Part shown: in pieces, positions 1 through 64,000 of the stretch
Position numbering within the stretch: the stretch's first letter is position 1
Layout of the letters: the number at the start of each line of letters is the position of its first letter
From: Parcubacteria group bacterium M10-OD1-1
GTDB lineage: Bacteria; Patescibacteriota; Minisyncoccia; Moranbacterales; UBA2206
Direction of reading: 5' to 3'
Assembly: GCA_003056145.1 (NCBI GenBank)
Contig: LSNL01000006.1
Coordinates: forward strand, 6,119 to 70,118
DNA: 64,000 bases
The notes under the pieces: model-generated
Seen by the model: the letters and a program-made list of their open reading frames with translations, nothing else
Databases searched by the model: none
Told to the model about the DNA's origin: nothing
Made by a program: the position numbers and the translations under genes

Positions 1-284
1 CTCATCTTTAAGATTTTAGGTTTACCGACGCTAGGAGGCAGTAAGAAAATTTTGGCTAATGTTTGCGTATATCTGAAGTTTACTTGTAGCGGAGCGGAAA
101 GTAAATTTGGGTGGAGGCTTTTGTATAAAAGCCGTAACCAGATATACGCTGTTAGCTGATGCATTCCTTTTCTTTTGTTTTCTGATAAGAAAACTTATTT
201 TAAAAAATTTTCAAATTTCTTTTTCTGTTTTGGGCGGAGGGCAGAGGGGAATTGAAGGGGTGAATGCCCGTAGCCCAAAACTCC

Positions 285-947
285 TTATTCTTTTACTTTT
301 ATTCCCAAAGAAACTACGTCTTTCATTAATTTTTCAGGTATTGGAGATAAAAGACGTATCTCTTTTTCATAACCTTTTACTATTTCCTCTCCCTCTTTTA
401 TAATTTGATTTAGTGATGGAATTGAATCAATTTCTAAATCAGCTTTTTCGTAGGTCGGCAATTGATTTTTTTGTCTTTTTTCATTTGTTTCAAAATATTT
501 TTTAAAATTGCTTGAATTAACCAAGCCCCAAATTAAACTTTCATAGAAATATACTTCTAAAACGTGTTGAAAATCCCTATGTTTTAATTGTTTCATGCTC
601 ATCACATCGCTACTTTTAGAAATTTTAACAGGCTTGACGGCTCCTCTAGGATTATCATCATTACCTCTTTCAGCCCATTGCTTTTTTAAATTGTTTACTT
701 CTTCGCTAATATCTAATGACTCTTCACTTTCCCAGTTAGTATCCCGAAACATTGTAGTAATAATCTGTAGAGCTAAATTTGGGCGACATGCACCAATACT
801 TGAGGCCCAGTCAATCATTTGGTCAATTGTAGAATCAAGAACAATACTATTAACAATGGCTTCTGAGTTAAATAGACTACGTCTTCTCGGCCACCCCATA
901 TGACCTAAAAGACCGACAACATAATAAAATCCAAAAATTGATGACAT
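285..947 (-). CDS. hypothetical protein (220 aa), no recognisable domain; sits in the accessory region next to the recombinase
   Basis: Long intact ORF, same strand and direction as the neighbouring accessory genes. No family recognised by eye. Confidence 0.4.
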   Translation of the reverse strand: MSSIFGFYYVVGLLGHMGWPRRRSLFNSEAIVNSIVLDSTIDQMIDWASSIGACRPNLALQIITTMFRDTNWESEESLDISEEVNNLKKQWAERGNDDNPRGAVKPVKISKSSDVMSMKQLKHRDFQHVLEVYFYESLIWGLVNSSNFKKYFETNEKRQKNQLPTYEKADLEIDSIPSLNQIIKEGEEIVKGYEKEIRLLSPIPEKLMKDVVSLGIKVKE

Positions 948-1028
948 ATTTTTTAAGTTAATTTATTTGCACTCTCCTTTGCCCCTCTCTATAAAAAGAA
1001 AAATAAAATTTGTTCATTTTTTGCAAAA

Positions 1029-1868
1029 TTATTGTAATTTTTTTATTTTCTTGTTTTGTAAACTTTTTGCATTCTTTGCAGAGATAGCACTCTTTCCTGT
1101 TTTTTGTTCAATATCTTTCCTTGCTTTTTTAGCTGTATCACCACCCTTTTTAGCAATTTTTTTGCTTTCTAAAAAAGTTTTTGGTTGTTTTTCTTTAGAA
1201 ATTTCTGTTGTTGATACTTCAGCAAGCATATTTAAAACTAATTCAAGGTTTGTCATATTATCCCTCAGGTTTTGTTTTTTGAGACTTTTGAATTTTTTGT
1301 AAGACTTAACACTTTTTCCAGACCATGCTTTTGTGATTTCATCAGTCAAAATGGCAAATTCCAAGCCTTCTTTTACTCCTCTTTCTTGCCATTCATCTGT
1401 AAGTTCTTTACGAACTTCAATTGTTTTGAGTCTTTGATTAATCCATTCTTTAGAATATCCCTTTTTGAGATATGTTTGCATAGCCCTATCAATTGCTAAT
1501 TCTGGATCTTCGGTTTCTTCAATCCTTTCATAACCGACTTTTGCTAACCAAAGCTTAAAAGGCTCTGCTTTTGGTGAAGGAATTGACTGAATAAGCCTTA
1601 AAAGTGATTCTGTCTCAGCTACATCTGTAATCCTCATTTTTCCGTCGTTTGCCATTAATTTCAAACGGCTACAATTTGTAGCCACTTCACTACCTTCTTT
1701 TTTTAACCTTGTTTTCAATACACTCCAATATTTTCTTGGGTTTGCACTTTCTGTTAAAATTCCAATAACATCAATGATTGAAAAATACCAAAGTTCTTTA
1801 TTTTCATCCCAATGACGACGAACTTGTTTTTCATGAAAAAGTACAATTGAAGTATCTTTTTTAGTCAT
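1029..1868 (-). CDS. Bro-N / DinD-like (DNA-damage-inducible protein D family) protein with a Lys-rich C-terminal tail
   Basis: N-terminal region (WYFSIIDVIGILTES...YWSVLKTRLKKEG...SRLKL...ITDVAETESLLRLIQSIPSPKAEPFKLWLAKVGYERI) matches the Bro-N/DinD fold pattern typical of phage and mobile-element genes. Confidence 0.6.
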   Translation of the reverse strand: MTKKDTSIVLFHEKQVRRHWDENKELWYFSIIDVIGILTESANPRKYWSVLKTRLKKEGSEVATNCSRLKLMANDGKMRITDVAETESLLRLIQSIPSPKAEPFKLWLAKVGYERIEETEDPELAIDRAMQTYLKKGYSKEWINQRLKTIEVRKELTDEWQERGVKEGLEFAILTDEITKAWSGKSVKSYKKFKSLKKQNLRDNMTNLELVLNMLAEVSTTEISKEKQPKTFLESKKIAKKGGDTAKKARKDIEQKTGKSAISAKNAKSLQNKKIKKLQ

Positions 1869-2260
1869 ATTTTTAAAATATTATTACCTTAATGTTATAC
1901 TTATATTATACTAAAAAACTATGTTTTTACAATTTATGAATAATCATTTTTTGCGGAGGTACGAAGCAAAAAATATCCGCTTATCCCCTTTATAAATAAA
2001 AGAAAAAGAAATTTGAAAATTTTTTAAAACAATTGGGCGATAGCCCAGAAAAGAAAAGGGATATTTCAGCTAACATCAGGATTATGAGAAGTTTTTGCGT
2101 AGCAAAAATTTGGGTGTAAGAAACTGCAAGTTTCTGGAACCTCATAATCCTTGTTATATTTCCCAAAGGGCTAAAATTTAGTGCAACGTTCCGAAGGAAA
2201 ATTTTAGAGTTTTACATTTAAGAACATATATTAAATATCGACCGAAGGGAGTCAATAATT

Positions 2261-2278
2261 AGAAAAGCCCACCAAAAC
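2261..2278. repeat. left arm of a perfect 18-bp inverted repeat (AGAAAAGCCCACCAAAAC)
   Basis: Exact reverse complement of 2698-2715; the pair tightly brackets ORF 2281-2667. Confidence 0.8.
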
Positions 2279-2280
2279 GT

Positions 2281-2667
2281 CTAATTAGATTCCATAACTG
2301 ATTTTAATTTTTGTATAATATCTTCAGTAAATGGATTGCTCAATTCTCCGTTTTCCATCCATTCAAAATATTCCATTTCTGTCTGGCTATCGCTCAATTT
2401 ACAATAAGTATATCTGACATGATAATTGCCATCTAAATCAGTTAATGTGAATATTTTATTTTCTTGAAAATCTACAACTTTATAGAAATCCCAATCAGAA
2501 TTATCTCCTCTATTTTTATATTGAGTTCCAATTTTTGGAGGATATTCTTCTGCAACTTCTTCTGAAATTGAAGGAATCCATAAATGAGTATTTTTGGGAT
2601 TTGTTGTAAATTCAAAAACTTCTTCAATTGGCTTATTTATGATGATTGTGATTTTATTTTCTTGCAT
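2281..2667 (-). CDS. SRPBCC (START/Bet v1/polyketide-cyclase-like) family small protein
   Basis: 128-aa ORF; N-terminus (IIINKPIEEVFEFTTNPKNTHLW) is typical of the SRPBCC/Polyketide_cyc2 family. Confidence 0.55.
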   Translation of the reverse strand: MQENKITIIINKPIEEVFEFTTNPKNTHLWIPSISEEVAEEYPPKIGTQYKNRGDNSDWDFYKVVDFQENKIFTLTDLDGNYHVRYTYCKLSDSQTEMEYFEWMENGELSNPFTEDIIQKLKSVMESN

Positions 2668-2697
2668 ATAAAATATAGAATTTCAAACATATATAAA

Positions 2698-2715
2698 GTT
2701 TTGGTGGGCTTTTCT
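2698..2715. repeat. right arm of the 18-bp inverted repeat (GTTTTGGTGGGCTTTTCT)
   Basis: Reverse complement of 2261-2278. Lies 30 nt upstream of the SRPBCC start codon and ~105 nt from the recombinase start. Confidence 0.8.
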
Positions 2716-2820
2716 TCGTTCTTAAATGTAAAATTGAATATAACTGGTTTTTATCCAAACTCTATGTCCATATTGTAACAATATCTTGTATGTTATGCAA
2801 ACTTTTGTTATTCTTTGGAT

Positions 2821-3636
2821 ATGAGCGATATTTTGGAGAAAACCGACAGATTATTGCGATTACGCAACTATTCTCCCAAAACCCGTAAAGCATACTTGCT
2901 TTACATTAAAGATTATATCGGGTTTGCTAAAAAATCTGGAATCAAAGATAAACAAAAAGCAATTGAGGATTTTTTGCTTGATAAACAGAAAGGCAAACAG
3001 TCCCCACAAACAATCAATCTTGCACTTAGTGCTGTGAAATTTTTGTATGTAGAGGTTTTAAAGAATCCTCAAAAGATTGATCTAAAATTTGCTAAACGAA
3101 GCAAGAAACTGCCGATTGTATTGTCGCGAGCAGAAATTGAGCGGATTATTGAAGTGACTGATAACCCAAAGTATAAACTCATGATATCCCTCGGGTATGC
3201 CTGTGGTATGAGAGTTAGCGAAGTGACAAAACTTCAAGTGGCAGATTTAGACATTGCTGAACTTGTTGTACATATTAAGGGTGCAAAAGGTAAGAAAGAC
3301 AGAATCAGTGTATTACCAGAAAAACTACAAGACGATTTGAGAAATATTATCGCTGGTAAAAAAGTGTATGATTTTATTTTTCCTTCCAATCGTGGAGGTA
3401 ATCTCACAACGACATCTTTGCAAAAAATGTTTCGTAAAAGTTTGGCAAAGGCACAAATTAGCAAGCCTGCAACCTTCCATTCTTTGCGCCATTCATTCGC
3501 TACACATTTGCTGGAAAACGGAACAGATGTGCGATATGTACAAGAATTGCTAGGGCACTCGAATATTCGCACTACGCAAATTTATACACAAGTTACAAAT
3601 CCCAAATTAAAGAATATTAAAAGTCCGCTAAAATAA
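2821..3636 (+). CDS. tyrosine site-specific recombinase / phage-integrase family (XerC/D-like)
   Basis: N-terminal SAM-like core-binding region; C-terminal catalytic region with R...HSLRHSFATHLL...GH...TQIYTQV (R-H-R-H-Y). Likely start is ATG 2821; the ORF track opens at TTG 2815. Confidence 0.85.
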   Translation: MSDILEKTDRLLRLRNYSPKTRKAYLLYIKDYIGFAKKSGIKDKQKAIEDFLLDKQKGKQSPQTINLALSAVKFLYVEVLKNPQKIDLKFAKRSKKLPIVLSRAEIERIIEVTDNPKYKLMISLGYACGMRVSEVTKLQVADLDIAELVVHIKGAKGKKDRISVLPEKLQDDLRNIIAGKKVYDFIFPSNRGGNLTTTSLQKMFRKSLAKAQISKPATFHSLRHSFATHLLENGTDVRYVQELLGHSNIRTTQIYTQVTNPKLKNIKSPLK

Positions 3637-3641
3637 ATCTT

Positions 3642-4553
3642 ATGGAAAATATTTCCGACATTAAAAAAAAATACCGAGACAAATTAGATTCATTAGATCT
3701 AGAAGTTTTAATTGCACACGCAATTGGAAAATCGCGAGAAGTCGTACTCACTCACCCTGAATATATACTAACACCAAATCAAAAATTAAGAATTAATAAC
3801 TATATAGAGAGAAGAATTAAAAACGAACCTGTTGCCTATATTACCAAACATAAGGAATTTTTTGGATTGGATTTTACAGTCACTCCAAACACCCTTATTC
3901 CCCGTCCAGAAACAGAATTGCTTGTAGAAAAAACATTGGAAGAAATTTTAACATTTCACAATCAATCTTCAATAATCAATATCATTGATGTCGGCACTGG
4001 AAGTGGAAATATAATCATTTCAATTGTCGATAACCTAGCTTCTAATTTTCGCAAAAATTATAGATGTAAAGATAAAAATAAAAAAATTAAATTTTATGGA
4101 ATTGATATTTCAAAAGATGCATTACAAGTTGCGAAACAAAATGCAAAAAAAAATAATTTACAAAGTGAAATAAAATTTATTGAATCCAACTTATTGGAAT
4201 ATTTTTTAAAAAATAAAATTTATAAAGTTCATCATCTTATTCTTACTGCAAACCTCCCCTATTTATCCAAAGATATTTATGAGTCATCTATGGTTGATGT
4301 AAAAAAATATGAACCTAAGTCTGCACTCATTAGCAACCAGAATGGACTAAGTCATTATGCAAAACTTATCAGTGAAATAAAAAAACTTAAAAAATATTCT
4401 AAAATAAATTCTATTTCTTGCTTTATAGAAATAAGCCCTGAGCAAAAAAACGAGATTAAAAAAATAATACTAAATTATTTTCCGAAAGGTAAACTAAACT
4501 TTAAAAAAGATTTGTCTGGTAAATGTCGTGTAGTGATTATTAAAATAAATTAA
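3642..4553 (+). CDS. prmC: release-factor glutamine N5-methyltransferase PrmC/HemK
   Basis: FFGLDFTVTPNTLIPRPETE, SAM motif IIDVGTGSGNI, and the (N/D)PPY-type motif as TANLPY. Confidence 0.8.
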   Translation: MENISDIKKKYRDKLDSLDLEVLIAHAIGKSREVVLTHPEYILTPNQKLRINNYIERRIKNEPVAYITKHKEFFGLDFTVTPNTLIPRPETELLVEKTLEEILTFHNQSSIINIIDVGTGSGNIIISIVDNLASNFRKNYRCKDKNKKIKFYGIDISKDALQVAKQNAKKNNLQSEIKFIESNLLEYFLKNKIYKVHHLILTANLPYLSKDIYESSMVDVKKYEPKSALISNQNGLSHYAKLISEIKKLKKYSKINSISCFIEISPEQKNEIKKIILNYFPKGKLNFKKDLSGKCRVVIIKIN

Positions 4554-4595
4554 TCTTAGCTTAGTTAAAATCATTAGGTTGGAATTACCTAGAAT

Positions 4596-4631
4596 AAAGC
4601 AAAAACCGTAAAATTTTACGGTTTTTGCTTT
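4596..4631. terminator. bidirectional rho-independent terminator
   Basis: Perfect palindrome AAAGCAAAAACCGTAAAATTTTACGGTTTTTGCTTT with A/T runs on both sides. Lies between convergent prmC (+) and the lysine-rich gene (-). Confidence 0.7.
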
Positions 4632-4709
4632 ATTTAATAGTAACTTTGTACTAAAAATAATCTTCAACTTAATAATTTTATTATTTCATTGAATCAACTT
4701 TCTAAAAGA

Positions 4710-4937
4710 TTATTTTTTTCGTCTTTTAGCAGTAGTTCTTTTAGCTGGTTTTCTTTTTGTAGTTTTCTTTACAGTTTTTTTAGCTGGTTTTCTTTTTGTA
4801 GTTTTCTTTACAGTTTTTTTAGCTGGTTTTCTTTTTGTAGTTTTCTTTACAACTTTTTTAGCTGGTTTTCTTCTTGTAGTTTTCTTTACAACTTTTTTAG
4901 CTGGTTTTCTTTTTGTAGTTTTCTTTTTAGTTGCCAT
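4710..4937 (-). CDS. lysine-rich histone-H1-like / Hc-like small basic DNA-binding protein (repeat K-R-K-P-A-K-K-x-V-K-K-T-T)
   Basis: Minus-strand ORF of 13-aa basic repeats. Strong SD (GAGGTGA) sits 8 nt upstream of ATG 4937 (MATKKK...). The plus-strand ORF 4689-5036 is a low-complexity mirror artefact. Confidence 0.6.
   Translation of the reverse strand: MATKKKTTKRKPAKKVVKKTTRRKPAKKVVKKTTKRKPAKKTVKKTTKRKPAKKTVKKTTKRKPAKRTTAKRRKK
4735..4930. repeat. about five tandem copies of a 39-nt unit (tagctggttttctttttgtagttttctttacagttttttt)
   Basis: Directly visible tandem periodicity. It encodes the 13-aa basic repeat of the histone-like protein. Confidence 0.85.
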
Positions 4938-5399
4938 AATTATCACCTCGCTTTCTATTTTTATTTTTTTAAACTGAGCTTTGTATTCTCTATTAAGAAT
5001 ATTTTTGTTTTTGTTTTCGACCTATTGTTTATTTAAATTATATCTTATTTGTATTTTATTGCAATAGAAAAATTATCCACAGTTCAAAAAAAGAAACTAA
5101 AGAAATTATTCTTAAAAAAATTTCAGAGAAAAAATATTCTTCAGCTATTTTAATGATTTTTATTTTATATTTTATATTTAATTACTAAAAATTTTAGCTA
5201 CTGCTCAAAAGAACTTTTTATATTAAAACCTAATCTTAATGTTTGTCTAGTTGACGACTTGGCTAACTTTGATAAAATTCACTATAAGAAGCCTCAAAGG
5301 CAATCGCTTCAACGCAAGCACATTAAAAATTCCGTTTTAAACGGCTCAGCTTTCATAGTTGAGAATAATAAACTAAAGATAGAAAGGAAGGTGAAAAAT

Positions 5400-6059
5400 A
5401 TGGAAAATAATGAAGAAAAAAACAAGGATAATTCGAAACAAGAAACAGCAACAACTGATGAAATAACTCGAGGTAATTGGAAAAACTGGCTTCAAGATAA
5501 TTTAAGAATTATTATCAGTGTCCTAATCGTAGTCTTAATCGCTGGAGGAATTTATTCTTATTCTAAAAGATCTGCAACACCAGCTAATAAAGAAGTTACT
5601 CAAAAAAGTGAACACCAGAAAGACAATATCAAAAAAGATGAGAACAATAATACAATCAAAGAAAAAAAGCAAGAAAAGAAATCTACCACTACGAAGAAAA
5701 ATACTGCCGTGAAAAAATCTTCTATTCAGAAGACATCTTCAATTACGACTAGCCAAGAAACTGAGCAATCATTCATTGAAGTAGCTGGTAAAGGAGATAG
5801 TCAAACTACCTTAGCCAGAGCAGCTTTGGCACATTATCTAGAAAAAAATTCTGACTCCAGTTTGACAGCTGAACATAAAATTTATATTGAAGATTATTTA
5901 CGAAAAGCTGTTCATCATCAAGGAAGAATTTACATCGGAACCTCTGTGGAATTTTCTAAAAACTTACTTAAACAAGCCATTGCTAAATCTAAGACTCTGA
6001 CTGCTCATCAATTAAAAAATTTACACCAGTATGCTGTTCGCGTACCATCATTATCCTAA
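5400..6059 (+). CDS. hypothetical membrane-anchored protein (single TM, Lys/Thr-rich linker, conserved C-terminal domain)
   Basis: The ORF track opens at TTG 5259; ATG 5400 preceded by AGGAAGGTG is the more plausible start. TM helix IIISVLIVVLIAGGIY. Confidence 0.45.
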   Translation: MENNEEKNKDNSKQETATTDEITRGNWKNWLQDNLRIIISVLIVVLIAGGIYSYSKRSATPANKEVTQKSEHQKDNIKKDENNNTIKEKKQEKKSTTTKKNTAVKKSSIQKTSSITTSQETEQSFIEVAGKGDSQTTLARAALAHYLEKNSDSSLTAEHKIYIEDYLRKAVHHQGRIYIGTSVEFSKNLLKQAIAKSKTLTAHQLKNLHQYAVRVPSLS

Positions 6060-6145
6060 AATAGAACTTTCAAAGTAACTATTTTAAAAAATAACTCTGT
6101 TGTTCTTTCACTGAAATAAGTATAATATTACTATCTTTCAATAGC

Positions 6146-6174
6146 AAAAGCTCCGATTAAATCGGAGCTTTTGT
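6146..6174. terminator. bidirectional hairpin terminator
   Basis: AAAAGCTCCGATTAAATCGGAGCTTTTG between convergent genes 5400-6059 (+) and 6196-6624 (-). Confidence 0.6.
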
Positions 6175-6195
6175 GTTAAAAAAATAAATCACACC

Positions 6196-6624
6196 TTACC
6201 AAATCTTAACTTCATCACCAATCTTAAAATTATATTGACTGCTATTCTCCGCTTTTATTTCCAAAACTTCTTGAGCCAAAACTGGCGGTTTGATTATTTT
6301 AATTGAATTTTTAGAAACATTTTTAACTAAATAGACTATTCTTCCATTATTAATCCAAATAATATCTAAATTGAACTGCATCTCTTTCATCCAAAAATCA
6401 TAATGACCAGCTTGAGAAAATTTAAAAAGCATCGCGCAATGAGAACAAATATTTTTTCTTCCTCCTAATCCTCTAATTTGTTCTTGCTTGCTTAAGGCGA
6501 CTTTAGCAATAAAAACTTTTCCTTGAATATTAACTATCTTAAAGTAAGAACCATTTAAAAAAATAATAGCAATCAACACAATTAAAATTGTAATGTAATA
6601 TTTTTTTTGTTTCAGGAACGACAT
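6196..6624 (-). CDS. DUF192-family secreted/periplasmic protein
   Basis: N-terminal TM/signal, then RGLGGR...MLFKF...FWMKEM.F.LDIIW pattern typical of DUF192. Confidence 0.55.
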   Translation of the reverse strand: MSFLKQKKYYITILIVLIAIIFLNGSYFKIVNIQGKVFIAKVALSKQEQIRGLGGRKNICSHCAMLFKFSQAGHYDFWMKEMQFNLDIIWINNGRIVYLVKNVSKNSIKIIKPPVLAQEVLEIKAENSSQYNFKIGDEVKIW

Positions 6625-7646
6625 TTTTTTAAATAGTTTATTTTTTTTCTAATTAACACCAGACTTATAATAACAGCCAAGACCGCTAATATGAGAGTAA
6701 TTCCTTTTCCAATCGCTCTAGTATTTAAAGCAATAACCGCAATAATTGAGGTTACAACTAAATAACTATTAACAATTTTTTTCTGTGACCAGCCAAGTTC
6801 CATTAATTTATAATGTAAGTGATTTTTATCAGGTTTAAAAATTGATTTATGGCTTTCAATTCTTTCTCCGATGACCCAAATAAAATCTACCATCGGAATT
6901 ACTAAAACTAAAAGAGCAGTTGCAATTTTTGTTCCAGCGAAAATTGCTAAAACTGCTAAAGAGAATCCCATAAACATAGCTCCAGGAGTCCCTGCTAATA
7001 TTTTAGAAGGGTAAAAATTGAAAATAAAAAAACCTAAGATTGTACCAATTAAAATAACACTAATAATTGCCACTGGAGGTTGATTGACTTCTGGTTTTAA
7101 GCTAAGAAAAAATATCGTGCCTAAGGTAATTAAAGTAATCCCACTCGCCAAACCATCAATTCCATCAGCCCAGTTAATAGCATTCATACTTAAGACTAAC
7201 CATGAAACAACTAAGGCTACAGCTATCAAAACATAGAAACCAGTATCTAAATTTATAATTCCTCCTGTTAAAGGGTTGGTAATATAATAAATTCTTACTC
7301 CCATTATAAAAACAAAAACTGCTAAAGCAATTTGAAAAAATAATTGGGTTTTCCAAAATAGCTCTTTCAAATCATCCCAAATACCAACTATCAACAAAGC
7401 GACTGTACCAAGCATAAAACCAACTAGCTCAGTGGTTAAAACTAAATTTTTATTGAGAAGAATAACTAAATTGAAAACTAACACTAAAGCAATCCCACCA
7501 AATCTTGAAACTCCAATTTGATGAATATGTCTTGAAGAATTTCTATTGTTCCAAATTTTCTTTTTAAATAATTGAACTAATAAAATCATTGTCGCCACTG
7601 AAAGCGCAAAAGAAATAAAGAATGGATTTAAATATTGAGTTATCAT
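6612..7646 (-). CDS. glycosyltransferase family 4 polyprenyl-phosphate sugar-1-P transferase (WecA/Rfe/MraY superfamily, WecA-like)
   Basis: Polytopic membrane protein with IWDDLKEL and NAINWADGIDGLASGI motifs. Lacks the MraY PTMGG signature, so WecA-like is favoured. Confidence 0.75.
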   Translation of the reverse strand: MITQYLNPFFISFALSVATMILLVQLFKKKIWNNRNSSRHIHQIGVSRFGGIALVLVFNLVILLNKNLVLTTELVGFMLGTVALLIVGIWDDLKELFWKTQLFFQIALAVFVFIMGVRIYYITNPLTGGIINLDTGFYVLIAVALVVSWLVLSMNAINWADGIDGLASGITLITLGTIFFLSLKPEVNQPPVAIISVILIGTILGFFIFNFYPSKILAGTPGAMFMGFSLAVLAIFAGTKIATALLVLVIPMVDFIWVIGERIESHKSIFKPDKNHLHYKLMELGWSQKKIVNSYLVVTSIIAVIALNTRAIGKGITLILAVLAVIISLVLIRKKINYLKKCRS

Positions 7647-9334
7647 TTTCTCATTTTTTCAGTTACCCAAAATTCTCCAAAATATTTACCCATAAGAATT
7701 CTAGTTTGTGAATCTATTGATGGCAATGAACCTAAGAAAGGAGCAATAATCGGAACCAAAATCCATTGTAAAAGCATATAGACATTTCTCCAACGAGAAT
7801 ATTTTTTTGGTCTAGGTGGCATTAGTAAAAAACTAAGCGACATAGATACCACTAAACCAGTCATTGCTAAAGTCATCAAATAACGAGTTATCAATGGAAG
7901 ATTATGGGCTAAGACACTTTGATTGAACTGATTGCCTCCGAAAATTAAAGGTAGCCATCCTAAAATAGCTAAAATAACAGAAGCTGTCGCCCAGCTATGA
8001 TGTCCTTCTAACATTTCAAGCGCGACTTTTATTTTTTTCCGCAAACTAATTTTTTTATTAGGTGCCAACGCCCTCATTATAATAGGAAAGTTTTCAATTC
8101 CATATGCCCATCTCCGTTTTTGCTTATATTGATTTTTAATGGTTTTCCAATAGGTTTCTGCTAAAACAGCATCTAATGATATTGGCAAATAAATTGGCTT
8201 GACCTTATAATCTCCATTGTAATAAGAAAAACATTTCCAATAAATTATAGAGTCTTCACTAATCATATTGACTGGCCAAAATCCTACTCGGTAAAGAGTA
8301 TCAAAAGGCTCTGAATGTGAAGAAAAGGTTACCATTCCCTCTGTTCTGGTACTTTGAAAAATATGCCAAAAGCTAGAACCAGTTACAATAACTCTTACGA
8401 AAGCATTAGTATCCCAAAGATTATTATGATACATCGGCAAAGGTTGATAGCTTCTTTGAAGTCGTTTGGGATCGATAATATATTCATAAGTTAAGGCCGC
8501 AAAATACTGTGGATGAGCCACACTATCACAATCAAAATTAGAAAAAATAACTTTTTTAAAATCAACTCTTCTTTCCTTAAGATACTTAACTAATTCCTTA
8601 GCTGCAAAAGTGGCGTTAGATCCCTTAGCTTTCATTTCATTGTCTTTGACAATATGCGTAGTCACAATAAAATCTCTAAAGACACCTTCAAACTTATTTT
8701 TAAGATAATTCACCTTTGCTTCTCTCTGCTCTTTGGGCTCTCTTTCTTCAGTGGCCAAAAGAATTATAAACTGCTGATTAGGAAAATTAGTCTCCATTAA
8801 TGCCTGTAAAGATGGTTCTATAATATCAGCAGGCTCTCCAGCTGTCGGCAACATAACTACATGGATAATTTCTCTCCAATCTAATATTTGATTTTTAATT
8901 TTAGAAATATCTTTTACCTCCTCCAGGTACTTTTCATTTTTAATAATTTCTTTTTTAATAATTTTTTTATCTTTTCTAGTTATCTTTTCATATCCCTGAA
9001 GAGATAGCTGCATATTTTCAATTCTTTTTTGAATAAAAGTGGCGTATTTTTCTGGATGCATTATATTTTGACATCTTTCCCACCAATCAATTGATGAACC
9101 TTCTTTAAGTTTCTTATAACCTTCTACAGAATAATAAGTAATAAAAATCGTTCTATAAATCCAGTAAATATCAAAAGCTATAATAAAAATAGCCACATAG
9201 ACTGGAAAAAGAAAAGAAAAAACAAACATTCCAATTAAAGTGAACCAAGTTAAAATTCCTGGTATCATTTCAAGTGTCCTTTGAATTTTTTTCTCTTTAG
9301 GATTTGTAGTTTTTGGATTTGGAAATTTGAACAT
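7643..9334 (-). CDS. family-2 processive glycosyltransferase (cellulose-synthase-like, Q(K/R)xRW motif)
   Basis: N- and C-terminal TM helices. Cytoplasmic GT-A core with D...DCD and KQKRRWAYG (QxxRW). Overlaps the GT4 gene by 4 nt. Confidence 0.75.
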   Translation of the reverse strand: MFKFPNPKTTNPKEKKIQRTLEMIPGILTWFTLIGMFVFSFLFPVYVAIFIIAFDIYWIYRTIFITYYSVEGYKKLKEGSSIDWWERCQNIMHPEKYATFIQKRIENMQLSLQGYEKITRKDKKIIKKEIIKNEKYLEEVKDISKIKNQILDWREIIHVVMLPTAGEPADIIEPSLQALMETNFPNQQFIILLATEEREPKEQREAKVNYLKNKFEGVFRDFIVTTHIVKDNEMKAKGSNATFAAKELVKYLKERRVDFKKVIFSNFDCDSVAHPQYFAALTYEYIIDPKRLQRSYQPLPMYHNNLWDTNAFVRVIVTGSSFWHIFQSTRTEGMVTFSSHSEPFDTLYRVGFWPVNMISEDSIIYWKCFSYYNGDYKVKPIYLPISLDAVLAETYWKTIKNQYKQKRRWAYGIENFPIIMRALAPNKKISLRKKIKVALEMLEGHHSWATASVILAILGWLPLIFGGNQFNQSVLAHNLPLITRYLMTLAMTGLVVSMSLSFLLMPPRPKKYSRWRNVYMLLQWILVPIIAPFLGSLPSIDSQTRILMGKYFGEFWVTEKMRK

Positions 9335-9377
9335 TTCTAATAACTAAAAAATTAAAATTTAACGCTGATAGATGTTT

Positions 9378-9791
9378 TTAATAATTGATTATAATTATAC
9401 TCAAAGAGGCAATCATAAGACTTATTTGAACCATAAAAGAAGCTAATAGCAAAATATAACTAGCAATTCTTTCTTTATTTTTATAAAAATAAATAGCTAA
9501 AAATAAATTAGTAATAAATACAAATAATCCGATTGAAGATAAAATAAAAATTTGTTTCCAGCTCCCTGTCTTATCAACTCCGAAATAAACATTATAATGC
9601 AAAATGATGTTTCTGTCAACGGAGTGTAAAAAAATAAATATAATAATCCAATTAATTGCATTAGCTAAAATATTCAATGACAGAAGCCAAATTACTATTT
9701 TATTACTCCAAAAGCTATCTCTGAAAAAAAGCTTGGTTTTATGGTTCAAGCTTTTTATAAAATTTTTCTTTTTTCTTTTTTCTTTTGCCAT
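9378..9791 (-). CDS. hypothetical small integral membrane protein (4 TM)
   Basis: Hydrophobic 137-aa ORF directly downstream of the GT2 gene. No family recognised. Confidence 0.4.
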   Translation of the reverse strand: MAKEKRKKKNFIKSLNHKTKLFFRDSFWSNKIVIWLLSLNILANAINWIIIFIFLHSVDRNIILHYNVYFGVDKTGSWKQIFILSSIGLFVFITNLFLAIYFYKNKERIASYILLLASFMVQISLMIASLSIIIINY

Positions 9792-9802
9792 AGTTTTAGC
9801 CT

Positions 9803-10891
9803 TTATTCATTTTTTGGTTTTTCCAAAGTCATTGGTTCAATTTCTTTCTTTTTATCAGTAATTTTAGAAACATCTTTATCAATCTTACTTAATTCCTTAG
9901 AAGCCATATTGAAATGATTAACAGTCGTAGACATACTATTGCCTAATTTTTTCATATATTCTTCAAACACTACTATATGTCGGCCTAATTTTTCTACATT
10001 GCCTCTAATTGATTTAGCACTTTCTTCAATTTGTAAGGCTCTTAATCCTTGTAAAACAGTTTGTAAATAAGCCAAAAAAGAAGTTGGAGAAACAATAATA
10101 ACTTTTTTATCTTTAAAAGCGTAGTCAATTAAATCACGCGTGCTACTTTGAACTGAGCCTATTTTATTAATTAAGAGATCATAATAAATAGCTTCTGACG
10201 GAATAAACATAAAAGCAAAATCCATAGTTCCTTCTCCTGGTTTGATATATTTTGATGTCTCGTCAATTCTATTTTTTAAATCTTGTTTAAATAATTTTTC
10301 TAATCCTTCTCTTTCTTCTGGTTCTCTAGCATTAAGTATCTTTTCATAATTCTCTAAAGAAAATTTAGAATCAATTGGAATAATTTTTTCTTTCACAAAG
10401 ACTACCGCATCTACAATAACACCATCCTTGAAACTATACTGCATTTGATAAGACCTAGGAGGAAGCACATTTTTTAAAGTTTCTTCTAAAAAATATTCCC
10501 CCAGCACTCCTCTCTGTTTTGGATTTTTAAGGATATCCTGAAGATTTTGAAGTTGAGCTGAAAAATTAACTACCTGCTTGTTAGTTTCCTCAATCTTAGA
10601 TAACTTTTCAGTTACCTCCGAAATAGACCTAACCGACTGACTAGCAATCCCTTGGGCCGTTCTCATTGTTTGATTAATCTGGTCTTGAGTTGCCCGATAA
10701 GTTTCTGAAAGTTTACTATCCATATTGTGACGAAGCTCCCTATTTTGTTCTGCCAACATAGACATCCGCTCTAAAATAGCCGTCATTTTATCGTTCTCTT
10801 GATTACTGCTAAGTTTTTTGTTGAGATTAAAAATAACCCAAATAACTCCAAGATTCACCAAAACTAAAACTATTATTGTCAAATAAAGCAT
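9803..10891 (-). CDS. rmuC: DNA recombination protein RmuC
   Basis: N-terminal TM, long coiled coil, C-terminal RmuC region (GVLGEYFLEETLKNVLP...IDSKFSLENY). Confidence 0.75.
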   Translation of the reverse strand: MLYLTIIVLVLVNLGVIWVIFNLNKKLSSNQENDKMTAILERMSMLAEQNRELRHNMDSKLSETYRATQDQINQTMRTAQGIASQSVRSISEVTEKLSKIEETNKQVVNFSAQLQNLQDILKNPKQRGVLGEYFLEETLKNVLPPRSYQMQYSFKDGVIVDAVVFVKEKIIPIDSKFSLENYEKILNAREPEEREGLEKLFKQDLKNRIDETSKYIKPGEGTMDFAFMFIPSEAIYYDLLINKIGSVQSSTRDLIDYAFKDKKVIIVSPTSFLAYLQTVLQGLRALQIEESAKSIRGNVEKLGRHIVVFEEYMKKLGNSMSTTVNHFNMASKELSKIDKDVSKITDKKKEIEPMTLEKPKNE

Positions 10892-10913
10892 CCTCTTATT
10901 AATCTTAAATAAT

Positions 10914-11516
10914 TTAATTCCTCCTATTAGCTATTAACTGACGAAGTCCAGGAATTTTATTGATTACCTCTTCATGTGGACCCTCTAAAAACTCTAAAAT
11001 AAATTTATCTAACATATTTAAGCGATATTTTAATTCATCGGCTGTCATTAAAACAAAATTAATTTCTTTCCCTATTTCTGCTTCTAAATTATTCATTAAA
11101 TTTTTTAGCTTTGCTTTGCTAACTGATTCGCCAACTAAAATCATATCAGCCTTACTTTTCTGGTAATTAATAAAGATTCCACTAATAACTGCCAACTTCA
11201 TATTGCCAATTTTCCCAATCTTAGACAAACTCTTACATTGAGGATAAACATTAGATTTAGCAATTAATTTTTTTAACTCTGGATAAAAATTAAAGTTTTG
11301 ATTAAGCTCATAAAAAATTTTCTTTTTTTTGGTTCTTTTTAAAATAAACTTTATTTTAAATAAGGTTGCAATCTCACTTCTCGTTTTGGAACTTTTTAAC
11401 ATATTTTTCTCCACAATTTCTGAAAAGCTAAAGAGTTGATCAGGATTTTGCAAAAAAAACCTCAATAAACGTGCCTTCTCTTTAGACCCAAAAAGACCTT
11501 CTAAAATATCTGACAT
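10914..11516 (-). CDS. hypothetical protein (200 aa)
   Basis: Intact ORF; N-terminus could be winged-helix-like, but no confident family. Confidence 0.35.
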   Translation of the reverse strand: MSDILEGLFGSKEKARLLRFFLQNPDQLFSFSEIVEKNMLKSSKTRSEIATLFKIKFILKRTKKKKIFYELNQNFNFYPELKKLIAKSNVYPQCKSLSKIGKIGNMKLAVISGIFINYQKSKADMILVGESVSKAKLKNLMNNLEAEIGKEINFVLMTADELKYRLNMLDKFILEFLEGPHEEVINKIPGLRQLIANRRN

Positions 11517-11823
11517 AAATTTAAATAATTAACTTCTTAAAAAATAGGTGGAATATCTTTTCTATCTGATATTCACTTTAGTAGCTTATTTAAGTATAAA
11601 CTGGGAGAAACGAAAAGTAAAGTTAACTTAAAAAACTATTAATTTTATTTTTTAAAACCCTCATTTAAACTTATCTCTGACTAATATTTAATCTCTCTTC
11701 TCTTTTTAATTTTTCTCCACCACATGATTTTATCTAGAGTAATTTATTTAGAAACAACTAATTTGCCCAAGTTAAAACCTGTTTTCATCTCTAATTTTTT
11801 AGTTAAAGTATTTAATTTTGAAA

Positions 11824-13197
11824 TTAAACTGGTTCCCAATCACTTGATTTCCAAGTTTCATCTTGACGGCAAAGAATTTCCTTTATATCACTAGGATTTT
11901 TAATAATACTTTCCACTATTTTTTCCATTCTCATTCCTTGTGAGCCTTTAACTAAAATCACATCTCCTGACTGAATAATTTTTTGTAACTTTTCAATCGC
12001 TTCATTAGGATTTTTATAAGTAAATATTTTTTCTGTAGAAAAATTTAATCTTTTTAACTCTTCTGTTGCAAATTTCATTCTCTGCCCAACTGCCAAAAAA
12101 ATATCGCCTTTATTTTTCAAGAATTCTCTCGCTATTAATTTGTGCTCTGCTTCTGTATCTACTCCCAACTCCAACATATCTCCCAAAACAACAATCCTTC
12201 TATTAGATTTAATTTCTCCTAGAACTTTTAAAGCCGCTTTGGTGGAAACAGGTGAAGCATTATAGGAATCATCAATAATTAAAGTATTATTCATACCTAA
12301 AATTGGCTTCATTCTTCCGCAAGGCATAGAAAAATTTTCCAAAGCTTTTGCTATTTCAACTAAATTCATTTTAAACTCTAATCCTACTGCCACGCCACTA
12401 AGTGCTGCGTAAATATTATGTTTTGCTAAAACATTATTTAATCTCACGGGAATAACCGTTCCTTGATAATTAAGTTTAAAAGATAAACCTTTTACTCTTT
12501 CTATATTTTCTATTTTTTCTGAATAATTATAAAGAACTTCTTCTGCTTTAATATCCGCTTTTTCTGAAAAACCAAAGGTTAAAAAATTAATTTTTTTAGG
12601 ATTATCTTTTTTTTGATCTTGATTCTTAGTAACTAATTTTAAAATTTGAGTATTATCTAGATTAACAATCGCTCTCCTTTTTTTTCTGAGACTTTTAACT
12701 AATTCCCATTTCTCTTTCGCTACTCGATTAACGGTTTTAAAATATTCCAAATGACTACCAGAAATATCAGTAATAACTGCCATTTCACATTTAATGAAAC
12801 TGGCTAAATATTTAATATCTCCTGGATGATCAGCACCCATTTCTAAAATTAAAACATCTGGATAATTTATAGGAAAAATTGCAATTACTAGCCAATAAAA
12901 AAATATTTCCAACCATTTTATAATTGATCGCTCTCCACTTTTAACTCCTAGAATAGTTAATGGCAACCCTATTTCATTATTGTAATTTTTCTCATTTTTT
13001 CTAACTTTAACTTGACCATTTAAGACAGTAAAAATTGCTTCCTTAGCAGAAGTTTTTCCTACTGAACCAGTAATACCAATTACCTTAGGTTGGTATTTTT
13101 TTAAAATTACTATTGCCATAAATCTCAGAATTTTTTCTAAGAGTACTAGCTTTTTTGCTTTTCCTGTTTCTTTGATTATTTTATTTTGAGTTTCCAT
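11824..13197 (-). CDS. murF: UDP-N-acetylmuramoyl-tripeptide--D-alanyl-D-alanine ligase MurF
   Basis: Mur ligase P-loop VIGITGSVGKTSAKE plus middle and C-terminal Mur ligase domains. Position downstream of ftsI fits MurF (or a MurE-like ligase). Confidence 0.75.
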   Translation of the reverse strand: METQNKIIKETGKAKKLVLLEKILRFMAIVILKKYQPKVIGITGSVGKTSAKEAIFTVLNGQVKVRKNEKNYNNEIGLPLTILGVKSGERSIIKWLEIFFYWLVIAIFPINYPDVLILEMGADHPGDIKYLASFIKCEMAVITDISGSHLEYFKTVNRVAKEKWELVKSLRKKRRAIVNLDNTQILKLVTKNQDQKKDNPKKINFLTFGFSEKADIKAEEVLYNYSEKIENIERVKGLSFKLNYQGTVIPVRLNNVLAKHNIYAALSGVAVGLEFKMNLVEIAKALENFSMPCGRMKPILGMNNTLIIDDSYNASPVSTKAALKVLGEIKSNRRIVVLGDMLELGVDTEAEHKLIAREFLKNKGDIFLAVGQRMKFATEELKRLNFSTEKIFTYKNPNEAIEKLQKIIQSGDVILVKGSQGMRMEKIVESIIKNPSDIKEILCRQDETWKSSDWEPV

Positions 13198-15061
13198 TTT
13201 TTTGATTATTATCTTTTTGTTGATTATTGGCTGAATAATATTTTAAAGTATGCGTTCTATTAAATAAAGCTAAATCTTTCTGAGTATATTTTTCAGTTGG
13301 TTGAATACTTTTATAATCTAGTAAAAATTTCATCAATTCTCCAAAAGTTGGAGCTGCACTTGATTCTGCCCATTGAACTGTTTTTGGATCATCCATTCTA
13401 ACTAGAATGACGAATCGAGGATTATTGATAGGAGCAAACCCAGCAAAAGAACCAATGCTTTCCCCTTGAACATAGCCTCTTTTCTTTGAGCTAGCTACTT
13501 GCGCTGTACCAGTTTTTCCTCCTACTAAATAACCTGGAACATCAGCTCTTCTTCCGTGTTCATGAACAACGACACTTCTTAACATTTGAGCAACTTCTTG
13601 AGCTGCTTTTTGCGAAATCACTCTTCTGACTTCTTGAGGTTCAATATATTCATCAGTTCCATCGCTATGAATTATTTTTTCTACTATCTGTGGTTTCATT
13701 AAAATACCTCCGTTAGCAATCGCACTATAAGCGCTGACTAATTGAATTGGTGTCGCAGTTATTCCTTGTCCAAAAGAAGCTGTATAAAATTGAATATTGC
13801 TTCTTAGATTATTTAAATTACTAATATTACCTGCACTTTCCCCTGGCAAAGTTATCTTTGTTAAATTTCCAAAACCAAATCGTTGGACATAATCTCTAAA
13901 ATTTCTATTCCCCAAAAGTTTTTCCACGTAGATAGCTCCAGTATTTAAAGATTTATCTAAAACTTGAGTCATAGTTTGCAATCCATCAGCTTCTAATTCT
14001 GCATTTCTAATTGTATAGCCAGCTTCTGTTACTCTTCCTGTATCGGTATAGGTTGTCTGAGGTGTTATTTTACCATTATCGATAGCAGCTGACATAGTAA
14101 TAGTTTTAAAAATACTTCCACACTCATAAGCATTACTAACAGCTAAGTTTCTAAAATCAGCCATCTCAGATACATTTCTATATTCATTCGGATTAAAATT
14201 TGGATAACTAGCCATTGCTAAAATTCTTCCTGTCTTTGGCTCTTCTACGATAATCGTTCCTCGTTTAGCTTCAAATTTATCAATCGCCCCCTGAAGAATT
14301 CTTTCTGTTTCATATTGGATAGTATGATCAATAGTCAAAACTAAACTATCTCCATTTTTAGCTTGACTTATCTTTCTTTCCCCTGTGGAGATCCAACTGT
14401 CTGAATTATCTTTATTTTGATATAATTCACCTTTCTGACCTTGAAGCTTTGTATTAAAATAAGCTTCAATTCCATAACGCCCTCCTAAACTATGCCCCCT
14501 CCAACCAACAAAACCTAAAACGTTAGAAGCTAATTTATCCGCTGGATAATATCTATATGTTTCATCTGACAAATGAATTCCTTCTAATTTTAAACTATCC
14601 AATTGACTTATGGAGCCTTCAGATAATCGATGTTTTAAAACTTCATAACTATCCTGAGATCTAGAAAGTTTCCTTCTCAAATGATCTTTATTTAAGTCTA
14701 GAATTTTTGCCAATAAATGAGCTTCCAATTCTGGATTTTTAATTTCTCTTGGTACAGCATAAGCCATTTTAGTCTCCTTATTCACAGCAACTAGATAAAC
14801 TCCGCCTTGATCTTGAAGGAAAATTTCCCCTCTCTTAGGAATTAGTTTTTTTAAAATAGAATGCTGATTGTCAGCTAATTCTTGATAATAGCTATGTGCT
14901 AAGACTTGGATAGAATAAAGTTTTAAAACTATTATTCCTGTCACTAAAATTATAACAGCGAATAAAATATAAATTCTAGCATTATCAAATTCATATTGAC
15001 CAATTAATTGAAAAAAATGTTTTATCTTACTTTTCCTTTTCTGAGAGTTTACTGAATTCAT
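13181..15061 (-). CDS. ftsI: peptidoglycan D,D-transpeptidase FtsI (class B PBP)
   Basis: N-terminal TM, PBP dimerisation domain, transpeptidase motifs SIFK (SxxK), SxN and KTGTA. Confidence 0.85.
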   Translation of the reverse strand: MNSVNSQKRKSKIKHFFQLIGQYEFDNARIYILFAVIILVTGIIVLKLYSIQVLAHSYYQELADNQHSILKKLIPKRGEIFLQDQGGVYLVAVNKETKMAYAVPREIKNPELEAHLLAKILDLNKDHLRRKLSRSQDSYEVLKHRLSEGSISQLDSLKLEGIHLSDETYRYYPADKLASNVLGFVGWRGHSLGGRYGIEAYFNTKLQGQKGELYQNKDNSDSWISTGERKISQAKNGDSLVLTIDHTIQYETERILQGAIDKFEAKRGTIIVEEPKTGRILAMASYPNFNPNEYRNVSEMADFRNLAVSNAYECGSIFKTITMSAAIDNGKITPQTTYTDTGRVTEAGYTIRNAELEADGLQTMTQVLDKSLNTGAIYVEKLLGNRNFRDYVQRFGFGNLTKITLPGESAGNISNLNNLRSNIQFYTASFGQGITATPIQLVSAYSAIANGGILMKPQIVEKIIHSDGTDEYIEPQEVRRVISQKAAQEVAQMLRSVVVHEHGRRADVPGYLVGGKTGTAQVASSKKRGYVQGESIGSFAGFAPINNPRFVILVRMDDPKTVQWAESSAAPTFGELMKFLLDYKSIQPTEKYTQKDLALFNRTHTLKYYSANNQQKDNNQKNGNSK

Positions 15062-15104
15062 AATTTCTAACTAATTTTAAAAATAAAACGACTCTTGAAA
15101 ATTT

Positions 15105-15536
15105 CTATTTCATTGCTACCCTTTCATTGATTTCTAAATAAGAGATGTTAGTAGTATTTATTAAATTTAAATTTTGAGTTGTTTTCTCAATCCGATACAT
15201 TGATTTTAACTCTACTTCTTTTATTCTATTTTGTTCTTTAGTTTTTTGAAGTTCCTGAATTTTATTTTGCATATTATTTACTTCATAGCCCATAGAGACT
15301 AAACTATTAACTTGAAATAAATAAAAAGCTCCAAAAATAACCATTGTAGTAATTAAAGCAAAAAAAGAATGCATAAACCCCAGCTTTATACTACCTTTTT
15401 GAGATTCTTGTTCTTTAAATTTTTGAGTAGTTAAATGCCATTTTTGTCTATTAAAAGTTTTTTTCCTAATTCGCTGAAAAACAGCTCTTTGAAAACCATT
15501 GGAATTTAATCTACAGACCGTTATTATTTTTGACAT
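15105..15536 (-). CDS. FtsL-like cell-division protein (TM plus coiled coil)
   Basis: Position between rsmH and ftsI. Single TM followed by a coiled-coil region. Confidence 0.5.
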   Translation of the reverse strand: MSKIITVCRLNSNGFQRAVFQRIRKKTFNRQKWHLTTQKFKEQESQKGSIKLGFMHSFFALITTMVIFGAFYLFQVNSLVSMGYEVNNMQNKIQELQKTKEQNRIKEVELKSMYRIEKTTQNLNLINTTNISYLEINERVAMK

Positions 15537-15612
15537 AAATTTCAGACCCCCTGAAATTTTTTATTCTAATAATTAAATTTTATTTTTTATTTTTAACTCC
15601 TTTTTTATTTTT

Positions 15613-16545
15613 CTATATTTTTTCACAAACTCTTAATTTAGCACTCCTGGATTTAGGATTTTCTAACCTTTCTTTTTCCTTCGGAATAATTGGTTTAGTA
15701 TTAATAATTTCCACAATTGGTTTTTCTCCACAAATACAAACCGGGAAATTTTTCGGACAAATGCATCCCCTAGCATTTTCCCGAAAAATATTCTTGGTAA
15801 TTCTATCTTCCAATGAGTGGAAGGACACTATTGCTAACCGAGCCGTCTTTTTTAATAATTTAATCGCTTCAGGAATAAATTTTTCTAGATTCTCTAATTC
15901 TTGATTGACTTCTATTCTAAGTGCTTGAAAAGTTCTGGTTGCCGGACTAATCTTAGCGTTTCTATATTTCATCGGAACAGCCTCCCTAATTACGGTTACT
16001 AATTCTTTGGTTGTTTTAATTTGTTTTTCTTCTCTTTTTTTAATAATTTTATGAGCTATCAATTTTGCATATCTCTCTTCTCCATAATTCTGAATAATTT
16101 TTCTTAATTTTTCTTCGGAATATCGATTAACTATCTCTTGAGCATTTATTTCGTCATCAATATTGAAACGCATATCCAATGGCTCGTCTTTCAAAAAACT
16201 CATTCCTTTGCCGACTAATTGATCAGTACTCCAACCTAAATCAGCAACAATGGCATCTACTTTTTCTATTTGTAACTCAGCTAAGATATTTTTTAAATTA
16301 GAGAAATTATCGTTAATTAAATCTATTCTATTTTTAAAATTCTCTTGCTCAATTTTTATCTTAAAATTCTTTATGGCTTCTCTATCCGCATCAATAGCTA
16401 TTAACCTCCCTCTCTCACCGATCCTTTTTAATATCTCTCTTGAATATCCTCCCCCTCCAAGAGTAGCATCAACTACCGTAGCTCCTTCTTTTAAATTGAG
16501 GCTATCTATCGCTTCTACTAACAAAACTGATTTATGAATACTCAT
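15613..16545 (-). CDS. rsmH: 16S rRNA (cytosine1402-N4)-methyltransferase RsmH (MraW)
   Basis: N-terminal VLL.E....L......VDATLGGGGYS and characteristic Cys-rich C-terminus. Confidence 0.9.
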   Translation of the reverse strand: MSIHKSVLLVEAIDSLNLKEGATVVDATLGGGGYSREILKRIGERGRLIAIDADREAIKNFKIKIEQENFKNRIDLINDNFSNLKNILAELQIEKVDAIVADLGWSTDQLVGKGMSFLKDEPLDMRFNIDDEINAQEIVNRYSEEKLRKIIQNYGEERYAKLIAHKIIKKREEKQIKTTKELVTVIREAVPMKYRNAKISPATRTFQALRIEVNQELENLEKFIPEAIKLLKKTARLAIVSFHSLEDRITKNIFRENARGCICPKNFPVCICGEKPIVEIINTKPIIPKEKERLENPKSRSAKLRVCEKI

Positions 16546-16568
16546 TCTAATCTATCTAAAAATTATCT

Positions 16569-17003
16569 TTAATAAATTCCTAGTTTACCCAACTGTTCAG
16601 CAATCTCATCAGTATTTTTTTCAGCTTTTCTTTTATAATCATTCCATTTTTTTTCATCCCAAATTTCTAAACGATTATACAGCCCGGCTACTACTATATT
16701 TCTTTTTAAATTAGCATAATCTTTTAAATAATCAGGAATTAAAATCCTTCCTTGTTTATCTACTTCTATATCACAAGCCCCAGCCAACATAAGCCGAACA
16801 AAGCTTCTAGTACTTGCCTCTCCAACAGGCATCGCTCCTAATTTTTCAGCTAATGATTTCCAGATAGACATTGGATAAATAAATAAGCATTTGTCCAAAC
16901 CTCTAGTTACTACCACTTTATTTTTCAATTCATCTCTAAATTTACTTGGAACAGCCAATCTTTTTTTTGGATCAATAGAATGTTGATATTCTCCAATAAA
17001 CAT
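16569..17003 (-). CDS. mraZ: transcriptional regulator MraZ
   Basis: MFIGEYQHSIDPKKRLAVPSKFR, the duplicated MraZ/SpoVT-AbrB-like domain. First gene of the dcw cluster. Confidence 0.9.
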   Translation of the reverse strand: MFIGEYQHSIDPKKRLAVPSKFRDELKNKVVVTRGLDKCLFIYPMSIWKSLAEKLGAMPVGEASTRSFVRLMLAGACDIEVDKQGRILIPDYLKDYANLKRNIVVAGLYNRLEIWDEKKWNDYKRKAEKNTDEIAEQLGKLGIY

Positions 17004-17080
17004 ATCATTTTAAGAATCAACTATTAAATCATTACTTTGACTTCTTATTTTAAAAAATGAGTTACAATTATTCCAAATTT

Positions 17081-17099
17081 ACCACTTTCCCCCACTTTT
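17081..17099 (-). promoter_or_regulatory. possible MraZ operator (GTGG(G) direct repeats at ~10-nt spacing) upstream of mraZ
   Basis: Minus-strand reading AAAAGTGGGGGAAAGTGGT lies 80-95 nt upstream of the mraZ start. MraZ binds GTGGG-like direct repeats in its own promoter. Confidence 0.3.
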
Positions 17100-17227
17100 A
17101 TAAACTTTATTTCTATTTTACTCCACCAGTCTTCATCAGTCAACACATTAAAAATTAAATTAATCATTTAAAAAAATAGCTTAAATAAGCTATTCACTAA
17201 AAAGTTATCCACAACTTTTACACAAAA

Positions 17228-17260
17228 ACAACTCCTTAACAATTAAAGAGTTGTTTTTTA
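17228..17260 (-). terminator. rho-independent terminator of typA
   Basis: AACAACTCCTTAACAATTAAAGAGTTGTTTTTT, an 8-bp stem with a T-run on the transcript strand. Confidence 0.6.
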
Positions 17261-17280
17261 TTCAATAAAAAAGTTTTAAT

Positions 17281-19068
17281 TTATTTTTTTCTAGATGATT
17301 TATTTCTTTCATTTTCGCTCAAGCCCTGCTTTCTAAGACGTACCGATTCTGGTGTAATTTCTAAATATTCATCTTCATTTATAATTTCTAAACCCCGTTC
17401 AATAGAAATAGTAACTGGTGGAATTAATTGAATTGCTTCGTCAGCTCCACTAGATCGCATATTAGAAAGTTGTTTTCCTTTGGTTGGATTAACTGCCATA
17501 TCATTTCCCCTAGTAACATTTCCAATTACCATTCCTTCATAAACTTCTGTCGCTGGCTTAATATAAAGCACTCCTCGTTCTTGTAAATTAGCTAAAGAAA
17601 ATCCCAAAGATTTACCAGTTGTCATAGAAACCATTGAGCCAACTTCTTTTCTTTTTATTTCTCCAACATAAGGTTTAAAACCGATTACTTGCGAACAAAG
17701 AATTCCTTCACCTTTAGTGTCAACTACAAACTGACCTCGATAACCCAATAATCCCCTGGTTGGAATCTCAAAAAGCATCCGAGTTTGTGTTCCAATTGAT
17801 TGCATATCAGTCATAATTCCTTTTCTTTTCCCTAGTGTTTCGATCACTCCTCCTGATAATTCACTTGGAACATCAATTGTCACTTCTTCAAAAGGTTCTG
17901 ATTTCACTCCATCAATTTCTTTAATAATTACTTGTGGTTGAGAAACTTGAATTTCAAAACCTTCCCGTCTCATATTTTCTAATAGAACTGCTATGTGTAA
18001 TTCTCCTCGCCCAGAAACACTAAAATATTCTGAAGTAGAAAAATCAACTTTTAATCCTTTATTAATTTCCAATTCTTTTTCTAGACGTTCCCGGATTTGT
18101 TTTCCCGTTACAAATTTTCCTTCTCGTCCTGCAAAAGGAGAATCATTAACTAAAAATCTCAAAGTAATAGTTGGCTCATCAATAGTAATAACTGGTAAAG
18201 CTTCTTGAGAAGGATCATCACAAAATGTTTCACCTATTTCTACATCAGGAAATCCAGCTAACATTACGATATCTCCAGCTTGAGCTTCATCAACCTCTTC
18301 TCTCGTGACTCCCCTAAAAGTAAAAAGTTTAGTTACTCTACCAGTAGTCGTTTCACCATTAATCTTTTTTAAAGTTATCGATTGCCCTGTTTTAATTATT
18401 CCTTCGTAAATTCTCACTACCGCTAATCGTCCTAAAAAATTGTCATAACCTAAATTAAAAGGCTGAGCGACTAATTTAGCTGAAGAATCACCACCAGCTG
18501 GTGGAATTTTTTCTAAAATAGTGTCTAAAAGCGGATTCATATTTTCACCAGCATCTTCCATATTCAGCTTAGCAACTCCATCCCTTCCAATTGCATAAAC
18601 CGTTGTGAAATCTAGTTGTTCATCATTAGCTCCTAAATCTAAAAATAACTCAAACACTTTTTCTTGCGCCATATCTGGATCAGCCGCTGGTTTATCAATC
18701 TTATTAAGAATAACTATTGGCTTTAAACCTAACTCTAAGGACTTTTTTAAAACAAATCTTGTTTGAGGCATCGGTCCTTCCTGTGCATCTACTACTAAAA
18801 GAACACTATCAATAGAACGCAAAACTCTTTCTACTTCTGAACCAAAATCAGCATGACCCGGAGTATCTACGATATTAATTTTAGTATCTTTATAAAATAA
18901 ACTAGCATTTTTTGAATAAATAGTTATCCCTCTTTCTTTCTCCAATGCATTAACATCCATTGAGACGTTTTCATCGGTTACCATCCCAGTTTGTTTCATG
19001 AGAGCATCTGTAATAGTTGTTTTGCCATGGTCTACATGAGCAATAATAGCAATATTTCTAATTTCCAT
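17281..19068 (-). CDS. typA: translational GTPase TypA/BipA
   Basis: IRNIAIIAHVDHGKTT, DTPGHADF, NKID G-domain, plus EF-G-like domains II-V and BipA C-terminus. Confidence 0.9.
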   Translation of the reverse strand: MEIRNIAIIAHVDHGKTTITDALMKQTGMVTDENVSMDVNALEKERGITIYSKNASLFYKDTKINIVDTPGHADFGSEVERVLRSIDSVLLVVDAQEGPMPQTRFVLKKSLELGLKPIVILNKIDKPAADPDMAQEKVFELFLDLGANDEQLDFTTVYAIGRDGVAKLNMEDAGENMNPLLDTILEKIPPAGGDSSAKLVAQPFNLGYDNFLGRLAVVRIYEGIIKTGQSITLKKINGETTTGRVTKLFTFRGVTREEVDEAQAGDIVMLAGFPDVEIGETFCDDPSQEALPVITIDEPTITLRFLVNDSPFAGREGKFVTGKQIRERLEKELEINKGLKVDFSTSEYFSVSGRGELHIAVLLENMRREGFEIQVSQPQVIIKEIDGVKSEPFEEVTIDVPSELSGGVIETLGKRKGIMTDMQSIGTQTRMLFEIPTRGLLGYRGQFVVDTKGEGILCSQVIGFKPYVGEIKRKEVGSMVSMTTGKSLGFSLANLQERGVLYIKPATEVYEGMVIGNVTRGNDMAVNPTKGKQLSNMRSSGADEAIQLIPPVTISIERGLEIINEDEYLEITPESVRLRKQGLSENERNKSSRKK

Positions 19069-19119
19069 AATTCTAACTCAATTAAATTTATTATAACTTT
19101 ATTTCTCTTACTTTCTAAT

Positions 19120-19151
19120 AAAAAATCCGCTGACACTTCAGCGAGAATTTT
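19120..19151 (-). terminator. rho-independent terminator downstream of the DUF134-like mini-ORF
   Basis: Minus-strand transcript CGCTGAAGTGTCAGCG followed by GATTTTTTATT. Confidence 0.55.
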
Positions 19152-19210
19152 ATAAAAACTGTTTTTCTATAATATCATTAAAAATGTCTTTTGTCAAAAA
19201 TTGTTTGCAA

Positions 19211-19399
19211 TTATTTTTTGACAATTTTTATAGCTTTTCCATTAATCAAAGCATCAGCAATTTTTTTATGAGCCGAGTGTAATATTCGCTGAAAAGTACT
19301 TTGAGATGTTTGCATTTTATCGGCAGCTTCTTGCTGATTTATATCTTCAATATACCTCAAACGATAAGATTCTATTCTTAAACGAAAGTTGCTAACCTC
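19211..19399 (-). pseudogene. DUF134/sigma-70 region-4-like HTH coding remnant or non-ATG-initiated mini-gene (...LRYIEDINQQEAADKMQTSQSTFQRILHSAHKKIADALINGKAIKIVKK)
   Basis: Hand-translated minus-strand frame; absent from the ORF track because it has no upstream ATG. The only in-frame ATG gives 34 aa; TTG is a possible start. Confidence 0.4.
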
Positions 19400-19715
19400 T
19401 ATTTACAGGGCTATAAGAGGCTAGCTATCTGCTTTCTTTTATATTCACTAATTTTTCAACACTTATTTCTCTTCTTTGATTGTCGCTAATTACTCTCTTA
19501 ATATTTTTCTTCCTCTTCAGACGTAACTAATTTATTTTTTGAAGAAATAAATCTACTCCTAACATCTATTATGATTATATACCCATAGCAAATTCTTGTC
19601 GTTAGATTTAATTACACTTATAAATCTAGTAAAAAGCATCCATATAATACAGCTCCTTGCACATTCAATAATATGAATATATAATTACTAATATAACATC
19701 AATATAAAAATAAAA

Positions 19716-20450
19716 ATGGAAGAACAAGCTAACAATGCTAGTGAAAAAATTCAATCACTACGCGAAATGATTCAAAACGCCGAAAAAACTCTCCAAGGGG
19801 CAAAAGCTATGCTTTTACAGCTTGAAGGAAAAAAGAAAGTTGGTCGGAAGAAAAAAGATAACTCTGGTGAAGGAAAAATAGTTGAAGGAACTTTTGACGG
19901 ACAAATTATGATTGGATCAGATGGAAAACAATATCCAGTCCCAGCTAATTATGCATCTAAATCTAAGCTGGTAGAAGGTGATATGTTAAAATTAACTATT
20001 ACCCTAGATGGATTTTTTATCTATAAACAAATTGGGCCAATTGAAAGAAAGGTATTAATTGGTATCGCTAGTTTAGATGCTAACGGAAATTATTTTGTTG
20101 CCTCAGAAGGAAAAGCCTACAAAGTCCTTCTGGCTTCTATTACTTATTTTAAAGTAGAACCAGGAGATGAAGTTACACTAGTTATTCCTAGGGATATTAA
20201 TTCTGATTGGGGAGCTATTGAAAATGTTTTACAAAAATCTAAAGAGTTAACAATAAAAACTGACGATTTTTCTGAATTTAATGATTCTTCTTCGACGAAG
20301 AATTTCTCACCTTCAACAATTACCAGTCCTGACTTTCAAAATCAAACAGAAGAAAAAAAATCTCCTCAACCCATTTCTACTTCCTCAATAGTTGATGAAT
20401 GGGCACCAGACATTGAAGAGTTAAGAAAAGAATTAAGTGATAATAATTAA
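19716..20450 (+). CDS. hypothetical protein with N-terminal coiled coil (244 aa)
   Basis: Intact ORF after a 650-bp AT-rich leader. No family recognised. Confidence 0.45.
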   Translation: MEEQANNASEKIQSLREMIQNAEKTLQGAKAMLLQLEGKKKVGRKKKDNSGEGKIVEGTFDGQIMIGSDGKQYPVPANYASKSKLVEGDMLKLTITLDGFFIYKQIGPIERKVLIGIASLDANGNYFVASEGKAYKVLLASITYFKVEPGDEVTLVIPRDINSDWGAIENVLQKSKELTIKTDDFSEFNDSSSTKNFSPSTITSPDFQNQTEEKKSPQPISTSSIVDEWAPDIEELRKELSDNN

Positions 20451-20463
20451 ACTATTTAAATAA

Positions 20464-21168
20464 ATGAAAATGGAAACTGCAAATCAAAATACAGAACTCA
20501 ATCCAGAAATCAAGGAAGAAGTTTTATTAAAGAAAGATTACTGGCTCGGTATTATCGTTGGATTACTTATTGGTGTAATGTTTATGCCAGTCTTGAAGGT
20601 TATTAAGCCTAATCTTTATTTTCAATTAAGGTTTATTATTATTCCTTTCTTTTTAATCGGTACGCCACTTGGCTTAATAGTTTCTCATAAAATTAGTAAG
20701 CTTAGTAAGAAATTATCGGTCATTTGGCAATTAGCTAAATTTGTCGTAACAGGGATTATGAATGTTCTAGTTGACTTTGGAACTTTAACCATCATAACTA
20801 TTTTATTAAGAAATTACTTCCATATTAATTCAACTGACATTATTCTTAGTTTAGGAATAACAGTTACTTTCTATTCTTTATATAAAGCTACCTCTTTTAC
20901 AGTTTCCAATATCAATAGTTATTTTTGGAATAAATATTGGACTTTTGATAAAAGAGGTGATAATCAATCAGAATTTATTCAATTTTTTATTGTTAGCATT
21001 GTTGGATTTATAATTAATGTGGTAGTGGCTTCGTTTGTTTTCAGTGGTTTCCAACCTTTTGCTGGAATGAACGCTGATCAATGGGGTTTAATTGGTGCAG
21101 CAGCTGGATCAATTGCTGGTCTAGCTTGGAATTTTCTTGGCTATAAATTTATCGTTTTTAAAAAATAA
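20464..21168 (+). CDS. GtrA-family membrane protein (polysaccharide-synthesis flippase-associated)
   Basis: C-terminal four-helix GtrA-like region (FVVTGIMNVLVDFG...WNFLGYKFIVFKK), preceded by two extra TM helices. Confidence 0.55.
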   Translation: MKMETANQNTELNPEIKEEVLLKKDYWLGIIVGLLIGVMFMPVLKVIKPNLYFQLRFIIIPFFLIGTPLGLIVSHKISKLSKKLSVIWQLAKFVVTGIMNVLVDFGTLTIITILLRNYFHINSTDIILSLGITVTFYSLYKATSFTVSNINSYFWNKYWTFDKRGDNQSEFIQFFIVSIVGFIINVVVASFVFSGFQPFAGMNADQWGLIGAAAGSIAGLAWNFLGYKFIVFKK

Positions 21169-21309
21169 TTTTTCTTTTCTCTTTTAAGGTTTAGCTACCT
21201 TCTAAATATTCCCCAGTTTGTTTTCCTGCCACAAATTTTCATCATACAAAGAAGGGATAGCCAAATATTTGGTTATCCCTTTAAATAATATTCTAATCTT
21301 CGAAATATT

Positions 21310-21519
21310 TTATTTCTTATTTTTTTGAATATTTTTGAAAAAAATTTTTTGCTGGTCTATTAGTTCAGCTAATCTTCTTTTAAGATTAGCTAGCCTCTTC
21401 CTGTGATGAAACGGAGTCGCCAAAATTTTTTGACGAACATTATTTATCTCTCTGGAGAGTTTCCCTCTCACTCTCTTCTCCTTCTTGCCAACAACTGAAC
21501 CTAATTTTCCCTGCATCAT
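21310..21519 (-). CDS. hypothetical small basic protein (69 aa)
   Basis: Isolated ORF between convergent genes; hairpin AGGGATAGCCAAATATTTGGTTATCCCT lies downstream. Could be spurious. Confidence 0.3.
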   Translation of the reverse strand: MMQGKLGSVVGKKEKRVRGKLSREINNVRQKILATPFHHRKRLANLKRRLAELIDQQKIFFKNIQKNKK

Positions 21520-21683
21520 AAGTCTCCTGTTTCTTAACCATTTTTTAGCTAGCCTTTAAAGCTAACTTCCTCTTCTTATTTAAGAAATAAAATACTCTAT
21601 CTTTTCAAATTTTATTCTACTGCTCTGAAAAAAATATGTCAAATATTAATTATAATTACTTTTTTTAAGCCTAAGCCATTTTT

Positions 21684-21712
21684 TTGCAAACGAAGATTAG
21701 CAATGCTATAAT
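21684..21712 (+). promoter_or_regulatory. sigma-70-type promoter for dnaX (TTGCAA - 17 bp - TATAAT)
   Basis: Near-consensus -35/-10 hexamers with a 17-bp spacer, ~70 nt upstream of the dnaX ATG. Confidence 0.55.
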
Positions 21713-21784
21713 ATTAATATCAAAAAGCATTAACTTTATATAATCAAAAAGGGGCGCCTTAGGTGCTTTTATTATTTAAAAAAT

Positions 21785-23380
21785 ATGTCAGAAACTTTAT
21801 ATAGAAAATATAGACCAAATAATTTTTCCGAAGTTATCGGGCAAGCTCATATTGTTCGGACGCTTTCTAACTCCATTCAACATCAGCGAATTAGTCAAGC
21901 CTATCTCTTTACTGGACCTAGAGGAACCGGAAAAACTTCAGTGGCTAGAATATTTGCTAAAACAATTAATTGTGAAAATCTGCAAGGAGTTATAACTTGT
22001 GAACAATGTTCTGCTTGTCAACTTATCACTCAAGGTAAAGCCATGGATATAATTGAAATTGACGCTGCCTCTAACACTGGAGTAGATAATATTCGAGATT
22101 TACGAGAAACTATCGCTTTAGCTCCTGCCTCTCTACGTTATAAAGTTTATATTATTGACGAAGTTCATATGTTATCTACTGGTGCTTTTAACGCTCTTCT
22201 AAAAACTTTAGAAGAACCTCCCGCTCATGCTATTTTTATTCTTGCAACTACCGAAATTCATAAAGTTCCAGAAACCATCATTTCTCGTTGTCAAAAATTT
22301 GATTTTTCTCGTCTTTCCTTGCCAAATATCATTGAAAAATTATCTCTCATCGCCAAAAAAGAAAAAATAAAAGTTGAAAAAGACGCGCTTGAAATGATTG
22401 CTCTTGCAGCTGAAGGTGGAATGCGTGATGCCGAATCTCTCTTTGGTCAAATAATTTCTTTAGAAGATAAAAATATTACTCTTCAAGAGGTAGAAGAAAT
22501 TTTAGGCACTACTGATAAAAAAACCGTAGGTGAAATTGCTAAACTAATTATTGAAAAACAATCCACCCTAGCTATTACTAAAATTAATAAATTAGTTGAA
22601 GATGGCTATGATTTACAAATATTTACCAAGGCTCTTATTAATTATTTTCGTCAACTGATGCTTCTAAAAGTGAATGTCACTTTAGAAAAATATCTTCTTT
22701 CGGAAGTTCCTCAAGATCAAATAAAAAAAATGATTAAGTTAGTTCAAGTAGTCGGAATTGATGAAATAATTTTAGTTATTAATTTATTAATCCAAGCTCA
22801 AAAAGAAATTCCTAGTTCTATCCTCCCTCAACTACCGATGGAAATTGCTATTATAAAAGCTACTCATCAATTTCCTGCTCCTGAAAAAGAATTCACTCAA
22901 GAAATTGTTGAAAATAACAAATTGCCAGAAACTCCCCTCAAGACTTCCGCTGTCAATATTGAAGCAGAAGTTTCCTTAAAAGATTCTACCGGCCATTCAA
23001 TTTCTCAGCTTACGCTTGAACAAGTTACAAATAATTGGAAAAAATTATTAGTTGATATTCGTCCTTACAATCATTCTATGTCAGCTTTGCTAATTAGTTG
23101 TCAACCTCAGAAAGTTCAAGCTAATCAAATTACCATTGCTACGCCATATGAGTTTTATTGTGAAAGATTAAACGAAACAAAAAATAAATTGACAATTGAA
23201 GAAGTTTTTAGTAAAATATTACAATGTGCAGTCATAATTAATGTTGTTATTGATAAATCTATTGCTCCTAAAAAAGAAACTACTCCTCTCGGTTCAGAGA
23301 CGCCAAAAACTACCTCTAAGCAAGATTCTCTGCTTAAATCAGCCTTAGAAATTATGGGAGGACAAATAGTAGAAGAATAG
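21785..23380 (+). CDS. dnaX: DNA polymerase III subunit gamma/tau DnaX
   Basis: YRP..F.EVIGQ, Walker A GPRGTGKTS, Zn module CEQCSACQ, DEVHML box, sensor motifs. Confidence 0.9.
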   Translation: MSETLYRKYRPNNFSEVIGQAHIVRTLSNSIQHQRISQAYLFTGPRGTGKTSVARIFAKTINCENLQGVITCEQCSACQLITQGKAMDIIEIDAASNTGVDNIRDLRETIALAPASLRYKVYIIDEVHMLSTGAFNALLKTLEEPPAHAIFILATTEIHKVPETIISRCQKFDFSRLSLPNIIEKLSLIAKKEKIKVEKDALEMIALAAEGGMRDAESLFGQIISLEDKNITLQEVEEILGTTDKKTVGEIAKLIIEKQSTLAITKINKLVEDGYDLQIFTKALINYFRQLMLLKVNVTLEKYLLSEVPQDQIKKMIKLVQVVGIDEIILVINLLIQAQKEIPSSILPQLPMEIAIIKATHQFPAPEKEFTQEIVENNKLPETPLKTSAVNIEAEVSLKDSTGHSISQLTLEQVTNNWKKLLVDIRPYNHSMSALLISCQPQKVQANQITIATPYEFYCERLNETKNKLTIEEVFSKILQCAVIINVVIDKSIAPKKETTPLGSETPKTTSKQDSLLKSALEIMGGQIVEE

Positions 23381-23388
23381 AATAATAT

Positions 23389-23460
23389 TGCCCGGTCGCC
23401 AAGTGGTAAGGCACATGGTTTTGGTCCATGCATTCGGGGGTTCGAATCCCTCCCGGGCAA
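23389..23460 (+). tRNA. tRNA-Gln (anticodon UUG)
   Basis: Hand-folded cloverleaf: acceptor TGCCCGG/CCGGGCA, anticodon stem CATGG/CCATG with loop TTTTGGT, T-arm GGTTCGAATCC. Strong overall similarity to bacterial tRNA-Gln; discriminator A, CCA not encoded. Confidence 0.85.
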
Positions 23461-23555
23461 CAATCAGGCTTTTTTATTGAGCAACCTAGAAAATTCTAGA
23501 AAGTCTAAAAAAGTCATTAAAAAAACAACGTCATTCGCATTGTTCTAAAAATAAT

Positions 23556-24068
23556 TTATTTTTTCTTACTCATCCAAGAAAAATTATAATGATTTATCCT
23601 TTCATTAAAACGCGGGAAAATAATTTTCCAAACCAGATATACGCAGAAAATAGCAATTATCAAACTACCTAAAATATCTTCCGCATGATGCACTCCAACA
23701 AGCACTCTAGCTACACCCACCATGACTGCCACCATAAAAAAAATCCATCCAATTTTTTTTCTAAAAGCATATATCACAGACGCAACCGCACTTAAAATTA
23801 ACATATGGTCCGATGGAAATCCATTATCAGCGTTATGAGAAATAAGTGGAACAAAATGACCCATGACAAACGGACGCGGATCATAAAAAACTAAAGACAA
23901 TAATTTAGCAACTAGATAAGTTGTTGGTAAAGCTATAACTGCGAAAACAAACATTCGTTTGCGCTCCAAAGTAGATAACTTTAAAAAAACCCAAACCGCT
24001 ACTATTAAAGCTACAAAAACCAAGTCTTTAGCTATAAAAATAATAACAATATTTAAAATATTAGACAT
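23556..24068 (-). CDS. PAP2-family phosphatase (undecaprenyl-diphosphatase-like)
   Basis: PAP2 motifs KxxxxxxRP (DPRPF), PSDH, and ARVLVGVHHAED. Confidence 0.7.
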   Translation of the reverse strand: MSNILNIVIIFIAKDLVFVALIVAVWVFLKLSTLERKRMFVFAVIALPTTYLVAKLLSLVFYDPRPFVMGHFVPLISHNADNGFPSDHMLILSAVASVIYAFRKKIGWIFFMVAVMVGVARVLVGVHHAEDILGSLIIAIFCVYLVWKIIFPRFNERINHYNFSWMSKKK

Positions 24069-24175
24069 CTGATTATATTTTTTTATACCACTCGCTAAAT
24101 TACTAACTAATTATATAATGAATAATTAAGTTACACAATTATATTTGGGCTACTCTATTAGCAAAAGTTCTTGAT

Positions 24176-26071
24176 CTATATCATAGCCTTAATAATTTTT
24201 TCTAATTTAGTAGTTGCTACTCCTAAAACACTATCTCCTCCTCCATAATATATAAAAATAGTACCATTTCTGTTAACAATTCCACAAGGAAAAACCACTT
24301 GTGAAACTTGTCCATTTTTTTCATAATCAGTTTCAGGTTCAAAAATAAAATCAGTGGTTCTAGCTAATATTAAGGTAGGATTTTTTAATTGTAATAATAA
24401 AGCACCCACCCTATAAGTACTATCATCAGCTACTCCGTGATAAAATAATAACCAACCATATTTAGTTTTTAAGGGTGGAGCTGTTATTCCTACTTTCTGA
24501 CTATCCCACATTCCAATTCTAGGACCAATAATCGGCGTAAAGCTGTTAATTTTATCAATAGAAAAATTCAATGATTTAATTGGATCCAAACAAATATGGT
24601 TATGAGCTCGATGAAAAACCATATAGTGTCCGTTAACTTTTTCTGGGAGTAAACAAGCATCTTTATTGTCTATTTTCTGAGGCGTGATAATCTCTGGTTT
24701 CTCCCAATTCCACTTTTTAGCTAAAAAATCCTTAACTGTAATATTGGTAACCGCCACTCCTGGTGGATTTACTCCATCGTAAGCCGTATAAAACATATAT
24801 AGCTTACCACCAATTTGAGTAATCCGTGGATCCTCACAACCAGAATTTCCTGGATGAGTTTTCATTTCAAATGATTCTCTCGGAATATAAATTGGAGTTT
24901 CCAATCTTTCTGAAATATTTTCTCCATTTTCAGAACTAGCATAACCCAGAACAGAAGTATCATCCTCTCCCATGGCTCGATAAATAATATGAACCTTTCC
25001 TTCTAATTCAACAGCAGCAGGATTAAACACAGCTTTATTTTCCCACAGATGCTCTTTCTTAGGAGCTAAGATAGGATTATTTCTACTTCGTAAACAAACT
25101 GGTTCTTTTTTTAAACTAGACAACAAATCATCTAAATTAACACTAGCTCGACAACAGGTAGTATCAGTTGCTCCGTAATAAATAACTAATTTTTTATCTG
25201 CAATAAAAGAACCAGAAGGAAAAACTATATTTGGTGCTTGACCAAACTCTTCATAAATTTTTTCTGGAACCAAAAGTGGACCAGAAGTTCTTGCTATTAT
25301 CTTTTTTGGATGCTCTAAATCTAACAATAAAGCTTCCACGCCAAAAATCTTATCTTCGCTAAAATAGTTTTGAATATGTGAATAGATTAATAACCAGCCA
25401 TCTTTAGTTTTGATTGGCACAGCTCCAATTTCTACTTGATCATTTTTACTTCTCTTAAGATCAATTCTATGTTCTTCAATATTTTCATACCATTTTTCCC
25501 AATAATCTGACGACCAAAGTTCTTCTAGCTCATCAAATTCAGCTAAGGCGGTTATAACAGGAGGTTTGTCAGTATTAACACTCAGCATCACAACATATTT
25601 TCCATTTATCTTTTCTGGGAAAAGAACCATTGCTTTAGCATTAAAAGGAGTGACTAAATGTTTAGATTCTATTTTTTTAAAATCTTTAGTTATAGCCACC
25701 GCCACTTTGATACCTTCAGCCGAAAAAGGAAAAACAGAAAGAGCAGTATAAAAAATATAATAAGCATCATCAATTTTTGTAACTCGAGGATCTTCACAAC
25801 CAAATTTTTCCCATTCATATTCTGGCACCACTAGTTGTCGACGTTTTTCAAAATTATGACCGTGAACATCTGAGCTTTCAGTATAGCCAACTGAAGAAAT
25901 GTGTAATTCTTCCCCGTGTACATATTCTATATTAGAAACTGCTCGATAAACAGAACGCACTTTATTTTTATCTTGAATAGGACACCAATTAAAAGCTCCA
26001 AAGGACTCCCAAGGATGATCAGTAATAGGGCTTAATAATGGGTTATGTTTTGATCGTCTAATAACCAGCAT
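24176..26071 (-). CDS. double-module GH130-family glycoside phosphorylase/hydrolase (beta-mannoside phosphorylase-like)
   Basis: Two tandem copies of the GH130/DUF377 pattern: (CEDPRVTKI...YYIFYTA...GWLLIYSHI...IYYGATD) and (AVFNPAAVE...IIYRAMGEDD...CEDPRITQIGGKLYMFYTAYDG...GWLLFYHGV...IYYGGGDS). Confidence 0.7.
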   Translation of the reverse strand: MLVIRRSKHNPLLSPITDHPWESFGAFNWCPIQDKNKVRSVYRAVSNIEYVHGEELHISSVGYTESSDVHGHNFEKRRQLVVPEYEWEKFGCEDPRVTKIDDAYYIFYTALSVFPFSAEGIKVAVAITKDFKKIESKHLVTPFNAKAMVLFPEKINGKYVVMLSVNTDKPPVITALAEFDELEELWSSDYWEKWYENIEEHRIDLKRSKNDQVEIGAVPIKTKDGWLLIYSHIQNYFSEDKIFGVEALLLDLEHPKKIIARTSGPLLVPEKIYEEFGQAPNIVFPSGSFIADKKLVIYYGATDTTCCRASVNLDDLLSSLKKEPVCLRSRNNPILAPKKEHLWENKAVFNPAAVELEGKVHIIYRAMGEDDTSVLGYASSENGENISERLETPIYIPRESFEMKTHPGNSGCEDPRITQIGGKLYMFYTAYDGVNPPGVAVTNITVKDFLAKKWNWEKPEIITPQKIDNKDACLLPEKVNGHYMVFHRAHNHICLDPIKSLNFSIDKINSFTPIIGPRIGMWDSQKVGITAPPLKTKYGWLLFYHGVADDSTYRVGALLLQLKNPTLILARTTDFIFEPETDYEKNGQVSQVVFPCGIVNRNGTIFIYYGGGDSVLGVATTKLEKIIKAMI

Positions 26072-26080
26072 AATTTATTT

Positions 26081-27925
26081 TTAATTTAAATTATTAATTT
26101 TCTCTAATAATGACAGCTCTTCATCAGCTACTTCTTTAGTCAAATCTTCCAAAAATTCATCAATATTTTCCGAAGCTACACACACCACACTATCTGCTCC
26201 TCCATAATAAACAATTAGCATATCATCTTTAATAACTGCTCCACATACATAAACTACGCCTGATTTAGCTCCTTCATTCTCATATTTCTCGGACGGTTCT
26301 AAAACAGGATACAAAGAACGATGTAAAATTTTCTGAGGATTATCATAATCTAAAATCATTGCCCCTACCTTATATCTATTTGGATCTCGTTTATCCATAG
26401 CATGATACAAAATTAACCAACCATATTTAGTTTTTAAAGGTGGAGCCCCTGCCCCTCTAACAACATTGTCCCAGCGATGTTCATCATTGCCTGGACTTTT
26501 TTTACTTTCAATTACAATATCCTGACTATCTAAATCATCTGTGTACTCTATAGCTATTTTTGGCGTAATACTATGCAAAATAGCAAACTTACCATTTATT
26601 TTTTCAGGAAAAATCATCCAATTTTTCTGGATTTCTCCTGGCTTAGAAATTAAAACTGGATGCTTCCATTTCCAAACTTTATTTAAAAAATCTTTAACAC
26701 TAATAGAAGTTAAGGCTACTCCTGGTGGCTCATTACCATTAAAAGAAACATAGGTCATATAAACACGACTTCCAATTTGAGTAATCCGTGGATCTTCACA
26801 ACCAGCCCAACTACCACCCGAAGCGTAAGAGGAAACTACAGTTTTTTTACCTTCAACCTTCCTCAAAGGTTTAGGTGGAGAAAAAATAGGTTGTTTTAAC
26901 CGCTCATCTATTGTAAAACCAGTCCGAGAAGAAGCATAACCAAAAACCGAAATTCCATTTTCCCCAATCGCCCGATATAATAAATGGATTTTATTTTCTA
27001 AGTACAGGGCTGCCGGATTAAAAGTAGCTTCTCTTTCCCATCGATTATTTTTTTTTGGTTTAATTATCGGATTATCAAAATGTTTTTTTAATGGCTTAGC
27101 ATTTTTAGGATAAGCCAATCCACTAGAAACAATGTTGATATTTTTAGAAAAAATTTCGTTCTTAGCAGACACCCAATAAACCAAAAGCGACTCACCAATA
27201 ATAGCAGAACCTAAAAATCTAGTTGGAAATTTTTCTCTATCTACTGTTTCTTCCCAAATTGGAACTTCTGATCTCCAAATAAGATCATACGGCTTATTAA
27301 AAGAAAATAAAGCTACTCCAATTTTAACGGTCGTATTTTTTTCTTTAGTATTTTTACTTTGGTATAGAACCAATATTCCTCTTTCTACCGTTAAAGTACT
27401 AACTACTTCTAAATTGCCTTCATCAAAATGGTTAGCTCTTGGAGATAATAAAGCACCTGATTTATGCCATTGAATTAAATTATTAGAAGCTGTAACATAA
27501 ATTGACTGATGTCCATAATAGGCTAAAAAGTTTTGTTTATACTTATAGTTAGAAACAACTGCAATTGTTTTTGATAATTGAACATTTTTTTCTACTACTT
27601 TAAAATGGAGTAAATCCTTAGATTTAGCAATTCTTATTTGCTCTTGCCTACGAATTATTTGTGAATACATTAAATAATACTCGTTACCATAATAAAAAAA
27701 AGAGAAAGTATTACAATTTAGTAACCGCTCTTTTTTTCCATTCTTAGAAGTTATATCTAATTCATATTTTTTAGAAAAATTAATTCCGTCCTTGCTCTGA
27801 GATAAAAAAATACTCATTCCAAAAATAGTTTTAATACCATAAAGGAGAACTATTCGTTGTTTATAATTAGCAATAGTTAAAGGATACAATTCATGAAAAT
27901 TTTGTTTGTTTTTTGATTTAAACAT
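26081..27925 (-). CDS. GH130-family protein; C-terminal canonical module with a divergent N-terminal beta-propeller-like module
   Basis: C-terminal half ATFNPAALYLENKIHLLYRAIGENG...CEDPRITQIGSRVYMTYVSFNG...GWLILYHAMD...VYYGGADS. Paralogous to the upstream gene. Confidence 0.65.
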   Translation of the reverse strand: MFKSKNKQNFHELYPLTIANYKQRIVLLYGIKTIFGMSIFLSQSKDGINFSKKYELDITSKNGKKERLLNCNTFSFFYYGNEYYLMYSQIIRRQEQIRIAKSKDLLHFKVVEKNVQLSKTIAVVSNYKYKQNFLAYYGHQSIYVTASNNLIQWHKSGALLSPRANHFDEGNLEVVSTLTVERGILVLYQSKNTKEKNTTVKIGVALFSFNKPYDLIWRSEVPIWEETVDREKFPTRFLGSAIIGESLLVYWVSAKNEIFSKNINIVSSGLAYPKNAKPLKKHFDNPIIKPKKNNRWEREATFNPAALYLENKIHLLYRAIGENGISVFGYASSRTGFTIDERLKQPIFSPPKPLRKVEGKKTVVSSYASGGSWAGCEDPRITQIGSRVYMTYVSFNGNEPPGVALTSISVKDFLNKVWKWKHPVLISKPGEIQKNWMIFPEKINGKFAILHSITPKIAIEYTDDLDSQDIVIESKKSPGNDEHRWDNVVRGAGAPPLKTKYGWLILYHAMDKRDPNRYKVGAMILDYDNPQKILHRSLYPVLEPSEKYENEGAKSGVVYVCGAVIKDDMLIVYYGGADSVVCVASENIDEFLEDLTKEVADEELSLLEKINNLN

Positions 27926-27945
27926 ATTTTTTTATTTTTATATTA

Positions 27946-28290
27946 CTAGGAAACCCGCCCATAAGCGTCTTCTATTCTAACAATATCGTTTTCATCAAAA
28001 TCACCAAAAGAAATTTCCAAAATCTGAGAATTATCTTCAGGTGCTTCTATTCGGTGAATTGTTTTTGGAGAAATAAAAAACTCTTCTCCTTCTTGGGCAA
28101 TTTTAACTTTTTCTCCTACCGTAATTCTAGGATGACCAGAAAGAATTACCCAAAATTCACTTCGCTTATGATGATACTGTAAACTTAATTGATGTCCTGC
28201 CTCAACACTAATTATTTTGACCGTAGAAATTTCATTGTGAGTAAATTGGCGAAAGGAGCCCCATGGACGATTATCATTTATAATTTTCAC
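27946..28290 (-). CDS. cupin-domain protein resembling the type II phosphomannose isomerase C-terminal domain
   Basis: Cupin motifs G(X)5HxH(X)3,4E(X)6G-like (EAGHQLSLQYHHKRSEFW) and PKTIHRIE. Confidence 0.6.
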   Translation of the reverse strand: MKIINDNRPWGSFRQFTHNEISTVKIISVEAGHQLSLQYHHKRSEFWVILSGHPRITVGEKVKIAQEGEEFFISPKTIHRIEAPEDNSQILEISFGDFDENDIVRIEDAYGRVS

Positions 28291-28486
28291 TTTTTTATTT
28301 AACTAAGAATTCTATTCTCATTATACCCCTCTTAAAAATAATTGACAAATATTACTTTCTGTTGTTAACCATATTTAATAATTGTTTAATTTTATTTCCT
28401 GGAGAAAAATTTTTTTTTGTGCTAAAATTTAAAGGTTATCTTCTCTAAGGGAAAATAACTTTTTCTAATTAAACTTCACTAATTAA

Positions 28487-29698
28487 ATGAGATTTCATCC
28501 TAAACTTAATTATATTAATGGCAATGTTTCACTTGGTTTTTCTTCTCTTTTTGCTAGTCAAACTATAATGAGAGTAGCAGCTGGATTTTTCGGATTATTT
28601 CTCCCTATCTTTTTATATAAATTATTTAACAATAATTTCGTTTATGTCGCTTACTACTATTTAGCTGGCTATTTTTTTTATGCTCTTTTTGTAGCTTGGG
28701 GAGCTAGTTTTTTAAATAGTTTTGGTTTTCGAAAAGCTTTACAGACTAGTGCTTTTTTTGGAGCACTAATTTATGTAACTCTCTATTTTACTAACGAGAA
28801 AAATTATGTTTATTTACTTTCTCTTAATGTCCTAATAGTAATTCTTTTTAGAATTTCTCATTGGATACCTTACAATGTAGACTTCGCTAAATTTACTGAT
28901 CGCCGAAATAGAGGAAAAGAAGTTAGCCTTTTAGCAGCCACTATTAATATTTCTGGCATTCTTACTCCTTTTATAGCTGGTTTCATTATCGCTAAATTTG
29001 GTTTTGGGACTCTATTTATTTTTGGAGTTTTACTTTATCTAACTTCTTATATCCCCTTAATTACCCTACCGAGAACTCACGAAAAATTTAGCTGGACTTA
29101 CCTAGAAACTTTCCAACAACTTTTTTCCAAAAAGAGAAGAGGAATTATGCTAGCCTTTGCAGCTGACGGAGCTGAAAATGTTGTTGGTTTTATTGTTTGG
29201 CCAATTTTTATCTTTAATCTTCTAAAAGGAAATTATCTTCAAATCGGAACTATTTCTACTGCTATTATTGCCGTCACCGTTGTAATGCAGTTAATAGTTG
29301 GTAAGTATGCTGACAAAAAGAACAATAAAGAAAGAATTCTTAAAATTGGTACTTATCTATATTCTCTTGGTTGGATTATAAAAATATTCATCTTAACTGC
29401 TTTTCAGATTTTTCTGGCCGATGCTTATCATAAATTAATGCGTATTTTTACTAGAACTTCTTTTGATGCCCTGACTTTTGAAATCGCTGCTGACGAAGGA
29501 CATTTTGTAGATGAGTTCTCTGTCTTACATGAAATATCTATTAGTTTAGGAAGAACCCTGATGCTAATAATAATCATCATCGCTTCCACCTTTTTATCCC
29601 TTAACTGGACTTTTGTTTTAGCCGCTATTGCTTCTTTATTACTTAATTCAATTAGAGAGAAAGTAAATATTCCTTCTCGGCTAGTTCCAAAATTATAG
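28487..29698 (+). CDS. MFS-family transporter (probable sugar importer)
   Basis: 12 predicted TM helices. Divergently transcribed from the GH130/cupin genes. Confidence 0.6.
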   Translation: MRFHPKLNYINGNVSLGFSSLFASQTIMRVAAGFFGLFLPIFLYKLFNNNFVYVAYYYLAGYFFYALFVAWGASFLNSFGFRKALQTSAFFGALIYVTLYFTNEKNYVYLLSLNVLIVILFRISHWIPYNVDFAKFTDRRNRGKEVSLLAATINISGILTPFIAGFIIAKFGFGTLFIFGVLLYLTSYIPLITLPRTHEKFSWTYLETFQQLFSKKRRGIMLAFAADGAENVVGFIVWPIFIFNLLKGNYLQIGTISTAIIAVTVVMQLIVGKYADKKNNKERILKIGTYLYSLGWIIKIFILTAFQIFLADAYHKLMRIFTRTSFDALTFEIAADEGHFVDEFSVLHEISISLGRTLMLIIIIIASTFLSLNWTFVLAAIASLLLNSIREKVNIPSRLVPKL

Positions 29699-29791
29699 AT
29701 TAGCTAATTAATTCTTTGAAAAAAAATTTTAGCTAAAAAAATCCCATTTACTAAATGGGATTTTTTATCTTTTTTGTTAATCTTCTACTGA

Positions 29792-30229
29792 CTATTTTAA
29801 GTTAACAGTAGCTCCAGCTTCTTCTAATTTCTTTTTAATTTCCTCAGCTTCTTCTTTAGCTACTTTTTCTTTAATAACTTTTGGAGCTGCATCTACTAAA
29901 TCTTTAGCGTCTTTAAGCCCTAAACCAGTTACTTCCCTAACTACTTTAATAACACTGATTTTTGAAGCTCCAAAGCTAGCTACTTCAATATCAAATTCAC
30001 TTTTTTCTTCTGCTCCACCAGCTTCTCCAGCCTCAGCTGATACTCCACCAGCCACTACCATTGGAGCTGCTGCGCTAACTCCAAATTTCTCTTCCAAAAT
30101 TTTAACTAGTTCTGATAATTCCAAAACACTCATTTTTTCTATTTCCGTTACCAATTTTTGAAATTTTTCAGGAACTACTACTTCTTTTTTTTCCTCTGCT
30201 TCTTTAGCAGTCTTTTTTTCTTCAGTCAT
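29792..30229 (-). CDS. rplL: 50S ribosomal protein L7/L12
   Basis: N-terminal dimerisation helix, Ala/Gly-rich hinge, C-terminal ...[12 protein letters not shown]. Confidence 0.9.
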
Positions 30230-30281
30230 ATTTTTACTTTAATAATTTATTAATTAATATATTAAACTTATATTTAACTTT

Positions 30282-30797
30282 TTATTTAGCTTCTGAAATG
30301 GCTTTTAATACTTGAACAAAACCTCTTAGATTTCCTGCCATTACATTAACTAATCCAGAAATAGGAGCATTTAAAGTTCCTACTAATTTAGCCAGCAACT
30401 CTTCTTTAGATGGAAGTTTAGCTAAAGCCTTTACTTCTTCAGTTAATAAAATTTTCTTTCCCAGCAAGCCTCCGACAATTTTTAAGTTATCATTGGTTTT
30501 TTCCATTTTAGCAATAATCTTAGCGGCTTCCACTTCATCATTAGCCGAAATAGCCACTGCAATCTGTCCTTCCAATTTTCTAGCATCAATTTCAATTTCC
30601 GCATCTTTAAGTGCGATATTCAATAAGGTTTTTTTGAGAACTTTCATCTCTATCCCTTTTTCTCGCAGTTCGCTTCTCAATTCAGTCATATCTTTTACCG
30701 TCAATCCTTTAAAATCTGAAAAAACTACCGCTTTTGAAGCTTTAATTTTTTCTGCTAAATCCTTAATGATTGCTACTTTTTGTTCTTTAGTTTGCAT
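30282..30797 (-). CDS. rplJ: 50S ribosomal protein L10
   Basis: Immediately upstream of rplL; L10 N-terminal pattern KEQKVAIIKDLAEKIKASKAVVF.DFKGLTV. Confidence 0.85.
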   Translation of the reverse strand: MQTKEQKVAIIKDLAEKIKASKAVVFSDFKGLTVKDMTELRSELREKGIEMKVLKKTLLNIALKDAEIEIDARKLEGQIAVAISANDEVEAAKIIAKMEKTNDNLKIVGGLLGKKILLTEEVKALAKLPSKEELLAKLVGTLNAPISGLVNVMAGNLRGFVQVLKAISEAK

Positions 30798-30840
30798 ATA
30801 ATTTTAGTAAAACTTATTTTATAAATATTGTCTTCAAAAT

Positions 30841-30863
30841 AAAAAAACTGCTTCCCGCAGTTT
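30841..30863 (-). terminator. rho-independent terminator of rpsP
   Basis: Minus-strand AAACTGCGGGAAGCAGTTT followed by TTTTTTA. Confidence 0.65.
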
Positions 30864-30980
30864 CATCAAAAAGAAAACTTTAAAGTTTTCAATTCCTACA
30901 CAGGAATTATAAACCTATGATCTGCGGAATTTACGAAGTTCAATTTCGTAAAGTCTTATTCTAATTTAGTATCTTCTACC

Positions 30981-31454
30981 TTAATCTCTTTTACTATCTT
31001 TTACTTCTTTATTTTCTATTTTTTTCTCTTTAGGCGCTACTACTACTTCAGATTTATCAGCTACTTCTGGTTTTTTGATTTCTTCCTTTAATTCTTCTTT
31101 AATATTTTCATTGACCTCCTCTTTGACGTCTCCTGAATTAGTCTGATCGGTTGATGTTTTTTGTTCTTCATCTTTTTTATCAACTTTTTTAGCTGGCAAT
31201 TTAACAGCTCTCTTCTCAACTGAAATTACTCCCTGAGAAACTAACAAATTATGCACAGTGTCTGATACTCCAGCTCCTTGAGCAATCCAAAATTTAATTC
31301 TTTCTTCTTTTAATAAGGCTTGTTTAGAATGAGGATCGTAAGAACCTAAAATCTCTACATGACGTCCTCCTGGTGCCATGGATTTTTCTTGAAGCATTAT
31401 CTTATATTGTGCCTTATTTTTCTTTCCAACTCTAGCAAATCTAATAGTAAGCAT
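30981..31454 (-). CDS. rpsP: 30S ribosomal protein S16 with an extended Lys/Glu-rich C-terminal tail
   Basis: MLTIRFARVGKKNKAQYKI...GRHVEILGSYDP S16 core; 157 aa versus ~80 typical. Confidence 0.85.
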   Translation of the reverse strand: MLTIRFARVGKKNKAQYKIMLQEKSMAPGGRHVEILGSYDPHSKQALLKEERIKFWIAQGAGVSDTVHNLLVSQGVISVEKRAVKLPAKKVDKKDEEQKTSTDQTNSGDVKEEVNENIKEELKEEIKKPEVADKSEVVVAPKEKKIENKEVKDSKRD

Positions 31455-31659
31455 TCTTTTTAAAAAATTAAAACATAATTAGACTAAATTATGTTTACTG
31501 TAAATTACTAAGTAAGTTTATATTAAATAATAAAATCTGTCAACCACTCATATAAATTTACTGTCTTTCTTAATATAAGGTACTTGAAAATTTCCTTCTC
31601 TAATCTAAACTATCCCTAAATATTTTTTGATAAATCATTAAAATAAACTGACTATTTTA

Positions 31660-33996
31660 TCACTTTAAGATTCTTCCTTCTTTTCCAATTTGATTTAATT
31701 TAACAGAAAGAATTTTTGATACTCCGTCTTCTCCCATTGTAACGCCATAAAGCATAGAAGCCTGACGCATAGTTTCTCGATTATGCGTAATAGTAACAAA
31801 TTGAGTGGTTCCTGATAATTCCTGCAAAATTCTTCCAAATCGTTTAGAATTAGCTTCATCTAGAGCAGCTTCTACTTCATCTAAGATTGTAAAAGGAGGC
31901 GGATTGTGAGAAATAATCGCAAAAAGAAGAGCTAAGGAAGTGAGTGACCTTTCTCCTCCAGAAAGAATAGATAAGCTAGAAATTTTCTTGCCAGGAGGTG
32001 AAGCTGAAATATCAATTCCAATTTCTTCTTTACTTTCTTCATTTTCAATTTTATCGTTGTCATCTCTTTGGATATCTTCTTCAATCTCCTGATTTTTATT
32101 CCTAGATTGAGGTTTTTTTATTTTTGTTTTAATAAGTTGAGATTGCCCTCCACCAAAAATAATCTTAAAATACTTAGAAAACTCTTTATTTATCTCTTCA
32201 AAAGTAATTAAGAATTTCTTTTGGATTTTACTATCCATTTCTCCAATAATCTCTTTCAGAGAATTCATCGCTTTTTCTAGATCTTGTGATTCGGTAGTTA
32301 AAAATTCAAATCTTTCATTAACTTCGTTATATTCATCAATAACCATCGGATCAATCCCTCCAATTTGCTCCATTTTACTTTTTAATTTAACAATTTCGCT
32401 TTCCAACCTAAATCTATCTAGCGCTTCTTCATTTGGATTTAATTCTTCAGCTTCTTTTTTAATTTCATTCCTAACTTGATTTCTTAAATCTTCTTCTCTG
32501 ACTTCCTTCCTTGCCAAAGCAATTTTGGCTTCATTAAAATTATCCCTTAATTTATTTAATTCTTCTTGTCTTTGTCGAAGGGTTCTTTCAAGTTCAAAAA
32601 ACTTTTGTCTTTTTTGACGATTAAGTTGATACTCTTTTTGAATTTTTTGCTCAGTAATATTAACTTTTTCTCTTGCTTTTTGACTTCTTTCTTTTAATTG
32701 AATTACTTTTTCCTGTAATTTAATTAGCTCTTGAGAGTTAACTGATGGAATATTGGTTTGAGAAATTTTTTCTTGAGCTTTTTCTTTAGGCAATTCTTCT
32801 ACCTTTCCTTTTTCAATATCATTTTTAAGCGCGTATAATTGTTGTTGGATTACTCGAGCAAACTCTTTTATCTCTTGCAAATCTTCTATTTTTTCTGTTC
32901 TTTCAATTCGTCTAATTAATTTTTCTTGATCTTTCCTGATTTTATCAATATTAACTCGCACATAATTAATATCAACCGCAATACTTTTTATTTTTATCTC
33001 TTCAATAATTTTAATATTTTTCTGCTTTTCTCTTTCAATTTCAATTCTTCCTTCAGTAATAATCGTCTCTCTTTCTAACTGATTGAATTCTTCTCTATTT
33101 TTCTTTTGTTCTCTCTCTAGCTCTTCTTGTTCTTTATTTATTTTTTCTTCTTTCGCTTCTGAAGCTATTTCATCAGTTAACTTATCCACTTCTCTCTGAG
33201 CATTCATCAGCAAAAGTCCACTTTGTTTTTTATTGTCATCAAGTTTTTCTTGTTCTGCTTGAAAATTAAACCATAAGAGAGAGAATAATTTGGTTTGTTT
33301 TTCTACTAAATCAAAAGCTACTTTTTTACTTTGAGAAGCTTTTTTAGCTTGATGTTTTAACATTCGTAAATGCGGTTTAATTTCTTCCGTCAATTCTTTC
33401 ACTCGCAATAAATTTTGTTGTGTAGTTTCTAATTTTCTAATAGCTCGCTCCTTTTTAATTTGATATTGCTTAACACCCGCAGCATCTTCAATAATTCGAC
33501 GACGATCAGCTAAACTAGCATTTAAAATAGAATCGGCCATTCCCTGATTGATAATAGCATAGCTTTCTTTACCAACCCCCGCTTTAGCTAAAATATCTAC
33601 CACATCCTGAAGACGAACCCGAGACTGATTGATTAAATATTCACTTTCTCCTGATCGATATATTTTTCTAGTAACTGCCACCTCGTTAAAATCTAAAGGA
33701 ATTTTTTTGTCACTATTATCTAAATACAAAGTAACCCAAGCACTTCCCAGACGAGCTTTTTTTCCTGATCCCGCAAAAATAATATCTTCTGATTTTTTTC
33801 CTCGTAAATTTTTCATTGATTGCTCTCCCATCACCCACCTCAAAGCATCAGCCACATTGGATTTTCCACTTCCATTCGGACCTACAATAGCTGTAATGCC
33901 GTTAGCTTCATCTTTTTTTTCATCTGTCCAAAAATCAAGCGTGGTTTTTAACGCAAAAGACTTAAATCCAGCTATTTCTAATTTTTTTAATTTCAT
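31660..33996 (-). CDS. smc: SMC-family chromosome-condensation ATPase, short form without a recognisable hinge
   Basis: N-terminal FKSF...GPNGSGKSN...RWVMGEQS...FAGS; C-terminal LSGGERSLTSLALLFAI...ILDEVEAALD. No Gly-rich hinge or CxxC hook between the coiled-coil arms. Confidence 0.75.
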   Translation of the reverse strand: MKLKKLEIAGFKSFALKTTLDFWTDEKKDEANGITAIVGPNGSGKSNVADALRWVMGEQSMKNLRGKKSEDIIFAGSGKKARLGSAWVTLYLDNSDKKIPLDFNEVAVTRKIYRSGESEYLINQSRVRLQDVVDILAKAGVGKESYAIINQGMADSILNASLADRRRIIEDAAGVKQYQIKKERAIRKLETTQQNLLRVKELTEEIKPHLRMLKHQAKKASQSKKVAFDLVEKQTKLFSLLWFNFQAEQEKLDDNKKQSGLLLMNAQREVDKLTDEIASEAKEEKINKEQEELEREQKKNREEFNQLERETIITEGRIEIEREKQKNIKIIEEIKIKSIAVDINYVRVNIDKIRKDQEKLIRRIERTEKIEDLQEIKEFARVIQQQLYALKNDIEKGKVEELPKEKAQEKISQTNIPSVNSQELIKLQEKVIQLKERSQKAREKVNITEQKIQKEYQLNRQKRQKFFELERTLRQRQEELNKLRDNFNEAKIALARKEVREEDLRNQVRNEIKKEAEELNPNEEALDRFRLESEIVKLKSKMEQIGGIDPMVIDEYNEVNERFEFLTTESQDLEKAMNSLKEIIGEMDSKIQKKFLITFEEINKEFSKYFKIIFGGGQSQLIKTKIKKPQSRNKNQEIEEDIQRDDNDKIENEESKEEIGIDISASPPGKKISSLSILSGGERSLTSLALLFAIISHNPPPFTILDEVEAALDEANSKRFGRILQELSGTTQFVTITHNRETMRQASMLYGVTMGEDGVSKILSVKLNQIGKEGRILK

Positions 33997-34189
33997 AAAA
34001 TTTTATCTCTACAGCTCTCTCATTCTATAAGCCCTTAACTGTTTAAGCTCCATATTTTCTTCTGTTTTTTTGACTGTGCTAATTATTTACTTTTAGATAA
34101 TCTATCTTTTTTGTAGTAAAAATAAAAATACCCTGAAAAAACCAGTTTATTTTTTCTCTTGGCTTAATTATACTACATTTTTTCAAAAA

Positions 34190-34216
34190 ATAAAAACCCG
34201 TGTTAAACGGGAATTA
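34190..34216 (-). terminator. rho-independent terminator of rnc
   Basis: Minus-strand CCCGTTTAACACGGG followed by TTTTTATTTTTT. Confidence 0.6.
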
Positions 34217-34240
34217 TTATTCCATTTTTTCCAATTTACA

Positions 34241-34930
34241 TTACCATTCTTTATTTTTCAGACCTTTTTCAGCTGCTTTTCTTTGAGCTTCTTGCTTAGA
34301 GGGACCTTTTCCCGAAGCAATCATATCATCATGAAGAAAAACACCAACTACAAAATTTTTGTCGTGATCTGGTCCAGTTTCTTCTAATACTCTATAAGAC
34401 GGTGTAACCCCAGTTTTTTCTTGAGCTTTTTCTTGAAAACTACTTTTAGGATCAAGATAAGATTTACTTTCAATAATTTCTGGCAATTCTCCAACGATAT
34501 TATTCATTATAAATTTTTTAGCCTCCTGATAACCATTTTCTTCTTGATCTAAATAAATTGCACCTGTTATAGCTTCAAAAGCATTGGCTAAAAGATATTG
34601 TCTAGCTCTCCCTGTATCTTTGGTCTCTCCCTTGCTCATTAAAAGATATTTTTCTACTCCTAATTTTTTAGAAATTTTAGCTAACATTTCTCCGTTAACT
34701 AAAGCGGCTCGCCAATTAGTTAGTTCTCCTTCTGGATTAGGAAATTTTTTATATAAATATTCAGTAACAACAATTTCTAACACAGCATCTCCTAAAAATT
34801 CTAAACGCTCATTGTGATCTAATTTATAATCACGATGCTCGTTCAAATAAGACCGATGAGTAAGCGCCTGCCTTAATAATTCAATATTCCTAAATTTGAC
34901 CCCTATTTTTTGAGCTAATTCTTCAATCAT
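34241..34930 (-). CDS. rnc: ribonuclease III
   Basis: RNase III signature ERLEFLGDAVLE plus C-terminal dsRBD. Confidence 0.9.
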   Translation of the reverse strand: MIEELAQKIGVKFRNIELLRQALTHRSYLNEHRDYKLDHNERLEFLGDAVLEIVVTEYLYKKFPNPEGELTNWRAALVNGEMLAKISKKLGVEKYLLMSKGETKDTGRARQYLLANAFEAITGAIYLDQEENGYQEAKKFIMNNIVGELPEIIESKSYLDPKSSFQEKAQEKTGVTPSYRVLEETGPDHDKNFVVGVFLHDDMIASGKGPSKQEAQRKAAEKGLKNKEW

Positions 34931-34942
34931 ATTGTTATCTAT

Positions 34943-35446
34943 TTATGAATTATTTTTTTCTTTGATTTCTTTTTTTTGACCAGAAATTTTTGGTTGGCGT
35001 TTTTTAGATCTATCATCTTTCATTGGTTCTCCTAATTCTCGATAAATAGTCCCTAAAACTCCATTAACAAACCGCCCAGATGATTCTCCACCAAAAGATT
35101 TAGCCAATTCAATGGCTTCATTGATAGCTACTTTAGGAGGCACCTCACTATAGTCGCCATAAAGGAGTTCATAAATTCCTAAACGCAAAATATTTCTATC
35201 AACAATAGTCACTTGATCTAATGGCCATTCAGGTGCACATTTTTCAATTAATGGATCAATCTGACTAATATTCTTGACTACATTTTCTACTAACGCTAGA
35301 ACGAAAGAATCACTGTCCATTCCTGGACCGAATTCCTTAATGTTTTTTTCAATAATAGTTACTAGATTTTCCTTATTTTTTCCATTAAAATCCCATTCAT
35401 AAAGACATTGCATAGCAATAGAACGAGAAAGATGCCGATTTGCCAT
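34943..35446 (-). CDS. nusB: transcription antitermination factor NusB
   Basis: [20 protein letters not shown]... all-helical NusB fold pattern; Lys-rich C-terminal tail. Confidence 0.8.
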
Positions 35447-35499
35447 TGAATTATATTACCTAGCAAATAAACAGTTTTTCAACTGTAATTTACTAAGAT

Positions 35500-35703
35500 T
35501 TATTTTTGAATCTTTTTATTAATTTTTTTAGTAGTATTAACTACCTCTTTATTCTTATAATATCCGCATTGAGGACAAACGATATGAGGAGCAATTTTAG
35601 CTTTACAATTCGGACAATCAATTAGTTTTTTAGCTTTAAGCTGATGATGAACTCTCGCCCTATCTCGTCTAGCTTTAGTATGGCTCTGTCTTGCTACTGG
35701 CAT
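35500..35703 (-). CDS. rpmF: 50S ribosomal protein L32 (Zn-ribbon form)
   Basis: N-terminal ...SHTKARRDRARVHH... and CPNC...CPQCGYY Zn ribbon. Confidence 0.8.
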   Translation of the reverse strand: MPVARQSHTKARRDRARVHHQLKAKKLIDCPNCKAKIAPHIVCPQCGYYKNKEVVNTTKKINKKIQK

Positions 35704-35830
35704 AAAATTTTCAATTAAATATTTACTAATATTTAATTTATCATTAAATTAGAGTTTTAGCAAGTTGTTAATCTCATCTTTTATTGTAAAATTTGAATAT
35801 CCAGTTTTATGAAGTTTTATTTTATTATAG

Positions 35831-36688
35831 CTAGTTAACTACAAGACATAATTGATTAGGATTTGGGCATTCATATTCTATTGTCCCATCTTGATCTGTT
35901 CGCCAAATTCTTACTCCGTACTCTTTAAGTCTCTTTAAAACCTCTCTAGTTGGATGCCCATAACGATTATTTTTTCCGACTGAAATTACCGCCTCTTGTG
36001 GACTTACTTTTTTCAAAAAGGCTTCGCTAGTGGCATATTTAGACCCATGATGAGCAACTTTCAAAACTTTTGCTGATAAATCTACCCCACTTTGAAAAAT
36101 AGTTGAGTCTTTTTCAGTTGGAAAATCTCCCGTCAAAAGAAAAGAATTTTTACCATAAGTTAATTTAGCTACAATGCTATCAGCATTAGTATCGTGAGAA
36201 TTATTTACCAAAACTTTTCCTGGATAAAGAATAGCTAATTTTGTTTGACCTATTTTTAAAGTTACTCCTCGTTGACCTCTTAAGTGATGAATTTTTTGTT
36301 TTTGCACTGTTCGTAAATATTGTTGGTAAACCGCCGAAGAACTTTTAGCTTCGTTATCAATTTCTACTCCAATTTTATAATGTTTCATTACGCCGATTAA
36401 ACCCGTGATGTGATCCTGATCAGGATGAGTCGCAATGATTACTTCAATTTTCCGATCCCAAAAAGGAATATATTTTCCTAATTCTTCTAATTCTTCTTGT
36501 GAGTTAGGACCGCCATCAATTAAAATTTGATTAGAGCCTTGCTCCATTAAAATTGCATCACCTTGCCCAATATCTAAAAAAAATATTTTTAATTTCTGAT
36601 TTCGTGAAGAAAAAATAATTCCAGCTAAAATAAAACTAACAACTAGCAAACTAAATAGTCCTAGATAAATTATCTTTTTCGCCGACAT
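35831..36688 (-). CDS. stand-alone ComEC-type metallo-beta-lactamase domain protein with its own N-terminal TM anchor
   Basis: DIGQGDAILME...IDGG, HPDQDHITGL, KVAHHGSKYA, NRYGHPT. Overlaps the upstream comEC membrane ORF by 38 nt in a different frame. Confidence 0.7.
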   Translation of the reverse strand: MSAKKIIYLGLFSLLVVSFILAGIIFSSRNQKLKIFFLDIGQGDAILMEQGSNQILIDGGPNSQEELEELGKYIPFWDRKIEVIIATHPDQDHITGLIGVMKHYKIGVEIDNEAKSSSAVYQQYLRTVQKQKIHHLRGQRGVTLKIGQTKLAILYPGKVLVNNSHDTNADSIVAKLTYGKNSFLLTGDFPTEKDSTIFQSGVDLSAKVLKVAHHGSKYATSEAFLKKVSPQEAVISVGKNNRYGHPTREVLKRLKEYGVRIWRTDQDGTIEYECPNPNQLCLVVN

Positions 36689-38138
36689 TTTGATTATTTT
36701 TTCTTTTTATTTGAATAATGGTTATCGTTCCCATTAAAATTATATACCACCCTATTACTTCCCACCAGACAATTTTTAGATTGATAGCTGAATATTTCAA
36801 ACTAGCTAAAAAATTTATTACTAACATCTCATATCTTAAAGGCAAAAAGGCTAGCCAAGCCAAAACCAAAGCTAATGGATAGAAAATAAAACTACCAAGA
36901 ACTGCGAGGAAACCCAATAACATCGTCAAAGGAATAATTGGCAAAATTAAAAGATTAGCCAAAGGAGAGATTAAAGAAAGTTTTTGGAAAACTAAAATAA
37001 TTAAAGGCAACACAAAAATTTGAGCCGAAATAGTTAAAAATAAAATTTCTGCTAAACCAAAGACTTGATGATTTTTTATTAAATAAGTTTGAAAAAATGG
37101 ATAAAGATAAATAATTCCGAGACTAGCTAAAAAAGATAATTGAAAACCTGTATCCCAACGCAACAATAATGGATTAATCAATAGCATTAAATCTGCAGCG
37201 AAAAGAATAGCATTTTTAGAATTAGCTAGTCGTCCATTTTTTATCGCCCAAATTAGTAAAACCCCCATTATGCCCGCTCGCACAGATGAAGAAGAAAGTC
37301 CAGTGATAGTTACGAAAAGAATTATTCCCACAACCGAAAACCAAAAAGCTTGCTGACGCCAAAGTCCTAAAAATATTCCCAACATCATTAAATACTCCGC
37401 AATAATAGTAACATTATAACCACTGACCGCTACAATATGCATCAAACCAGTTTGAGCAAAATTGTGCTTTACTTCCACTGATAAATTATGAGTGCCACCT
37501 AAAATAAGCCCGCTAAGAAGACCAGCTTCAGGAGCAGGAATTAAATTTTCAATCTTTTCATTAAACTTATTTTTTATTTTTATCAATTGGGCGTAAACTA
37601 TATTACCTTCATTAGAATTCATTTTTTTAATCTTAGTTTTCTGACACTGATAAAAAATTTCGTCTTTCGCCAAATACATCCGATAATCAAAATCAGTTTT
37701 GTTATTAGTTGGAGTTTTTAATTGGCATTTAATTTTCAATTCATCTCCATAGTAATAATCTTGGTATCTACCTGTCTGAATTAAAATTTTTCCTACTATT
37801 TTTTTAGACTTAACAATCAAGATTTGTTTTCTATTTTTAATTTGCGGTTCTTGAACAATTATTACTTTACCTGTAAATATTTTTTGGTCATTTTTTAGAT
37901 TAGTAAATTTTGAAAATCTTAAATTAGTTAAAAAAATTCCCGAAAAAAATAACAAAATCAAAAAACCGACTAATTGGATTCTTCTATTTTTATAAAAAAC
38001 ACTCTCTAAAATTATAACCAAAGCTATTAGCAACCAAAGGAAAAATAAACTAATCGTCTTTGGAAAATAAAAAGAAGCTAAAAATATTCCACTGATGAAA
38101 CTTAGTGAGAAAAGAAAAAATAATTTTGCTTTATCCAT
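36651..38138 (-). CDS. comEC: ComEC/Rec2 DNA-uptake channel, membrane portion (DUF4131 plus competence domain)
   Basis: N-terminal TM/OB-like region then the polytopic competence domain (GLMHIVAVSGYNVTII...). The MBL domain is encoded separately. Confidence 0.7.
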   Translation of the reverse strand: MDKAKLFFLFSLSFISGIFLASFYFPKTISLFFLWLLIALVIILESVFYKNRRIQLVGFLILLFFSGIFLTNLRFSKFTNLKNDQKIFTGKVIIVQEPQIKNRKQILIVKSKKIVGKILIQTGRYQDYYYGDELKIKCQLKTPTNNKTDFDYRMYLAKDEIFYQCQKTKIKKMNSNEGNIVYAQLIKIKNKFNEKIENLIPAPEAGLLSGLILGGTHNLSVEVKHNFAQTGLMHIVAVSGYNVTIIAEYLMMLGIFLGLWRQQAFWFSVVGIILFVTITGLSSSSVRAGIMGVLLIWAIKNGRLANSKNAILFAADLMLLINPLLLRWDTGFQLSFLASLGIIYLYPFFQTYLIKNHQVFGLAEILFLTISAQIFVLPLIILVFQKLSLISPLANLLILPIIPLTMLLGFLAVLGSFIFYPLALVLAWLAFLPLRYEMLVINFLASLKYSAINLKIVWWEVIGWYIILMGTITIIQIKRKNNQNVGEKDNLSRTI

Positions 38139-38233
38139 ATTTTTTATTATAGCAAAAATTAGAATAAAAATTAGAATAAAAAAAAGCGATCAATGTAAAA
38201 CATCAATCGCTTCACCTCTGGCTTTTGAGTAAG

Positions 38234-38401
38234 TTAGATAGTTTCTATTTTTTCCTTGAGAATTTTTATTCTCCTCCCGATTTTCTGTAATTCTTTTTTC
38301 AGCTCATCATCTTTAATTTCACTCAGCCCAATACTGGCGCCCATCCCATCGTCCAGCATCATGCTCACTGACAAAACTACCTTATTCTCATCTTCTATCA
38401 T
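38234..38401 (-). CDS. possible 55-aa small ORF translationally coupled (ATGA overlap) to the DUF167 gene
   Basis: Hand-translated MIEDENKVVLSVSMMLDDGMGASIGLSEIKDDELKKELQKIGRRIKILKEKIETI. Its start ATG overlaps the DUF167 TGA stop. Below the ORF-track length cutoff. Confidence 0.3.
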   Translation of the reverse strand: MIEDENKVVLSVSMMLDDGMGASIGLSEIKDDELKKELQKIGRRIKILKEKIETI

Positions 38402-38637
38402 TTTTCTTCCTCCTTTACCTTTAAGATATTGATGATTTTTACGCGAGCGGTTTTACCGCCCACGATACTGACGCAACTCTTAGCAACTTTAAAATATTCA
38501 GCTAATACTTTTATTAGCATACTATTAGCCTTACCGTCAACTGGCGGAGCTGTAATTTTTACTTTATATTCTCCTTCAATTATTTTTTCTACCTGATTTC
38601 TAGCCGAACGGGGAATAACTTTTACATAAACCCTCAT
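38398..38637 (-). CDS. DUF167 / YggU-family (UPF0235) protein
   Basis: RVYVKVIPRSARNQV...APPVDGKANSMLIKVLAEYFKVAKS.V.IV.G.T...K. Confidence 0.65.
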   Translation of the reverse strand: MRVYVKVIPRSARNQVEKIIEGEYKVKITAPPVDGKANSMLIKVLAEYFKVAKSCVSIVGGKTARVKIINILKVKEEEK

Positions 38638-38712
38638 AACTTATTTATTTTTTATCTAGTTTATTCTTTAAATAGAATTTTACGAAAACAGACTTCGTAA
38701 AGTTCTTACATA

Positions 38713-39420
38713 TTAATTATACTTTCTAATTTCTATTTTTTTAAAATTTTTTTGGATGCTCTTTTTAATTTTATCTAAATCTAAACTCTGTCCTTTATTT
38801 TTTTCTTTTAAACTTGGATCTAAAATAGTTCTAGCTCGATATTCTTGTAAATAATAAGCCTGAGCATTTTTAATCCATTGAGCAATTTCTAAAAAATCTT
38901 TCTCAGTGTGCAAACCTGGCACTGCGGTAGTTCTAAATTCATACTGAATACCGCTTTTCATTATTAAATCTACACTTAATTTTATTCTCTCAATATCAAT
39001 TTCAGCCCCAACAGTTTGATTATATTTTTTCGGTTGATTTTTGATATCCATTGCAAAATAATCAACTATTTTTAAATCAATTAGTTTTTTCAAAACATCC
39101 GGACGAGTTCCATTGCTATCTAATTTAACTAGATAGCCTAACTTTTTAATTTTTTTAATAAATTCAATTATATCCACTTGAATAGTTGGTTCTCCACCAG
39201 TAATACATATTCCTTCTAAAGTTTTTTTTCTTTTTTCTAAAAAAGAAAAAAAATCTTTCTCTACATTATAATTTGATGCACTAGTTTGAACAGGAGGGTA
39301 AACTAATTCTGGATTATGACAAAAAGGACACCGAAAATTACATCCAACAGTAAAGACCGTAGTAGCTATTTTTCCTGGATAATCAATTAAAGTTAATTTT
39401 TGATAACTAGCTATTTGCAT
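38713..39420 (-). CDS. nrdG: anaerobic ribonucleoside-triphosphate reductase activating protein (radical SAM) NrdG
   Basis: N-terminal ...LIDYPGKIATTVFTVGCNFRCPFCHN (CxxxCxxC). Positioned downstream of nrdD. Confidence 0.85.
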   Translation of the reverse strand: MQIASYQKLTLIDYPGKIATTVFTVGCNFRCPFCHNPELVYPPVQTSASNYNVEKDFFSFLEKRKKTLEGICITGGEPTIQVDIIEFIKKIKKLGYLVKLDSNGTRPDVLKKLIDLKIVDYFAMDIKNQPKKYNQTVGAEIDIERIKLSVDLIMKSGIQYEFRTTAVPGLHTEKDFLEIAQWIKNAQAYYLQEYRARTILDPSLKEKNKGQSLDLDKIKKSIQKNFKKIEIRKYN

Positions 39421-39552
39421 AAAAATTTATTTTTTAATTACTATTTTTATTAGTTTTACAATCACATCTTTATTTTAGGTTTAAATAAGAAGGCTTAAGG
39501 CGATTTTTTAAAGAAAAACCGCCTTCATTTTTTACTATTCTAAATGCTATCG

Positions 39553-39831
39553 TTAGCAATCTTTACTCTCATTTTTTTCTTCCACTTCAAAGGTTTTTCT
39601 ATCTTTCCATTCTTCAGCTTTCCCTTTATTCCACCTATTTATGGGAGTATGAAAACCAACTACTCGAGAATAGACATCGCACTCTTGATAATTTTCCAAG
39701 ACTGGATTTTTTTCATAACATTCTTTACATTTTATGAAATATTTATCCTCTGATTGAGTAAAATTAACATACTCATCTCCTTTTTTTAATTGTCGTCCAC
39801 AATCACAACAAATCATTTTTTTCTTTTCCAT
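39553..39831 (-). CDS. stand-alone NrdD C-terminal module: Zn ribbon plus glycyl-radical loop (92 aa)
   Basis: CCDCG...CKEC Zn ribbon, then ~18 aa, then SRVVGFHTPINRWNKGKAEEWKDRK, matching the NrdD glycyl-radical consensus (R-V-x-G-[YF]-x-x-P-x-x-x-W-N-x-G-K-x-x-E-x-x-D-R). Separated from nrdD by a 44-nt AT-rich spacer. Confidence 0.65.
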   Translation of the reverse strand: MEKKKMICCDCGRQLKKGDEYVNFTQSEDKYFIKCKECYEKNPVLENYQECDVYSRVVGFHTPINRWNKGKAEEWKDRKTFEVEEKNESKDC

Positions 39832-39875
39832 ATTTTTATTTTAATTTTAATTAATTATATAAACTTTTGATTTTT

Positions 39876-42050
39876 TTACTTAACTTTTTCAAATTTTACT
39901 TTAGACAATTTAATAGCGCATTTAGGACAGGTCCAGTGTTCTCCAGTTAAGTATCCATGCTCTGGGCAAATACTAAAAGTAGGCGTGAATGTGAAATAAG
40001 GGAGACGATAATTATTAGCAATAGTTTTAACTAATTTTTTTACAACCTCGATATCATTAATCTTTTCTCCCAAAAATCCATGCAACACTGTCCCTCCAGT
40101 ATATTTAGTTTGTAAATCATCTTGTAAATCAAGTGCTTCAAAAATATCAGATGTAAAGCCAACTGGCAATTGCGAAGAATTAGTATAATATGGAGCTGCT
40201 CCATTTTTTTTCACCGATTCATCATTAGCAAATTTAATATCTGGATATTTTTTTTGATCTGATTTAGCTAAACGATAAGTAGTTCCTTCGGCAGGAGTAG
40301 CTTCCAAATTATACATATTGTCTGTTTCTTTTTGATACTGAATCATTCTTTTTCTCATATGATTTAAAATCTTCTGAGCTAACTTATTGCCTTTTTTATT
40401 AGCAATACCTACCCCAATAAAATTTTCTAACGCTTCATTCATTCCCAATAAACCAATAGTAGAAAAATGATTCCCCCAATAATTTCCTCTTCTAGCTTTT
40501 ATATCCTTTAAATAATATCGTGAATAAGGATACAAACCTATCTCCGTTAATTTTTCAATAAAAACTCTTTTAGCTTCCAAACTTTCTTTAGCTAAATCCA
40601 TTAGATAATCTAATTTTTGAAAAAAATCTTTTTCGTCCTTAGCTATATAGCCTAGTCTTGGCATATTGATAGTTACCACTCCAATAGAACCAGTCATTGG
40701 ATTAGCTCCAAACAATCCACCCCCTCTTTTATTCAGCTCTCTGTTATCTAAACGAAGCCGACAGCACATACTCCTAGCATCGTCAGGACTCATATCAGAA
40801 TTAACAAAATTAGCAAAATAAGGCATTCCATATTTAGCAGTCATCTCCCAAATCGGATTAAGAGCTGGGTCATTCCAATTAAAATCTTTGGTGATATTGT
40901 ACGTAGGAATTGGAAAAGTAAAAACCCTATTTTGTGCATCACCCTCGCTCATAACTTCCGCGAAAGCCTTATTTATCATATTCATCTCTTTTTGAAATTG
41001 ACTATATTTTTGCTTTAATGGTTTCCCTCCAATAATAATAGATTGATCCTTATAATTAGATGGAACTTGCATATCTAAGGTGATATTAGAAAAAGGAGTT
41101 TGAAAACCAACCCGAGTTGGAACATTCATATTAAAAATAAATTCTTGTAAGGCTTGCTTTACTTCTTCTTGTTTTAATTTGTCAAAATGAACAAAAGGAG
41201 CTAATAGAGTATCAAAATTAGAAAAAGCTTGAGCACCGTTAGCCTCTCCCTGAAGAGTATAAATAAAATTAGTTATTTGTCCTAGAGCACTACGTAAATG
41301 TTTTGGAGGGGCTGAATGAACCTTTCCAGGAACGCCACCAAATCCTTTTATTAATAAATCATGCAAGTCCCAACCGCAACAATAAGCTGCCACCATTTGT
41401 AAATCATGAACATGTAAATCTCCTCCTTCGTGTGCTCGACGAATATCCTTAGTGTACACTTTATTCATCCAATATTTTGAACTTACCGCCGAAGAAATAA
41501 AATTATTAAGACCTTGTAAGGAAAAGCCCATATTAGAGTTTTCTTTTACTTTCCAATCTACTTCTTTAATATAATCATCTACCAAACTAACAGCTTCTTT
41601 TAAAACATCTTTTGTTTCCCTAACTTTTCTGTGTTGCTCACGATAAAGAATATAACCCTTAGCTGTCTTTTCAAAATCTAAAACCATTAAAATCTTTTCT
41701 ACCATATCTTGAATTTCTTCAATTTCTGGTACATAACCTTTATGATAATTTTTATTGAGCCATTGAATTATTTTGACAGTAATTTTTTCTGCTTCTTTTT
41801 GTCCGCCCTCCCCAGCATCATTCAAAGCTTTAAAAACTGCTTTAGTGATTTTTTCAGCTTTAAAGGGAACAGCATACCCACTTCGCTTAATAACTTTCTT
41901 AATCTTACTTTTAATCTTTTTCATCTCTTTTTTTGAAACTTTTAAATTAGCTATCTTAACCTTACTCTGATTTTTCTTTAAACTTTTTTTAACTGGAGTA
42001 ACTTTATTTTTAGCTTTTCCTCTTTTTAGATGTTTGCTTTTCGCTGTCAT
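39876..42050 (-). CDS. nrdD: class III anaerobic ribonucleoside-triphosphate reductase NrdD, C-terminally truncated (ends after its Zn ribbon; no glycyl-radical loop)
   Basis: Lys-rich N-terminal extension, ATP-cone (VIKRSGYAVPFKAEKITKAVFKA), NrdD barrel with catalytic Cys region, C-terminal CPEHG...CPKC Zn ribbon followed by only 13 residues. Confidence 0.85.
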   Translation of the reverse strand: MTAKSKHLKRGKAKNKVTPVKKSLKKNQSKVKIANLKVSKKEMKKIKSKIKKVIKRSGYAVPFKAEKITKAVFKALNDAGEGGQKEAEKITVKIIQWLNKNYHKGYVPEIEEIQDMVEKILMVLDFEKTAKGYILYREQHRKVRETKDVLKEAVSLVDDYIKEVDWKVKENSNMGFSLQGLNNFISSAVSSKYWMNKVYTKDIRRAHEGGDLHVHDLQMVAAYCCGWDLHDLLIKGFGGVPGKVHSAPPKHLRSALGQITNFIYTLQGEANGAQAFSNFDTLLAPFVHFDKLKQEEVKQALQEFIFNMNVPTRVGFQTPFSNITLDMQVPSNYKDQSIIIGGKPLKQKYSQFQKEMNMINKAFAEVMSEGDAQNRVFTFPIPTYNITKDFNWNDPALNPIWEMTAKYGMPYFANFVNSDMSPDDARSMCCRLRLDNRELNKRGGGLFGANPMTGSIGVVTINMPRLGYIAKDEKDFFQKLDYLMDLAKESLEAKRVFIEKLTEIGLYPYSRYYLKDIKARRGNYWGNHFSTIGLLGMNEALENFIGVGIANKKGNKLAQKILNHMRKRMIQYQKETDNMYNLEATPAEGTTYRLAKSDQKKYPDIKFANDESVKKNGAAPYYTNSSQLPVGFTSDIFEALDLQDDLQTKYTGGTVLHGFLGEKINDIEVVKKLVKTIANNYRLPYFTFTPTFSICPEHGYLTGEHWTCPKCAIKLSKVKFEKVK

Positions 42051-42102
42051 ATTTTTTTCTTTTTTATTATTTATATTAAACTATTATTTACTTTTTTATT
42101 TT

Positions 42103-42552
42103 TTATTTATCAAAACTATCCAATTCTTTTTTAAAGCTCTCTATACTACCAAATGACTTATACACACTTGCGAATCTTACATAAGCTACTTCATCTAACT
42201 TTCTAAGTTTTTTAAGAATAATTTTTCCTATTTCTTTAGTAGTAATTTCTGACTTTTCAGTAGTCTGAATAGTATATTCAATATCTCCGATCAGCTTAGC
42301 TATCTTCTCACTAGAAACTGGTCTTTTTTCAAGAGCTTTTTTAATTCCGATTTCAATTTTCTTTTTGTCATAATCTACTTTATTTCTGTTTCTTTTAATA
42401 ACTGACAACCTTAGCAACTCTACTTCTTCATAAGTACTAAATCTAGCATTGCATTTTAAACATTCTCTCCTTCTTCTAGTAATCTTCCCATCATTAGTAT
42501 CACGAGAATCAACTACCTTAGTATCTGAATAATTACAAAATGGACAAATCAT
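42103..42552 (-). CDS. nrdR: transcriptional repressor NrdR
   Basis: MICPFCNYSDTKVVDSRDTNDGKITRRRRECLKCNARFSTYE Zn ribbon plus ATP-cone. Confidence 0.9.
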   Translation of the reverse strand: MICPFCNYSDTKVVDSRDTNDGKITRRRRECLKCNARFSTYEEVELLRLSVIKRNRNKVDYDKKKIEIGIKKALEKRPVSSEKIAKLIGDIEYTIQTTEKSEITTKEIGKIILKKLRKLDEVAYVRFASVYKSFGSIESFKKELDSFDK

Positions 42553-42745
42553 ATTTTTAAATTATTATTAGTTAAAATCATTCAGTAAAACCAGTTTAAC
42601 CCAATATGTTGTATAACTACTAACTATTGTACCACAATTAAAAAATTTGCCAACTGTTTAAAAAGGGTCCATTTTAAGGTCTTTTTTAAACACTTAAAAA
42701 ACCCACCTAGTCAAACTTTGTGAGTTTTTGTTATTTTGAAGAAAG

Positions 42746-43684
42746 TTATTTAATTCGTTGATAATTTTTTAATCGTTCTTGATATTTTTCAAAGACTTGC
42801 GGTCCCTTTGGTTGAGGCAAAAAAACTAAAGCCTTACTGTCAGCCGAAACAGCACTTTCTGGATAATGAGTTCGCGGATCTTTAGCAATTCGTTGGAGTT
42901 GCCATTTTTTTAGTCCATTTTCTAGCCAATCAAAATCCAATATTTTCTCTAAAACTTTTCTAATCTCTGATGTCAATAAACTATCAGTTATCATTTTTAA
43001 ATTGGGAATTTCATCTAGACGGTAGTTTATTTTATAACGCTTAATCCAATTATTTTTTGTTTGGAAAACTTGAAAAGTTTTCCAACCAAAAATTGGAAAT
43101 AAAAAAGAGTATTCTGAGGAAGAAAAAAGATCTTGTAATCCAATTTCCAGATTTTCATCTGTTACATAGTAATTTAAACAAATCCTATCAGTAATTTTTT
43201 TAGCATATCTTCTTCTGCCTAGAATATGCGTTAGAAAGGTAACCAACAATCTGCCAGTAAATAACCTCCCTTTTTGAATAACAATAAATAAATCTAAATC
43301 GCTTTTCTTTTCAGCATTTTTATTTGCTACTCTACCAGTCACCGCTATCATCTTCAGATAAGGAACCAATCTCAACCAACGAACTATTTTTTGAATAATC
43401 CTATATTTTTTTTCGGTTATTTTATTTCTCTTACTTCTTTGAGCAACTAAACTTTTTCTCCCTCTCAGAAAATAAAATCCTTGATTTTCTTCTATCAAAC
43501 CTCTAAGCTTATGATTTTCTAGTTCCTGATAAATTTCTATCAACGAGTACTGATTATTATCCTTAGTATTTTCTTCTCCATCTCGAATTAAATATTTCCA
43601 ACATTCAAAAACCGTTAGTGGCAAATCTAACACATCATAATAAATAATAGTGATAAGAATATTTTTCGTTAAACTTTCTAACAT
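42746..43684 (-). CDS. nucleotidyltransferase-fold (Pol-beta superfamily) domain protein, function unknown
   Basis: GRVANKNAEKKSDLDLFIV matches the minimal NTase G[SG]-x(9-13)-D-x-D motif. Confidence 0.45.
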   Translation of the reverse strand: MLESLTKNILITIIYYDVLDLPLTVFECWKYLIRDGEENTKDNNQYSLIEIYQELENHKLRGLIEENQGFYFLRGRKSLVAQRSKRNKITEKKYRIIQKIVRWLRLVPYLKMIAVTGRVANKNAEKKSDLDLFIVIQKGRLFTGRLLVTFLTHILGRRRYAKKITDRICLNYYVTDENLEIGLQDLFSSSEYSFLFPIFGWKTFQVFQTKNNWIKRYKINYRLDEIPNLKMITDSLLTSEIRKVLEKILDFDWLENGLKKWQLQRIAKDPRTHYPESAVSADSKALVFLPQPKGPQVFEKYQERLKNYQRIK

Positions 43685-43725
43685 CTCTTTAATAAAACAT
43701 TATTTAAGTTTTAATTTGTAGTTTT

Positions 43726-46530
43726 TTACTTTAAGTATTTTCCCGTCCAACTAGCTGGACATCTTTTAACTCCAGCTGGAATTCCTTGATAGACTATTTG
43801 ACCTCCCCCTTCCCCTCCTTCGGGTCCTAAATCAATTAACCAATCACAATATTTAACTAAGTCTAAATTATGTTCTACAATTAAAACCGAGTTGCCTTTT
43901 TCCACTAAAGCATTGAGGACTTCAAGCAATTTTTTAACATCTTCAAAATGAAGACCAATTGTTGGCTCATCTAAGATATATAAAGTTTTACCAGTAGATT
44001 TTCTGGCTAATTCTGTCGCTAATTTAATTCTTTGGGCTTCTCCTCCAGAAAGATTAGTAGCATTTTGTCCTAATTTTAGATAACCCAAACCAACTTCTTC
44101 TAAGGTTCGTAATTTTTCTACAATTAAGAAATTTTTTTTAAAAAAGCGGAGTGCATAAGAAATACTCATATCTAAAACTTCAGCGATATTCACTCCTTGA
44201 TATTCAATATCTAAAGTCTTTTGATTATATCTAGTTCCCTGACAAGTTTCACATTGAATATACATATTAGGTAGTAGATGCATTTCAATTTTTTTCGTTC
44301 CGTCTCCTTGGCAATCATTACAACGACCACCCTTCATATTAAAACTAAACCGACTAGCTGAATACTTTCTTTTCTGAGCCTCTTCCGTAAAAGCAAACAA
44401 TTCTCTAATTAACGAGAAAACTCCAGTGTAAGTAGCTGCATTGGAACGAGGAGTTCTGCCAATAGGAGATTGGTCAATATTAATAACTTTATCAATATTT
44501 TTTAAACCTTTAATTTTTTGGTGTTTTCCTGGGATAGCTTTTGCTCTAAAAAAATGACGAGCCAGTGACTTGGCTAAAATATCCTTAACTAAGGTTGATT
44601 TACCACTACCAGAAACGCCAGTGATAATTACCAATCTTCCAAGTGGAATTCTTACATTAATATTTTTTAAGTTATGTTCTTGAGCTCCAATAATTTCTAA
44701 ATATTTTTTAGCTACCGTTCTAGGTTTCTTTTGGTCAGCTATTTTCTTTCTGCCATTTAGAAATTGAGCGGTCAAAGTCTTAGATTTTTTTAATTTTTTA
44801 ATATCCCCTTCAAAAATTATCTTTCCTCCTTGATCTCCTGCTCCAGGTCCCATATCAATTATCCAATCTGATTTCTCGATAATTTCTCGATCGTGTTCTA
44901 CGACAATTAAAGAATTACCATTTTCTTTTAAAGTTTGAATTGTTTGAATTAATTTTTTAGTGTCCCGACTATGTAAACCAATAGATGGTTCATCTAAGAC
45001 ATAGATAATTCCTGCTAATTCTGAGCCAATTTGAGTCGCTAAACGAATTCTCTGTCCTTCTCCACCAGAAATTGAGTTAGCTCCTCTCGCTAAAGATAAA
45101 TAACCCAAACCAACATTTTGTAGAGCTTCCGCTTTTAAAATCATTTCTTTTAAAAGTGGTGCTACTATTTGTTTTTTAGTAGAAGTAAATTGTTCTTTTC
45201 CTAACTTTTCCAAAAAAATCTTAAAATCCCCGATATTCATTTTTACTAAATCATCTATGGACTTACCTAAAATTAAAACGGTAATATATTCTTTCTTTAG
45301 CCTTTTACCCTGGCACTGAGAACAAGTTTTTTCTAACATATATTTTTCAATTTCTGTCCTTAATGACATAGCTTGAGCTTCATTATATTTTCTTTGGATT
45401 AATTCCAGCACTCCTTCAAAGAAAAGATTGTCTCCTTTTTTTTGAAAACCTCTTAAAATAATTTCTAGATTAGCTGATGAAATTTTTTCCACTGGCTCTG
45501 TTAAAGAAAAACCCCTTTGCTGTCCAATTTTTTCTAAAATATCTAAATAATTTTCTTTTGATCGACCATTGAATTTACTTAACGGCAAAACTGCTCCTTC
45601 TGCTAAAGATAACTTTTTATTAGGTATTATTAAATTTTCGTCTACTTCTTTAACCGCTCCTAGCCCAGAGCAATGCGTACAAGCTCCTTCTGGGCTATTA
45701 AAGGAAAAGCTCTTAGGTGTAATTTCTGAAATTTTGAAATAACAATTACTACAAACAAAATCCTGATTATAGACTCTAGTTTCATTGTTATCAATACAAA
45801 GAGCCATAAAGCCTTTGCCTAATTTAAAAGCCGTTTCAATAGAATCCATTATTCTTTCTTGGTCAGGATTTTTCTTCTTAAAAATAATTCTATCAATAAC
45901 GATTTCTACGCTTCCGCTTAATTCTCCTTCTGGAATTAAAAGAGCTTCCGCAATAAGCATATTTTTTCCACCAATTTTTGCTCGTGCATAACCAAGCTGA
46001 CTAATATTTTTTAAGACTTCTCTAATATTTTTTCCATTTTCTCTTACGCGTGCCAAAATAGCTAATTGAGTGTTATTGGAAAAATTTAAAATTTCTTCCA
46101 AAATTTCTTGCTTATTTTTTTTCGCCATTGGCAAAAGACAATTTGGACAATGAGGTACCCCAATTTTAGCCATTAAAACTCTCAGATAATCATAAATCTC
46201 TGTTAAGGTGCCCACCGTAGATCGAGGACTTTTGCTAACGCTTCGTTGATCAATAGAAATAGTTGGACTTAAATTCTCTATTTTATCTACTTCTGGTTTA
46301 GCAGAAACATTCAAAAATTGTCTGACATAGCTAGACATTCCTTCTAAATAACGTCTATTTCCTTCAGCATAGACGACATCAAAAGCCAAAGTAGATTTTC
46401 CACTACCTGAAAGACCGGTAATCACAACAAACTTATCACGAGGGATAGTAATATTAATATTTTTCAGATTGTTAACTCGTGCTCCACGAATAATTATATT
46501 TTCCCGATTTTTTTTAATTGTTTTCCGCAT
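43726..46530 (-). CDS. uvrA: excinuclease ABC subunit UvrA
   Basis: Two ABC ATPase modules (GLSGSGKST / GVSGSGKST; LSGGE signatures) and Zn-finger CxxC modules; 934 aa. Confidence 0.95.
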
Positions 46531-46697
46531 CTTATAAAGGTTGAAGTGGTATTACTAGGTATTAATGTTACACGAGATTTGAATATTTGGCAAGCTAATA
46601 TCTTTTCACTAATTCTGAACTACTTATAAAATTTTCATCCAATTTTAAAAGCTCCTTTTTAAGGAGCTTTTAAATAGAATCTTAGCTTGAAAACTTT

Positions 46698-47714
46698 TTA
46701 ATTAGAACAACTTTCTCCACCACCTTTATTAGCTGCTTGGCTACCATAGCCAAATCCAGGATTAGGAACAGTAGTAGATAGCTTCTTATTACATTCCGCT
46801 GGAGCTTTTGTAAAAGCTGAGCAAATAGTTTTTAACAAACCTTCAGAACTTCTATTAGTTGGCTTTACTCCTATTTGAGTTCCGTTAATTACTAAAGTTG
46901 GTGAACCCTTAACTTTATATTTTTCATTATCTGATTTATCTATGTTAAAAGTAGGAAATTGACCATTAGACCAAGTATCTTTATTGTTATAGTTAGTTGT
47001 TACTTTAAATTGACTGTCTGCCTTTTTCATACAGTTAGTAATTTTAGAACCATCAATTTTAGCTTCTTTTAAACAATTAGCCTCTGTCCCTTCCCCTTTC
47101 TTCAAGAAACAACCTAAATAGGTTTCTAGCTGAATTGGAAAATCTTTTTTAACACAATATTGTCGCAAATTTTCATCTAATTCCTTCTTTCCATGCATTG
47201 AATAATCAACAAATTTTAAATTAAAATCTATCTTACTTCCTAAATCTTTTAATACTGGCAACAAACCTTTTTCTATTTGAGTTCCATAAGGACAATAACT
47301 CATTACAAACAAATCTACGGTTGGTTTATCACTTTTTGGTGCTTGTTTAGCTGGAGCAGATTTAGCAGCTTGTTTTTTCATTTTTTCCACTTCGGCGATA
47401 TTAATACTTCCTCTAGGAAAGAACTCTTTTCCATCTTTACTCAAATAAGTATTTGCTAACTGATTATTAACTTTGATAGTAATCTTATAAAGACCGTTCT
47501 CATCAGAAATATTTTTTACTTCTGCTTTTTCTCCTGGCTGTAACATATTATTATTAACAAAATCAATCACTTTAGTTTTCGCTTCATTTTTAGTTAATAT
47601 TTTATTTTGAGCAGTTAGCTTAAACTCATTTCTATAAAAAAGATACCCAGCAACAGCTAGAATAATTATTCCAATGGCGATTATAATCGCTACTTTTTTA
47701 TTTTTTTGTTCCAT
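46698..47714 (-). CDS. membrane-anchored DsbA/thioredoxin-fold protein with an atypical CPYG (single-Cys) active-site motif and a Cys-rich C-terminus
   Basis: TM anchor; thioredoxin-like ...FVMSYCPYGTQ... and cis-Pro-region-like SPTLVINGTQIGV. Confidence 0.45.
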   Translation of the reverse strand: MEQKNKKVAIIIAIGIIILAVAGYLFYRNEFKLTAQNKILTKNEAKTKVIDFVNNNMLQPGEKAEVKNISDENGLYKITIKVNNQLANTYLSKDGKEFFPRGSINIAEVEKMKKQAAKSAPAKQAPKSDKPTVDLFVMSYCPYGTQIEKGLLPVLKDLGSKIDFNLKFVDYSMHGKKELDENLRQYCVKKDFPIQLETYLGCFLKKGEGTEANCLKEAKIDGSKITNCMKKADSQFKVTTNYNNKDTWSNGQFPTFNIDKSDNEKYKVKGSPTLVINGTQIGVKPTNRSSEGLLKTICSAFTKAPAECNKKLSTTVPNPGFGYGSQAANKGGGESCSN

Positions 47715-48283
47715 TAATTTTTTTATTATTTTAATTATTAGTTTTGTTATTTTTCAATAAATTCAATAACTTTTTAATTATACAACTTTTTATTTTAAAA
47801 AACAAATTCTAGTCTTGTCTAATACAAAATAAGCCCGAAGGCTTATTTGGCAGAGATAATAACCACAATTTTAGGCACCAGATACAGTTTTTTGAAACTA
47901 GTCCTTACAAAAAATGACAATAGCTCTAAGAAGAAAATAATGGAAATTAAAAAAGAAAATATTTGAAAAAATTAAGTGATTTTATAATAAACTAGTCTAA
48001 ATTGTAAGTTGTGTTTCAGGAGTCATTTGAGAATTAAAATATACTGCATAATTTATGGTCCGTGTCAGGTTTTCTATTCTACACAAACAAGCTCCACTAT
48101 TACAGGCATGCCTCCCAGTTATATCTAGTTTGCTTTATTATTTATATATATTCACTATCTATTTAACAAGAGGTGTATCTTCTTCCAAAACTTTGATACA
48201 CCTCCTGAATAGCTATTCTCTTTTTTTACTAATCATTCAGTATTATCCTCAGAAAACCATTTCGTGAAAATAATCAACTAACC

Positions 48284-50695
48284 CTAGAACCAACTAAATG
48301 GATTATACCAATGAGACTCACTCTGAGTCTTTTGAGGAGCTGAGGTTTTTTCTGATTGAGTAGGAGCAGTAGTTTCTGATTGAGTAGGAGTTGGATTACT
48401 TTCAGTTGTCTGATTACCTTCTGTTTGAGTTTGAGTCTTAGCTGAATTAGCTTGATTGGATTGAGATTGAGTATTACTTTCTGCTGAAGAGGTAGTCTTA
48501 GCTGATGTCTTAGCTGATGTCTTAGCTGATGTCTTAGCTGATGTCTTAGCTGATGATTGAATTGCTAAACCAACCTTGAGATTGCCAGTTTTGATAGTGT
48601 AGTTACCCGCTCTATCATAAGCTTTAACTTTTATAGGATATACTCCAGCTGTAAGATTGCCGGGAAGAGTAAATTCAGGAGTATGATTATTGAAAATCCT
48701 TCCTTGAAAATAAATTTTATATTTTTTTATCTTGTCGTTATCAGTAGCTAAAAACTTGATAGTTTGTCCTTTGTGATAGCTAATCGTAGTTGAAGGGAAT
48801 TGGGAGAAAATTGGTTTGAGAGTATCTGTTCTGACAATAATAGGTTTTGACAATCCTGAAGAATTACCTGCTTGATCATAAACTCTTATGTAATAAGTGT
48901 CTTTGCTAGATCTATTTTTTGGAAGTTTTATCTTCCAACTTCCATCTCTATCTATATCTACTGTTCCTATGCGATGTTTATTACCTTTTTTGTTTTTTCT
49001 ATATAACACAACGGTTCCCTTCTCTGCTTCTGAGTTTGTTCCTCTGAGAGTGGGTTTTCTCTTCTTTGAGAAAATAATGGAATGTTTCTTCTTGTTTAAG
49101 CTAGTACCGTTGTGACTTGATAATTTAATGCTACTTCTTTTACTACTAGGAGCTGTCTTGTCATAAAGAATATTTAAAGTTGTGCTATCACTCTCATAAT
49201 CAATATAGTCTCGGAATTTAACATAGAGCTTTTTATTCCCTTCAGAGTTAAAAGTATATACTTTAGTTTTTTGATATGGTTCCCAAGTGGCTCCAGAGAA
49301 ATCAGAGTTTTCACTAATCATCATATCTTTAGCGTCTGTAGCAGTAAAGTTAAGAGTCACTTGGTTATCTGTTGTAACAGAAGGATAGTTGATGGAAATG
49401 TTTTTTGGACCGAGATGAAAGATAAGAACACGGTTATTAGTATTAGTATCAGAAACAAAAAGCTTGTTATTAATCGCGAAAAGCATTGAAACATTACTTG
49501 TTTTTTTAGCTGATAATCCAACTGAGTTAGTTGTTAAATCAGGTTGTCCTAAGACATAATCAGCGGAAATATCATTGGTAGTAGGAATGTGAGAAAAAAT
49601 AGTTACTCTAGAATTACTCCATTCACCGATAAATATTTTTCCTTGTTGTTCAATAACGCTTTGAGGATATTCCTCGGTTTTTGCCGTTGGACCAGTTAAT
49701 CCTTGATTCGGTGAACCACTTACCATATCTGGTTGACCGATAACCGTATCAGCGGAAGCATCATTAGTAGTAGGAATATGATTATAGATAAGAGTTCTTG
49801 AATTTCCATTATCAGCAATGTATAATTTTCCATCATTATTAATATAAAGACCGCTAGGATCACTTAAAGTTTTAGCACTAACAGTTCCTCCTTGATTAGC
49901 AGAGTTGCTAATCATATCCGGCTGTCCAATCACTACATCAGCGGAAGCATCATTGGTGGTAGGAATGTGATTATAGATAAGAACACGATTATTGCCCCGG
50001 TCAAGAATAAACATTTTACCTTGATATACAAAAACATCGTGAGGATAATCTATCGTATTAGCGTTGGCTGTTGCTTCTCCTTGATTAGTAGAGTTGCTAA
50101 TCATATCCGGCTGTCCAATCACTACATCAGCGGAAGCATCATTGGTAGTAGGAATGTGATTATAGATAAGCACTCTATTATTACCTCCACGGGATGGTCC
50201 ACCTTCCCCATCGCAAATAAATAGTTTTCCTTGATAAACAAAAATCCCAGTTGGACCAAAAAGAGTATTCGCTCCCACACTTCCACCTTGATCGGCATCT
50301 CCACTCGTAAAATCTTTCTGTCCAATAACTACATCAGCGGAAGCATCATTAGTAGTAGGAATGTGATTATAGATAAGCACTCTATTGCTTCTTTCTTCTG
50401 CTATAATTAATTTCGTTCCATCGCTCCAAATTCCTTTAGGAAAATCTATTGTATTCGCTCCAACACTCCCTCCTTGGTTTGCATCGCCACTTGTGAAATT
50501 TGGCTGACCAATTACTACATCCGCATTCTTATCAATTCCAATAGCTTGAGCCGAATTAGTATTAACAAAAGCTAGACCAACGATTAATAATGCTACTCCA
50601 GCAATACTTTTAATTCTTTGGTTTAGTTTTAATTTTGAATTTTGTTCTTCTAAATTGCTAGAATTCAATTTCATTTTTTGCAATACTTTTTTCAT
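48284..50695 (-). CDS. secreted NHL-repeat beta-propeller surface protein (803 aa) with Ig-like region, AKTS repeats, Thr/Ser/Gln-rich tail and C-terminal HWYNPFSWF
   Basis: Signal peptide ...AGVALLIVGLAFVNTNSAQA. Six or more repeats of NRVLIYNHIPTTNDASADVVIGQPD. Confidence 0.7.
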   Translation of the reverse strand: MKKVLQKMKLNSSNLEEQNSKLKLNQRIKSIAGVALLIVGLAFVNTNSAQAIGIDKNADVVIGQPNFTSGDANQGGSVGANTIDFPKGIWSDGTKLIIAEERSNRVLIYNHIPTTNDASADVVIGQKDFTSGDADQGGSVGANTLFGPTGIFVYQGKLFICDGEGGPSRGGNNRVLIYNHIPTTNDASADVVIGQPDMISNSTNQGEATANANTIDYPHDVFVYQGKMFILDRGNNRVLIYNHIPTTNDASADVVIGQPDMISNSANQGGTVSAKTLSDPSGLYINNDGKLYIADNGNSRTLIYNHIPTTNDASADTVIGQPDMVSGSPNQGLTGPTAKTEEYPQSVIEQQGKIFIGEWSNSRVTIFSHIPTTNDISADYVLGQPDLTTNSVGLSAKKTSNVSMLFAINNKLFVSDTNTNNRVLIFHLGPKNISINYPSVTTDNQVTLNFTATDAKDMMISENSDFSGATWEPYQKTKVYTFNSEGNKKLYVKFRDYIDYESDSTTLNILYDKTAPSSKRSSIKLSSHNGTSLNKKKHSIIFSKKRKPTLRGTNSEAEKGTVVLYRKNKKGNKHRIGTVDIDRDGSWKIKLPKNRSSKDTYYIRVYDQAGNSSGLSKPIIVRTDTLKPIFSQFPSTTISYHKGQTIKFLATDNDKIKKYKIYFQGRIFNNHTPEFTLPGNLTAGVYPIKVKAYDRAGNYTIKTGNLKVGLAIQSSAKTSAKTSAKTSAKTSAKTTSSAESNTQSQSNQANSAKTQTQTEGNQTTESNPTPTQSETTAPTQSEKTSAPQKTQSESHWYNPFSWF

Positions 50696-51116
50696 ACTTT
50701 TAGTTTTAGTTTTAAAAATTAATTATCAAAATACCGAAGAAGGACAAATATCTTTAAAAATCTATCCCGACTACGAAGTTAATTACATACCCTTTGAAGA
50801 ATTTTTCTTCAATTATTGATATAATTAATTTGACAAAAAGTCATTTAATTCGCAGTTGATATTTTATTATCTTTATTCTATATATTTTTTAAATTTGAGT
50901 CAAATAAAAAATACTTTTAAATAATTACTTCTATTTTACTCTGCCCCTTTAAGGTTGTCAAATTATTTTTCAGTCTTGTTTCAATATTTTATTTCTGTAT
51001 TCCTTTTTCCATTCCTGCAAAGGCAAAAATCTAGTCACTAAGTCTTGTTTTAGCGTAAAAACTTCTAAATTAGTTTGTTTCTTCAATTATTTTAATCGCA
51101 AAATTTAAAAAATAAT

Positions 51117-51151
51117 AAAAAACCTTGCAAAATAGAATTTCGCAAGGTTTT
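51117..51151 (-). terminator. duplicated copy of the ftsZ terminator hairpin (inside repeat copy 1)
   Basis: AACCTTGCAAAATAGAATTTCGCAAGGTTTT, identical to 58083-58117. Confidence 0.6.
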
Positions 51152-51178
51152 AAAAGTAGCTAAAACATTTAACTAAAT

Positions 51179-51247
51179 TTATTTTCCCATTTTTCTCCGA
51201 ATAAAAGCTGGAATCTCTAACTCATCATCTTCATCATTAAGTTCTTT
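51179..51247 (-). pseudogene. 3'-terminal 23-codon fragment of ftsZ (...DDELEIPAFIRRKMGK*) carried at the end of repeat copy 1
   Basis: Identical to the genuine ftsZ 3' end at 58145-58213. Similarity breaks at 51248. Confidence 0.75.
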
Positions 51248-51440
51248 CCTATGCAAATAAAGTTTCCAAAGTATATATAACCCTTTTTCAATTTTTTAAA
51301 TATATTCTTTTCCTTTAAAATACCGACTGCCCTACAGTATCTTTCTGCTCGGGAAAAACAACTGCCATTTCTTTTTTTAATAATATAACTACCCATGCCC
51401 CCGCTTTGATTCGCATCTCCATTTGTGCACTTTATTAAAA
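51248..51440 (-). pseudogene. degenerate fragment of a second NHL-repeat paralogue (…TNGDANQSGGMGSY…)
   Basis: Diverged but recognisable nucleotide and protein similarity to the GDANQGGSVGAN region of the NHL genes. No intact ORF. Confidence 0.4.
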
Positions 51441-51586
51441 AAATGTACCTTGATTATCAGAACAAATCAATACTATTATACTTTGGCTCGGAAACTTAGC
51501 GCTTTGAGCCAACGCCCTAGAAAACGCCGGAATCAAGAAGCCAGTCAACCAACTATTCCCCCGACAAATCTTTTTTTGAAAACGTT

Positions 51587-53152
51587 TTATTTCAATATTT
51601 TGACAGTTCCTTTTCCCGCATCAACCTCCAACATATCCCCTGTTTGTACAACTCTTGTAGCTACTTTTGTTCCAACGATACAAGGCAATTTAAATTCGCG
51701 ACTAATAATCGCAGCGTGACACGACATTCCGCCTTCATCTGTAATAACCGCCGCCGCTTTTCTAAAAGCCGGAATAAACTCAATTGTTGTCATATAAGTA
51801 ACCAAAATCTCACCTTCTTGTAATTGAGAGACCTTTGAGGCGTCCTCAAGCACTCTCGCCCTAGCTTTTATTTTCCCTGGAGAAGCTGATAACCCTTTAA
51901 ACTCTGTTGTATTAATAATCTTTTCAAACGGACCTGATATATCTTCGTCATTGATTGTTTTCTTAATTTGATCTTTCCCTGTTACTAAATCAAATTTACC
52001 CTGTTTGATTTTGATTATAAAACCGTTTTGTTTGCGTTCTTCTATCTCTTCTTTTGCAATTGTTTTTCCAGACTTAATTGACTGTTCCAGTTCTGTATAT
52101 GAATAAGACAACAAATCGTCTCGAGTTACCTTAAGACGCGACGCTATCTCATCAAGAAGTTTGTTATAGCTTAGTAACGATCGAGTGAAATACCCTTTGG
52201 TCCAATCTCTCATTGCTATAAACTCTGCCAAAGAGTCTATAGCATGCAATACATCCTTTGGAGGATTTAATTCATTAATAATTTTTTGTCTCTGAGTATT
52301 AAGACTATTAAAATTTGCAATAAGCTCTTCCAATTTCTCTTTTGGAGAGGCGTCTTCTGTTACTATCGCTTTTTTAAATGACTCAATCCATTTTTCTCTT
52401 GACCAACCACCACTAACATATTCTGTATTTATCCACTCATATTTCTGGGTATGCTTTTCAAACAACGAATCTTCCTCTGGGTATTTTTTTAGTCCCGCAC
52501 TGATTTCTTCAATAGTTTCATTTTGAAACATTTTCTTTATTTCTTCATCTTCGTATAACCTTGTGGCTATTTGAAAAAAGTTCTTTTGTTCCGTAAAAGC
52601 CACCGTTTCTCCCGTATTAACTAAAAGTGCACTTTTATACATATCAAAATCTCTTCCCTTATTAAGCTCTTGTAGACGGTTTTGTAAGAAAGTAATTATC
52701 TTATAATCTTCATCTATACAAGCCTCTATACCCCATAACTGAACTGTAATAATTGGAGCCACCATCATCGTATTGATAAAATCCTTATACATATACAAGA
52801 CTTCATCATTTGACAAAAGTTTTAAATTTTCTAAATCAATATTAATACATTTAAAGAAAATAGCCCCAAATATCTCATCTGTTCTCCGATGAAAATCTTT
52901 AACAAAATTCGGGTTCTTGTCTATACTGTCTTGAATATCTTTAAATTTTGCACCTGACTTTAACTGACTTTTATCATAAAATACATAACAACCTTTTCCC
53001 GGAACACCAACAACAATTTGGTTATCAAACCAAAAATCTACAGCCGGTGCCCAGCCTTTACTAGACATGCCACGCATAAGAATACTGAAATGATGTAAAC
53101 TTGCATTTCTTCTGTGCGCCCAAAACCAATTTATTTTACCTTGTTCATTCAT
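51587..53152 (-). CDS. PEP-utilising-enzyme phosphohistidine (swivel) domain protein with a ~420-aa N-terminal region (rifampin-phosphotransferase/PEP-synthase-like C-terminal part)
   Basis: C-terminal ...ILVTYMTTIEFIPAFRKAAAVITDEGGMSCHAAIISREFKLPCIVG (GG-x-x-S/T-H-A-A-I-x-x-R-E mobile-domain signature). Confidence 0.7.
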   Translation of the reverse strand: MNEQGKINWFWAHRRNASLHHFSILMRGMSSKGWAPAVDFWFDNQIVVGVPGKGCYVFYDKSQLKSGAKFKDIQDSIDKNPNFVKDFHRRTDEIFGAIFFKCINIDLENLKLLSNDEVLYMYKDFINTMMVAPIITVQLWGIEACIDEDYKIITFLQNRLQELNKGRDFDMYKSALLVNTGETVAFTEQKNFFQIATRLYEDEEIKKMFQNETIEEISAGLKKYPEEDSLFEKHTQKYEWINTEYVSGGWSREKWIESFKKAIVTEDASPKEKLEELIANFNSLNTQRQKIINELNPPKDVLHAIDSLAEFIAMRDWTKGYFTRSLLSYNKLLDEIASRLKVTRDDLLSYSYTELEQSIKSGKTIAKEEIEERKQNGFIIKIKQGKFDLVTGKDQIKKTINDEDISGPFEKIINTTEFKGLSASPGKIKARARVLEDASKVSQLQEGEILVTYMTTIEFIPAFRKAAAVITDEGGMSCHAAIISREFKLPCIVGTKVATRVVQTGDMLEVDAGKGTVKILK

Positions 53153-53158
53153 AATTAA

Positions 53159-54082
53159 TTATTTAAAATTTAATTTACCACTAAACGATTTATTTCCACT
53201 GAAATTCCCTTGAACCTTTATACCATATTTTCCATCCTCTTTTACGTATTCCAATTTAAGTGACTGGGACTCTTTTATAACGCCACCAGTTCTCTCAAAA
53301 AAATCTTCCGCCCTTAATTCCTTTGCTGGTGTCCCGTCCTCAAAAACTAGATACTTTTTTAGTAAACTCATAATTGGAAACGAGTGCGAAATATCAATCT
53401 GTTTATATGACTCATCTTTAGGCTGAAGATTTCCGAGGTCTCTGTTTGAAGCAAGTAGCCCGGTATGTTTCAAAAAACCACTGTATCTTTTAGCCAGTTT
53501 ATCAGCCAGATCTTCATAAGAAGTATGGAATCCTTTCTGCTCAGCCTTCTCCGAATCAAACAGTATCGTCAATACTTTTATATCAATAAAATTTCTAACT
53601 TCCGCTTCTTTTTCTTCCACAGAAAAATCAGGGTGCTCTTGATTAACCTTGTCTCGTATCAACGGCTCTAAAGATTTCTGTAGCTTAACAATGATCTCTA
53701 AATCTTTAGTATCTTGCTCTTTTTCTGCTTCGCCTAAGGGCTGAAAAGGTACCTCAAGTTTCTCCTGTTTACTACTTATATTCTTGTGCCTATGCTCCGT
53801 TGCGGAAACTCTTTCCAAATCTATCGCCGCCGTATCTACAGCTCTTTCAATAGGACTGCTAGAAATATGGACAAGTCCTTTGCCTTCTTGAATACCCATT
53901 TCTTCAAACCCTTTCTCCACAGAAGCACTAAAATGCTGTGCTTTTTCGTTTTTCTCTCCAGAGGCACTGAGTTTTGGACCGTGGCGTTGCAAATAGGTTT
54001 CAAAGATAACTTTTTCGGCATCCTCTTTTTTTTCTGCCACATTCTCTTTCGGTTTATTTAAATTTTCAAAATTCTCTTTCAT
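53159..54082 (-). CDS. hypothetical protein (307 aa) between the ATP-grasp and phosphohistidine-domain ORFs
   Basis: Intact ORF in the same frame as both neighbours. No family recognised. Confidence 0.4.
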   Translation of the reverse strand: MKENFENLNKPKENVAEKKEDAEKVIFETYLQRHGPKLSASGEKNEKAQHFSASVEKGFEEMGIQEGKGLVHISSSPIERAVDTAAIDLERVSATEHRHKNISSKQEKLEVPFQPLGEAEKEQDTKDLEIIVKLQKSLEPLIRDKVNQEHPDFSVEEKEAEVRNFIDIKVLTILFDSEKAEQKGFHTSYEDLADKLAKRYSGFLKHTGLLASNRDLGNLQPKDESYKQIDISHSFPIMSLLKKYLVFEDGTPAKELRAEDFFERTGGVIKESQSLKLEYVKEDGKYGIKVQGNFSGNKSFSGKLNFK

Positions 54083-54085
54083 ATT

Positions 54086-55033
54086 TCAAACATTAAGTGT
54101 TGTTATTGGACGAGATTGCGTAATATAGAAAGTTTCCTGTTCCAGCACCCATTCAATATCGCAAGGAAAACCGTAATGATTTTCTATCAGAATAATAATA
54201 TTTACCAATTCAAGAATCTTATTTTCAGTCAATACTTGTGCTTCAGCTTTTTCTTCCGGAAGTTTTTTCCACTCACAACCACCTCGCTCAGCTCTATACA
54301 ACCCTTTGTTTTGCGTACTCACATTTATATCAGTAATCTGTATCGGTTTTTTCTCAACCACATAATTATCCGGTGTAATCTGACCTGACACAATCGCATC
54401 ACCCAATCCAAACCCTGCCTCAATTACAATTTGATTTTCGTCTTGTATAACCGGATGCACCGAAAACGCAACTCCTGCAGAGTCAGCTTCAATCATTTTT
54501 TGGACAACAACAGCGACAGATATTTTTTGATTATTAAGTTTTTTTTCAAAACGATAAAAAATTGCCCGGACCGTAAAAAGGGACGCCCAACATTTACGTA
54601 CGTTTTCTAAAAATTTATCTTCCGTCGTATTTAGATAACTATCGAGCTGTCCTGCCCACGCAGCAGCCGAACTGTCCTCGGAAGTGGCGGATGAACGTAT
54701 GGCAACATATTTTGCTCCTAATTTTTTAAAATCTTTTTGTATCTCATCTATAACATCTTCTGGAATTTTAGCGTCTAAGATAAGAGACTGGATTTTTTGT
54801 GAGGCTTCTTCAACGGTAGCTATAATATTATGATCTACTTTATTTAGTAAGACTTCTATTTTCGGATTAAGCTCTGCGTCTTCAATAAACTTATCAAATG
54901 CATCAGAAAGCACTACAAAACCAGGAGGCACGGGGATACCAGCTTGTGTCATTTCCCCTAAAGAGGCTCCCTTGCCACCGGCAATTGCCACATCGTCTTT
55001 ACTAAGATTTACAAAATCACGAGTAAATTTCAT
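54086..55033 (-). CDS. PPDK_N-type ATP-grasp (PEP/pyruvate-binding, nucleotide-binding) domain protein; N-terminal part of a PEP-synthase/rifampin-phosphotransferase-like enzyme
   Basis: VAIAGGKGASLGEMTQAGIPVPPGFVV...AIRSSATSEDS...VVVQKMIEADSAGVAFS, typical of the pyruvate phosphate dikinase N-terminal domain. Confidence 0.7.
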   Translation of the reverse strand: MKFTRDFVNLSKDDVAIAGGKGASLGEMTQAGIPVPPGFVVLSDAFDKFIEDAELNPKIEVLLNKVDHNIIATVEEASQKIQSLILDAKIPEDVIDEIQKDFKKLGAKYVAIRSSATSEDSSAAAWAGQLDSYLNTTEDKFLENVRKCWASLFTVRAIFYRFEKKLNNQKISVAVVVQKMIEADSAGVAFSVHPVIQDENQIVIEAGFGLGDAIVSGQITPDNYVVEKKPIQITDINVSTQNKGLYRAERGGCEWKKLPEEKAEAQVLTENKILELVNIIILIENHYGFPCDIEWVLEQETFYITQSRPITTLNV

Positions 55034-55273
55034 ATGTTATATAAAGTATTATACTACACGTTAGTAACTGTTATCCAAGGCTATGCATACTCTCAGTATT
55101 ACTATAAATAATATCTAGTTTGCTTTATTATTTTTATATATTCACTATCTATTTAACAAGAGGTGTACCTTCTTCCAAAACTTTGATACACCTCTTAAAT
55201 AGCTATTCTCTTTTTTTACTAATCATTCAGTATTATCCTCAGAAAACCATTTCGTGAAAATAATCAACTAACC

Positions 55274-57661
55274 CTAGAACCAACTAAATGGATTGTACCA
55301 ATGAGACTCACTCTGAGTCTTTTGAGGAGCTGAGGTTTTTTCTGATTGAGTAGGAGTTGGATTACTTTCAGTTGTCTGATTACCTTCTGTTTGAGTTTGA
55401 GTCTTAGCTGAATTAGCTTGATTGGATTGAGATTGAGTATTACTTTCTGCTGAAGAGGTAGTCTTAGCTGATGTCTTAGCTGATGTCTTAGCTGATGTCT
55501 TAGCTGATGTCTTAGCTGATGATTGAATTGCTAAACCAACCTTGAGATTGCCAGTTTTGATAGTGTAGTTACCCGCTCTATCATAAGCTTTAACTTTTAT
55601 AGGATATACTCCAGCTGTAAGATTGCCGGGAAGAGTAAATTCAGGAGTATGATTATTGAAAATCCTTCCTTGAAAATAAATTTTATATTTTTTTATCTTG
55701 TCGTTATCAGTAGCTAAAAACTTGATAGTTTGTCCTTTGTGATAGCTAATCGTAGTTGAAGGGAATTGGGAGAAAATTGGTTTGAGAGTATCTGTTCTGA
55801 CAATAATAGGTTTTGACAATCCTGAAGAATTACCTGCTTGATCATAAACTCTTATGTAATAAGTGTCTTTGCTAGATCTATTTTTTGGAAGTTTTATCTT
55901 CCAACTTCCATCTCTATCTATATCTACTGTTCCTATGCGATGTTTATTACCTTTTTTGTTTTTTCTATATAACACAACGGTTCCCTTCTCTGCTTCTGAG
56001 TTTGTTCCTCTGAGAGTGGGTTTTCTCTTCTTTGAGAAAATAATGGAATGTTTCTTCTTGTTTAAGCTAGTACCGTTGTGACTTGATAATTTAATGCTAC
56101 TTCTTTTACTACTAGGAGCTGTCTTGTCATAAAGAATATTTAAAGTTGTGCTATCACTCTCATAATCAATATAGTCTCGGAATTTAACATAGAGCTTTTT
56201 ATTCCCTTCAGAGTTAAAAGTATATACTTTAGTTTTTTGATATGGTTCCCAAGTGGCTCCAGAGAAATCAGAGTTTTCACTAATCATCATATCTTTAGCG
56301 TCTGTAGCAGTAAAGTTAAGAGTCACTTGGTTATCTGTTGTAACAGAAGGATAGTTGATGGAAATGTTTTTTGGACCGAGATGAAAGATAAGAACACGGT
56401 TATTAGTATTAGTATCAGAAACAAAAAGCTTGTTATTAATCGCGAAAAGCATTGAAACATTACTTGTTTTTTTAGCTGATAATCCAACTGAGTTAGTTGT
56501 TAAATCAGGTTGTCCTAAGACATAATCAGCGGAAATATCATTGGTAGTAGGAATGTGAGAAAAAATAGTTACTCTAGAATTACTCCATTCACCGATAAAT
56601 ATTTTTCCTTGTTGTTCAATAACGCTTTGAGGATATTCCTCGGTTTTTGCCGTTGGACCAGTTAATCCTTGATTCGGTGAACCACTTACCATATCTGGTT
56701 GACCGATAACCGTATCAGCGGAAGCATCATTAGTAGTAGGAATATGATTATAGATAAGAGTTCTTGAATTTCCATTATCAGCAATGTATAATTTTCCATC
56801 ATTATTAATATAAAGACCGCTAGGATCACTTAAAGTTTTAGCACTAACAGTTCCTCCTTGATTAGCAGAGTTGCTAATCATATCCGGCTGTCCAATCACT
56901 ACATCAGCGGAAGCATCATTGGTGGTAGGAATGTGATTATAGATAAGAACACGATTATTGCCCCGGTCAAGAATAAACATTTTACCTTGATATACAAAAA
57001 CATCGTGAGGATAATCTATCGTATTAGCGTTGGCTGTTGCTTCTCCTTGATTAGTAGAGTTGCTAATCATATCCGGCTGTCCAATCACTACATCAGCGGA
57101 AGCATCATTGGTAGTAGGAATGTGATTATAGATAAGCACTCTATTATTACCTCCACGGGATGGTCCACCTTCCCCATCGCAAATAAATAGTTTTCCTTGA
57201 TAAACAAAAATCCCAGTTGGACCAAAAAGAGTATTCGCTCCCACACTTCCACCTTGATCGGCATCTCCACTCGTAAAATCTTTCTGTCCAATAACTACAT
57301 CAGCGGAAGCATCATTAGTAGTAGGAATGTGATTATAGATAAGCACTCTATTGCTTCTTTCTTCTGCTATAATTAATTTCGTTCCATCGCTCCAAATTCC
57401 TTTAGGAAAATCTATTGTATTCGCTCCAACACTCCCTCCTTGGTTTGCATCGCCACTTGTGAAATTTGGCTGACCAATTACTACATCCGCATTCTTATCA
57501 ATTCCAATAGCTTGAGCCGAATTAGTATTAACAAAAGCTAGACCAACGATTAATAATGCTACTCCAGCAATACTTTTAATTCTTTGGTTTAGTTTTAATT
57601 TTGAATTTTGTTCTTCTAAATTGCTAGAATTCAATTTCATTTTTTGCAATACTTTTTTCAT
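55274..57661 (-). CDS. secreted NHL-repeat beta-propeller surface protein, paralogue (795 aa; 8-aa deletion TTAPTQSE in the C-terminal tail relative to copy 1)
   Basis: Protein identical to 48284-50695 apart from the tail indel. Confidence 0.7.
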   Translation of the reverse strand: MKKVLQKMKLNSSNLEEQNSKLKLNQRIKSIAGVALLIVGLAFVNTNSAQAIGIDKNADVVIGQPNFTSGDANQGGSVGANTIDFPKGIWSDGTKLIIAEERSNRVLIYNHIPTTNDASADVVIGQKDFTSGDADQGGSVGANTLFGPTGIFVYQGKLFICDGEGGPSRGGNNRVLIYNHIPTTNDASADVVIGQPDMISNSTNQGEATANANTIDYPHDVFVYQGKMFILDRGNNRVLIYNHIPTTNDASADVVIGQPDMISNSANQGGTVSAKTLSDPSGLYINNDGKLYIADNGNSRTLIYNHIPTTNDASADTVIGQPDMVSGSPNQGLTGPTAKTEEYPQSVIEQQGKIFIGEWSNSRVTIFSHIPTTNDISADYVLGQPDLTTNSVGLSAKKTSNVSMLFAINNKLFVSDTNTNNRVLIFHLGPKNISINYPSVTTDNQVTLNFTATDAKDMMISENSDFSGATWEPYQKTKVYTFNSEGNKKLYVKFRDYIDYESDSTTLNILYDKTAPSSKRSSIKLSSHNGTSLNKKKHSIIFSKKRKPTLRGTNSEAEKGTVVLYRKNKKGNKHRIGTVDIDRDGSWKIKLPKNRSSKDTYYIRVYDQAGNSSGLSKPIIVRTDTLKPIFSQFPSTTISYHKGQTIKFLATDNDKIKKYKIYFQGRIFNNHTPEFTLPGNLTAGVYPIKVKAYDRAGNYTIKTGNLKVGLAIQSSAKTSAKTSAKTSAKTSAKTTSSAESNTQSQSNQANSAKTQTQTEGNQTTESNPTPTQSEKTSAPQKTQSESHWYNPFSWF

Positions 57662-58082
57662 ACTTTTAGTTTTAGTTTTAAAAATTAATTATCAAAATAC
57701 CGAAGAAGGACAAATATCTTTAAAAATCTATCCCGACTACGAAGTTAATTACATACCCTTTGAAGAATTTTTCTTCAATTATTGATATAATTAATTTGAC
57801 AAAAAGTCATTTAATTCGCAGTTGATATTTTATTATCTTTATTCTATATATTTTTTAAATTTGAGTCAAATAAAAAATACTTTTAAATAATTACTTCTAT
57901 TTTACTCTGCCCCTTTAAGGTTGTCAAATTATTTTTCAGTCTTGTTTCAATATTTTATTTCTGTATTCCTTTTTCCATTCCTGCAAAGGCAAAAATCTAG
58001 TCACTAAGTCTTGTTTTAGCGTAAAAACTTCTAAATTAGTTTGTTTCTTCAATTATTTTAATCGCAAAATTTAAAAAATAAT

Positions 58083-58117
58083 AAAAAACCTTGCAAAATA
58101 GAATTTCGCAAGGTTTT
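58083..58117 (-). terminator. rho-independent terminator of ftsZ
   Basis: Minus-strand CCTTGCGAAATTCTATTTTGCAAGG followed by TTTTTTATT. Confidence 0.65.
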
Positions 58118-58144
58118 AAAAGTAGCTAAAACATTTAACTAAAT

Positions 58145-59371
58145 TTATTTTCCCATTTTTCTCCGAATAAAAGCTGGAATCTCTAACTCATCATCTTCAT
58201 CATTAAGTTCTTTTTCTTTTTGACTTTGAAAAGAACTTTTAGTTGCTTTAGGTGGAACTTTATCTTCAATGATCATACTAGACTCAAATTTTTCTGGAAA
58301 AGTTATTTTTGGTTCAGATTCTATTTCTTGATTTTGATTTTGATCTAATTCCTTTTTTTGAAAATTCTCAGTAGAAATTCTAGATATTTTTTCTAAAGGT
58401 GATTCACTGGCATGATCGCTATCAAATCCAGTTGCCACGACTGTAACTTGAATTTCTCCCTTTTTCACCGCTTCATCAACTACTGCTCCAAAAATAACCT
58501 TAGCATTAGGATCTATAGACTCTGTAATAATATTAGCTGCTTCATTTATTTCTAACATCGTTAAGTCAGTTGAACCACTAACATTAAATAAAACTCCTTT
58601 TGCTCCATCAATAGAAAGTTCTAATAATGGACTATTAATAGCAGCCTTAGCTGCATCAGCAGAACGATTTTCACCTGAGCCAATTCCAATCCCCATTAAA
58701 GCACTTCCGCTATCAGACATAATAGCTTTAACATCGGCAAAATCCACATTAACAATTCCTGGTTTAGTTATTAAATCAGAAATTCCTTGCACGCCTTGTC
58801 TTAAAACATCATCTACTATTTTGAAAGAGTTGATTAAGGTAGTTTTCTTATCAATAACTTGCAATAATCTATCATTAGGAATAGTGATTAAAGTATCCAC
58901 TCTTTCTTTTAGATTTTCTAAAGCTTCTTCGGCAATAGCTCTTCTTTGCGCTCCCTCAAAACCAAAAGGTTTAGTTACAACAGCCACAGTCAAAGCTCCT
59001 GACTCCTTAGCTGTTTCAGCAACAATCGGAGCAGCTCCAGAACCAGTTCCTCCACCAAGCCCACAAGTTACAAAAACCATATCAGCTCCTTTTAAAACTT
59101 CTTGAATTTCGTCACGATTTTCTTCAGCAGCTTGACGCCCAACATCTGGGTTCATTCCAGCACCTAAACCTTTAGTTAAATTTTTTCCAATATGAATTTT
59201 CTCCGCTGCTCTATTATGATGTAAATCTTGAGCATCTGTATTGATAGCCACAAATTCTACGCCCTTCAATTTTGCCTCAATCATCCGACTAATTACATTC
59301 CCTCCGGATCCGCCAACGCCAACTACTTTAATTCTAGCAAAAGTTTCTACTGGTGGTTTTATTTCAGCCAT
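58145..59371 (-). CDS. ftsZ: cell-division GTPase FtsZ
   Basis: GGGTGSG tubulin signature, T7 loop, C-terminal ...DDELEIPAFIRRK peptide. Confidence 0.95.
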   Translation of the reverse strand: MAEIKPPVETFARIKVVGVGGSGGNVISRMIEAKLKGVEFVAINTDAQDLHHNRAAEKIHIGKNLTKGLGAGMNPDVGRQAAEENRDEIQEVLKGADMVFVTCGLGGGTGSGAAPIVAETAKESGALTVAVVTKPFGFEGAQRRAIAEEALENLKERVDTLITIPNDRLLQVIDKKTTLINSFKIVDDVLRQGVQGISDLITKPGIVNVDFADVKAIMSDSGSALMGIGIGSGENRSADAAKAAINSPLLELSIDGAKGVLFNVSGSTDLTMLEINEAANIITESIDPNAKVIFGAVVDEAVKKGEIQVTVVATGFDSDHASESPLEKISRISTENFQKKELDQNQNQEIESEPKITFPEKFESSMIIEDKVPPKATKSSFQSQKEKELNDEDDELEIPAFIRRKMGK

Positions 59372-59597
59372 ATATTTTATAGATATTACGTTGACCCTAA
59401 AAATAAATTCTGATCAACTAAAAATTTTATTTAAACTTAATTACTTTTCAGCCCTTAATTTAACATTTTACTCATTTCTGTTAGTATCTAAATCTACCAT
59501 ATCATTTGGTTATATGTCAAATCAAACTTAAATAGTTATTTTTGTTTTAAATTTATTTTTGTTTTAAATAATTACTGATAAATTAACTTTTTTAAAA

Positions 59598-60848
59598 TTA
59601 AGGCAAAAATTTTCCTAACCATTTTTTAATCTTATTGGTCACTTTTTCTAAATTCAAACCTATAAAGTCACTCCTAGTTTTATTTTTAATTCCAGCACTA
59701 GCATTTTCAATCCCCCAGATTAAAAGACCAATCGCCGTCGCAAAAGAAGGTTCATCTACTTTATCAACTAATCCACCTAGGGTAACCGGAAAACCAGTTT
59801 GAGCCGGCAATCCAAAAATATTTTTTGCTAAATCTACTGCTCCTGGTAATTTAGCTGTTCCTCCAGTTAAAACTACTCCTGCAGGAAGCAATCCGTCTCT
59901 TTTAATAGCTTTCAATTCTTTATTAACTAAAGTAAAAATTTCTTCCAACCGAGCTTCAATTATTTCCGCTACATGGTACCGAGAAACTGTTCCTTCTTCA
60001 TTGCTATCAATTTCAGCTAAATTAATATCTTCTTTTTTACTAATTTCTTTTGGCATCGCATTACCAAATTCTAATTTCACCTTCTCAGCTACATCAATAG
60101 ATGTTCTTAATCCAATCGCGATATCATTAGTAATATGACTACCTCCTACTGGCACTACCGAAGTTAATAACAAATCATTTTCTTCAAAAGCTGAAATAGA
60201 AGTTGTCCCGCCACCAATATCTACTAAAACTACTCCTAATTCTTTTTGTCTTTTAGTCAAAATAGAACGAGCAGAAGCTAAAGAAGTTAAAACAAAATTT
60301 TCAATCCCAATTCTTAATTGATCAAAACACTTAGTTAAATTTTTAATATGTGGCGTTGAACCCTCAATAATCAAAGCTTCTACTTCTAAACGAATTCCGT
60401 TCATTCCTAGAGGATCCTTAATATTTGTCTGCTCATCTAAGGAATAACTTTTTGAAATAATATGAATTATTTCTTTATTAGAAGGTACTGATATGGCTTG
60501 AGCAGCAGAAATAACTCTTTCAATATCTTCTTCAATAACTTCTCCGTCAGCCCTGCCAATCGCAATTACTCCCTTAGAATTTTGAGAAGAAATATGATTA
60601 CCTCCGATACTAACCACCGCTTGATCAATTGTTACTCCAGCTATCCGTTCCGCTTCTTCTAGCGATTCGCTAATCGCCTTAGTAGTTTCTTCAATATCTA
60701 CAATAATTCCTCTCCTCACACCAAAAGACGGAGCAACGCCCACTCCAATAATTCTTGGTTTTTCTTCTGTTGGAATTATTTGTGCAATAATTGTTCTTAT
60801 GCTAGATGAACCAACATCTATACCACAAACAATATCTTTCTTTGACAT
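59598..60848 (-). CDS. ftsA: cell-division protein FtsA
   Basis: Actin-fold motifs (GIDVGSSSIRTII, DIGGGTT); located upstream of ftsZ. Confidence 0.9.
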   Translation of the reverse strand: MSKKDIVCGIDVGSSSIRTIIAQIIPTEEKPRIIGVGVAPSFGVRRGIIVDIEETTKAISESLEEAERIAGVTIDQAVVSIGGNHISSQNSKGVIAIGRADGEVIEEDIERVISAAQAISVPSNKEIIHIISKSYSLDEQTNIKDPLGMNGIRLEVEALIIEGSTPHIKNLTKCFDQLRIGIENFVLTSLASARSILTKRQKELGVVLVDIGGGTTSISAFEENDLLLTSVVPVGGSHITNDIAIGLRTSIDVAEKVKLEFGNAMPKEISKKEDINLAEIDSNEEGTVSRYHVAEIIEARLEEIFTLVNKELKAIKRDGLLPAGVVLTGGTAKLPGAVDLAKNIFGLPAQTGFPVTLGGLVDKVDEPSFATAIGLLIWGIENASAGIKNKTRSDFIGLNLEKVTNKIKKWLGKFLP

Positions 60849-60937
60849 CTAGTAATTTATTTTAATTTTTTATTTTGACTTATTAAAGTATATTATAAAA
60901 ACCGATAAGTAACAACTACCTACTAATTAACTCATTT

Positions 60938-61297
60938 TTATTTAAAAATATACGGAATAAATACGATGCATCCAATCACAATAGCTAAAATAGAAACCAA
61001 CAGAACACTAGCGGCCATTAAATCTTTAGCTAAGCGAGCATAAGGGTGAACTTTCGGTTTTAAAATATCAACTAATCTTTCTAAAACAGTATTTAAAATT
61101 TCCATTATTAATACTCCTCCAATTGTAATAATTAAAACGATAATTTCAAACTGATTAATTTTAAAATAAACAGCCATTAAAACCACTAGGAAGCCTACTG
61201 CTAATTCATTTTGAAAGTTCTTTTCTGATCGTACAATGTATCTTAATCCTCTTAAAGCAAAAGAAAAACTTTTGGAAAACTTTCTAATTCTACTCAT
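60938..61297 (-). CDS. dgkA: diacylglycerol/undecaprenol kinase (DgkA family)
   Basis: 119 aa, three TM helices, SFSFALRGLRY...E N-terminal amphipathic motif typical of prokaryotic DAGK. Confidence 0.7.
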   Translation of the reverse strand: MSRIRKFSKSFSFALRGLRYIVRSEKNFQNELAVGFLVVLMAVYFKINQFEIIVLIITIGGVLIMEILNTVLERLVDILKPKVHPYARLAKDLMAASVLLVSILAIVIGCIVFIPYIFK

Positions 61298-61331
61298 AAA
61301 TTTATTTTCTAGTTTATCAATTTATTTTAAT

Positions 61332-61823
61332 TTAATTAGCCAAAAATAATTTTTCTTTTTTTTCATGGCTATAATTTTTAGCTATCTTTTCTTGAATTTT
61401 AAACATCTCTTTGCTATGTTGATAGCCTAAAAGATGAAGCAATCCGTGAGCGGTTACTTTAGCTAATTCTTCCGCTAAATCAATTTTATTTTTTTGAGAA
61501 TATTCTTTAATATCATTATAACACAAAATTATTTCTCCTAAAAAAATACTTTGAGAAGTAACTTGCAAAGTAGCTTGAGCAAGAGCTTCTCTATTCTTAT
61601 ATTCCGCGAAAGAAAGAACATCTGTTATGCTATCAGTTTTACGATAATTCTTGTTCAACTTTTTAATTTCCTCAGGAGTTACAATAGCTAAACTTAAAGA
61701 AATCTCTTTCTCCTTAAGAGATTTATTTTCCACTGTTTCCAAAGTTGCTTGAAGACATTGGATAAAAAATTCAGATTTTAGCTTAGCCTGAGTTTGATTA
61801 TTAACTTCTATTAAAAAATTCAT
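61332..61823 (-). CDS. ybeY: rRNA maturation endoribonuclease YbeY
   Basis: Zn-binding H-x-x-x-H-x-x-x-x-x-H as HGLLHLLGYQH. Confidence 0.85.
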   Translation of the reverse strand: MNFLIEVNNQTQAKLKSEFFIQCLQATLETVENKSLKEKEISLSLAIVTPEEIKKLNKNYRKTDSITDVLSFAEYKNREALAQATLQVTSQSIFLGEIILCYNDIKEYSQKNKIDLAEELAKVTAHGLLHLLGYQHSKEMFKIQEKIAKNYSHEKKEKLFLAN

Positions 61824-61991
61824 TCTAATTAATTAGTTAGTTCAAAAAATTATACTATTTGGATTTCTATCTTTTTATTATGACTTTTTTTTCTGTTTCT
61901 AGCAAATTATTTTTCTTAAAAAAATTCTTAAAAAAGCGAAATTTAAAAAATTTCGCTTTTTTATTTTTAGCCACTGTGAAAGTTTAAAAAT

Positions 61992-62444
61992 CTACTTTAA
62001 TTCTTCTTCTACGATTTCCTTAACAATTTGACCTTCGGTTTGTCCTTTTAATTTACTAAGTGTCGCTCCAATTACTTTGCCTCTATCGTTAACCGAGGTA
62101 GCTTTCATTTCAATAATAGTTTCTTGAACTTTAGCCCTTACTATTTCTTCGCTTAATTGCTCTGGTAAGTAAGTAGTCAGAATAGAAATTTCTTCTTTTT
62201 CTTTTTCTGCTAAATCACTTCTTCCTCCATCTTCAAATTGTTGCATACTATCTTTCCGTTGTTTAATCGCTCGTGAAACCAAAGTTTGAATTTCTTCATC
62301 AGTTAGACCTTCTTCTCTCTTTTTCTTTTCAATTTCTGTATTTTTAACCATTGAATCTAGCATTCTTAAAACATCTCGTTTTTGAGTATCTCCTGCTTTC
62401 ATAGCTAATTTTAAATCTTCAACTATTTTTTGTTTAAGTAACAT
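61992..62444 (-). CDS. GatB/YqeY-domain protein
   Basis: MLLKQKIVEDLKLAMKAGD..RDVLRML...KN.EIEK pattern of the YqeY family. Confidence 0.7.
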   Translation of the reverse strand: MLLKQKIVEDLKLAMKAGDTQKRDVLRMLDSMVKNTEIEKKKREEGLTDEEIQTLVSRAIKQRKDSMQQFEDGGRSDLAEKEKEEISILTTYLPEQLSEEIVRAKVQETIIEMKATSVNDRGKVIGATLSKLKGQTEGQIVKEIVEEELK

Positions 62445-62506
62445 AAACTAATGATAAATCTATCTAAAATAAGCTAGCTAATCTTATTTTATAAATAATT
62501 TATTTT

Positions 62507-62761
62507 TTATTTTATTAACTTCTTTTTAACATTTCTAAAATTTTCGTCATCAAATTTTCCCATTTTCTTTAATTTATTGACAATTTTTTTAACTTTCTGA
62601 TTATACATAGCTCCTTCTCTCATTTGTCTTTTAGTTTTTGATGCTATTCTAAATCTTGATTTTCGGGCCTGTACCAAAACACCGCTTTGTTGTACTCGGC
62701 GACTAAATCTTCTAATCAAACTCTCAGATGATTCACGGTCTTTTCTTTTTATTTCTATCAT
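62507..62761 (-). CDS. rpsU: 30S ribosomal protein S21
   Basis: M.EIKRKD.ES.ESLIRRFSRRVQQSG.L...R...F...SK.KR. Confidence 0.8.
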   Translation of the reverse strand: MIEIKRKDRESSESLIRRFSRRVQQSGVLVQARKSRFRIASKTKRQMREGAMYNQKVKKIVNKLKKMGKFDDENFRNVKKKLIK

Positions 62762-62816
62762 ATGGAAACCTCCTTTCTAAATTAAATACTCTTTTTTCCT
62801 CTTACAACTAATTAAA

Positions 62817-63164
62817 TTATTTTATTGGGTGAATATCTTCCGTCAATTCTGCTCCTCCGATTAAATGTAAATGGATATGCGGAACTTCTTGTCCTCCCCA
62901 CTTTCCTACCCGAAACAATAGTTTATACCCTTTTTCTGATATGTCAAAACTTCCCGCGATTTTTTTAGCTCTTAAAATCATTTTTCCCATTAATTCAGTG
63001 TCTTTTTCTTCTAAATCATCAATACTAACAATATGTTTTTTAGGGATTATTAAAATATGAATTGGAGCTATTGGATGGGCATCTTCAAAGGCTAAAAGTA
63101 AATCATCTTCATAGATAATCGCAGCAGCTATTTCTTTCTTAATGATTTTACAAAAAATACACAT
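62817..63164 (-). CDS. HIT-family (histidine triad) nucleotide hydrolase
   Basis: MCIFCKII...; H-x-H-x-H-x-x motif as HIHLHLIGG. Confidence 0.8.
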   Translation of the reverse strand: MCIFCKIIKKEIAAAIIYEDDLLLAFEDAHPIAPIHILIIPKKHIVSIDDLEEKDTELMGKMILRAKKIAGSFDISEKGYKLLFRVGKWGGQEVPHIHLHLIGGAELTEDIHPIK

Positions 63165-63169
63165 ATCTA

Positions 63170-64000
63170 TTATTTATTATGATGATAAACCACCACATTA
63201 TCAGTTTTTAATTTCTTTTTTATGATGCTAACTAGTTTATTCATACTAACAGTTTCTTGAACTCCAGTCGCCATATTTTTAACTATTACAGTTTCATCCA
63301 AAGACTCTTTTTGTCCTAAAATTAAAGTAAAGCTAACTTTTAATTTATTGGCTACTTTAAGTTGGGATTTTAAACTCCCTCGTCCAAAACTTTCAGCGAT
63401 TAAAATTCCATTTTTTCCTAACTCAGCAAACAACTTTAAACTTTTTTTCTTAGCTAAGTTACCTAATTGTGCCAAGAAAACTTTCGGTCTTGGTGGTGAA
63501 TAAGATTTAGCTTGTACTCTTTTCATCTCTTCAACAATTCTCTCCATTCCGATAGCAAAACCAATAGCTGGCATTTCATGCCCTCCCATAGATTCAATCA
63601 ATTTATCGTAGCGTCCTCCTCCGCCCAAAGAAAGTTTTTTACCTTCTTCTGAACCAGACCAAATTTCAAAAACAGTTTTAGTATAATAGTCTAGACCTCT
63701 CACTAATTGAGGGTTAATAATGTAAGATAAATCTAACTCATCTAGATATTCCAATAAAGTTTTAAAATGAGTGTGGCAATCTTCACATAAATGACTAATA
63801 GATTGTGGAGCTGAAGCTGATACTTGAGCACATTTATCCTCTTTACAATCTAAAACTCTTAGCGGATTAGTTTTTAGTCTTCGTTTGCAATCTTGACACA
63901 GTTTACTTTTCTTAGATTCTAAATAATTAATCAACAACTCTCTATAATCTTTTCGGCAAGTCGGACATCCAATAGAATTAACTTGAATTTGAATAGATTT
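63170..64000 (-). CDS. hisS: histidine--tRNA ligase, C-terminal ~275 aa (5' end lies beyond the window edge)
   Basis: Class II motif 3 region GGGRYD and C-terminal anticodon-binding domain. The reading frame stays open to coordinate 64000. Confidence 0.8.
   Translation of the reverse strand, partial: KSIQIQVNSIGCPTCRKDYRELLINYLESKKSKLCQDCKRRLKTNPLRVLDCKEDKCAQVSASAPQSISHLCEDCHTHFKTLLEYLDELDLSYIINPQLVRGLDYYTKTVFEIWSGSEEGKKLSLGGGGRYDKLIESMGGHEMPAIGFAIGMERIVEEMKRVQAKSYSPPRPKVFLAQLGNLAKKKSLKLFAELGKNGILIAESFGRGSLKSQLKVANKLKVSFTLILGQKESLDETVIVKNMATGVQETVSMNKLVSIIKKKLKTDNVVVYHHNK

What the first reader, a model, noticed from the sequence alone, without database searches (positions are those of the whole stretch)
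48121..58213. Two near-identical ~3.1-kb direct repeats bracketing a 3.9-kb insert; copy 1 carries a 69-nt ftsZ 3' fragment that gives the duplication's direction
48121-51247 and 55111-58213 are near-identical; differences seen are a few SNPs and one 24-bp in-frame indel. Each includes a complete NHL-repeat surface-protein gene, its flanks and the ftsZ terminator. Copy 2 runs straight into the intact ftsZ. Copy 1 ends with the last 23 codons of ftsZ and then abuts a degenerate NHL-paralogue fragment. So copy 1 is a derived copy of [NHL gene + ftsZ 3' end] inserted into another NHL-family gene. The arrangement is a substrate for homologous recombination: deletion of the PPDK-like insert, or amplification. 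It could also be a collapsed or mis-joined assembly.
Basis: seen in the sequence. Interest (0 to 1): 0.7.

Follow-up and report, generated by a model that had tools for sequence, protein, structure and literature searches.

The report
Recent 3.1-kb duplication beside ftsZ
A tiny-genome (Moranbacteria-like, CPR) bacterium carries two almost identical copies of a surface-protein gene, together with the tail of the neighbouring cell-division gene ftsZ, on either side of a three-gene enzyme cassette. The repeat is supported by independent assemblies, but it is an ordinary recent segmental duplication, not a new kind of system.

Summary
Window 48121-51247 and 55111-58213 are direct repeats that differ by 5 SNPs and one 24-nt in-frame indel. 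All differences lie in the leftmost 252 nt; the other 2875 nt are identical.

Each copy holds the last 22 codons plus stop of ftsZ, the ftsZ terminator, a strong promoter-like site, a complete NHL/Ig-like secreted-protein gene and a 3' hairpin. Only copy 2 continues into intact ftsZ, so copy 1's right junction is derived.

Contigs from at least five independent public assemblies cross all four unique/repeat junctions. Seven of the nine contig ends lying at the repeat boundaries stop exactly k-1 (30 nt) or 101 nt inside the repeat. The repeat is therefore genuine and multi-copy, not a mis-join.

Not supported:
- The "degenerate NHL-paralogue fragment" next to copy 1 scores at chance level.
- There is no transposase, terminal inverted repeat or target-site duplication.
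- The "PPDK-like" insert is a three-ORF rifampin-phosphotransferase/PigC-type enzyme without the PEP-binding domain.

Unresolved:
- Which left junction is ancestral.
- Whether both copies sit on one molecule. The short-read graph equally fits one chromosomal copy plus a ~7-kb circle.

One 99.7-99.97% identical strain appears to lack the derived junction, which hints at presence/absence polymorphism. Interest is modest.

The parts
48121..51247 (.). Repeat copy 1 (R1), 3127 nt
   Evidence: blastn 99.07% to copy 2; difference list
55111..58213 (.). Repeat copy 2 (R2), 3103 nt, contiguous with intact ftsZ
58145..59371 (-). Intact ftsZ (408 aa). Its last 69 nt (58145-58213) lie inside R2
   Evidence: Pfam Tubulin + FtsZ_C; synteny dagK-ftsA-ftsZ in relatives
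51179..51247 (-). Orphan ftsZ 3' fragment: 22 codons (KELNDEDDELEIPAFIRRKMGK) plus stop. It marks the derived junction J3 (51247/51248)
   Evidence: tblastn FtsZ 387-408, 100%; sequence read. Junction crossed by independent contigs L004, L088, L089
51119..51151 (-). Copy of the ftsZ intrinsic-terminator-like hairpin (15-bp stem plus T-run). Twin at 58085-58117
   Evidence: fold -16.4 kcal/mol
50933..50961 (-). Promoter-like site TTGACA-17-TAAAAT (11/12) upstream of the NHL gene. Twin at 57899-57927, so both gene copies carry their own promoter
   Evidence: consensus match only
48284..50695 (-). NHL gene copy 1, 803 aa. Signal peptide, six 63-aa NHL-type blades, Ig-like Big_13 domain, (SAKT)5 and S/T/Q-rich tail
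   Evidence: Pfam NHL 2.9e-12, Big_13 2.1e-7; translation; tandem repeats
55274..57661 (-). NHL gene copy 2, 795 aa. Identical to copy 1 except for an 8-aa deletion in the low-complexity tail
48349..48372 (-). 24-nt in-frame indel (present in R1 only), bounded by the 16-nt direct repeat CCTACTCAATCAGAAA. This is a slippage signature
48167..48207 (-). 3' hairpin after the NHL stop codon. Twin at 55157-55197. Three of the four UTR SNPs lie in the stem and keep pairing
   Evidence: RNA fold -21.5 vs -19.9 kcal/mol
55134..55338 (.). Patch in R2 that holds all differences from R1. In another population this end of R2 carries the R1 alleles
   Evidence: L088 is 100% identical to 48221-48121 but has 4 mismatches to 55211-55111
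51248..55110 (-). Insert, 3863 nt. Contains p315 (54086-55033, ATP-grasp PPDK_N), p307 (53159-54082, no family) and p521 (51587-53152, substrate-domain remnant plus phosphohistidine swivel domain). Also 339 nt non-coding (51248-51586)
   Evidence: Codon-usage/GC3 outliers
46698..47714 (-). p338, a DsbA/thioredoxin-like membrane protein. First gene beyond R1. Junction J1 is at 48120/48121
   Evidence: J1 crossed by L085 and L086

Best explanation
This is a genuine, very recent segmental duplication in the chromosome of a Moranbacteria-like CPR bacterium. The duplicated block R runs from 69 nt inside the 3' end of ftsZ to 163 nt past the stop codon of the NHL surface-protein gene. It carries the ftsZ terminator, the NHL promoter, the NHL ORF and a 3' hairpin. 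R now occurs twice in direct orientation around a 3.86-kb three-gene cassette that encodes a split rifampin-phosphotransferase/PigC-type enzyme.

Both ends of R are abrupt, with no homology beyond them, so the copy was made by two illegitimate joints and not by a mobile element. The joint between the insert and the orphan ftsZ tail (J3) is certainly derived. The second derived joint is either J1 or J2, and this is undecided. If J1, R was pasted downstream of the cassette. If J2, cassette plus an R copy were added to an ftsZ-NHL-p338 ancestor, for example by unequal sister-strand joining with captured DNA or by a single-crossover insertion-duplication.

The outcome is two complete, promoter-equipped, practically identical copies of the surface-protein gene. 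The I operon now runs into a copy of the ftsZ terminator. The 3.1-kb direct repeats can delete or amplify the cassette by homologous recombination (inferred). The few differences, clustered at one end of R2, are later local changes: one slippage indel and a short patch of substitutions.
For: Repeat and anatomy.

Independent support for all four junctions:
- NCBI metagenome contig L088 equals the insert plus exactly 101 nt of R on each side.
- L002 and L003 end exactly 101 nt into R after ftsZ.
- Logan contigs L004 and L089 end exactly 30 nt (k-1) into R after J3.
- L085 starts exactly 30 nt inside R before J1 and is 100% identical over 9997 nt.
- In every assembly that holds it, the insert sits on a 2-5 kb contig.

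Derived status of J3: dagK-ftsA-ftsZ is conserved in the Moranbacteria-like relatives inspected (loci L005-L040 of the 80 fetched), and only R2 continues into ftsZ.

Recency:
- 2875 nt are identical, including a 12-nt x5 tandem array.
- The NHL N-terminus of a 99.7-99.97%-identical strain is already 5% different at the protein level.

No mobile-element features:
- No transposase or integrase domains.
- Longest terminal inverted repeat is 6-11 nt; flanking direct repeats are 6 nt or less.
- No inverted repeats of 40 nt or more.
- No hit to plasmids or phages.

Later local change in R2: L088 shows R2's end with the R1 alleles in another population. The indel is flanked by a 16-nt direct repeat.
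Against: - No read or contig spans a whole repeat copy, so the order ftsZ-R-I-R-p338 on a single molecule rests on the source assembly alone. A short-read assembler would traverse the R-I loop once by default.
- The 100% identity of the 2875-nt core could partly reflect one graph edge being used twice.
- Two contig ends do not obey the k-1 rule and are unexplained. L004 starts at 55109, not 55140. L086 starts 28 nt, not 30 nt, inside R.
- Four substitutions within 64 nt are too dense for independent mutation in lineages that differ by 0.1% or less. The patch therefore needs an unidentified donor, or it is a strain chimera in the assembly.
Confidence: 0.75

Rival explanations
1. Loop ambiguity. 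The chromosome has one copy (ftsZ-R-p338). The insert plus a second R exists as a separate ~6.97-6.99-kb circle or tandem array, or only in part of the population. The linear R-I-R path is then the assembler's single traversal of a loop.
For: The graph has two entries into R and two exits from it, with 2.9 kb of identical sequence between them, so short reads cannot phase them. In sample SRR14803397, contig L001 runs from ftsZ 906 nt into R without a branch. This implies the insert-to-R junction is absent or rare there, while J1 is present in L086. nrdR is found on 8 contigs but the insert on only 5.
Against: The insert and R encode no replication, partition or integrase function, so a stable episome is unlikely. 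In the window, the two R left ends are distinct and each is tied to its own exit. Five assemblies show the same two insert junctions. The counts of 8 vs 5 contigs depend on exact-protein look-ups and are weak.
Confidence: 0.12
2. Copy 1 replaced part of an older NHL paralogue, either by insertion into it or by gene conversion primed on paralogous homology. The divergent left end would be old homology, and an NHL gene remnant would lie at 51248-51586.
For: All differences cluster in the left 252 nt (P~3e-7). There is a weak match TNGDANQSGGMGSYII vs NHL residues 68-83.
Against: The match (23.1 bits) equals the median best score of shuffled sequence (22.3; max 28.9). Similar weak hits occur on the opposite strand. 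Nothing NHL-like lies at 47715-48120. Homology stops abruptly at both ends of R. In GCA_006243085.1 the left 101 nt of R2 are identical to R1, so the divergence is not fixed old homology.
Confidence: 0.06
3. Assembly artefact: a collapsed or mis-joined repeat, or a chimera of strains, with no real second copy.
For: The source is a MAG contig (171,166 nt according to P0121 and P0241). The 2875 identical bases would also result from re-use of one graph edge.
Against: The junction of insert to the orphan ftsZ tail, and both exits from R, are each recovered in independent assemblies from different runs and different assemblers. Contig ends fall at exactly 30 or 101 nt inside R.
Confidence: 0.03
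4. Product of a mobile element: a composite transposon, integrative element or phage remnant whose ends are the repeats.
For: Direct repeats flank a cassette with atypical codon usage.
Against: No transposase, integrase or recombinase. No terminal inverted repeats or target-site duplications. No tRNA at the borders; the only tRNA is at 23389-23460. No similarity to plasmids or phages. The 'repeat' is ordinary chromosomal sequence that includes part of ftsZ.
Confidence: 0.03

Closest known systems
Bacterial segmental duplication / duplication-amplification units (direct low-copy repeats that arise by illegitimate joining and are then lost or amplified by RecA-dependent recombination). Cited from general knowledge, e.g. 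the Salmonella/E. coli gene-amplification literature.
   Same: Kilobase-scale, near-identical direct repeats with abrupt ends and no element functions. One copy carries an orphan piece of a neighbouring gene. Deletion or amplification of the enclosed segment is predicted.
   Different: The copies are not adjacent. A 3.86-kb unrelated cassette sits at the joint. Instability is inferred, not shown. The host is a ~1-Mb CPR genome, where such repeats are uncommon.
Insertion-duplication by single-crossover (Campbell-type) integration of circular DNA that carries a chromosomal fragment (general knowledge; laboratory insertion-duplication mutagenesis in streptococci).
   Same: The end product is identical in form: a resident segment duplicated in direct orientation around the incoming DNA, with neither terminal inverted repeats nor target-site duplications. 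The genome encodes ComEC-like uptake proteins.
   Different: There is no evidence for a circular intermediate or a vector backbone. The origin of a circle joining R to the cassette is unexplained.
Surface-antigen cassette systems of reduced genomes (Mycoplasma MgPa repeats, Anaplasma msp2, Borrelia vls), from general knowledge.
   Same: A fast-evolving, repeat-rich surface-protein gene present in more than one copy in a small genome. There are signs of local recombination.
   Different: Both copies are full-length, have their own promoter and are identical. They therefore provide dosage, not a reservoir of variants. Defining features were tested and not met.
Rifampin phosphotransferase / PigC / RedH-type PEP-utilising enzymes (for the insert).
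   Same: ATP-grasp domain (p315, RPH model 3.8e-85). C-terminal stretch plus swivel His domain (p521 aligns to RPH structures 5FBS/5HV1 residues 654-866). No PEP-binding TIM barrel.
   Different: Split into three ORFs totalling 1143 aa, with an extra 307-aa piece that has no known family. No NCBIfam cut-off is reached. The substrate is unknown. The 520-aa piece forms a family of its own in CPR and DPANN.

Membership tests
Segmental direct duplication (low-copy repeat) | Two copies over 1 kb, near-identical, in the same orientation | tested here: met
   99.07% over 3127 columns; 2875 nt identical
Segmental direct duplication (low-copy repeat) | All unique/repeat junctions exist in reads, not only in this assembly | tested here: met
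   J1: L085, L086. J2: L088. J3: L004, L088, L089. J4: L001-L003. Most contig ends fall exactly 30 or 101 nt inside R
Segmental direct duplication (low-copy repeat) | Both copies on one molecule in the stated order, at 2x depth | not testable with these tools
   No reads or depth are available, and no contig spans a full copy
Transposon / integrative mobile element | Transposase, integrase or recombinase gene | tested here: not met
   Pfam, NCBIfam and PADLOC scans of all ORFs from 42746 to 61297
Transposon / integrative mobile element | Terminal inverted repeats and target-site duplication or att sites | tested here: not met
   Longest terminal IR 6-11 nt in AT-rich sequence; flank direct repeat 6 nt or less; no IR of 40 nt or more
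Campbell-type insertion-duplication | Resident segment duplicated in direct orientation around the inserted DNA | tested here: met
   R-I-R layout
Campbell-type insertion-duplication | Inserted DNA is foreign, and an empty-site form exists | tested here: inconclusive
   The insert genes are codon/GC3 outliers (z -1.4 to -2.3), but their family is typical of CPR. The unbranched ftsZ-to-R contig in SRR14803397 fits an empty site or a secondary deletion equally well
Campbell-type insertion-duplication | Circular intermediate | not testable with these tools
   Needs reads or PCR
Antigenic-variation cassette system | Silent, truncated, promoter-less donor copies that differ in sequence from the expressed copy | tested here: not met
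   Both copies are complete, each has the same promoter-like site, and the proteins are identical except for 8 aa
NHL-repeat beta-propeller protein (PF01436) | NHL repeat match above the Pfam gathering score; repeated blades | tested here: met
   46.4 bits vs cut-off 20. Five copies of a 189/207-nt unit detected per gene. 7230 homologues, best 41-52% identity
   PPDK_N and PEP-utilizers are present on separate ORFs. There is no PEP-utilizers_C hit. All NCBIfam scores are far below the cut-offs

The most novel reading that the evidence does not exclude
The R-insert-R unit is a naturally unstable, recombination-driven gain/loss (or amplifiable) module in an ultra-small CPR genome. Near-identical strains would differ by presence or absence of the 7-kb [cassette + second surface-protein gene] unit. 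The unit may exist transiently as a circle that can re-enter naive cells by DNA uptake and single-crossover integration. That would give an element-free route of gene-cassette exchange in Patescibacteria.
Probability: 0.15. Interest if true: 0.5.

Novelty: new member of a known kind. Interest (0 to 1): 0.3.

Why it matters
CPR/Patescibacteria have streamlined ~1-Mb genomes with few long repeats, and little is known about how they rearrange. This is a well-documented, population-supported example of a kilobase duplication that doubles a fast-evolving surface-protein gene and brackets an accessory enzyme cassette. It shows that ordinary duplication and homologous-recombination dynamics operate in these genomes.

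It also flags a practical problem. In every short-read assembly examined here the locus is fragmented: the ftsZ-side, insert and p338-side contigs all break at the repeat boundaries. No gene with either full-length NHL product is on record. The closest protein among 5.8 billion clusters is 41-52% identical.

It does not reveal a new mechanism or system.

Tried and rejected
- Exact-protein look-ups of both NHL products found nothing on record. The look-up of P0121, and of p338 and p521 as I delimited them, also failed, although those clusters exist.
- A JGI metagenome scan with the 22-nt R-end sequence gave one chance hit, L087, with no other similarity. That collection apparently lacks this organism.
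- The genome-contig scan with FtsZ found only relatives at 85% identity or less. None has NHL, p338 or the cassette next to ftsZ, so the ancestral order could not be read from relatives.
- The flanks 51248-51586, 47715-48120 and 55034-55110 have no protein or DNA similarity in related loci or elsewhere in the window.
- The test for an NHL-fragment remnant gave chance-level scores.
- Rfam found nothing in the region. PADLOC gave nothing relevant. Plasmid and phage DNA searches gave no match.
- Literature searches on the run/assembly accessions and on NHL repeats in CPR gave 0 papers.
- I considered that variation is enriched in the insert relative to the flanks. I rejected this because the ftsZ contig of the same assembly (L003) shows the same ~0.1% divergence.
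- I considered using the apparently single-copy strain to polarise J1 vs J2. I rejected this because recombination between the repeats regenerates ftsZ-R-p338 whichever way the duplication arose.

Full report
**1.

blastn aligns window 48121-51247 with 55111-58213 at 99.07% over 3127 columns, with 5 mismatches and 1 gap. A base-by-base alignment places the SNPs at 48144, 48178, 48205, 48207 and 48305. The 24-nt indel lies at 48349-48372. Beyond both ends the sequences are unrelated.

All six differences lie within the leftmost 252 nt. Positions 48373-51247 are identical to copy 2. The probability of such clustering under uniform mutation is about 3e-7.

**2. Anatomy of the region**

All genes lie on the minus strand. 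In gene order they are: ftsA (59598-60848), ftsZ (58145-59371), R2, the insert, R1, p338 (46698-47714), uvrA (43726-46530), p312, nrdR and nrdD.

Each repeat copy contains, in order:
- the last 22 codons plus stop of ftsZ (tblastn FtsZ 387-408 at 51247-51182);
- a 15-bp-stem terminator-like hairpin (51151-51119 / 58117-58085);
- an 11/12 promoter-like site (50961-50933 / 57927-57899);
- a complete ORF of 803 or 795 aa;
- a 13-bp 3' hairpin (48207-48167 / 55197-55157).

The ORF encodes a signal peptide, six NHL-type blades with a 63-aa period, an Ig-like Big_13 domain, a (SAKT)5 array and an S/T/Q-rich tail. The two proteins differ only by 8 aa. The indel is bounded by a 16-nt direct repeat, which is a slippage signature. 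Three of the four UTR substitutions sit in the hairpin stem and keep pairing.

**3. The insert (51248-55110, 3863 nt)**

- p315 is a complete ATP-grasp PPDK_N domain.
- p307 has no detectable family.
- p521 ends in the phosphohistidine swivel domain. It aligns to residues 654-866 of the Listeria rifampin phosphotransferase structures 5FBS/5HV1.
- The PEP/pyruvate-binding domain is absent and no curated NCBIfam cut-off is reached. The cassette is therefore an RPH/PigC-type enzyme in three pieces, not a PPDK.
- The 520-aa piece is a conserved stand-alone family in CPR and DPANN, from 81% down to 35% identity. The split is therefore not decay.
- The three genes are among the four most atypical of 50 window ORFs in synonymous codon use and GC3.

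**4. Organism and context**

FtsZ finds Moranbacteria/Parcubacteria MAGs at 85% identity or less. In these relatives, dagK-ftsA-ftsZ is conserved. nrdR-nrdD follows ftsZ after 85-316 nt in ten loci, and after 0.8-5.6 kb of unrelated genes in seven others. In the window, 15.6 kb lie between ftsZ and nrdR. None of the relatives has an NHL gene, p338 or the cassette at this site, so the ancestral order cannot be read from them.

**5. Is the repeat real? Junction evidence**

Exact-protein look-ups recovered contigs of the same or near-identical strains from independent assemblies. I label the junctions J1 (48120/48121), J2 (55110/55111), J3 (51247/51248) and J4 (58213/58214).

| Contig (source) | What it covers | Where it ends relative to R |
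|---|---|---|
| L002, L003 (two NCBI metagenomes) | ftsZ side, across J4 | End at 58113, exactly 101 nt into R |
| L088 (NCBI) | 55211..51147: insert, across J2 and J3 | Exactly 101 nt of R on each side |
| L004, L089 (Logan, k=31) | Insert, across J3 | End at 51218, exactly 30 nt into R |
| L085 (Logan) | p338 side, across J1; 100% identical over 9997 nt | Starts at 48150, exactly 30 nt into R |

All four junctions are thus seen independently. The contig ends have the signature of de Bruijn-graph branching at a true multi-copy repeat. Wherever it is found (5 contigs), the insert sits on a 2-5-kb contig. A mis-join or chimera specific to this assembly is excluded.

**6. What remains open about topology**

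The graph has two entries into R (ftsZ body; insert end) and two exits (insert start; p338 flank), separated by 2.9 kb of identical sequence. Short reads cannot distinguish ftsZ-R-I-R-p338 from ftsZ-R-p338 plus a ~7-kb R+I circle or a mixed population. A short-read assembler would traverse such a loop once.

The source record is a 171,166-nt NCBI contig, and its sequencing technology is unknown to me. I favour the linear form for two reasons. The 7-kb unit has no replication or partition genes. In the window, each R left-end variant is tied to its own exit.

Two contig ends remain unexplained. L004 starts at 55109 instead of 55140. L086 starts 28 nt, not 30 nt, inside R.

**7. Direction and mechanism**

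The orphan ftsZ tail makes J3 a derived joint. It does not identify the second derived joint.

- Model 2: J1 is native, and cassette plus an R copy (6,990 nt) was added to ftsZ-NHL-p338.

It held that 51248-51586 is a decayed NHL paralogue. The best of 121 family proteins scores 23.1 bits there, against a median of 22.3 and a maximum of 28.9 bits on shuffled sequence. Equally weak hits occur on the other strand, and nothing is found at 47715-48120.

The atypical composition of the cassette mildly favours it being an addition, but that is compatible with both models.

In sample SRR14803397 (a 99.7-99.97% identical strain), contig L001 passes from ftsZ 906 nt into R without a branch. J3 is therefore absent or rare there, while J1 is present in L086. 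This fits a single-copy strain. However, recombination between the repeats would regenerate that state under either model, so it does not polarise the event. It does hint that the unit is polymorphic among close strains.

No mobile-element features were found:
- no transposase or integrase;
- no terminal inverted repeats;
- no target-site duplication;
- no tRNA at the borders;
- no plasmid or phage similarity.

**8. Age and later changes**

The identical 2875-nt core includes a perfect 12-nt x5 array. By contrast, the NHL N-terminus of the sister strain is only 94.9% identical at the protein level, although its FtsZ is 100% identical. The duplication, or the last homogenisation, is therefore very recent.

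In L088, the 101 nt of R next to the insert carry the R1 alleles at all four SNP sites. The R2-specific patch in the window is therefore a strain-specific later change. Four substitutions in 64 nt suggest a short imported tract, or a strain chimera in the assembly. It is not old homology.

**9. Verdict**

This is a real, recent, element-free segmental duplication of [ftsZ tail, terminator, NHL surface-protein gene] around an accessory enzyme cassette in a CPR genome. It is a plausible substrate for deletion or amplification. It is ordinary in kind, modestly interesting for CPR genome dynamics, and useful as a warning that this locus breaks up in short-read assemblies.

Noticed in passing
window 42103-58145; loci L005-L029: The site downstream of ftsZ is a variable spot in Moranbacteria. 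nrdR follows ftsZ after 85-316 nt in ten relatives, and after 0.8-5.6 kb of unrelated genes in seven. In this genome the gap is 15.6 kb and includes uvrA.
   Followed up: partly
window 51587-55033: A three-ORF RPH/PigC-type PEP-utilising enzyme: ATP-grasp piece, a 307-aa piece with no family, and a 521-aa piece with the swivel His domain. The 520-aa piece is a conserved stand-alone family across CPR and DPANN archaea, with unknown substrate. L073 (Magasanikbacteria) also has a PPDK_N/PEP-utilizer gene about 5 kb downstream of ftsZ.
   Followed up: partly
window 49524-50391 and 56490-57357: The NHL blades are 189/207-nt tandem units. Neighbouring blades share 69-106-nt stretches at 95-97% identity, suggesting intragenic recombination or concerted evolution. 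These internal repeats are where Logan contig L001 breaks.
   Followed up: no
window 48167-48207 / 55157-55197: In the 3' hairpin after the NHL gene, three substitutions between the copies are all structure-preserving transitions (C-G to U.G, G.U to A-U, U-A to U.G). The fold energy is -21.5 vs -19.9 kcal/mol.
   Followed up: partly
L004 start (window 55109); L086 start (window 48148): Two Logan contig ends do not follow the k-1 rule at the repeat boundary. L004 begins 1 nt inside the insert rather than 30 nt inside R, which implies a second predecessor sequence at 55109/55110 in SRR6439371. L086 begins 28 nt, not 30 nt, inside R at a (TA)n run.
   Followed up: partly
L001 11712-12065 vs window 57661-57308: In a strain whose FtsZ is 100% and FtsA 99.76% identical, the first 118 residues of the NHL protein are only 94.9% identical. 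The surface protein therefore evolves, or is exchanged, much faster than its neighbours.
   Followed up: no
window 2815-3636 (+): This ORF is the strongest codon-usage and GC3 outlier of the 50 ORFs examined (z = -3.2 and +2.9). It is possibly foreign.
   Followed up: no
window 39553-42050 (L085 6101-8598): Anaerobic ribonucleotide reductase appears as a 724-aa NrdD plus a separate 92-aa ORF that also hits the NRDD family, followed by the NrdG-like radical-SAM activase. ComEC is likewise split into a DUF4131/Competence ORF and a Lactamase_B ORF.
   Followed up: no
window 47825-47850 (-): A terminator-like hairpin (AATAAGCC-TTCG-GGCTTATT followed by TTTGT) lies about 270 nt beyond the end of R1. 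No ORF lies between R1 and the hairpin, and it sits upstream of p338.
   Followed up: no

What the first reader, a model, noticed from the sequence alone, without database searches (positions are those of the whole stretch)
51587..55033. Split PPDK/rifampin-phosphotransferase-like enzyme: three co-framed ORFs separated by single in-frame TGA and TAA stops, inside the repeat-bounded insert
ORF A is a PPDK_N ATP-grasp (315 aa). ORF C is a ~420-aa middle region plus the GGMSCHAAIISRE phosphohistidine swivel domain; together they match the RPH/PEP-synthase-like layout. An unrelated 307-aa ORF B lies between them. All three are in the same frame (ends congruent mod 3), separated by TGA-AAT-ATG and TAA-TTA-ATT-ATG. 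Each downstream ORF begins with an ATG one or two codons after the stop. This argues for tightly coupled separate subunits over random nonsense decay. Readthrough or a disrupted single gene cannot be excluded. The substrate (PEP/pyruvate, antibiotic, other) is unknown.
Basis: partly seen in the sequence, partly recalled or inferred. Interest (0 to 1): 0.55.

Follow-up and report, generated by a model that had tools for sequence, protein, structure and literature searches.

The report
Two-subunit dikinase operon with phosphatase
The three back-to-back reading frames are not a broken gene: they are an intact operon for a two-subunit ATP-driven small-molecule kinase of a recently recognised type, plus a previously undescribed histidine-phosphatase partner, in a tiny-genome (CPR) bacterium.

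Summary
Three minus-strand ORFs lie in one frame: A 54086-55033, B 53159-54082 and C 51587-53152. They are separated by TGA-AAT-ATG and TAA-TTA-ATT-ATG. Three other assemblies carry the same junctions.

This is neither a pseudogene nor a readthrough gene.
- A belongs to a very large family of stand-alone ~315-aa PPDK_N ATP-grasp proteins of Patescibacteria. It ends where they all end.
- C belongs to a large family of stand-alone ~500-525-aa proteins. They have an RPH-like helical substrate domain and a C-terminal phosphohistidine swivel domain. His479 is invariant, and R315/D316 align with RPH R666/E667.
- A plus C reproduce the two-component RPH-like dikinases HpeHI, CreHI and PpsAB.

A's position varies, and the B/C reading frames differ or overlap between loci, so the co-framing is chance.

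The substrate is unknown. In two clades B-C directly follows flavokinase-ribE-ribH, a lead towards flavin metabolism.

I class it as a new variant of a known kind, of moderate interest.

The parts
54086..55033 (-). Gene A: stand-alone ATP-grasp (nucleotide-binding) subunit of a two-component dikinase, 315 aa
   Evidence: PF01326 PPDK_N, E 1.2e-95. PDB sequence matches: PEP synthase 1.2e-67, RPH-Lm ATP-grasp 1.1e-58, HpeI (9GOJ) 4.8e-55. The top 120 homologues are nearly all ~315-aa PPDK_N-only proteins of Patescibacteria. A ends 2 residues after the invariant QSRPITTL, as the aligned stand-alone relatives do (0-5 residues after it).
53159..54082 (-). Gene B: divergent histidine-phosphatase-superfamily protein with a large helical cap insertion, 307 aa
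53978..53986 (-). B catalytic RHG motif (R33-H34-G35)
   Evidence: Invariant in 25 homologues. It sits directly after strand 1 of the model, as in canonical histidine phosphatases. Codons cgc-cac-ggt read.
53384..53386 (-). B second conserved histidine (H233, in D-I-S-H-S-F)
   Evidence: Invariant. It follows strand E226-232.
51587..53152 (-). Gene C: substrate-binding plus phosphohistidine swivel subunit, 521 aa
   Evidence: PF00391 at residues 445-515. AF2 model pLDDT 91.3. The six best Foldseek PDB hits are all rifampin phosphotransferase, E 1.9e-14 to 2.8e-12, TM up to 0.60. Family profile against RPH: E 1.9e-35 over C 173-518. The ~100 nearest homologues are almost all stand-alone full-length proteins of 456-530 aa, with a few shorter, probably partial entries.
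51695..51733 (-). Swivel-domain motif GGMSCHAAIISRE with catalytic His479 (codon 51716-51718)
   Evidence: H479 is invariant in 31 homologues. It aligns with RPH His825.
52205..52210 (-). R315-D316 of C, counterpart of the RPH phosphotransfer pair R666-E667
   Evidence: The HMMER alignment to 5FBS places R666/E667/K670 opposite C R315/D316/K319. D316 and K319 are invariant and R315 is at least 90% conserved. The roles of R666/E667 are given in PMC4844700.
54083..54088 (-). A/B junction: TGA stop of A plus a 3-nt spacer before the ATG of B
   Evidence: Identical in L001-L003.
53153..53161 (-). B/C junction: TAA stop of B plus a 6-nt spacer before the ATG of C
   Evidence: Identical in L001-L003.
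55048..55077 (-). Promoter-like site TGGATA-18-TATAAT, 14 nt upstream of A's ATG (consensus match only)
   Evidence: 10 of 12 positions match. The number of such sites in the region is no higher than in shuffled sequence. No terminator-like site lies at either junction; the only two in the A-C span are internal to C (53056-53042 and 51713-51697).
51248..55110 (.). Unique 3.86-kb segment carrying A-B-C, flanked by 3.1-kb direct repeats (48121-51247 and 55111-58213)
   Evidence: The short-read contigs L001-L003 break within or about 100 nt inside the repeats.

Best explanation
A-B-C is an intact three-gene operon encoding three separate proteins.

A and C form a two-component ATP-dependent small-molecule dikinase of the RPH/HpeHI type. 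A is the ATP-grasp subunit. C is a helical substrate-binding domain followed by a C-terminal phosphohistidine swivel domain.

Inferred mechanism, by homology with RPH, PpsAB and HpeHI:
1. A presents ATP.
2. His479 of C attacks the beta-phosphate, and the gamma-phosphate is released as Pi.
3. The phospho-His swivel domain returns to C's own helical domain. There the R315/D316/K319 site transfers the phosphoryl group to a hydroxyl of an unknown small molecule. The products are AMP, Pi and the phosphorylated substrate.

B is a catalytically intact but very divergent histidine phosphatase with a capped active site. It is the fixed partner of C. The most likely role is hydrolysis of a phosphomonoester of the same pathway, either the phosphorylated product after further steps (as HpeD does in the Hpe pathway) or a phosphorylated precursor.

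The short stop-to-start spacers (3 and 6 nt) give translational coupling. The shared reading frame is coincidence.

Shown here: domain identities, folds, catalytic residues, the stand-alone nature of all three families, B-C synteny, and the reality of the stops. Inferred: enzymatic activity, A-C partnership in trans, the direction of B's role, and the substrate.

A flavin or ribityl-pyrimidine substrate is a lead, not a result (about 0.25).
For: - Stand-alone families. A and C end and start where their stand-alone relatives do.
- Fold and sequence match of C to RPH across the RIF-binding-like domain and the swivel domain. H479, D316 and K319 are invariant and R315 is at least 90% conserved.
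- A matches the RPH ATP-grasp (residues 1-314 of RPH) and HpeI.
- Experimental precedent for the two-component architecture and mechanism: HpeHI, CreHI and PpsAB (PMC12167813).
- Precedent for a phosphatase encoded in the same cluster: HpeD (PMC9618137).
- B's fold and catalytic residues.
- B lies directly upstream of a C orthologue in all 13 distinct loci whose sequence extends downstream of B. The gap runs from a 20-nt overlap to a few tens of nt where the start is called. The B and C trees are broadly congruent.
- A lies in the same cluster in 6 distinct loci: A-B-C in the window and L030, B-C-A in L012/L016, B-C-(A fused to a C paralogue) in L006/L014, and A 4-6 kb downstream in L011/L027 and L018.
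- The same stops occur in three other assemblies.
- TGA is a normal stop in the window.
Against: - No biochemical data exist for any member of these three CPR families.
- C's similarity to RPH is remote (16-17% identity, TM at most 0.60). Its first ~170 residues have no sequence-level match.
- In several loci no A gene lies within 6-10 kb of B-C (L004/L010, L032, L013/L020). The A-C partnership is therefore inferred rather than fixed by synteny.
- A kinase and a phosphatase with no intervening enzymes in the operon could look like a futile cycle.
- The proton donor of B was not identified.
- Model coordinates could not be inspected to confirm the active-site geometry.
Confidence: 0.8

Rival explanations
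1. B does not act on a metabolite. It acts on C itself, either as a SixA-like phosphohistidine phosphatase that resets or regulates the phospho-His479 swivel domain, or as a phospho-acceptor in a His-to-His relay in which C primes B's catalytic His34, as a mutase-type enzyme needs.
For: - B-C adjacency is strict, with overlapping or near-abutting genes.
- Proteins with histidine-phosphatase hits or motifs lie next to A or C-type genes in every additional CPR locus sampled: L031, L033, L034, L035, L036. Only the L031, L033 and L034 proteins pass Pfam.
- Both proteins work through a phosphohistidine.
Against: - B carries a ~95-residue helical insertion (residues 122-216), which resembles the caps of small-molecule histidine phosphatases. 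SixA-type protein phosphatases are minimal and uncapped. This rests on my own knowledge of the superfamily, not on a test.
- No complex prediction could be run.
- C retains the RPH-like acceptor site R315/D316/K319, which argues for a small-molecule acceptor.
Confidence: 0.13
2. A+C (and the arrays of C paralogues elsewhere) form a xenobiotic or antibiotic-inactivating phosphotransferase toolkit like RPH, with B unrelated to the chemistry.
For: - RPH is the closest solved structure to C.
- RPH-like enzymes are described as a large family, with some members acting on antibiotics (PMC4844700; PMC12167813).
- C-type genes occur in diversified arrays of up to 11 or more.
Against: - C orthologues are highly conserved (58-81% identity across many metagenomes; mean column identity 55%). 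They are always paired with B. This pattern suggests a fixed endogenous substrate rather than a diversifying resistance gene.
- NCBIfam RPH models score far below their cut-offs: 286.9 and 81.8 bits against 999.
Confidence: 0.05
3. The locus is a single RPH/PEP-synthase-like gene disrupted by nonsense mutations and an insertion (a pseudogene), or a single gene expressed by programmed stop-codon readthrough.
For: All three ORFs are in one frame with single stops and very short spacers. L030 is also co-framed.
Against: - B has an unrelated fold, so no continuous ancestral gene exists.
- A and C are full-length members of stand-alone families.
- In other loci B and C are in different frames or overlap by 20 nt.
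- In L030, A's TGA is followed immediately by an in-frame TAA.
- The gene order is B-C-A in L012/L016.
- TGA is used as a stop elsewhere in the window.
- All catalytic residues are conserved.
Confidence: 0.02

Closest known systems
Two-component RPH-like small-molecule dikinases: HpeHI (Rhodococcus), CreHI (Corynebacterium), phenylphosphate synthase PpsAB (Thauera)
   Same: - A separate ATP-grasp subunit (HpeI/PpsB, matching A) and a separate subunit with an RPH-type substrate domain plus a C-terminal swivel His (HpeH/PpsA, matching C).
- No PEP/pyruvate TIM-barrel domain.
- Catalytic His in a GGxxxH motif.
- A phosphatase encoded in the same pathway cluster (HpeD).
- A matches HpeI (9GOJ) at E 4.8e-55.
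   Different: - The known members act on phenols in aromatic catabolism of free-living Actinobacteria and Proteobacteria. No aromatic-catabolic genes were seen among the annotated neighbours here, and the host is a CPR bacterium.
- C is ~520 aa, against the 71-kDa HpeH.
- The partner phosphatase belongs to the histidine-phosphatase superfamily and is interleaved or adjacent. HpeD's closest characterised homologue is NagD.
- A matches the PEP synthase and RPH ATP-grasp domains more strongly (lower E-values) than it matches HpeI, so it is not a close orthologue.
- C-type genes form large paralogue arrays in related genomes.
Rifampin phosphotransferase (RPH-Lm, PDB 5FBS/5FBT/5HV1)
   Same: - The same three modules in the same order: ATP-grasp 1-314, helical substrate domain, C-terminal swivel His.
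- It is the best structural match of C.
- R666/E667/K670/H825 correspond to R315/D316/K319/H479.
   Different: - RPH is one polypeptide of 867 aa. Here it is split exactly at the ATP-grasp boundary, with another gene in between.
- Identity is 16-17%.
- NCBIfam RPH cut-offs are not reached.
- Nothing suggests rifamycin as the substrate.
PEP synthase / pyruvate phosphate dikinase
   Same: ATP-grasp and swivel domains, with strong sequence matches to both.
   Different: No PEP-utilizers_C TIM-barrel domain was detected. The swivel domain is C-terminal rather than central. The matches cover only those two domains.
Histidine phosphatase superfamily, including Aquifex HFP (ARAPDP phosphatase of riboflavin synthesis, 9MMH) and RosC
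   Same: - RHG, second Arg and second His motifs.
- In two clades B sits directly after flavokinase-ribE-ribH. The Aquifex enzyme shows that this superfamily can supply the riboflavin-pathway phosphatase.
   Different: - No Pfam PF00300 or PF00328 hit.
- The profile finds no canonical member in PDB or in 1.84 billion representatives.
- B has a ~95-residue helical insertion.
- The structural similarity is equal across the whole superfamily, so it says nothing about substrate.
- The window contains no rib genes.

Membership tests
Two-component RPH-like small-molecule dikinase (HpeHI/CreHI/PpsAB type) | ATP-grasp (PPDK_N) domain encoded as a separate polypeptide | tested here: met
   A is 315 aa with PF01326 only. 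Its homologues are stand-alone with the same C-terminus.
Two-component RPH-like small-molecule dikinase (HpeHI/CreHI/PpsAB type) | Second polypeptide with an RPH RIF-binding-like domain followed by a C-terminal swivel domain | tested here: met
   The best Foldseek PDB hits are all RPH and cover both domains. The profile alignment covers C 173-518 against RPH 511-866.
Two-component RPH-like small-molecule dikinase (HpeHI/CreHI/PpsAB type) | Conserved catalytic His in the GGxxS/CH motif of the swivel domain | tested here: met
   GGMSCH479AAIISRE. H479 is invariant in 31 sequences.
Two-component RPH-like small-molecule dikinase (HpeHI/CreHI/PpsAB type) | No PEP/pyruvate-binding TIM-barrel (PEP-utilizers_C) domain | tested here: met
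   No PF02896 hit in A, B or C at E up to 0.01.
Two-component RPH-like small-molecule dikinase (HpeHI/CreHI/PpsAB type) | Both components required for the ATP -> AMP + Pi dikinase reaction on a small molecule | not testable with these tools
   This needs enzymology.
Two-component RPH-like small-molecule dikinase (HpeHI/CreHI/PpsAB type) | Close sequence kinship to the phenol-kinase subfamily (HpeH, CreH and PpsA are ~45% identical to one another) | tested here: inconclusive
   Only HpeI was available (9GOJ). A matches it at E 4.8e-55, weaker than its matches to PEP synthase (1.2e-67) and RPH (1.1e-58).
Rifampin phosphotransferase (NCBIfam NF041857) | Single ~865-aa chain scoring above the curated cut-off (999 bits) | tested here: not met
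   A scores 286.9 bits and C 81.8 bits, and they are separate genes.
PEP synthase (TIGR01418 / NF005057) | Full-length match including the C-terminal PEP-utilizers_C domain, above the cut-off | tested here: not met
   A scores 313-322 bits against cut-offs of 598-740. [quoted passage not shown]
Histidine phosphatase superfamily (B) | Alpha/beta fold of the superfamily | tested here: met
   [not shown]
Histidine phosphatase superfamily (B) | Catalytic RHG motif, second Arg and second His conserved | tested here: met
   R33-H34-G35, R80 and H233 are invariant in 25 sequences and sit at the canonical secondary-structure positions.
Histidine phosphatase superfamily (B) | Recognised by the family HMMs (PF00300 / PF00328) | tested here: not met
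   No Pfam hit at E up to 0.01. hhalign against two canonical members gives only E 0.063 and 4.5e-4, over the N-terminal motifs.
Pseudogene / recoded single gene | Orthologues with one uninterrupted reading frame across both junctions | tested here: not met
   None was found. Gene order and frames vary, the genes overlap in L008 and L016, and L030 has a double stop.
Known anti-phage defence systems (PADLOC) | Match to a defence-system protein model | tested here: not met
   No hits for A, B or C.

The most novel reading that the evidence does not exclude
CPR (and possibly DPANN) genomes may use a modular phosphorylation system. One or a few free-standing ATP-grasp subunits (A) would charge many different swivel and substrate-binding subunits: C-type genes occur in same-strand arrays of up to 11 or more. 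Dedicated, highly divergent histidine phosphatases (B and at least two other ~300-aa groups) would be built-in partners. The conserved B-C pair would then supply or recycle a phosphorylated intermediate of flavin synthesis or salvage (the flavokinase-ribE-ribH-B-C-A operon), or B would be charged or reset directly by C's phosphohistidine.
Probability: 0.25. Interest if true: 0.7.

Novelty: new variant of a known kind. Interest (0 to 1): 0.45.

Why it matters
- It turns an apparent broken gene into a clean, testable three-protein module.
- It extends the two-component dikinase subfamily, defined experimentally in 2025 from aromatic catabolism in free-living bacteria, to the reduced genomes of Patescibacteria. 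There, stand-alone A and C genes are very abundant (thousands of database hits).
- It defines a new orphan branch of the histidine-phosphatase superfamily with a fixed genomic partner.
- It gives a concrete lead for an unannotated step of cofactor metabolism in organisms whose metabolism is mostly unknown: linkage to ribH, ribE and flavokinase, with the Aquifex histidine-family ARAPDP phosphatase as precedent.
- Annotation pipelines currently call these genes 'PEP synthase', 'PEP/pyruvate-binding domain protein' or 'hypothetical'. That can mislead metabolic reconstructions of CPR gluconeogenesis.

Tried and rejected
- **B sequence searches.** Profile searches with B against PDB sequences gave nothing. 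hhalign against canonical His_Phos_1 proteins was weak. Only structure comparison placed B.
- **B family HMM.** It does not detect the other ~300-aa neighbours of C orthologues in L035 and L036. Their histidine-phosphatase nature rests on motifs and sub-threshold Pfam hits only.
- **Defence system.** No PADLOC hits.
- **RNA genes.** No tRNA or Rfam element in 47500-58500.
- **Flavin genes in the window.** No flavokinase, ribE, ribH or FMNAT homologue in the window, so the flavin link cannot be shown for this genome.
- **Alternative genetic code.** TGA as a sense codon is rejected, because TGA ends 5 of the 47 open frames of at least 150 codons.
- **Literature.** Searches for CPR-specific descriptions of these proteins returned nothing.
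- **Promoter and terminator scan.** It gave one good promoter-like site upstream of A, but no enrichment over shuffled sequence.


Full report
**Observation.** Three ORFs lie head to tail on the minus strand: A 54086-55033 (315 aa), B 53159-54082 (307 aa) and C 51587-53152 (521 aa). The junctions read TGA-AAT-ATG and TAA-TTA-ATT-ATG. Start-to-start distances of 951 and 930 nt put all three in one frame.

The same segment was assembled independently in three other samples: L001 from NCBI GCA_006243085.1, and L002 and L003 from Logan. These differ from the window by 2-9 substitutions over 3.2-4.1 kb and have identical junctions. The stops are therefore real. TGA ends 5 of the 47 open frames of at least 150 codons in the window, so the standard code applies.

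The window is chromosomal. Its neighbours are ftsA, ftsZ, ybeY, yqeY, hisS, uvrA, nrdR and nrdD. GC content is 31%, against 36% for A-B-C.

**What A and C are.**
- A is a full-length PPDK_N ATP-grasp (PF01326, E 1.2e-95).
- Its PDB sequence matches are PEP synthases (1.2e-67), the RPH-Lm ATP-grasp (1.1e-58) and HpeI, PDB 9GOJ (4.8e-55).
- C has the PEP-utilizers swivel domain at residues 445-515.
- An AlphaFold model of C (pLDDT 91.3) finds rifampin phosphotransferase as its six best PDB matches. E ranges from 1.9e-14 to 2.8e-12, with TM up to 0.60 over ~600 columns.
- PPDK, pyruvate kinase and PTS enzyme I match only the swivel domain.
- A profile of the C family aligns residues 173-518 with RPH 511-866 (E 1.9e-35).
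- In that alignment RPH H825 corresponds to C H479, and the RPH phosphotransfer residues R666/E667/K670 correspond to R315/D316/K319. The roles of the RPH residues come from PMC4844700.
- H479, D316 and K319 are invariant, and R315 is at least 90% conserved, in 31 homologues.
- RPH's ATP-grasp is residues 1-314. A (315 aa) plus C (521 aa) therefore reproduce RPH split exactly at that domain boundary. No PEP-utilizers_C domain was detected in either protein.

**Split by design, not by decay.**
- The 120 best homologues of A (63-70% identity) are almost all ~315-aa PPDK_N-only proteins. Those that carry a source name come from Patescibacteria (Moranbacteria, Paceibacterota, Parcubacteria).
- A ends two residues after the invariant QSRPITTL, as the aligned stand-alone relatives do (0-5 residues after it). 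A fused relative (808 aa, L006) continues past this point.
- The ~100 best homologues of C (81% down to 34% identity) are almost all stand-alone full-length proteins of 456-530 aa with PF00391 only, apart from a few shorter, probably partial entries. Named examples include Patescibacteria and DPANN archaea. Their N-termini align with C's start.
- This architecture has a characterised precedent. HpeHI, CreHI and PpsAB are two-component dikinases in which HpeI is the RPH ATP-grasp and HpeH is the RIF-binding-like domain plus swivel domain.
- In those enzymes both components are required, the His is essential, the mechanism runs through a pyrophospho-/phospho-His intermediate, and the two subunits form only a transient complex (PMC12167813).

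**What B is.**
- B has no Pfam hit, and its family profile finds nothing in PDB by sequence.
- Its AlphaFold model is confident (pLDDT 90.4).
- R33-H34-G35, N45, R80, E159 and H233 are invariant. The RHG, second-Arg and second-His motifs lie at the canonical positions after strands 1, 2 and the later strand.
- A ~95-residue helical insertion (residues 122-216) resembles the caps of small-molecule phosphatases of this superfamily.
- The family is tiny: 41 proteins in the indexed search and 31 clusters among 1.84 billion representatives. No bridge to canonical members was found.
- The four loci found among species-representative genomes include three from Moranbacteria/Moraniibacteriota MAGs and one from an unnamed uncultured bacterium.

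**Synteny.**
- In all 13 distinct loci whose sequence extends downstream of B, a full-length or contig-truncated orthologue of C (48-75% identity) follows on the same strand. The gap runs from a 20-nt overlap to a few tens of nt where the start is called.
- The B and C trees are broadly congruent.
- A is mobile within the cluster. The order is A-B-C in the window and L030, and B-C-A in L012/L016. In L006/L014, B-C is followed by A fused to a C paralogue. In L011/L027 and L018, A lies 4-6 kb downstream. In L004/L010, L032 and L013/L020 no A lies within 6-10 kb.
- Counting the window, the B/C frame offsets across 14 distinct loci are 0, 1 and 2 in 5, 6 and 3 loci. In L030, A's TGA is followed at once by an in-frame TAA.
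- Co-framing in the window is therefore chance. Readthrough and pseudogene models are excluded.

**Wider context seen on the way.**
- Related genomes carry same-strand arrays of C-type paralogues (25-50% identity to C). There are 9 in 21 kb with one A in L011/L027, and 11 called PEP-utilizers genes in 15.6 kb in L036, several overlapping by 4 nt.
- Every additional CPR locus sampled through A or C also holds a neighbouring protein with histidine-phosphatase features. The list is:
  - HIT-A-C'(357 aa)-His_Phos_1 in L033.
  - A 314-aa His_Phos_1-like protein just upstream of A in L034.
  - His_Phos_1 next to C'-B-C in L031.
  - ~300-aa proteins with RH[GDS]...R.R..TA...[ST]HG motifs flanking the C orthologue in L035 and L036.
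- The L031, L033 and L034 proteins pass Pfam. The L035 and L036 proteins are supported only by motifs and sub-threshold scores.

**Substrate lead.**
- In two separate clades of the B/C trees, B-C lies directly downstream of flavokinase-ribE-ribH. These are L004/L010 with L032, and L012/L016 with L008/L011. In L008/L011 three C paralogues are intercalated.
- In L004 and L032 an FMN-adenylyltransferase-like gene converges on C.
- In L016 the block reads flavokinase-ribE-ribH-B-C-A, with overlaps or 1-nt gaps.

**Mechanism proposed.**
1. A binds ATP.
2. C's His479 takes the beta-phosphate, releasing Pi and AMP.
3. The swivel domain docks back on C's helical domain.
4. The R315/D316/K319 site transfers the phosphoryl group to a hydroxyl of an unknown small molecule.
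5. B, through phospho-His34, hydrolyses a phosphomonoester of the same pathway. The precedent is HpeD, which dephosphorylates after the intervening carboxylation in the Hpe pathway (PMC9618137).

The 3- and 6-nt spacers, the lack of terminator-like sites at either junction, and a promoter-like TGGATA-18-TATAAT site 14 nt upstream of A's ATG fit one tightly coupled transcript. The scan is not enriched over shuffled sequence.

The main rival is that B acts on C's phosphohistidine, as a SixA-like reset or a His-to-His relay. It could not be tested here because no complex prediction was available.

**Setting of the locus.**
- A-B-C sits in a 3.86-kb unique segment (51248-55110). It lies between two 3.1-kb direct repeats that are 99.07% identical and each encode an ~800-aa NHL/Ig-like surface protein.
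- Each repeat begins in the last ~23 codons of ftsZ. The downstream copy carries a relic ...LEIPAFIRRKMGK* tail at about 51179-51247.
- The short-read contigs of the other samples break within or about 100 nt inside the repeats.
- The pattern fits a duplication or recombination event that placed the operon here. The alternative, a chromosome plus a circular R+U molecule, cannot be excluded without long reads.

**Verdict.** The locus is a new variant of a known kind. It is a CPR version of the two-component RPH-like dikinases with an obligately linked, previously undescribed histidine-phosphatase family. Interest is moderate (0.45). It would be higher if the modular one-ATP-grasp/many-acceptor system or the flavin link proves true.

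Noticed in passing
window 48121-51247 and 55111-58213: Two 3.1-kb direct repeats are 99.07% identical (5 mismatches, one gap). Each encodes an ~800-aa NHL-repeat/Ig-like protein with an S/T-rich tail (803 vs 795 aa). Each repeat begins inside the last ~23 codons of ftsZ, so the downstream copy carries a relic FtsZ C-terminal peptide (...LEIPAFIRRKMGK*) at about 51179-51247. Short-read contigs from other samples break at these repeats.
   Followed up: partly
L036 1-15566; L035 1-8506; L011/L027 400-18900: There are same-strand arrays of C-type (PF00391-only) paralogues: 11 called genes in 15.6 kb in L036, several overlapping by 4 nt. Few or no A genes lie nearby. This suggests one ATP-grasp subunit may serve many swivel/substrate subunits.
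   Followed up: partly
L033:3900-4655; L034:7051-7995; L031:94-732; L035:6031-6933 and 9611-10540; L036:8578-9510 and 13644-14642: Proteins with histidine-phosphatase hits or motifs, outside the B family, sit next to stand-alone A or C-type genes in every extra CPR locus sampled. Only the L031, L033 and L034 proteins pass Pfam. The others rest on RH[GDS], R.R..TA and [ST]HG motifs and sub-threshold scores.
   Followed up: partly
L034:7051-7995: This 314-aa His_Phos_1-like protein lies upstream of A. The stretch before its conserved P-G-I-T-E-A-G reads N-R-V-E-Y, with no canonical RHG motif. It may be a pseudo-phosphatase, or the alignment or start call may be wrong.
   Followed up: no
L004 4436-8890; L032 3056-7461; L016 8376-13455; L008 162-8485: Flavokinase-ribE-ribH lies directly upstream of B-C, in two separate clades of the B/C tree. 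A convergent FMN-adenylyltransferase-like gene follows C in L004 and L032. No ribA, ribD or ribB was seen among the called or scanned genes of these loci.
   Followed up: partly
L006/L014 (808-aa gene at L006:8613-11039): A fused single-chain form (A-type ATP-grasp plus C-paralogue) lies immediately downstream of a split B-C pair in the same genome. Fused and split forms therefore coexist.
   Followed up: no
P0026 and P0035 (B homologues, 468 and 472 aa; L019): Two B-family members carry a conserved ~165-residue C-terminal extension of unknown nature.
   Followed up: no
window 55034-55060, 54083-54100, 53153-53175: None of the three start codons has a recognisable Shine-Dalgarno sequence within ~15 nt. 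A's ATG lies 14 nt downstream of a TATAAT box, which suggests a very short or absent leader.
   Followed up: no
L016:6958-8379: This 473-aa gene has a weak GCS2 (carboxylate-amine ligase) match. It overlaps the flavokinase start by 4 nt, at the head of the flavokinase-ribE-ribH-B-C-A block, and is preceded by a class-I glutamine amidotransferase.
   Followed up: no
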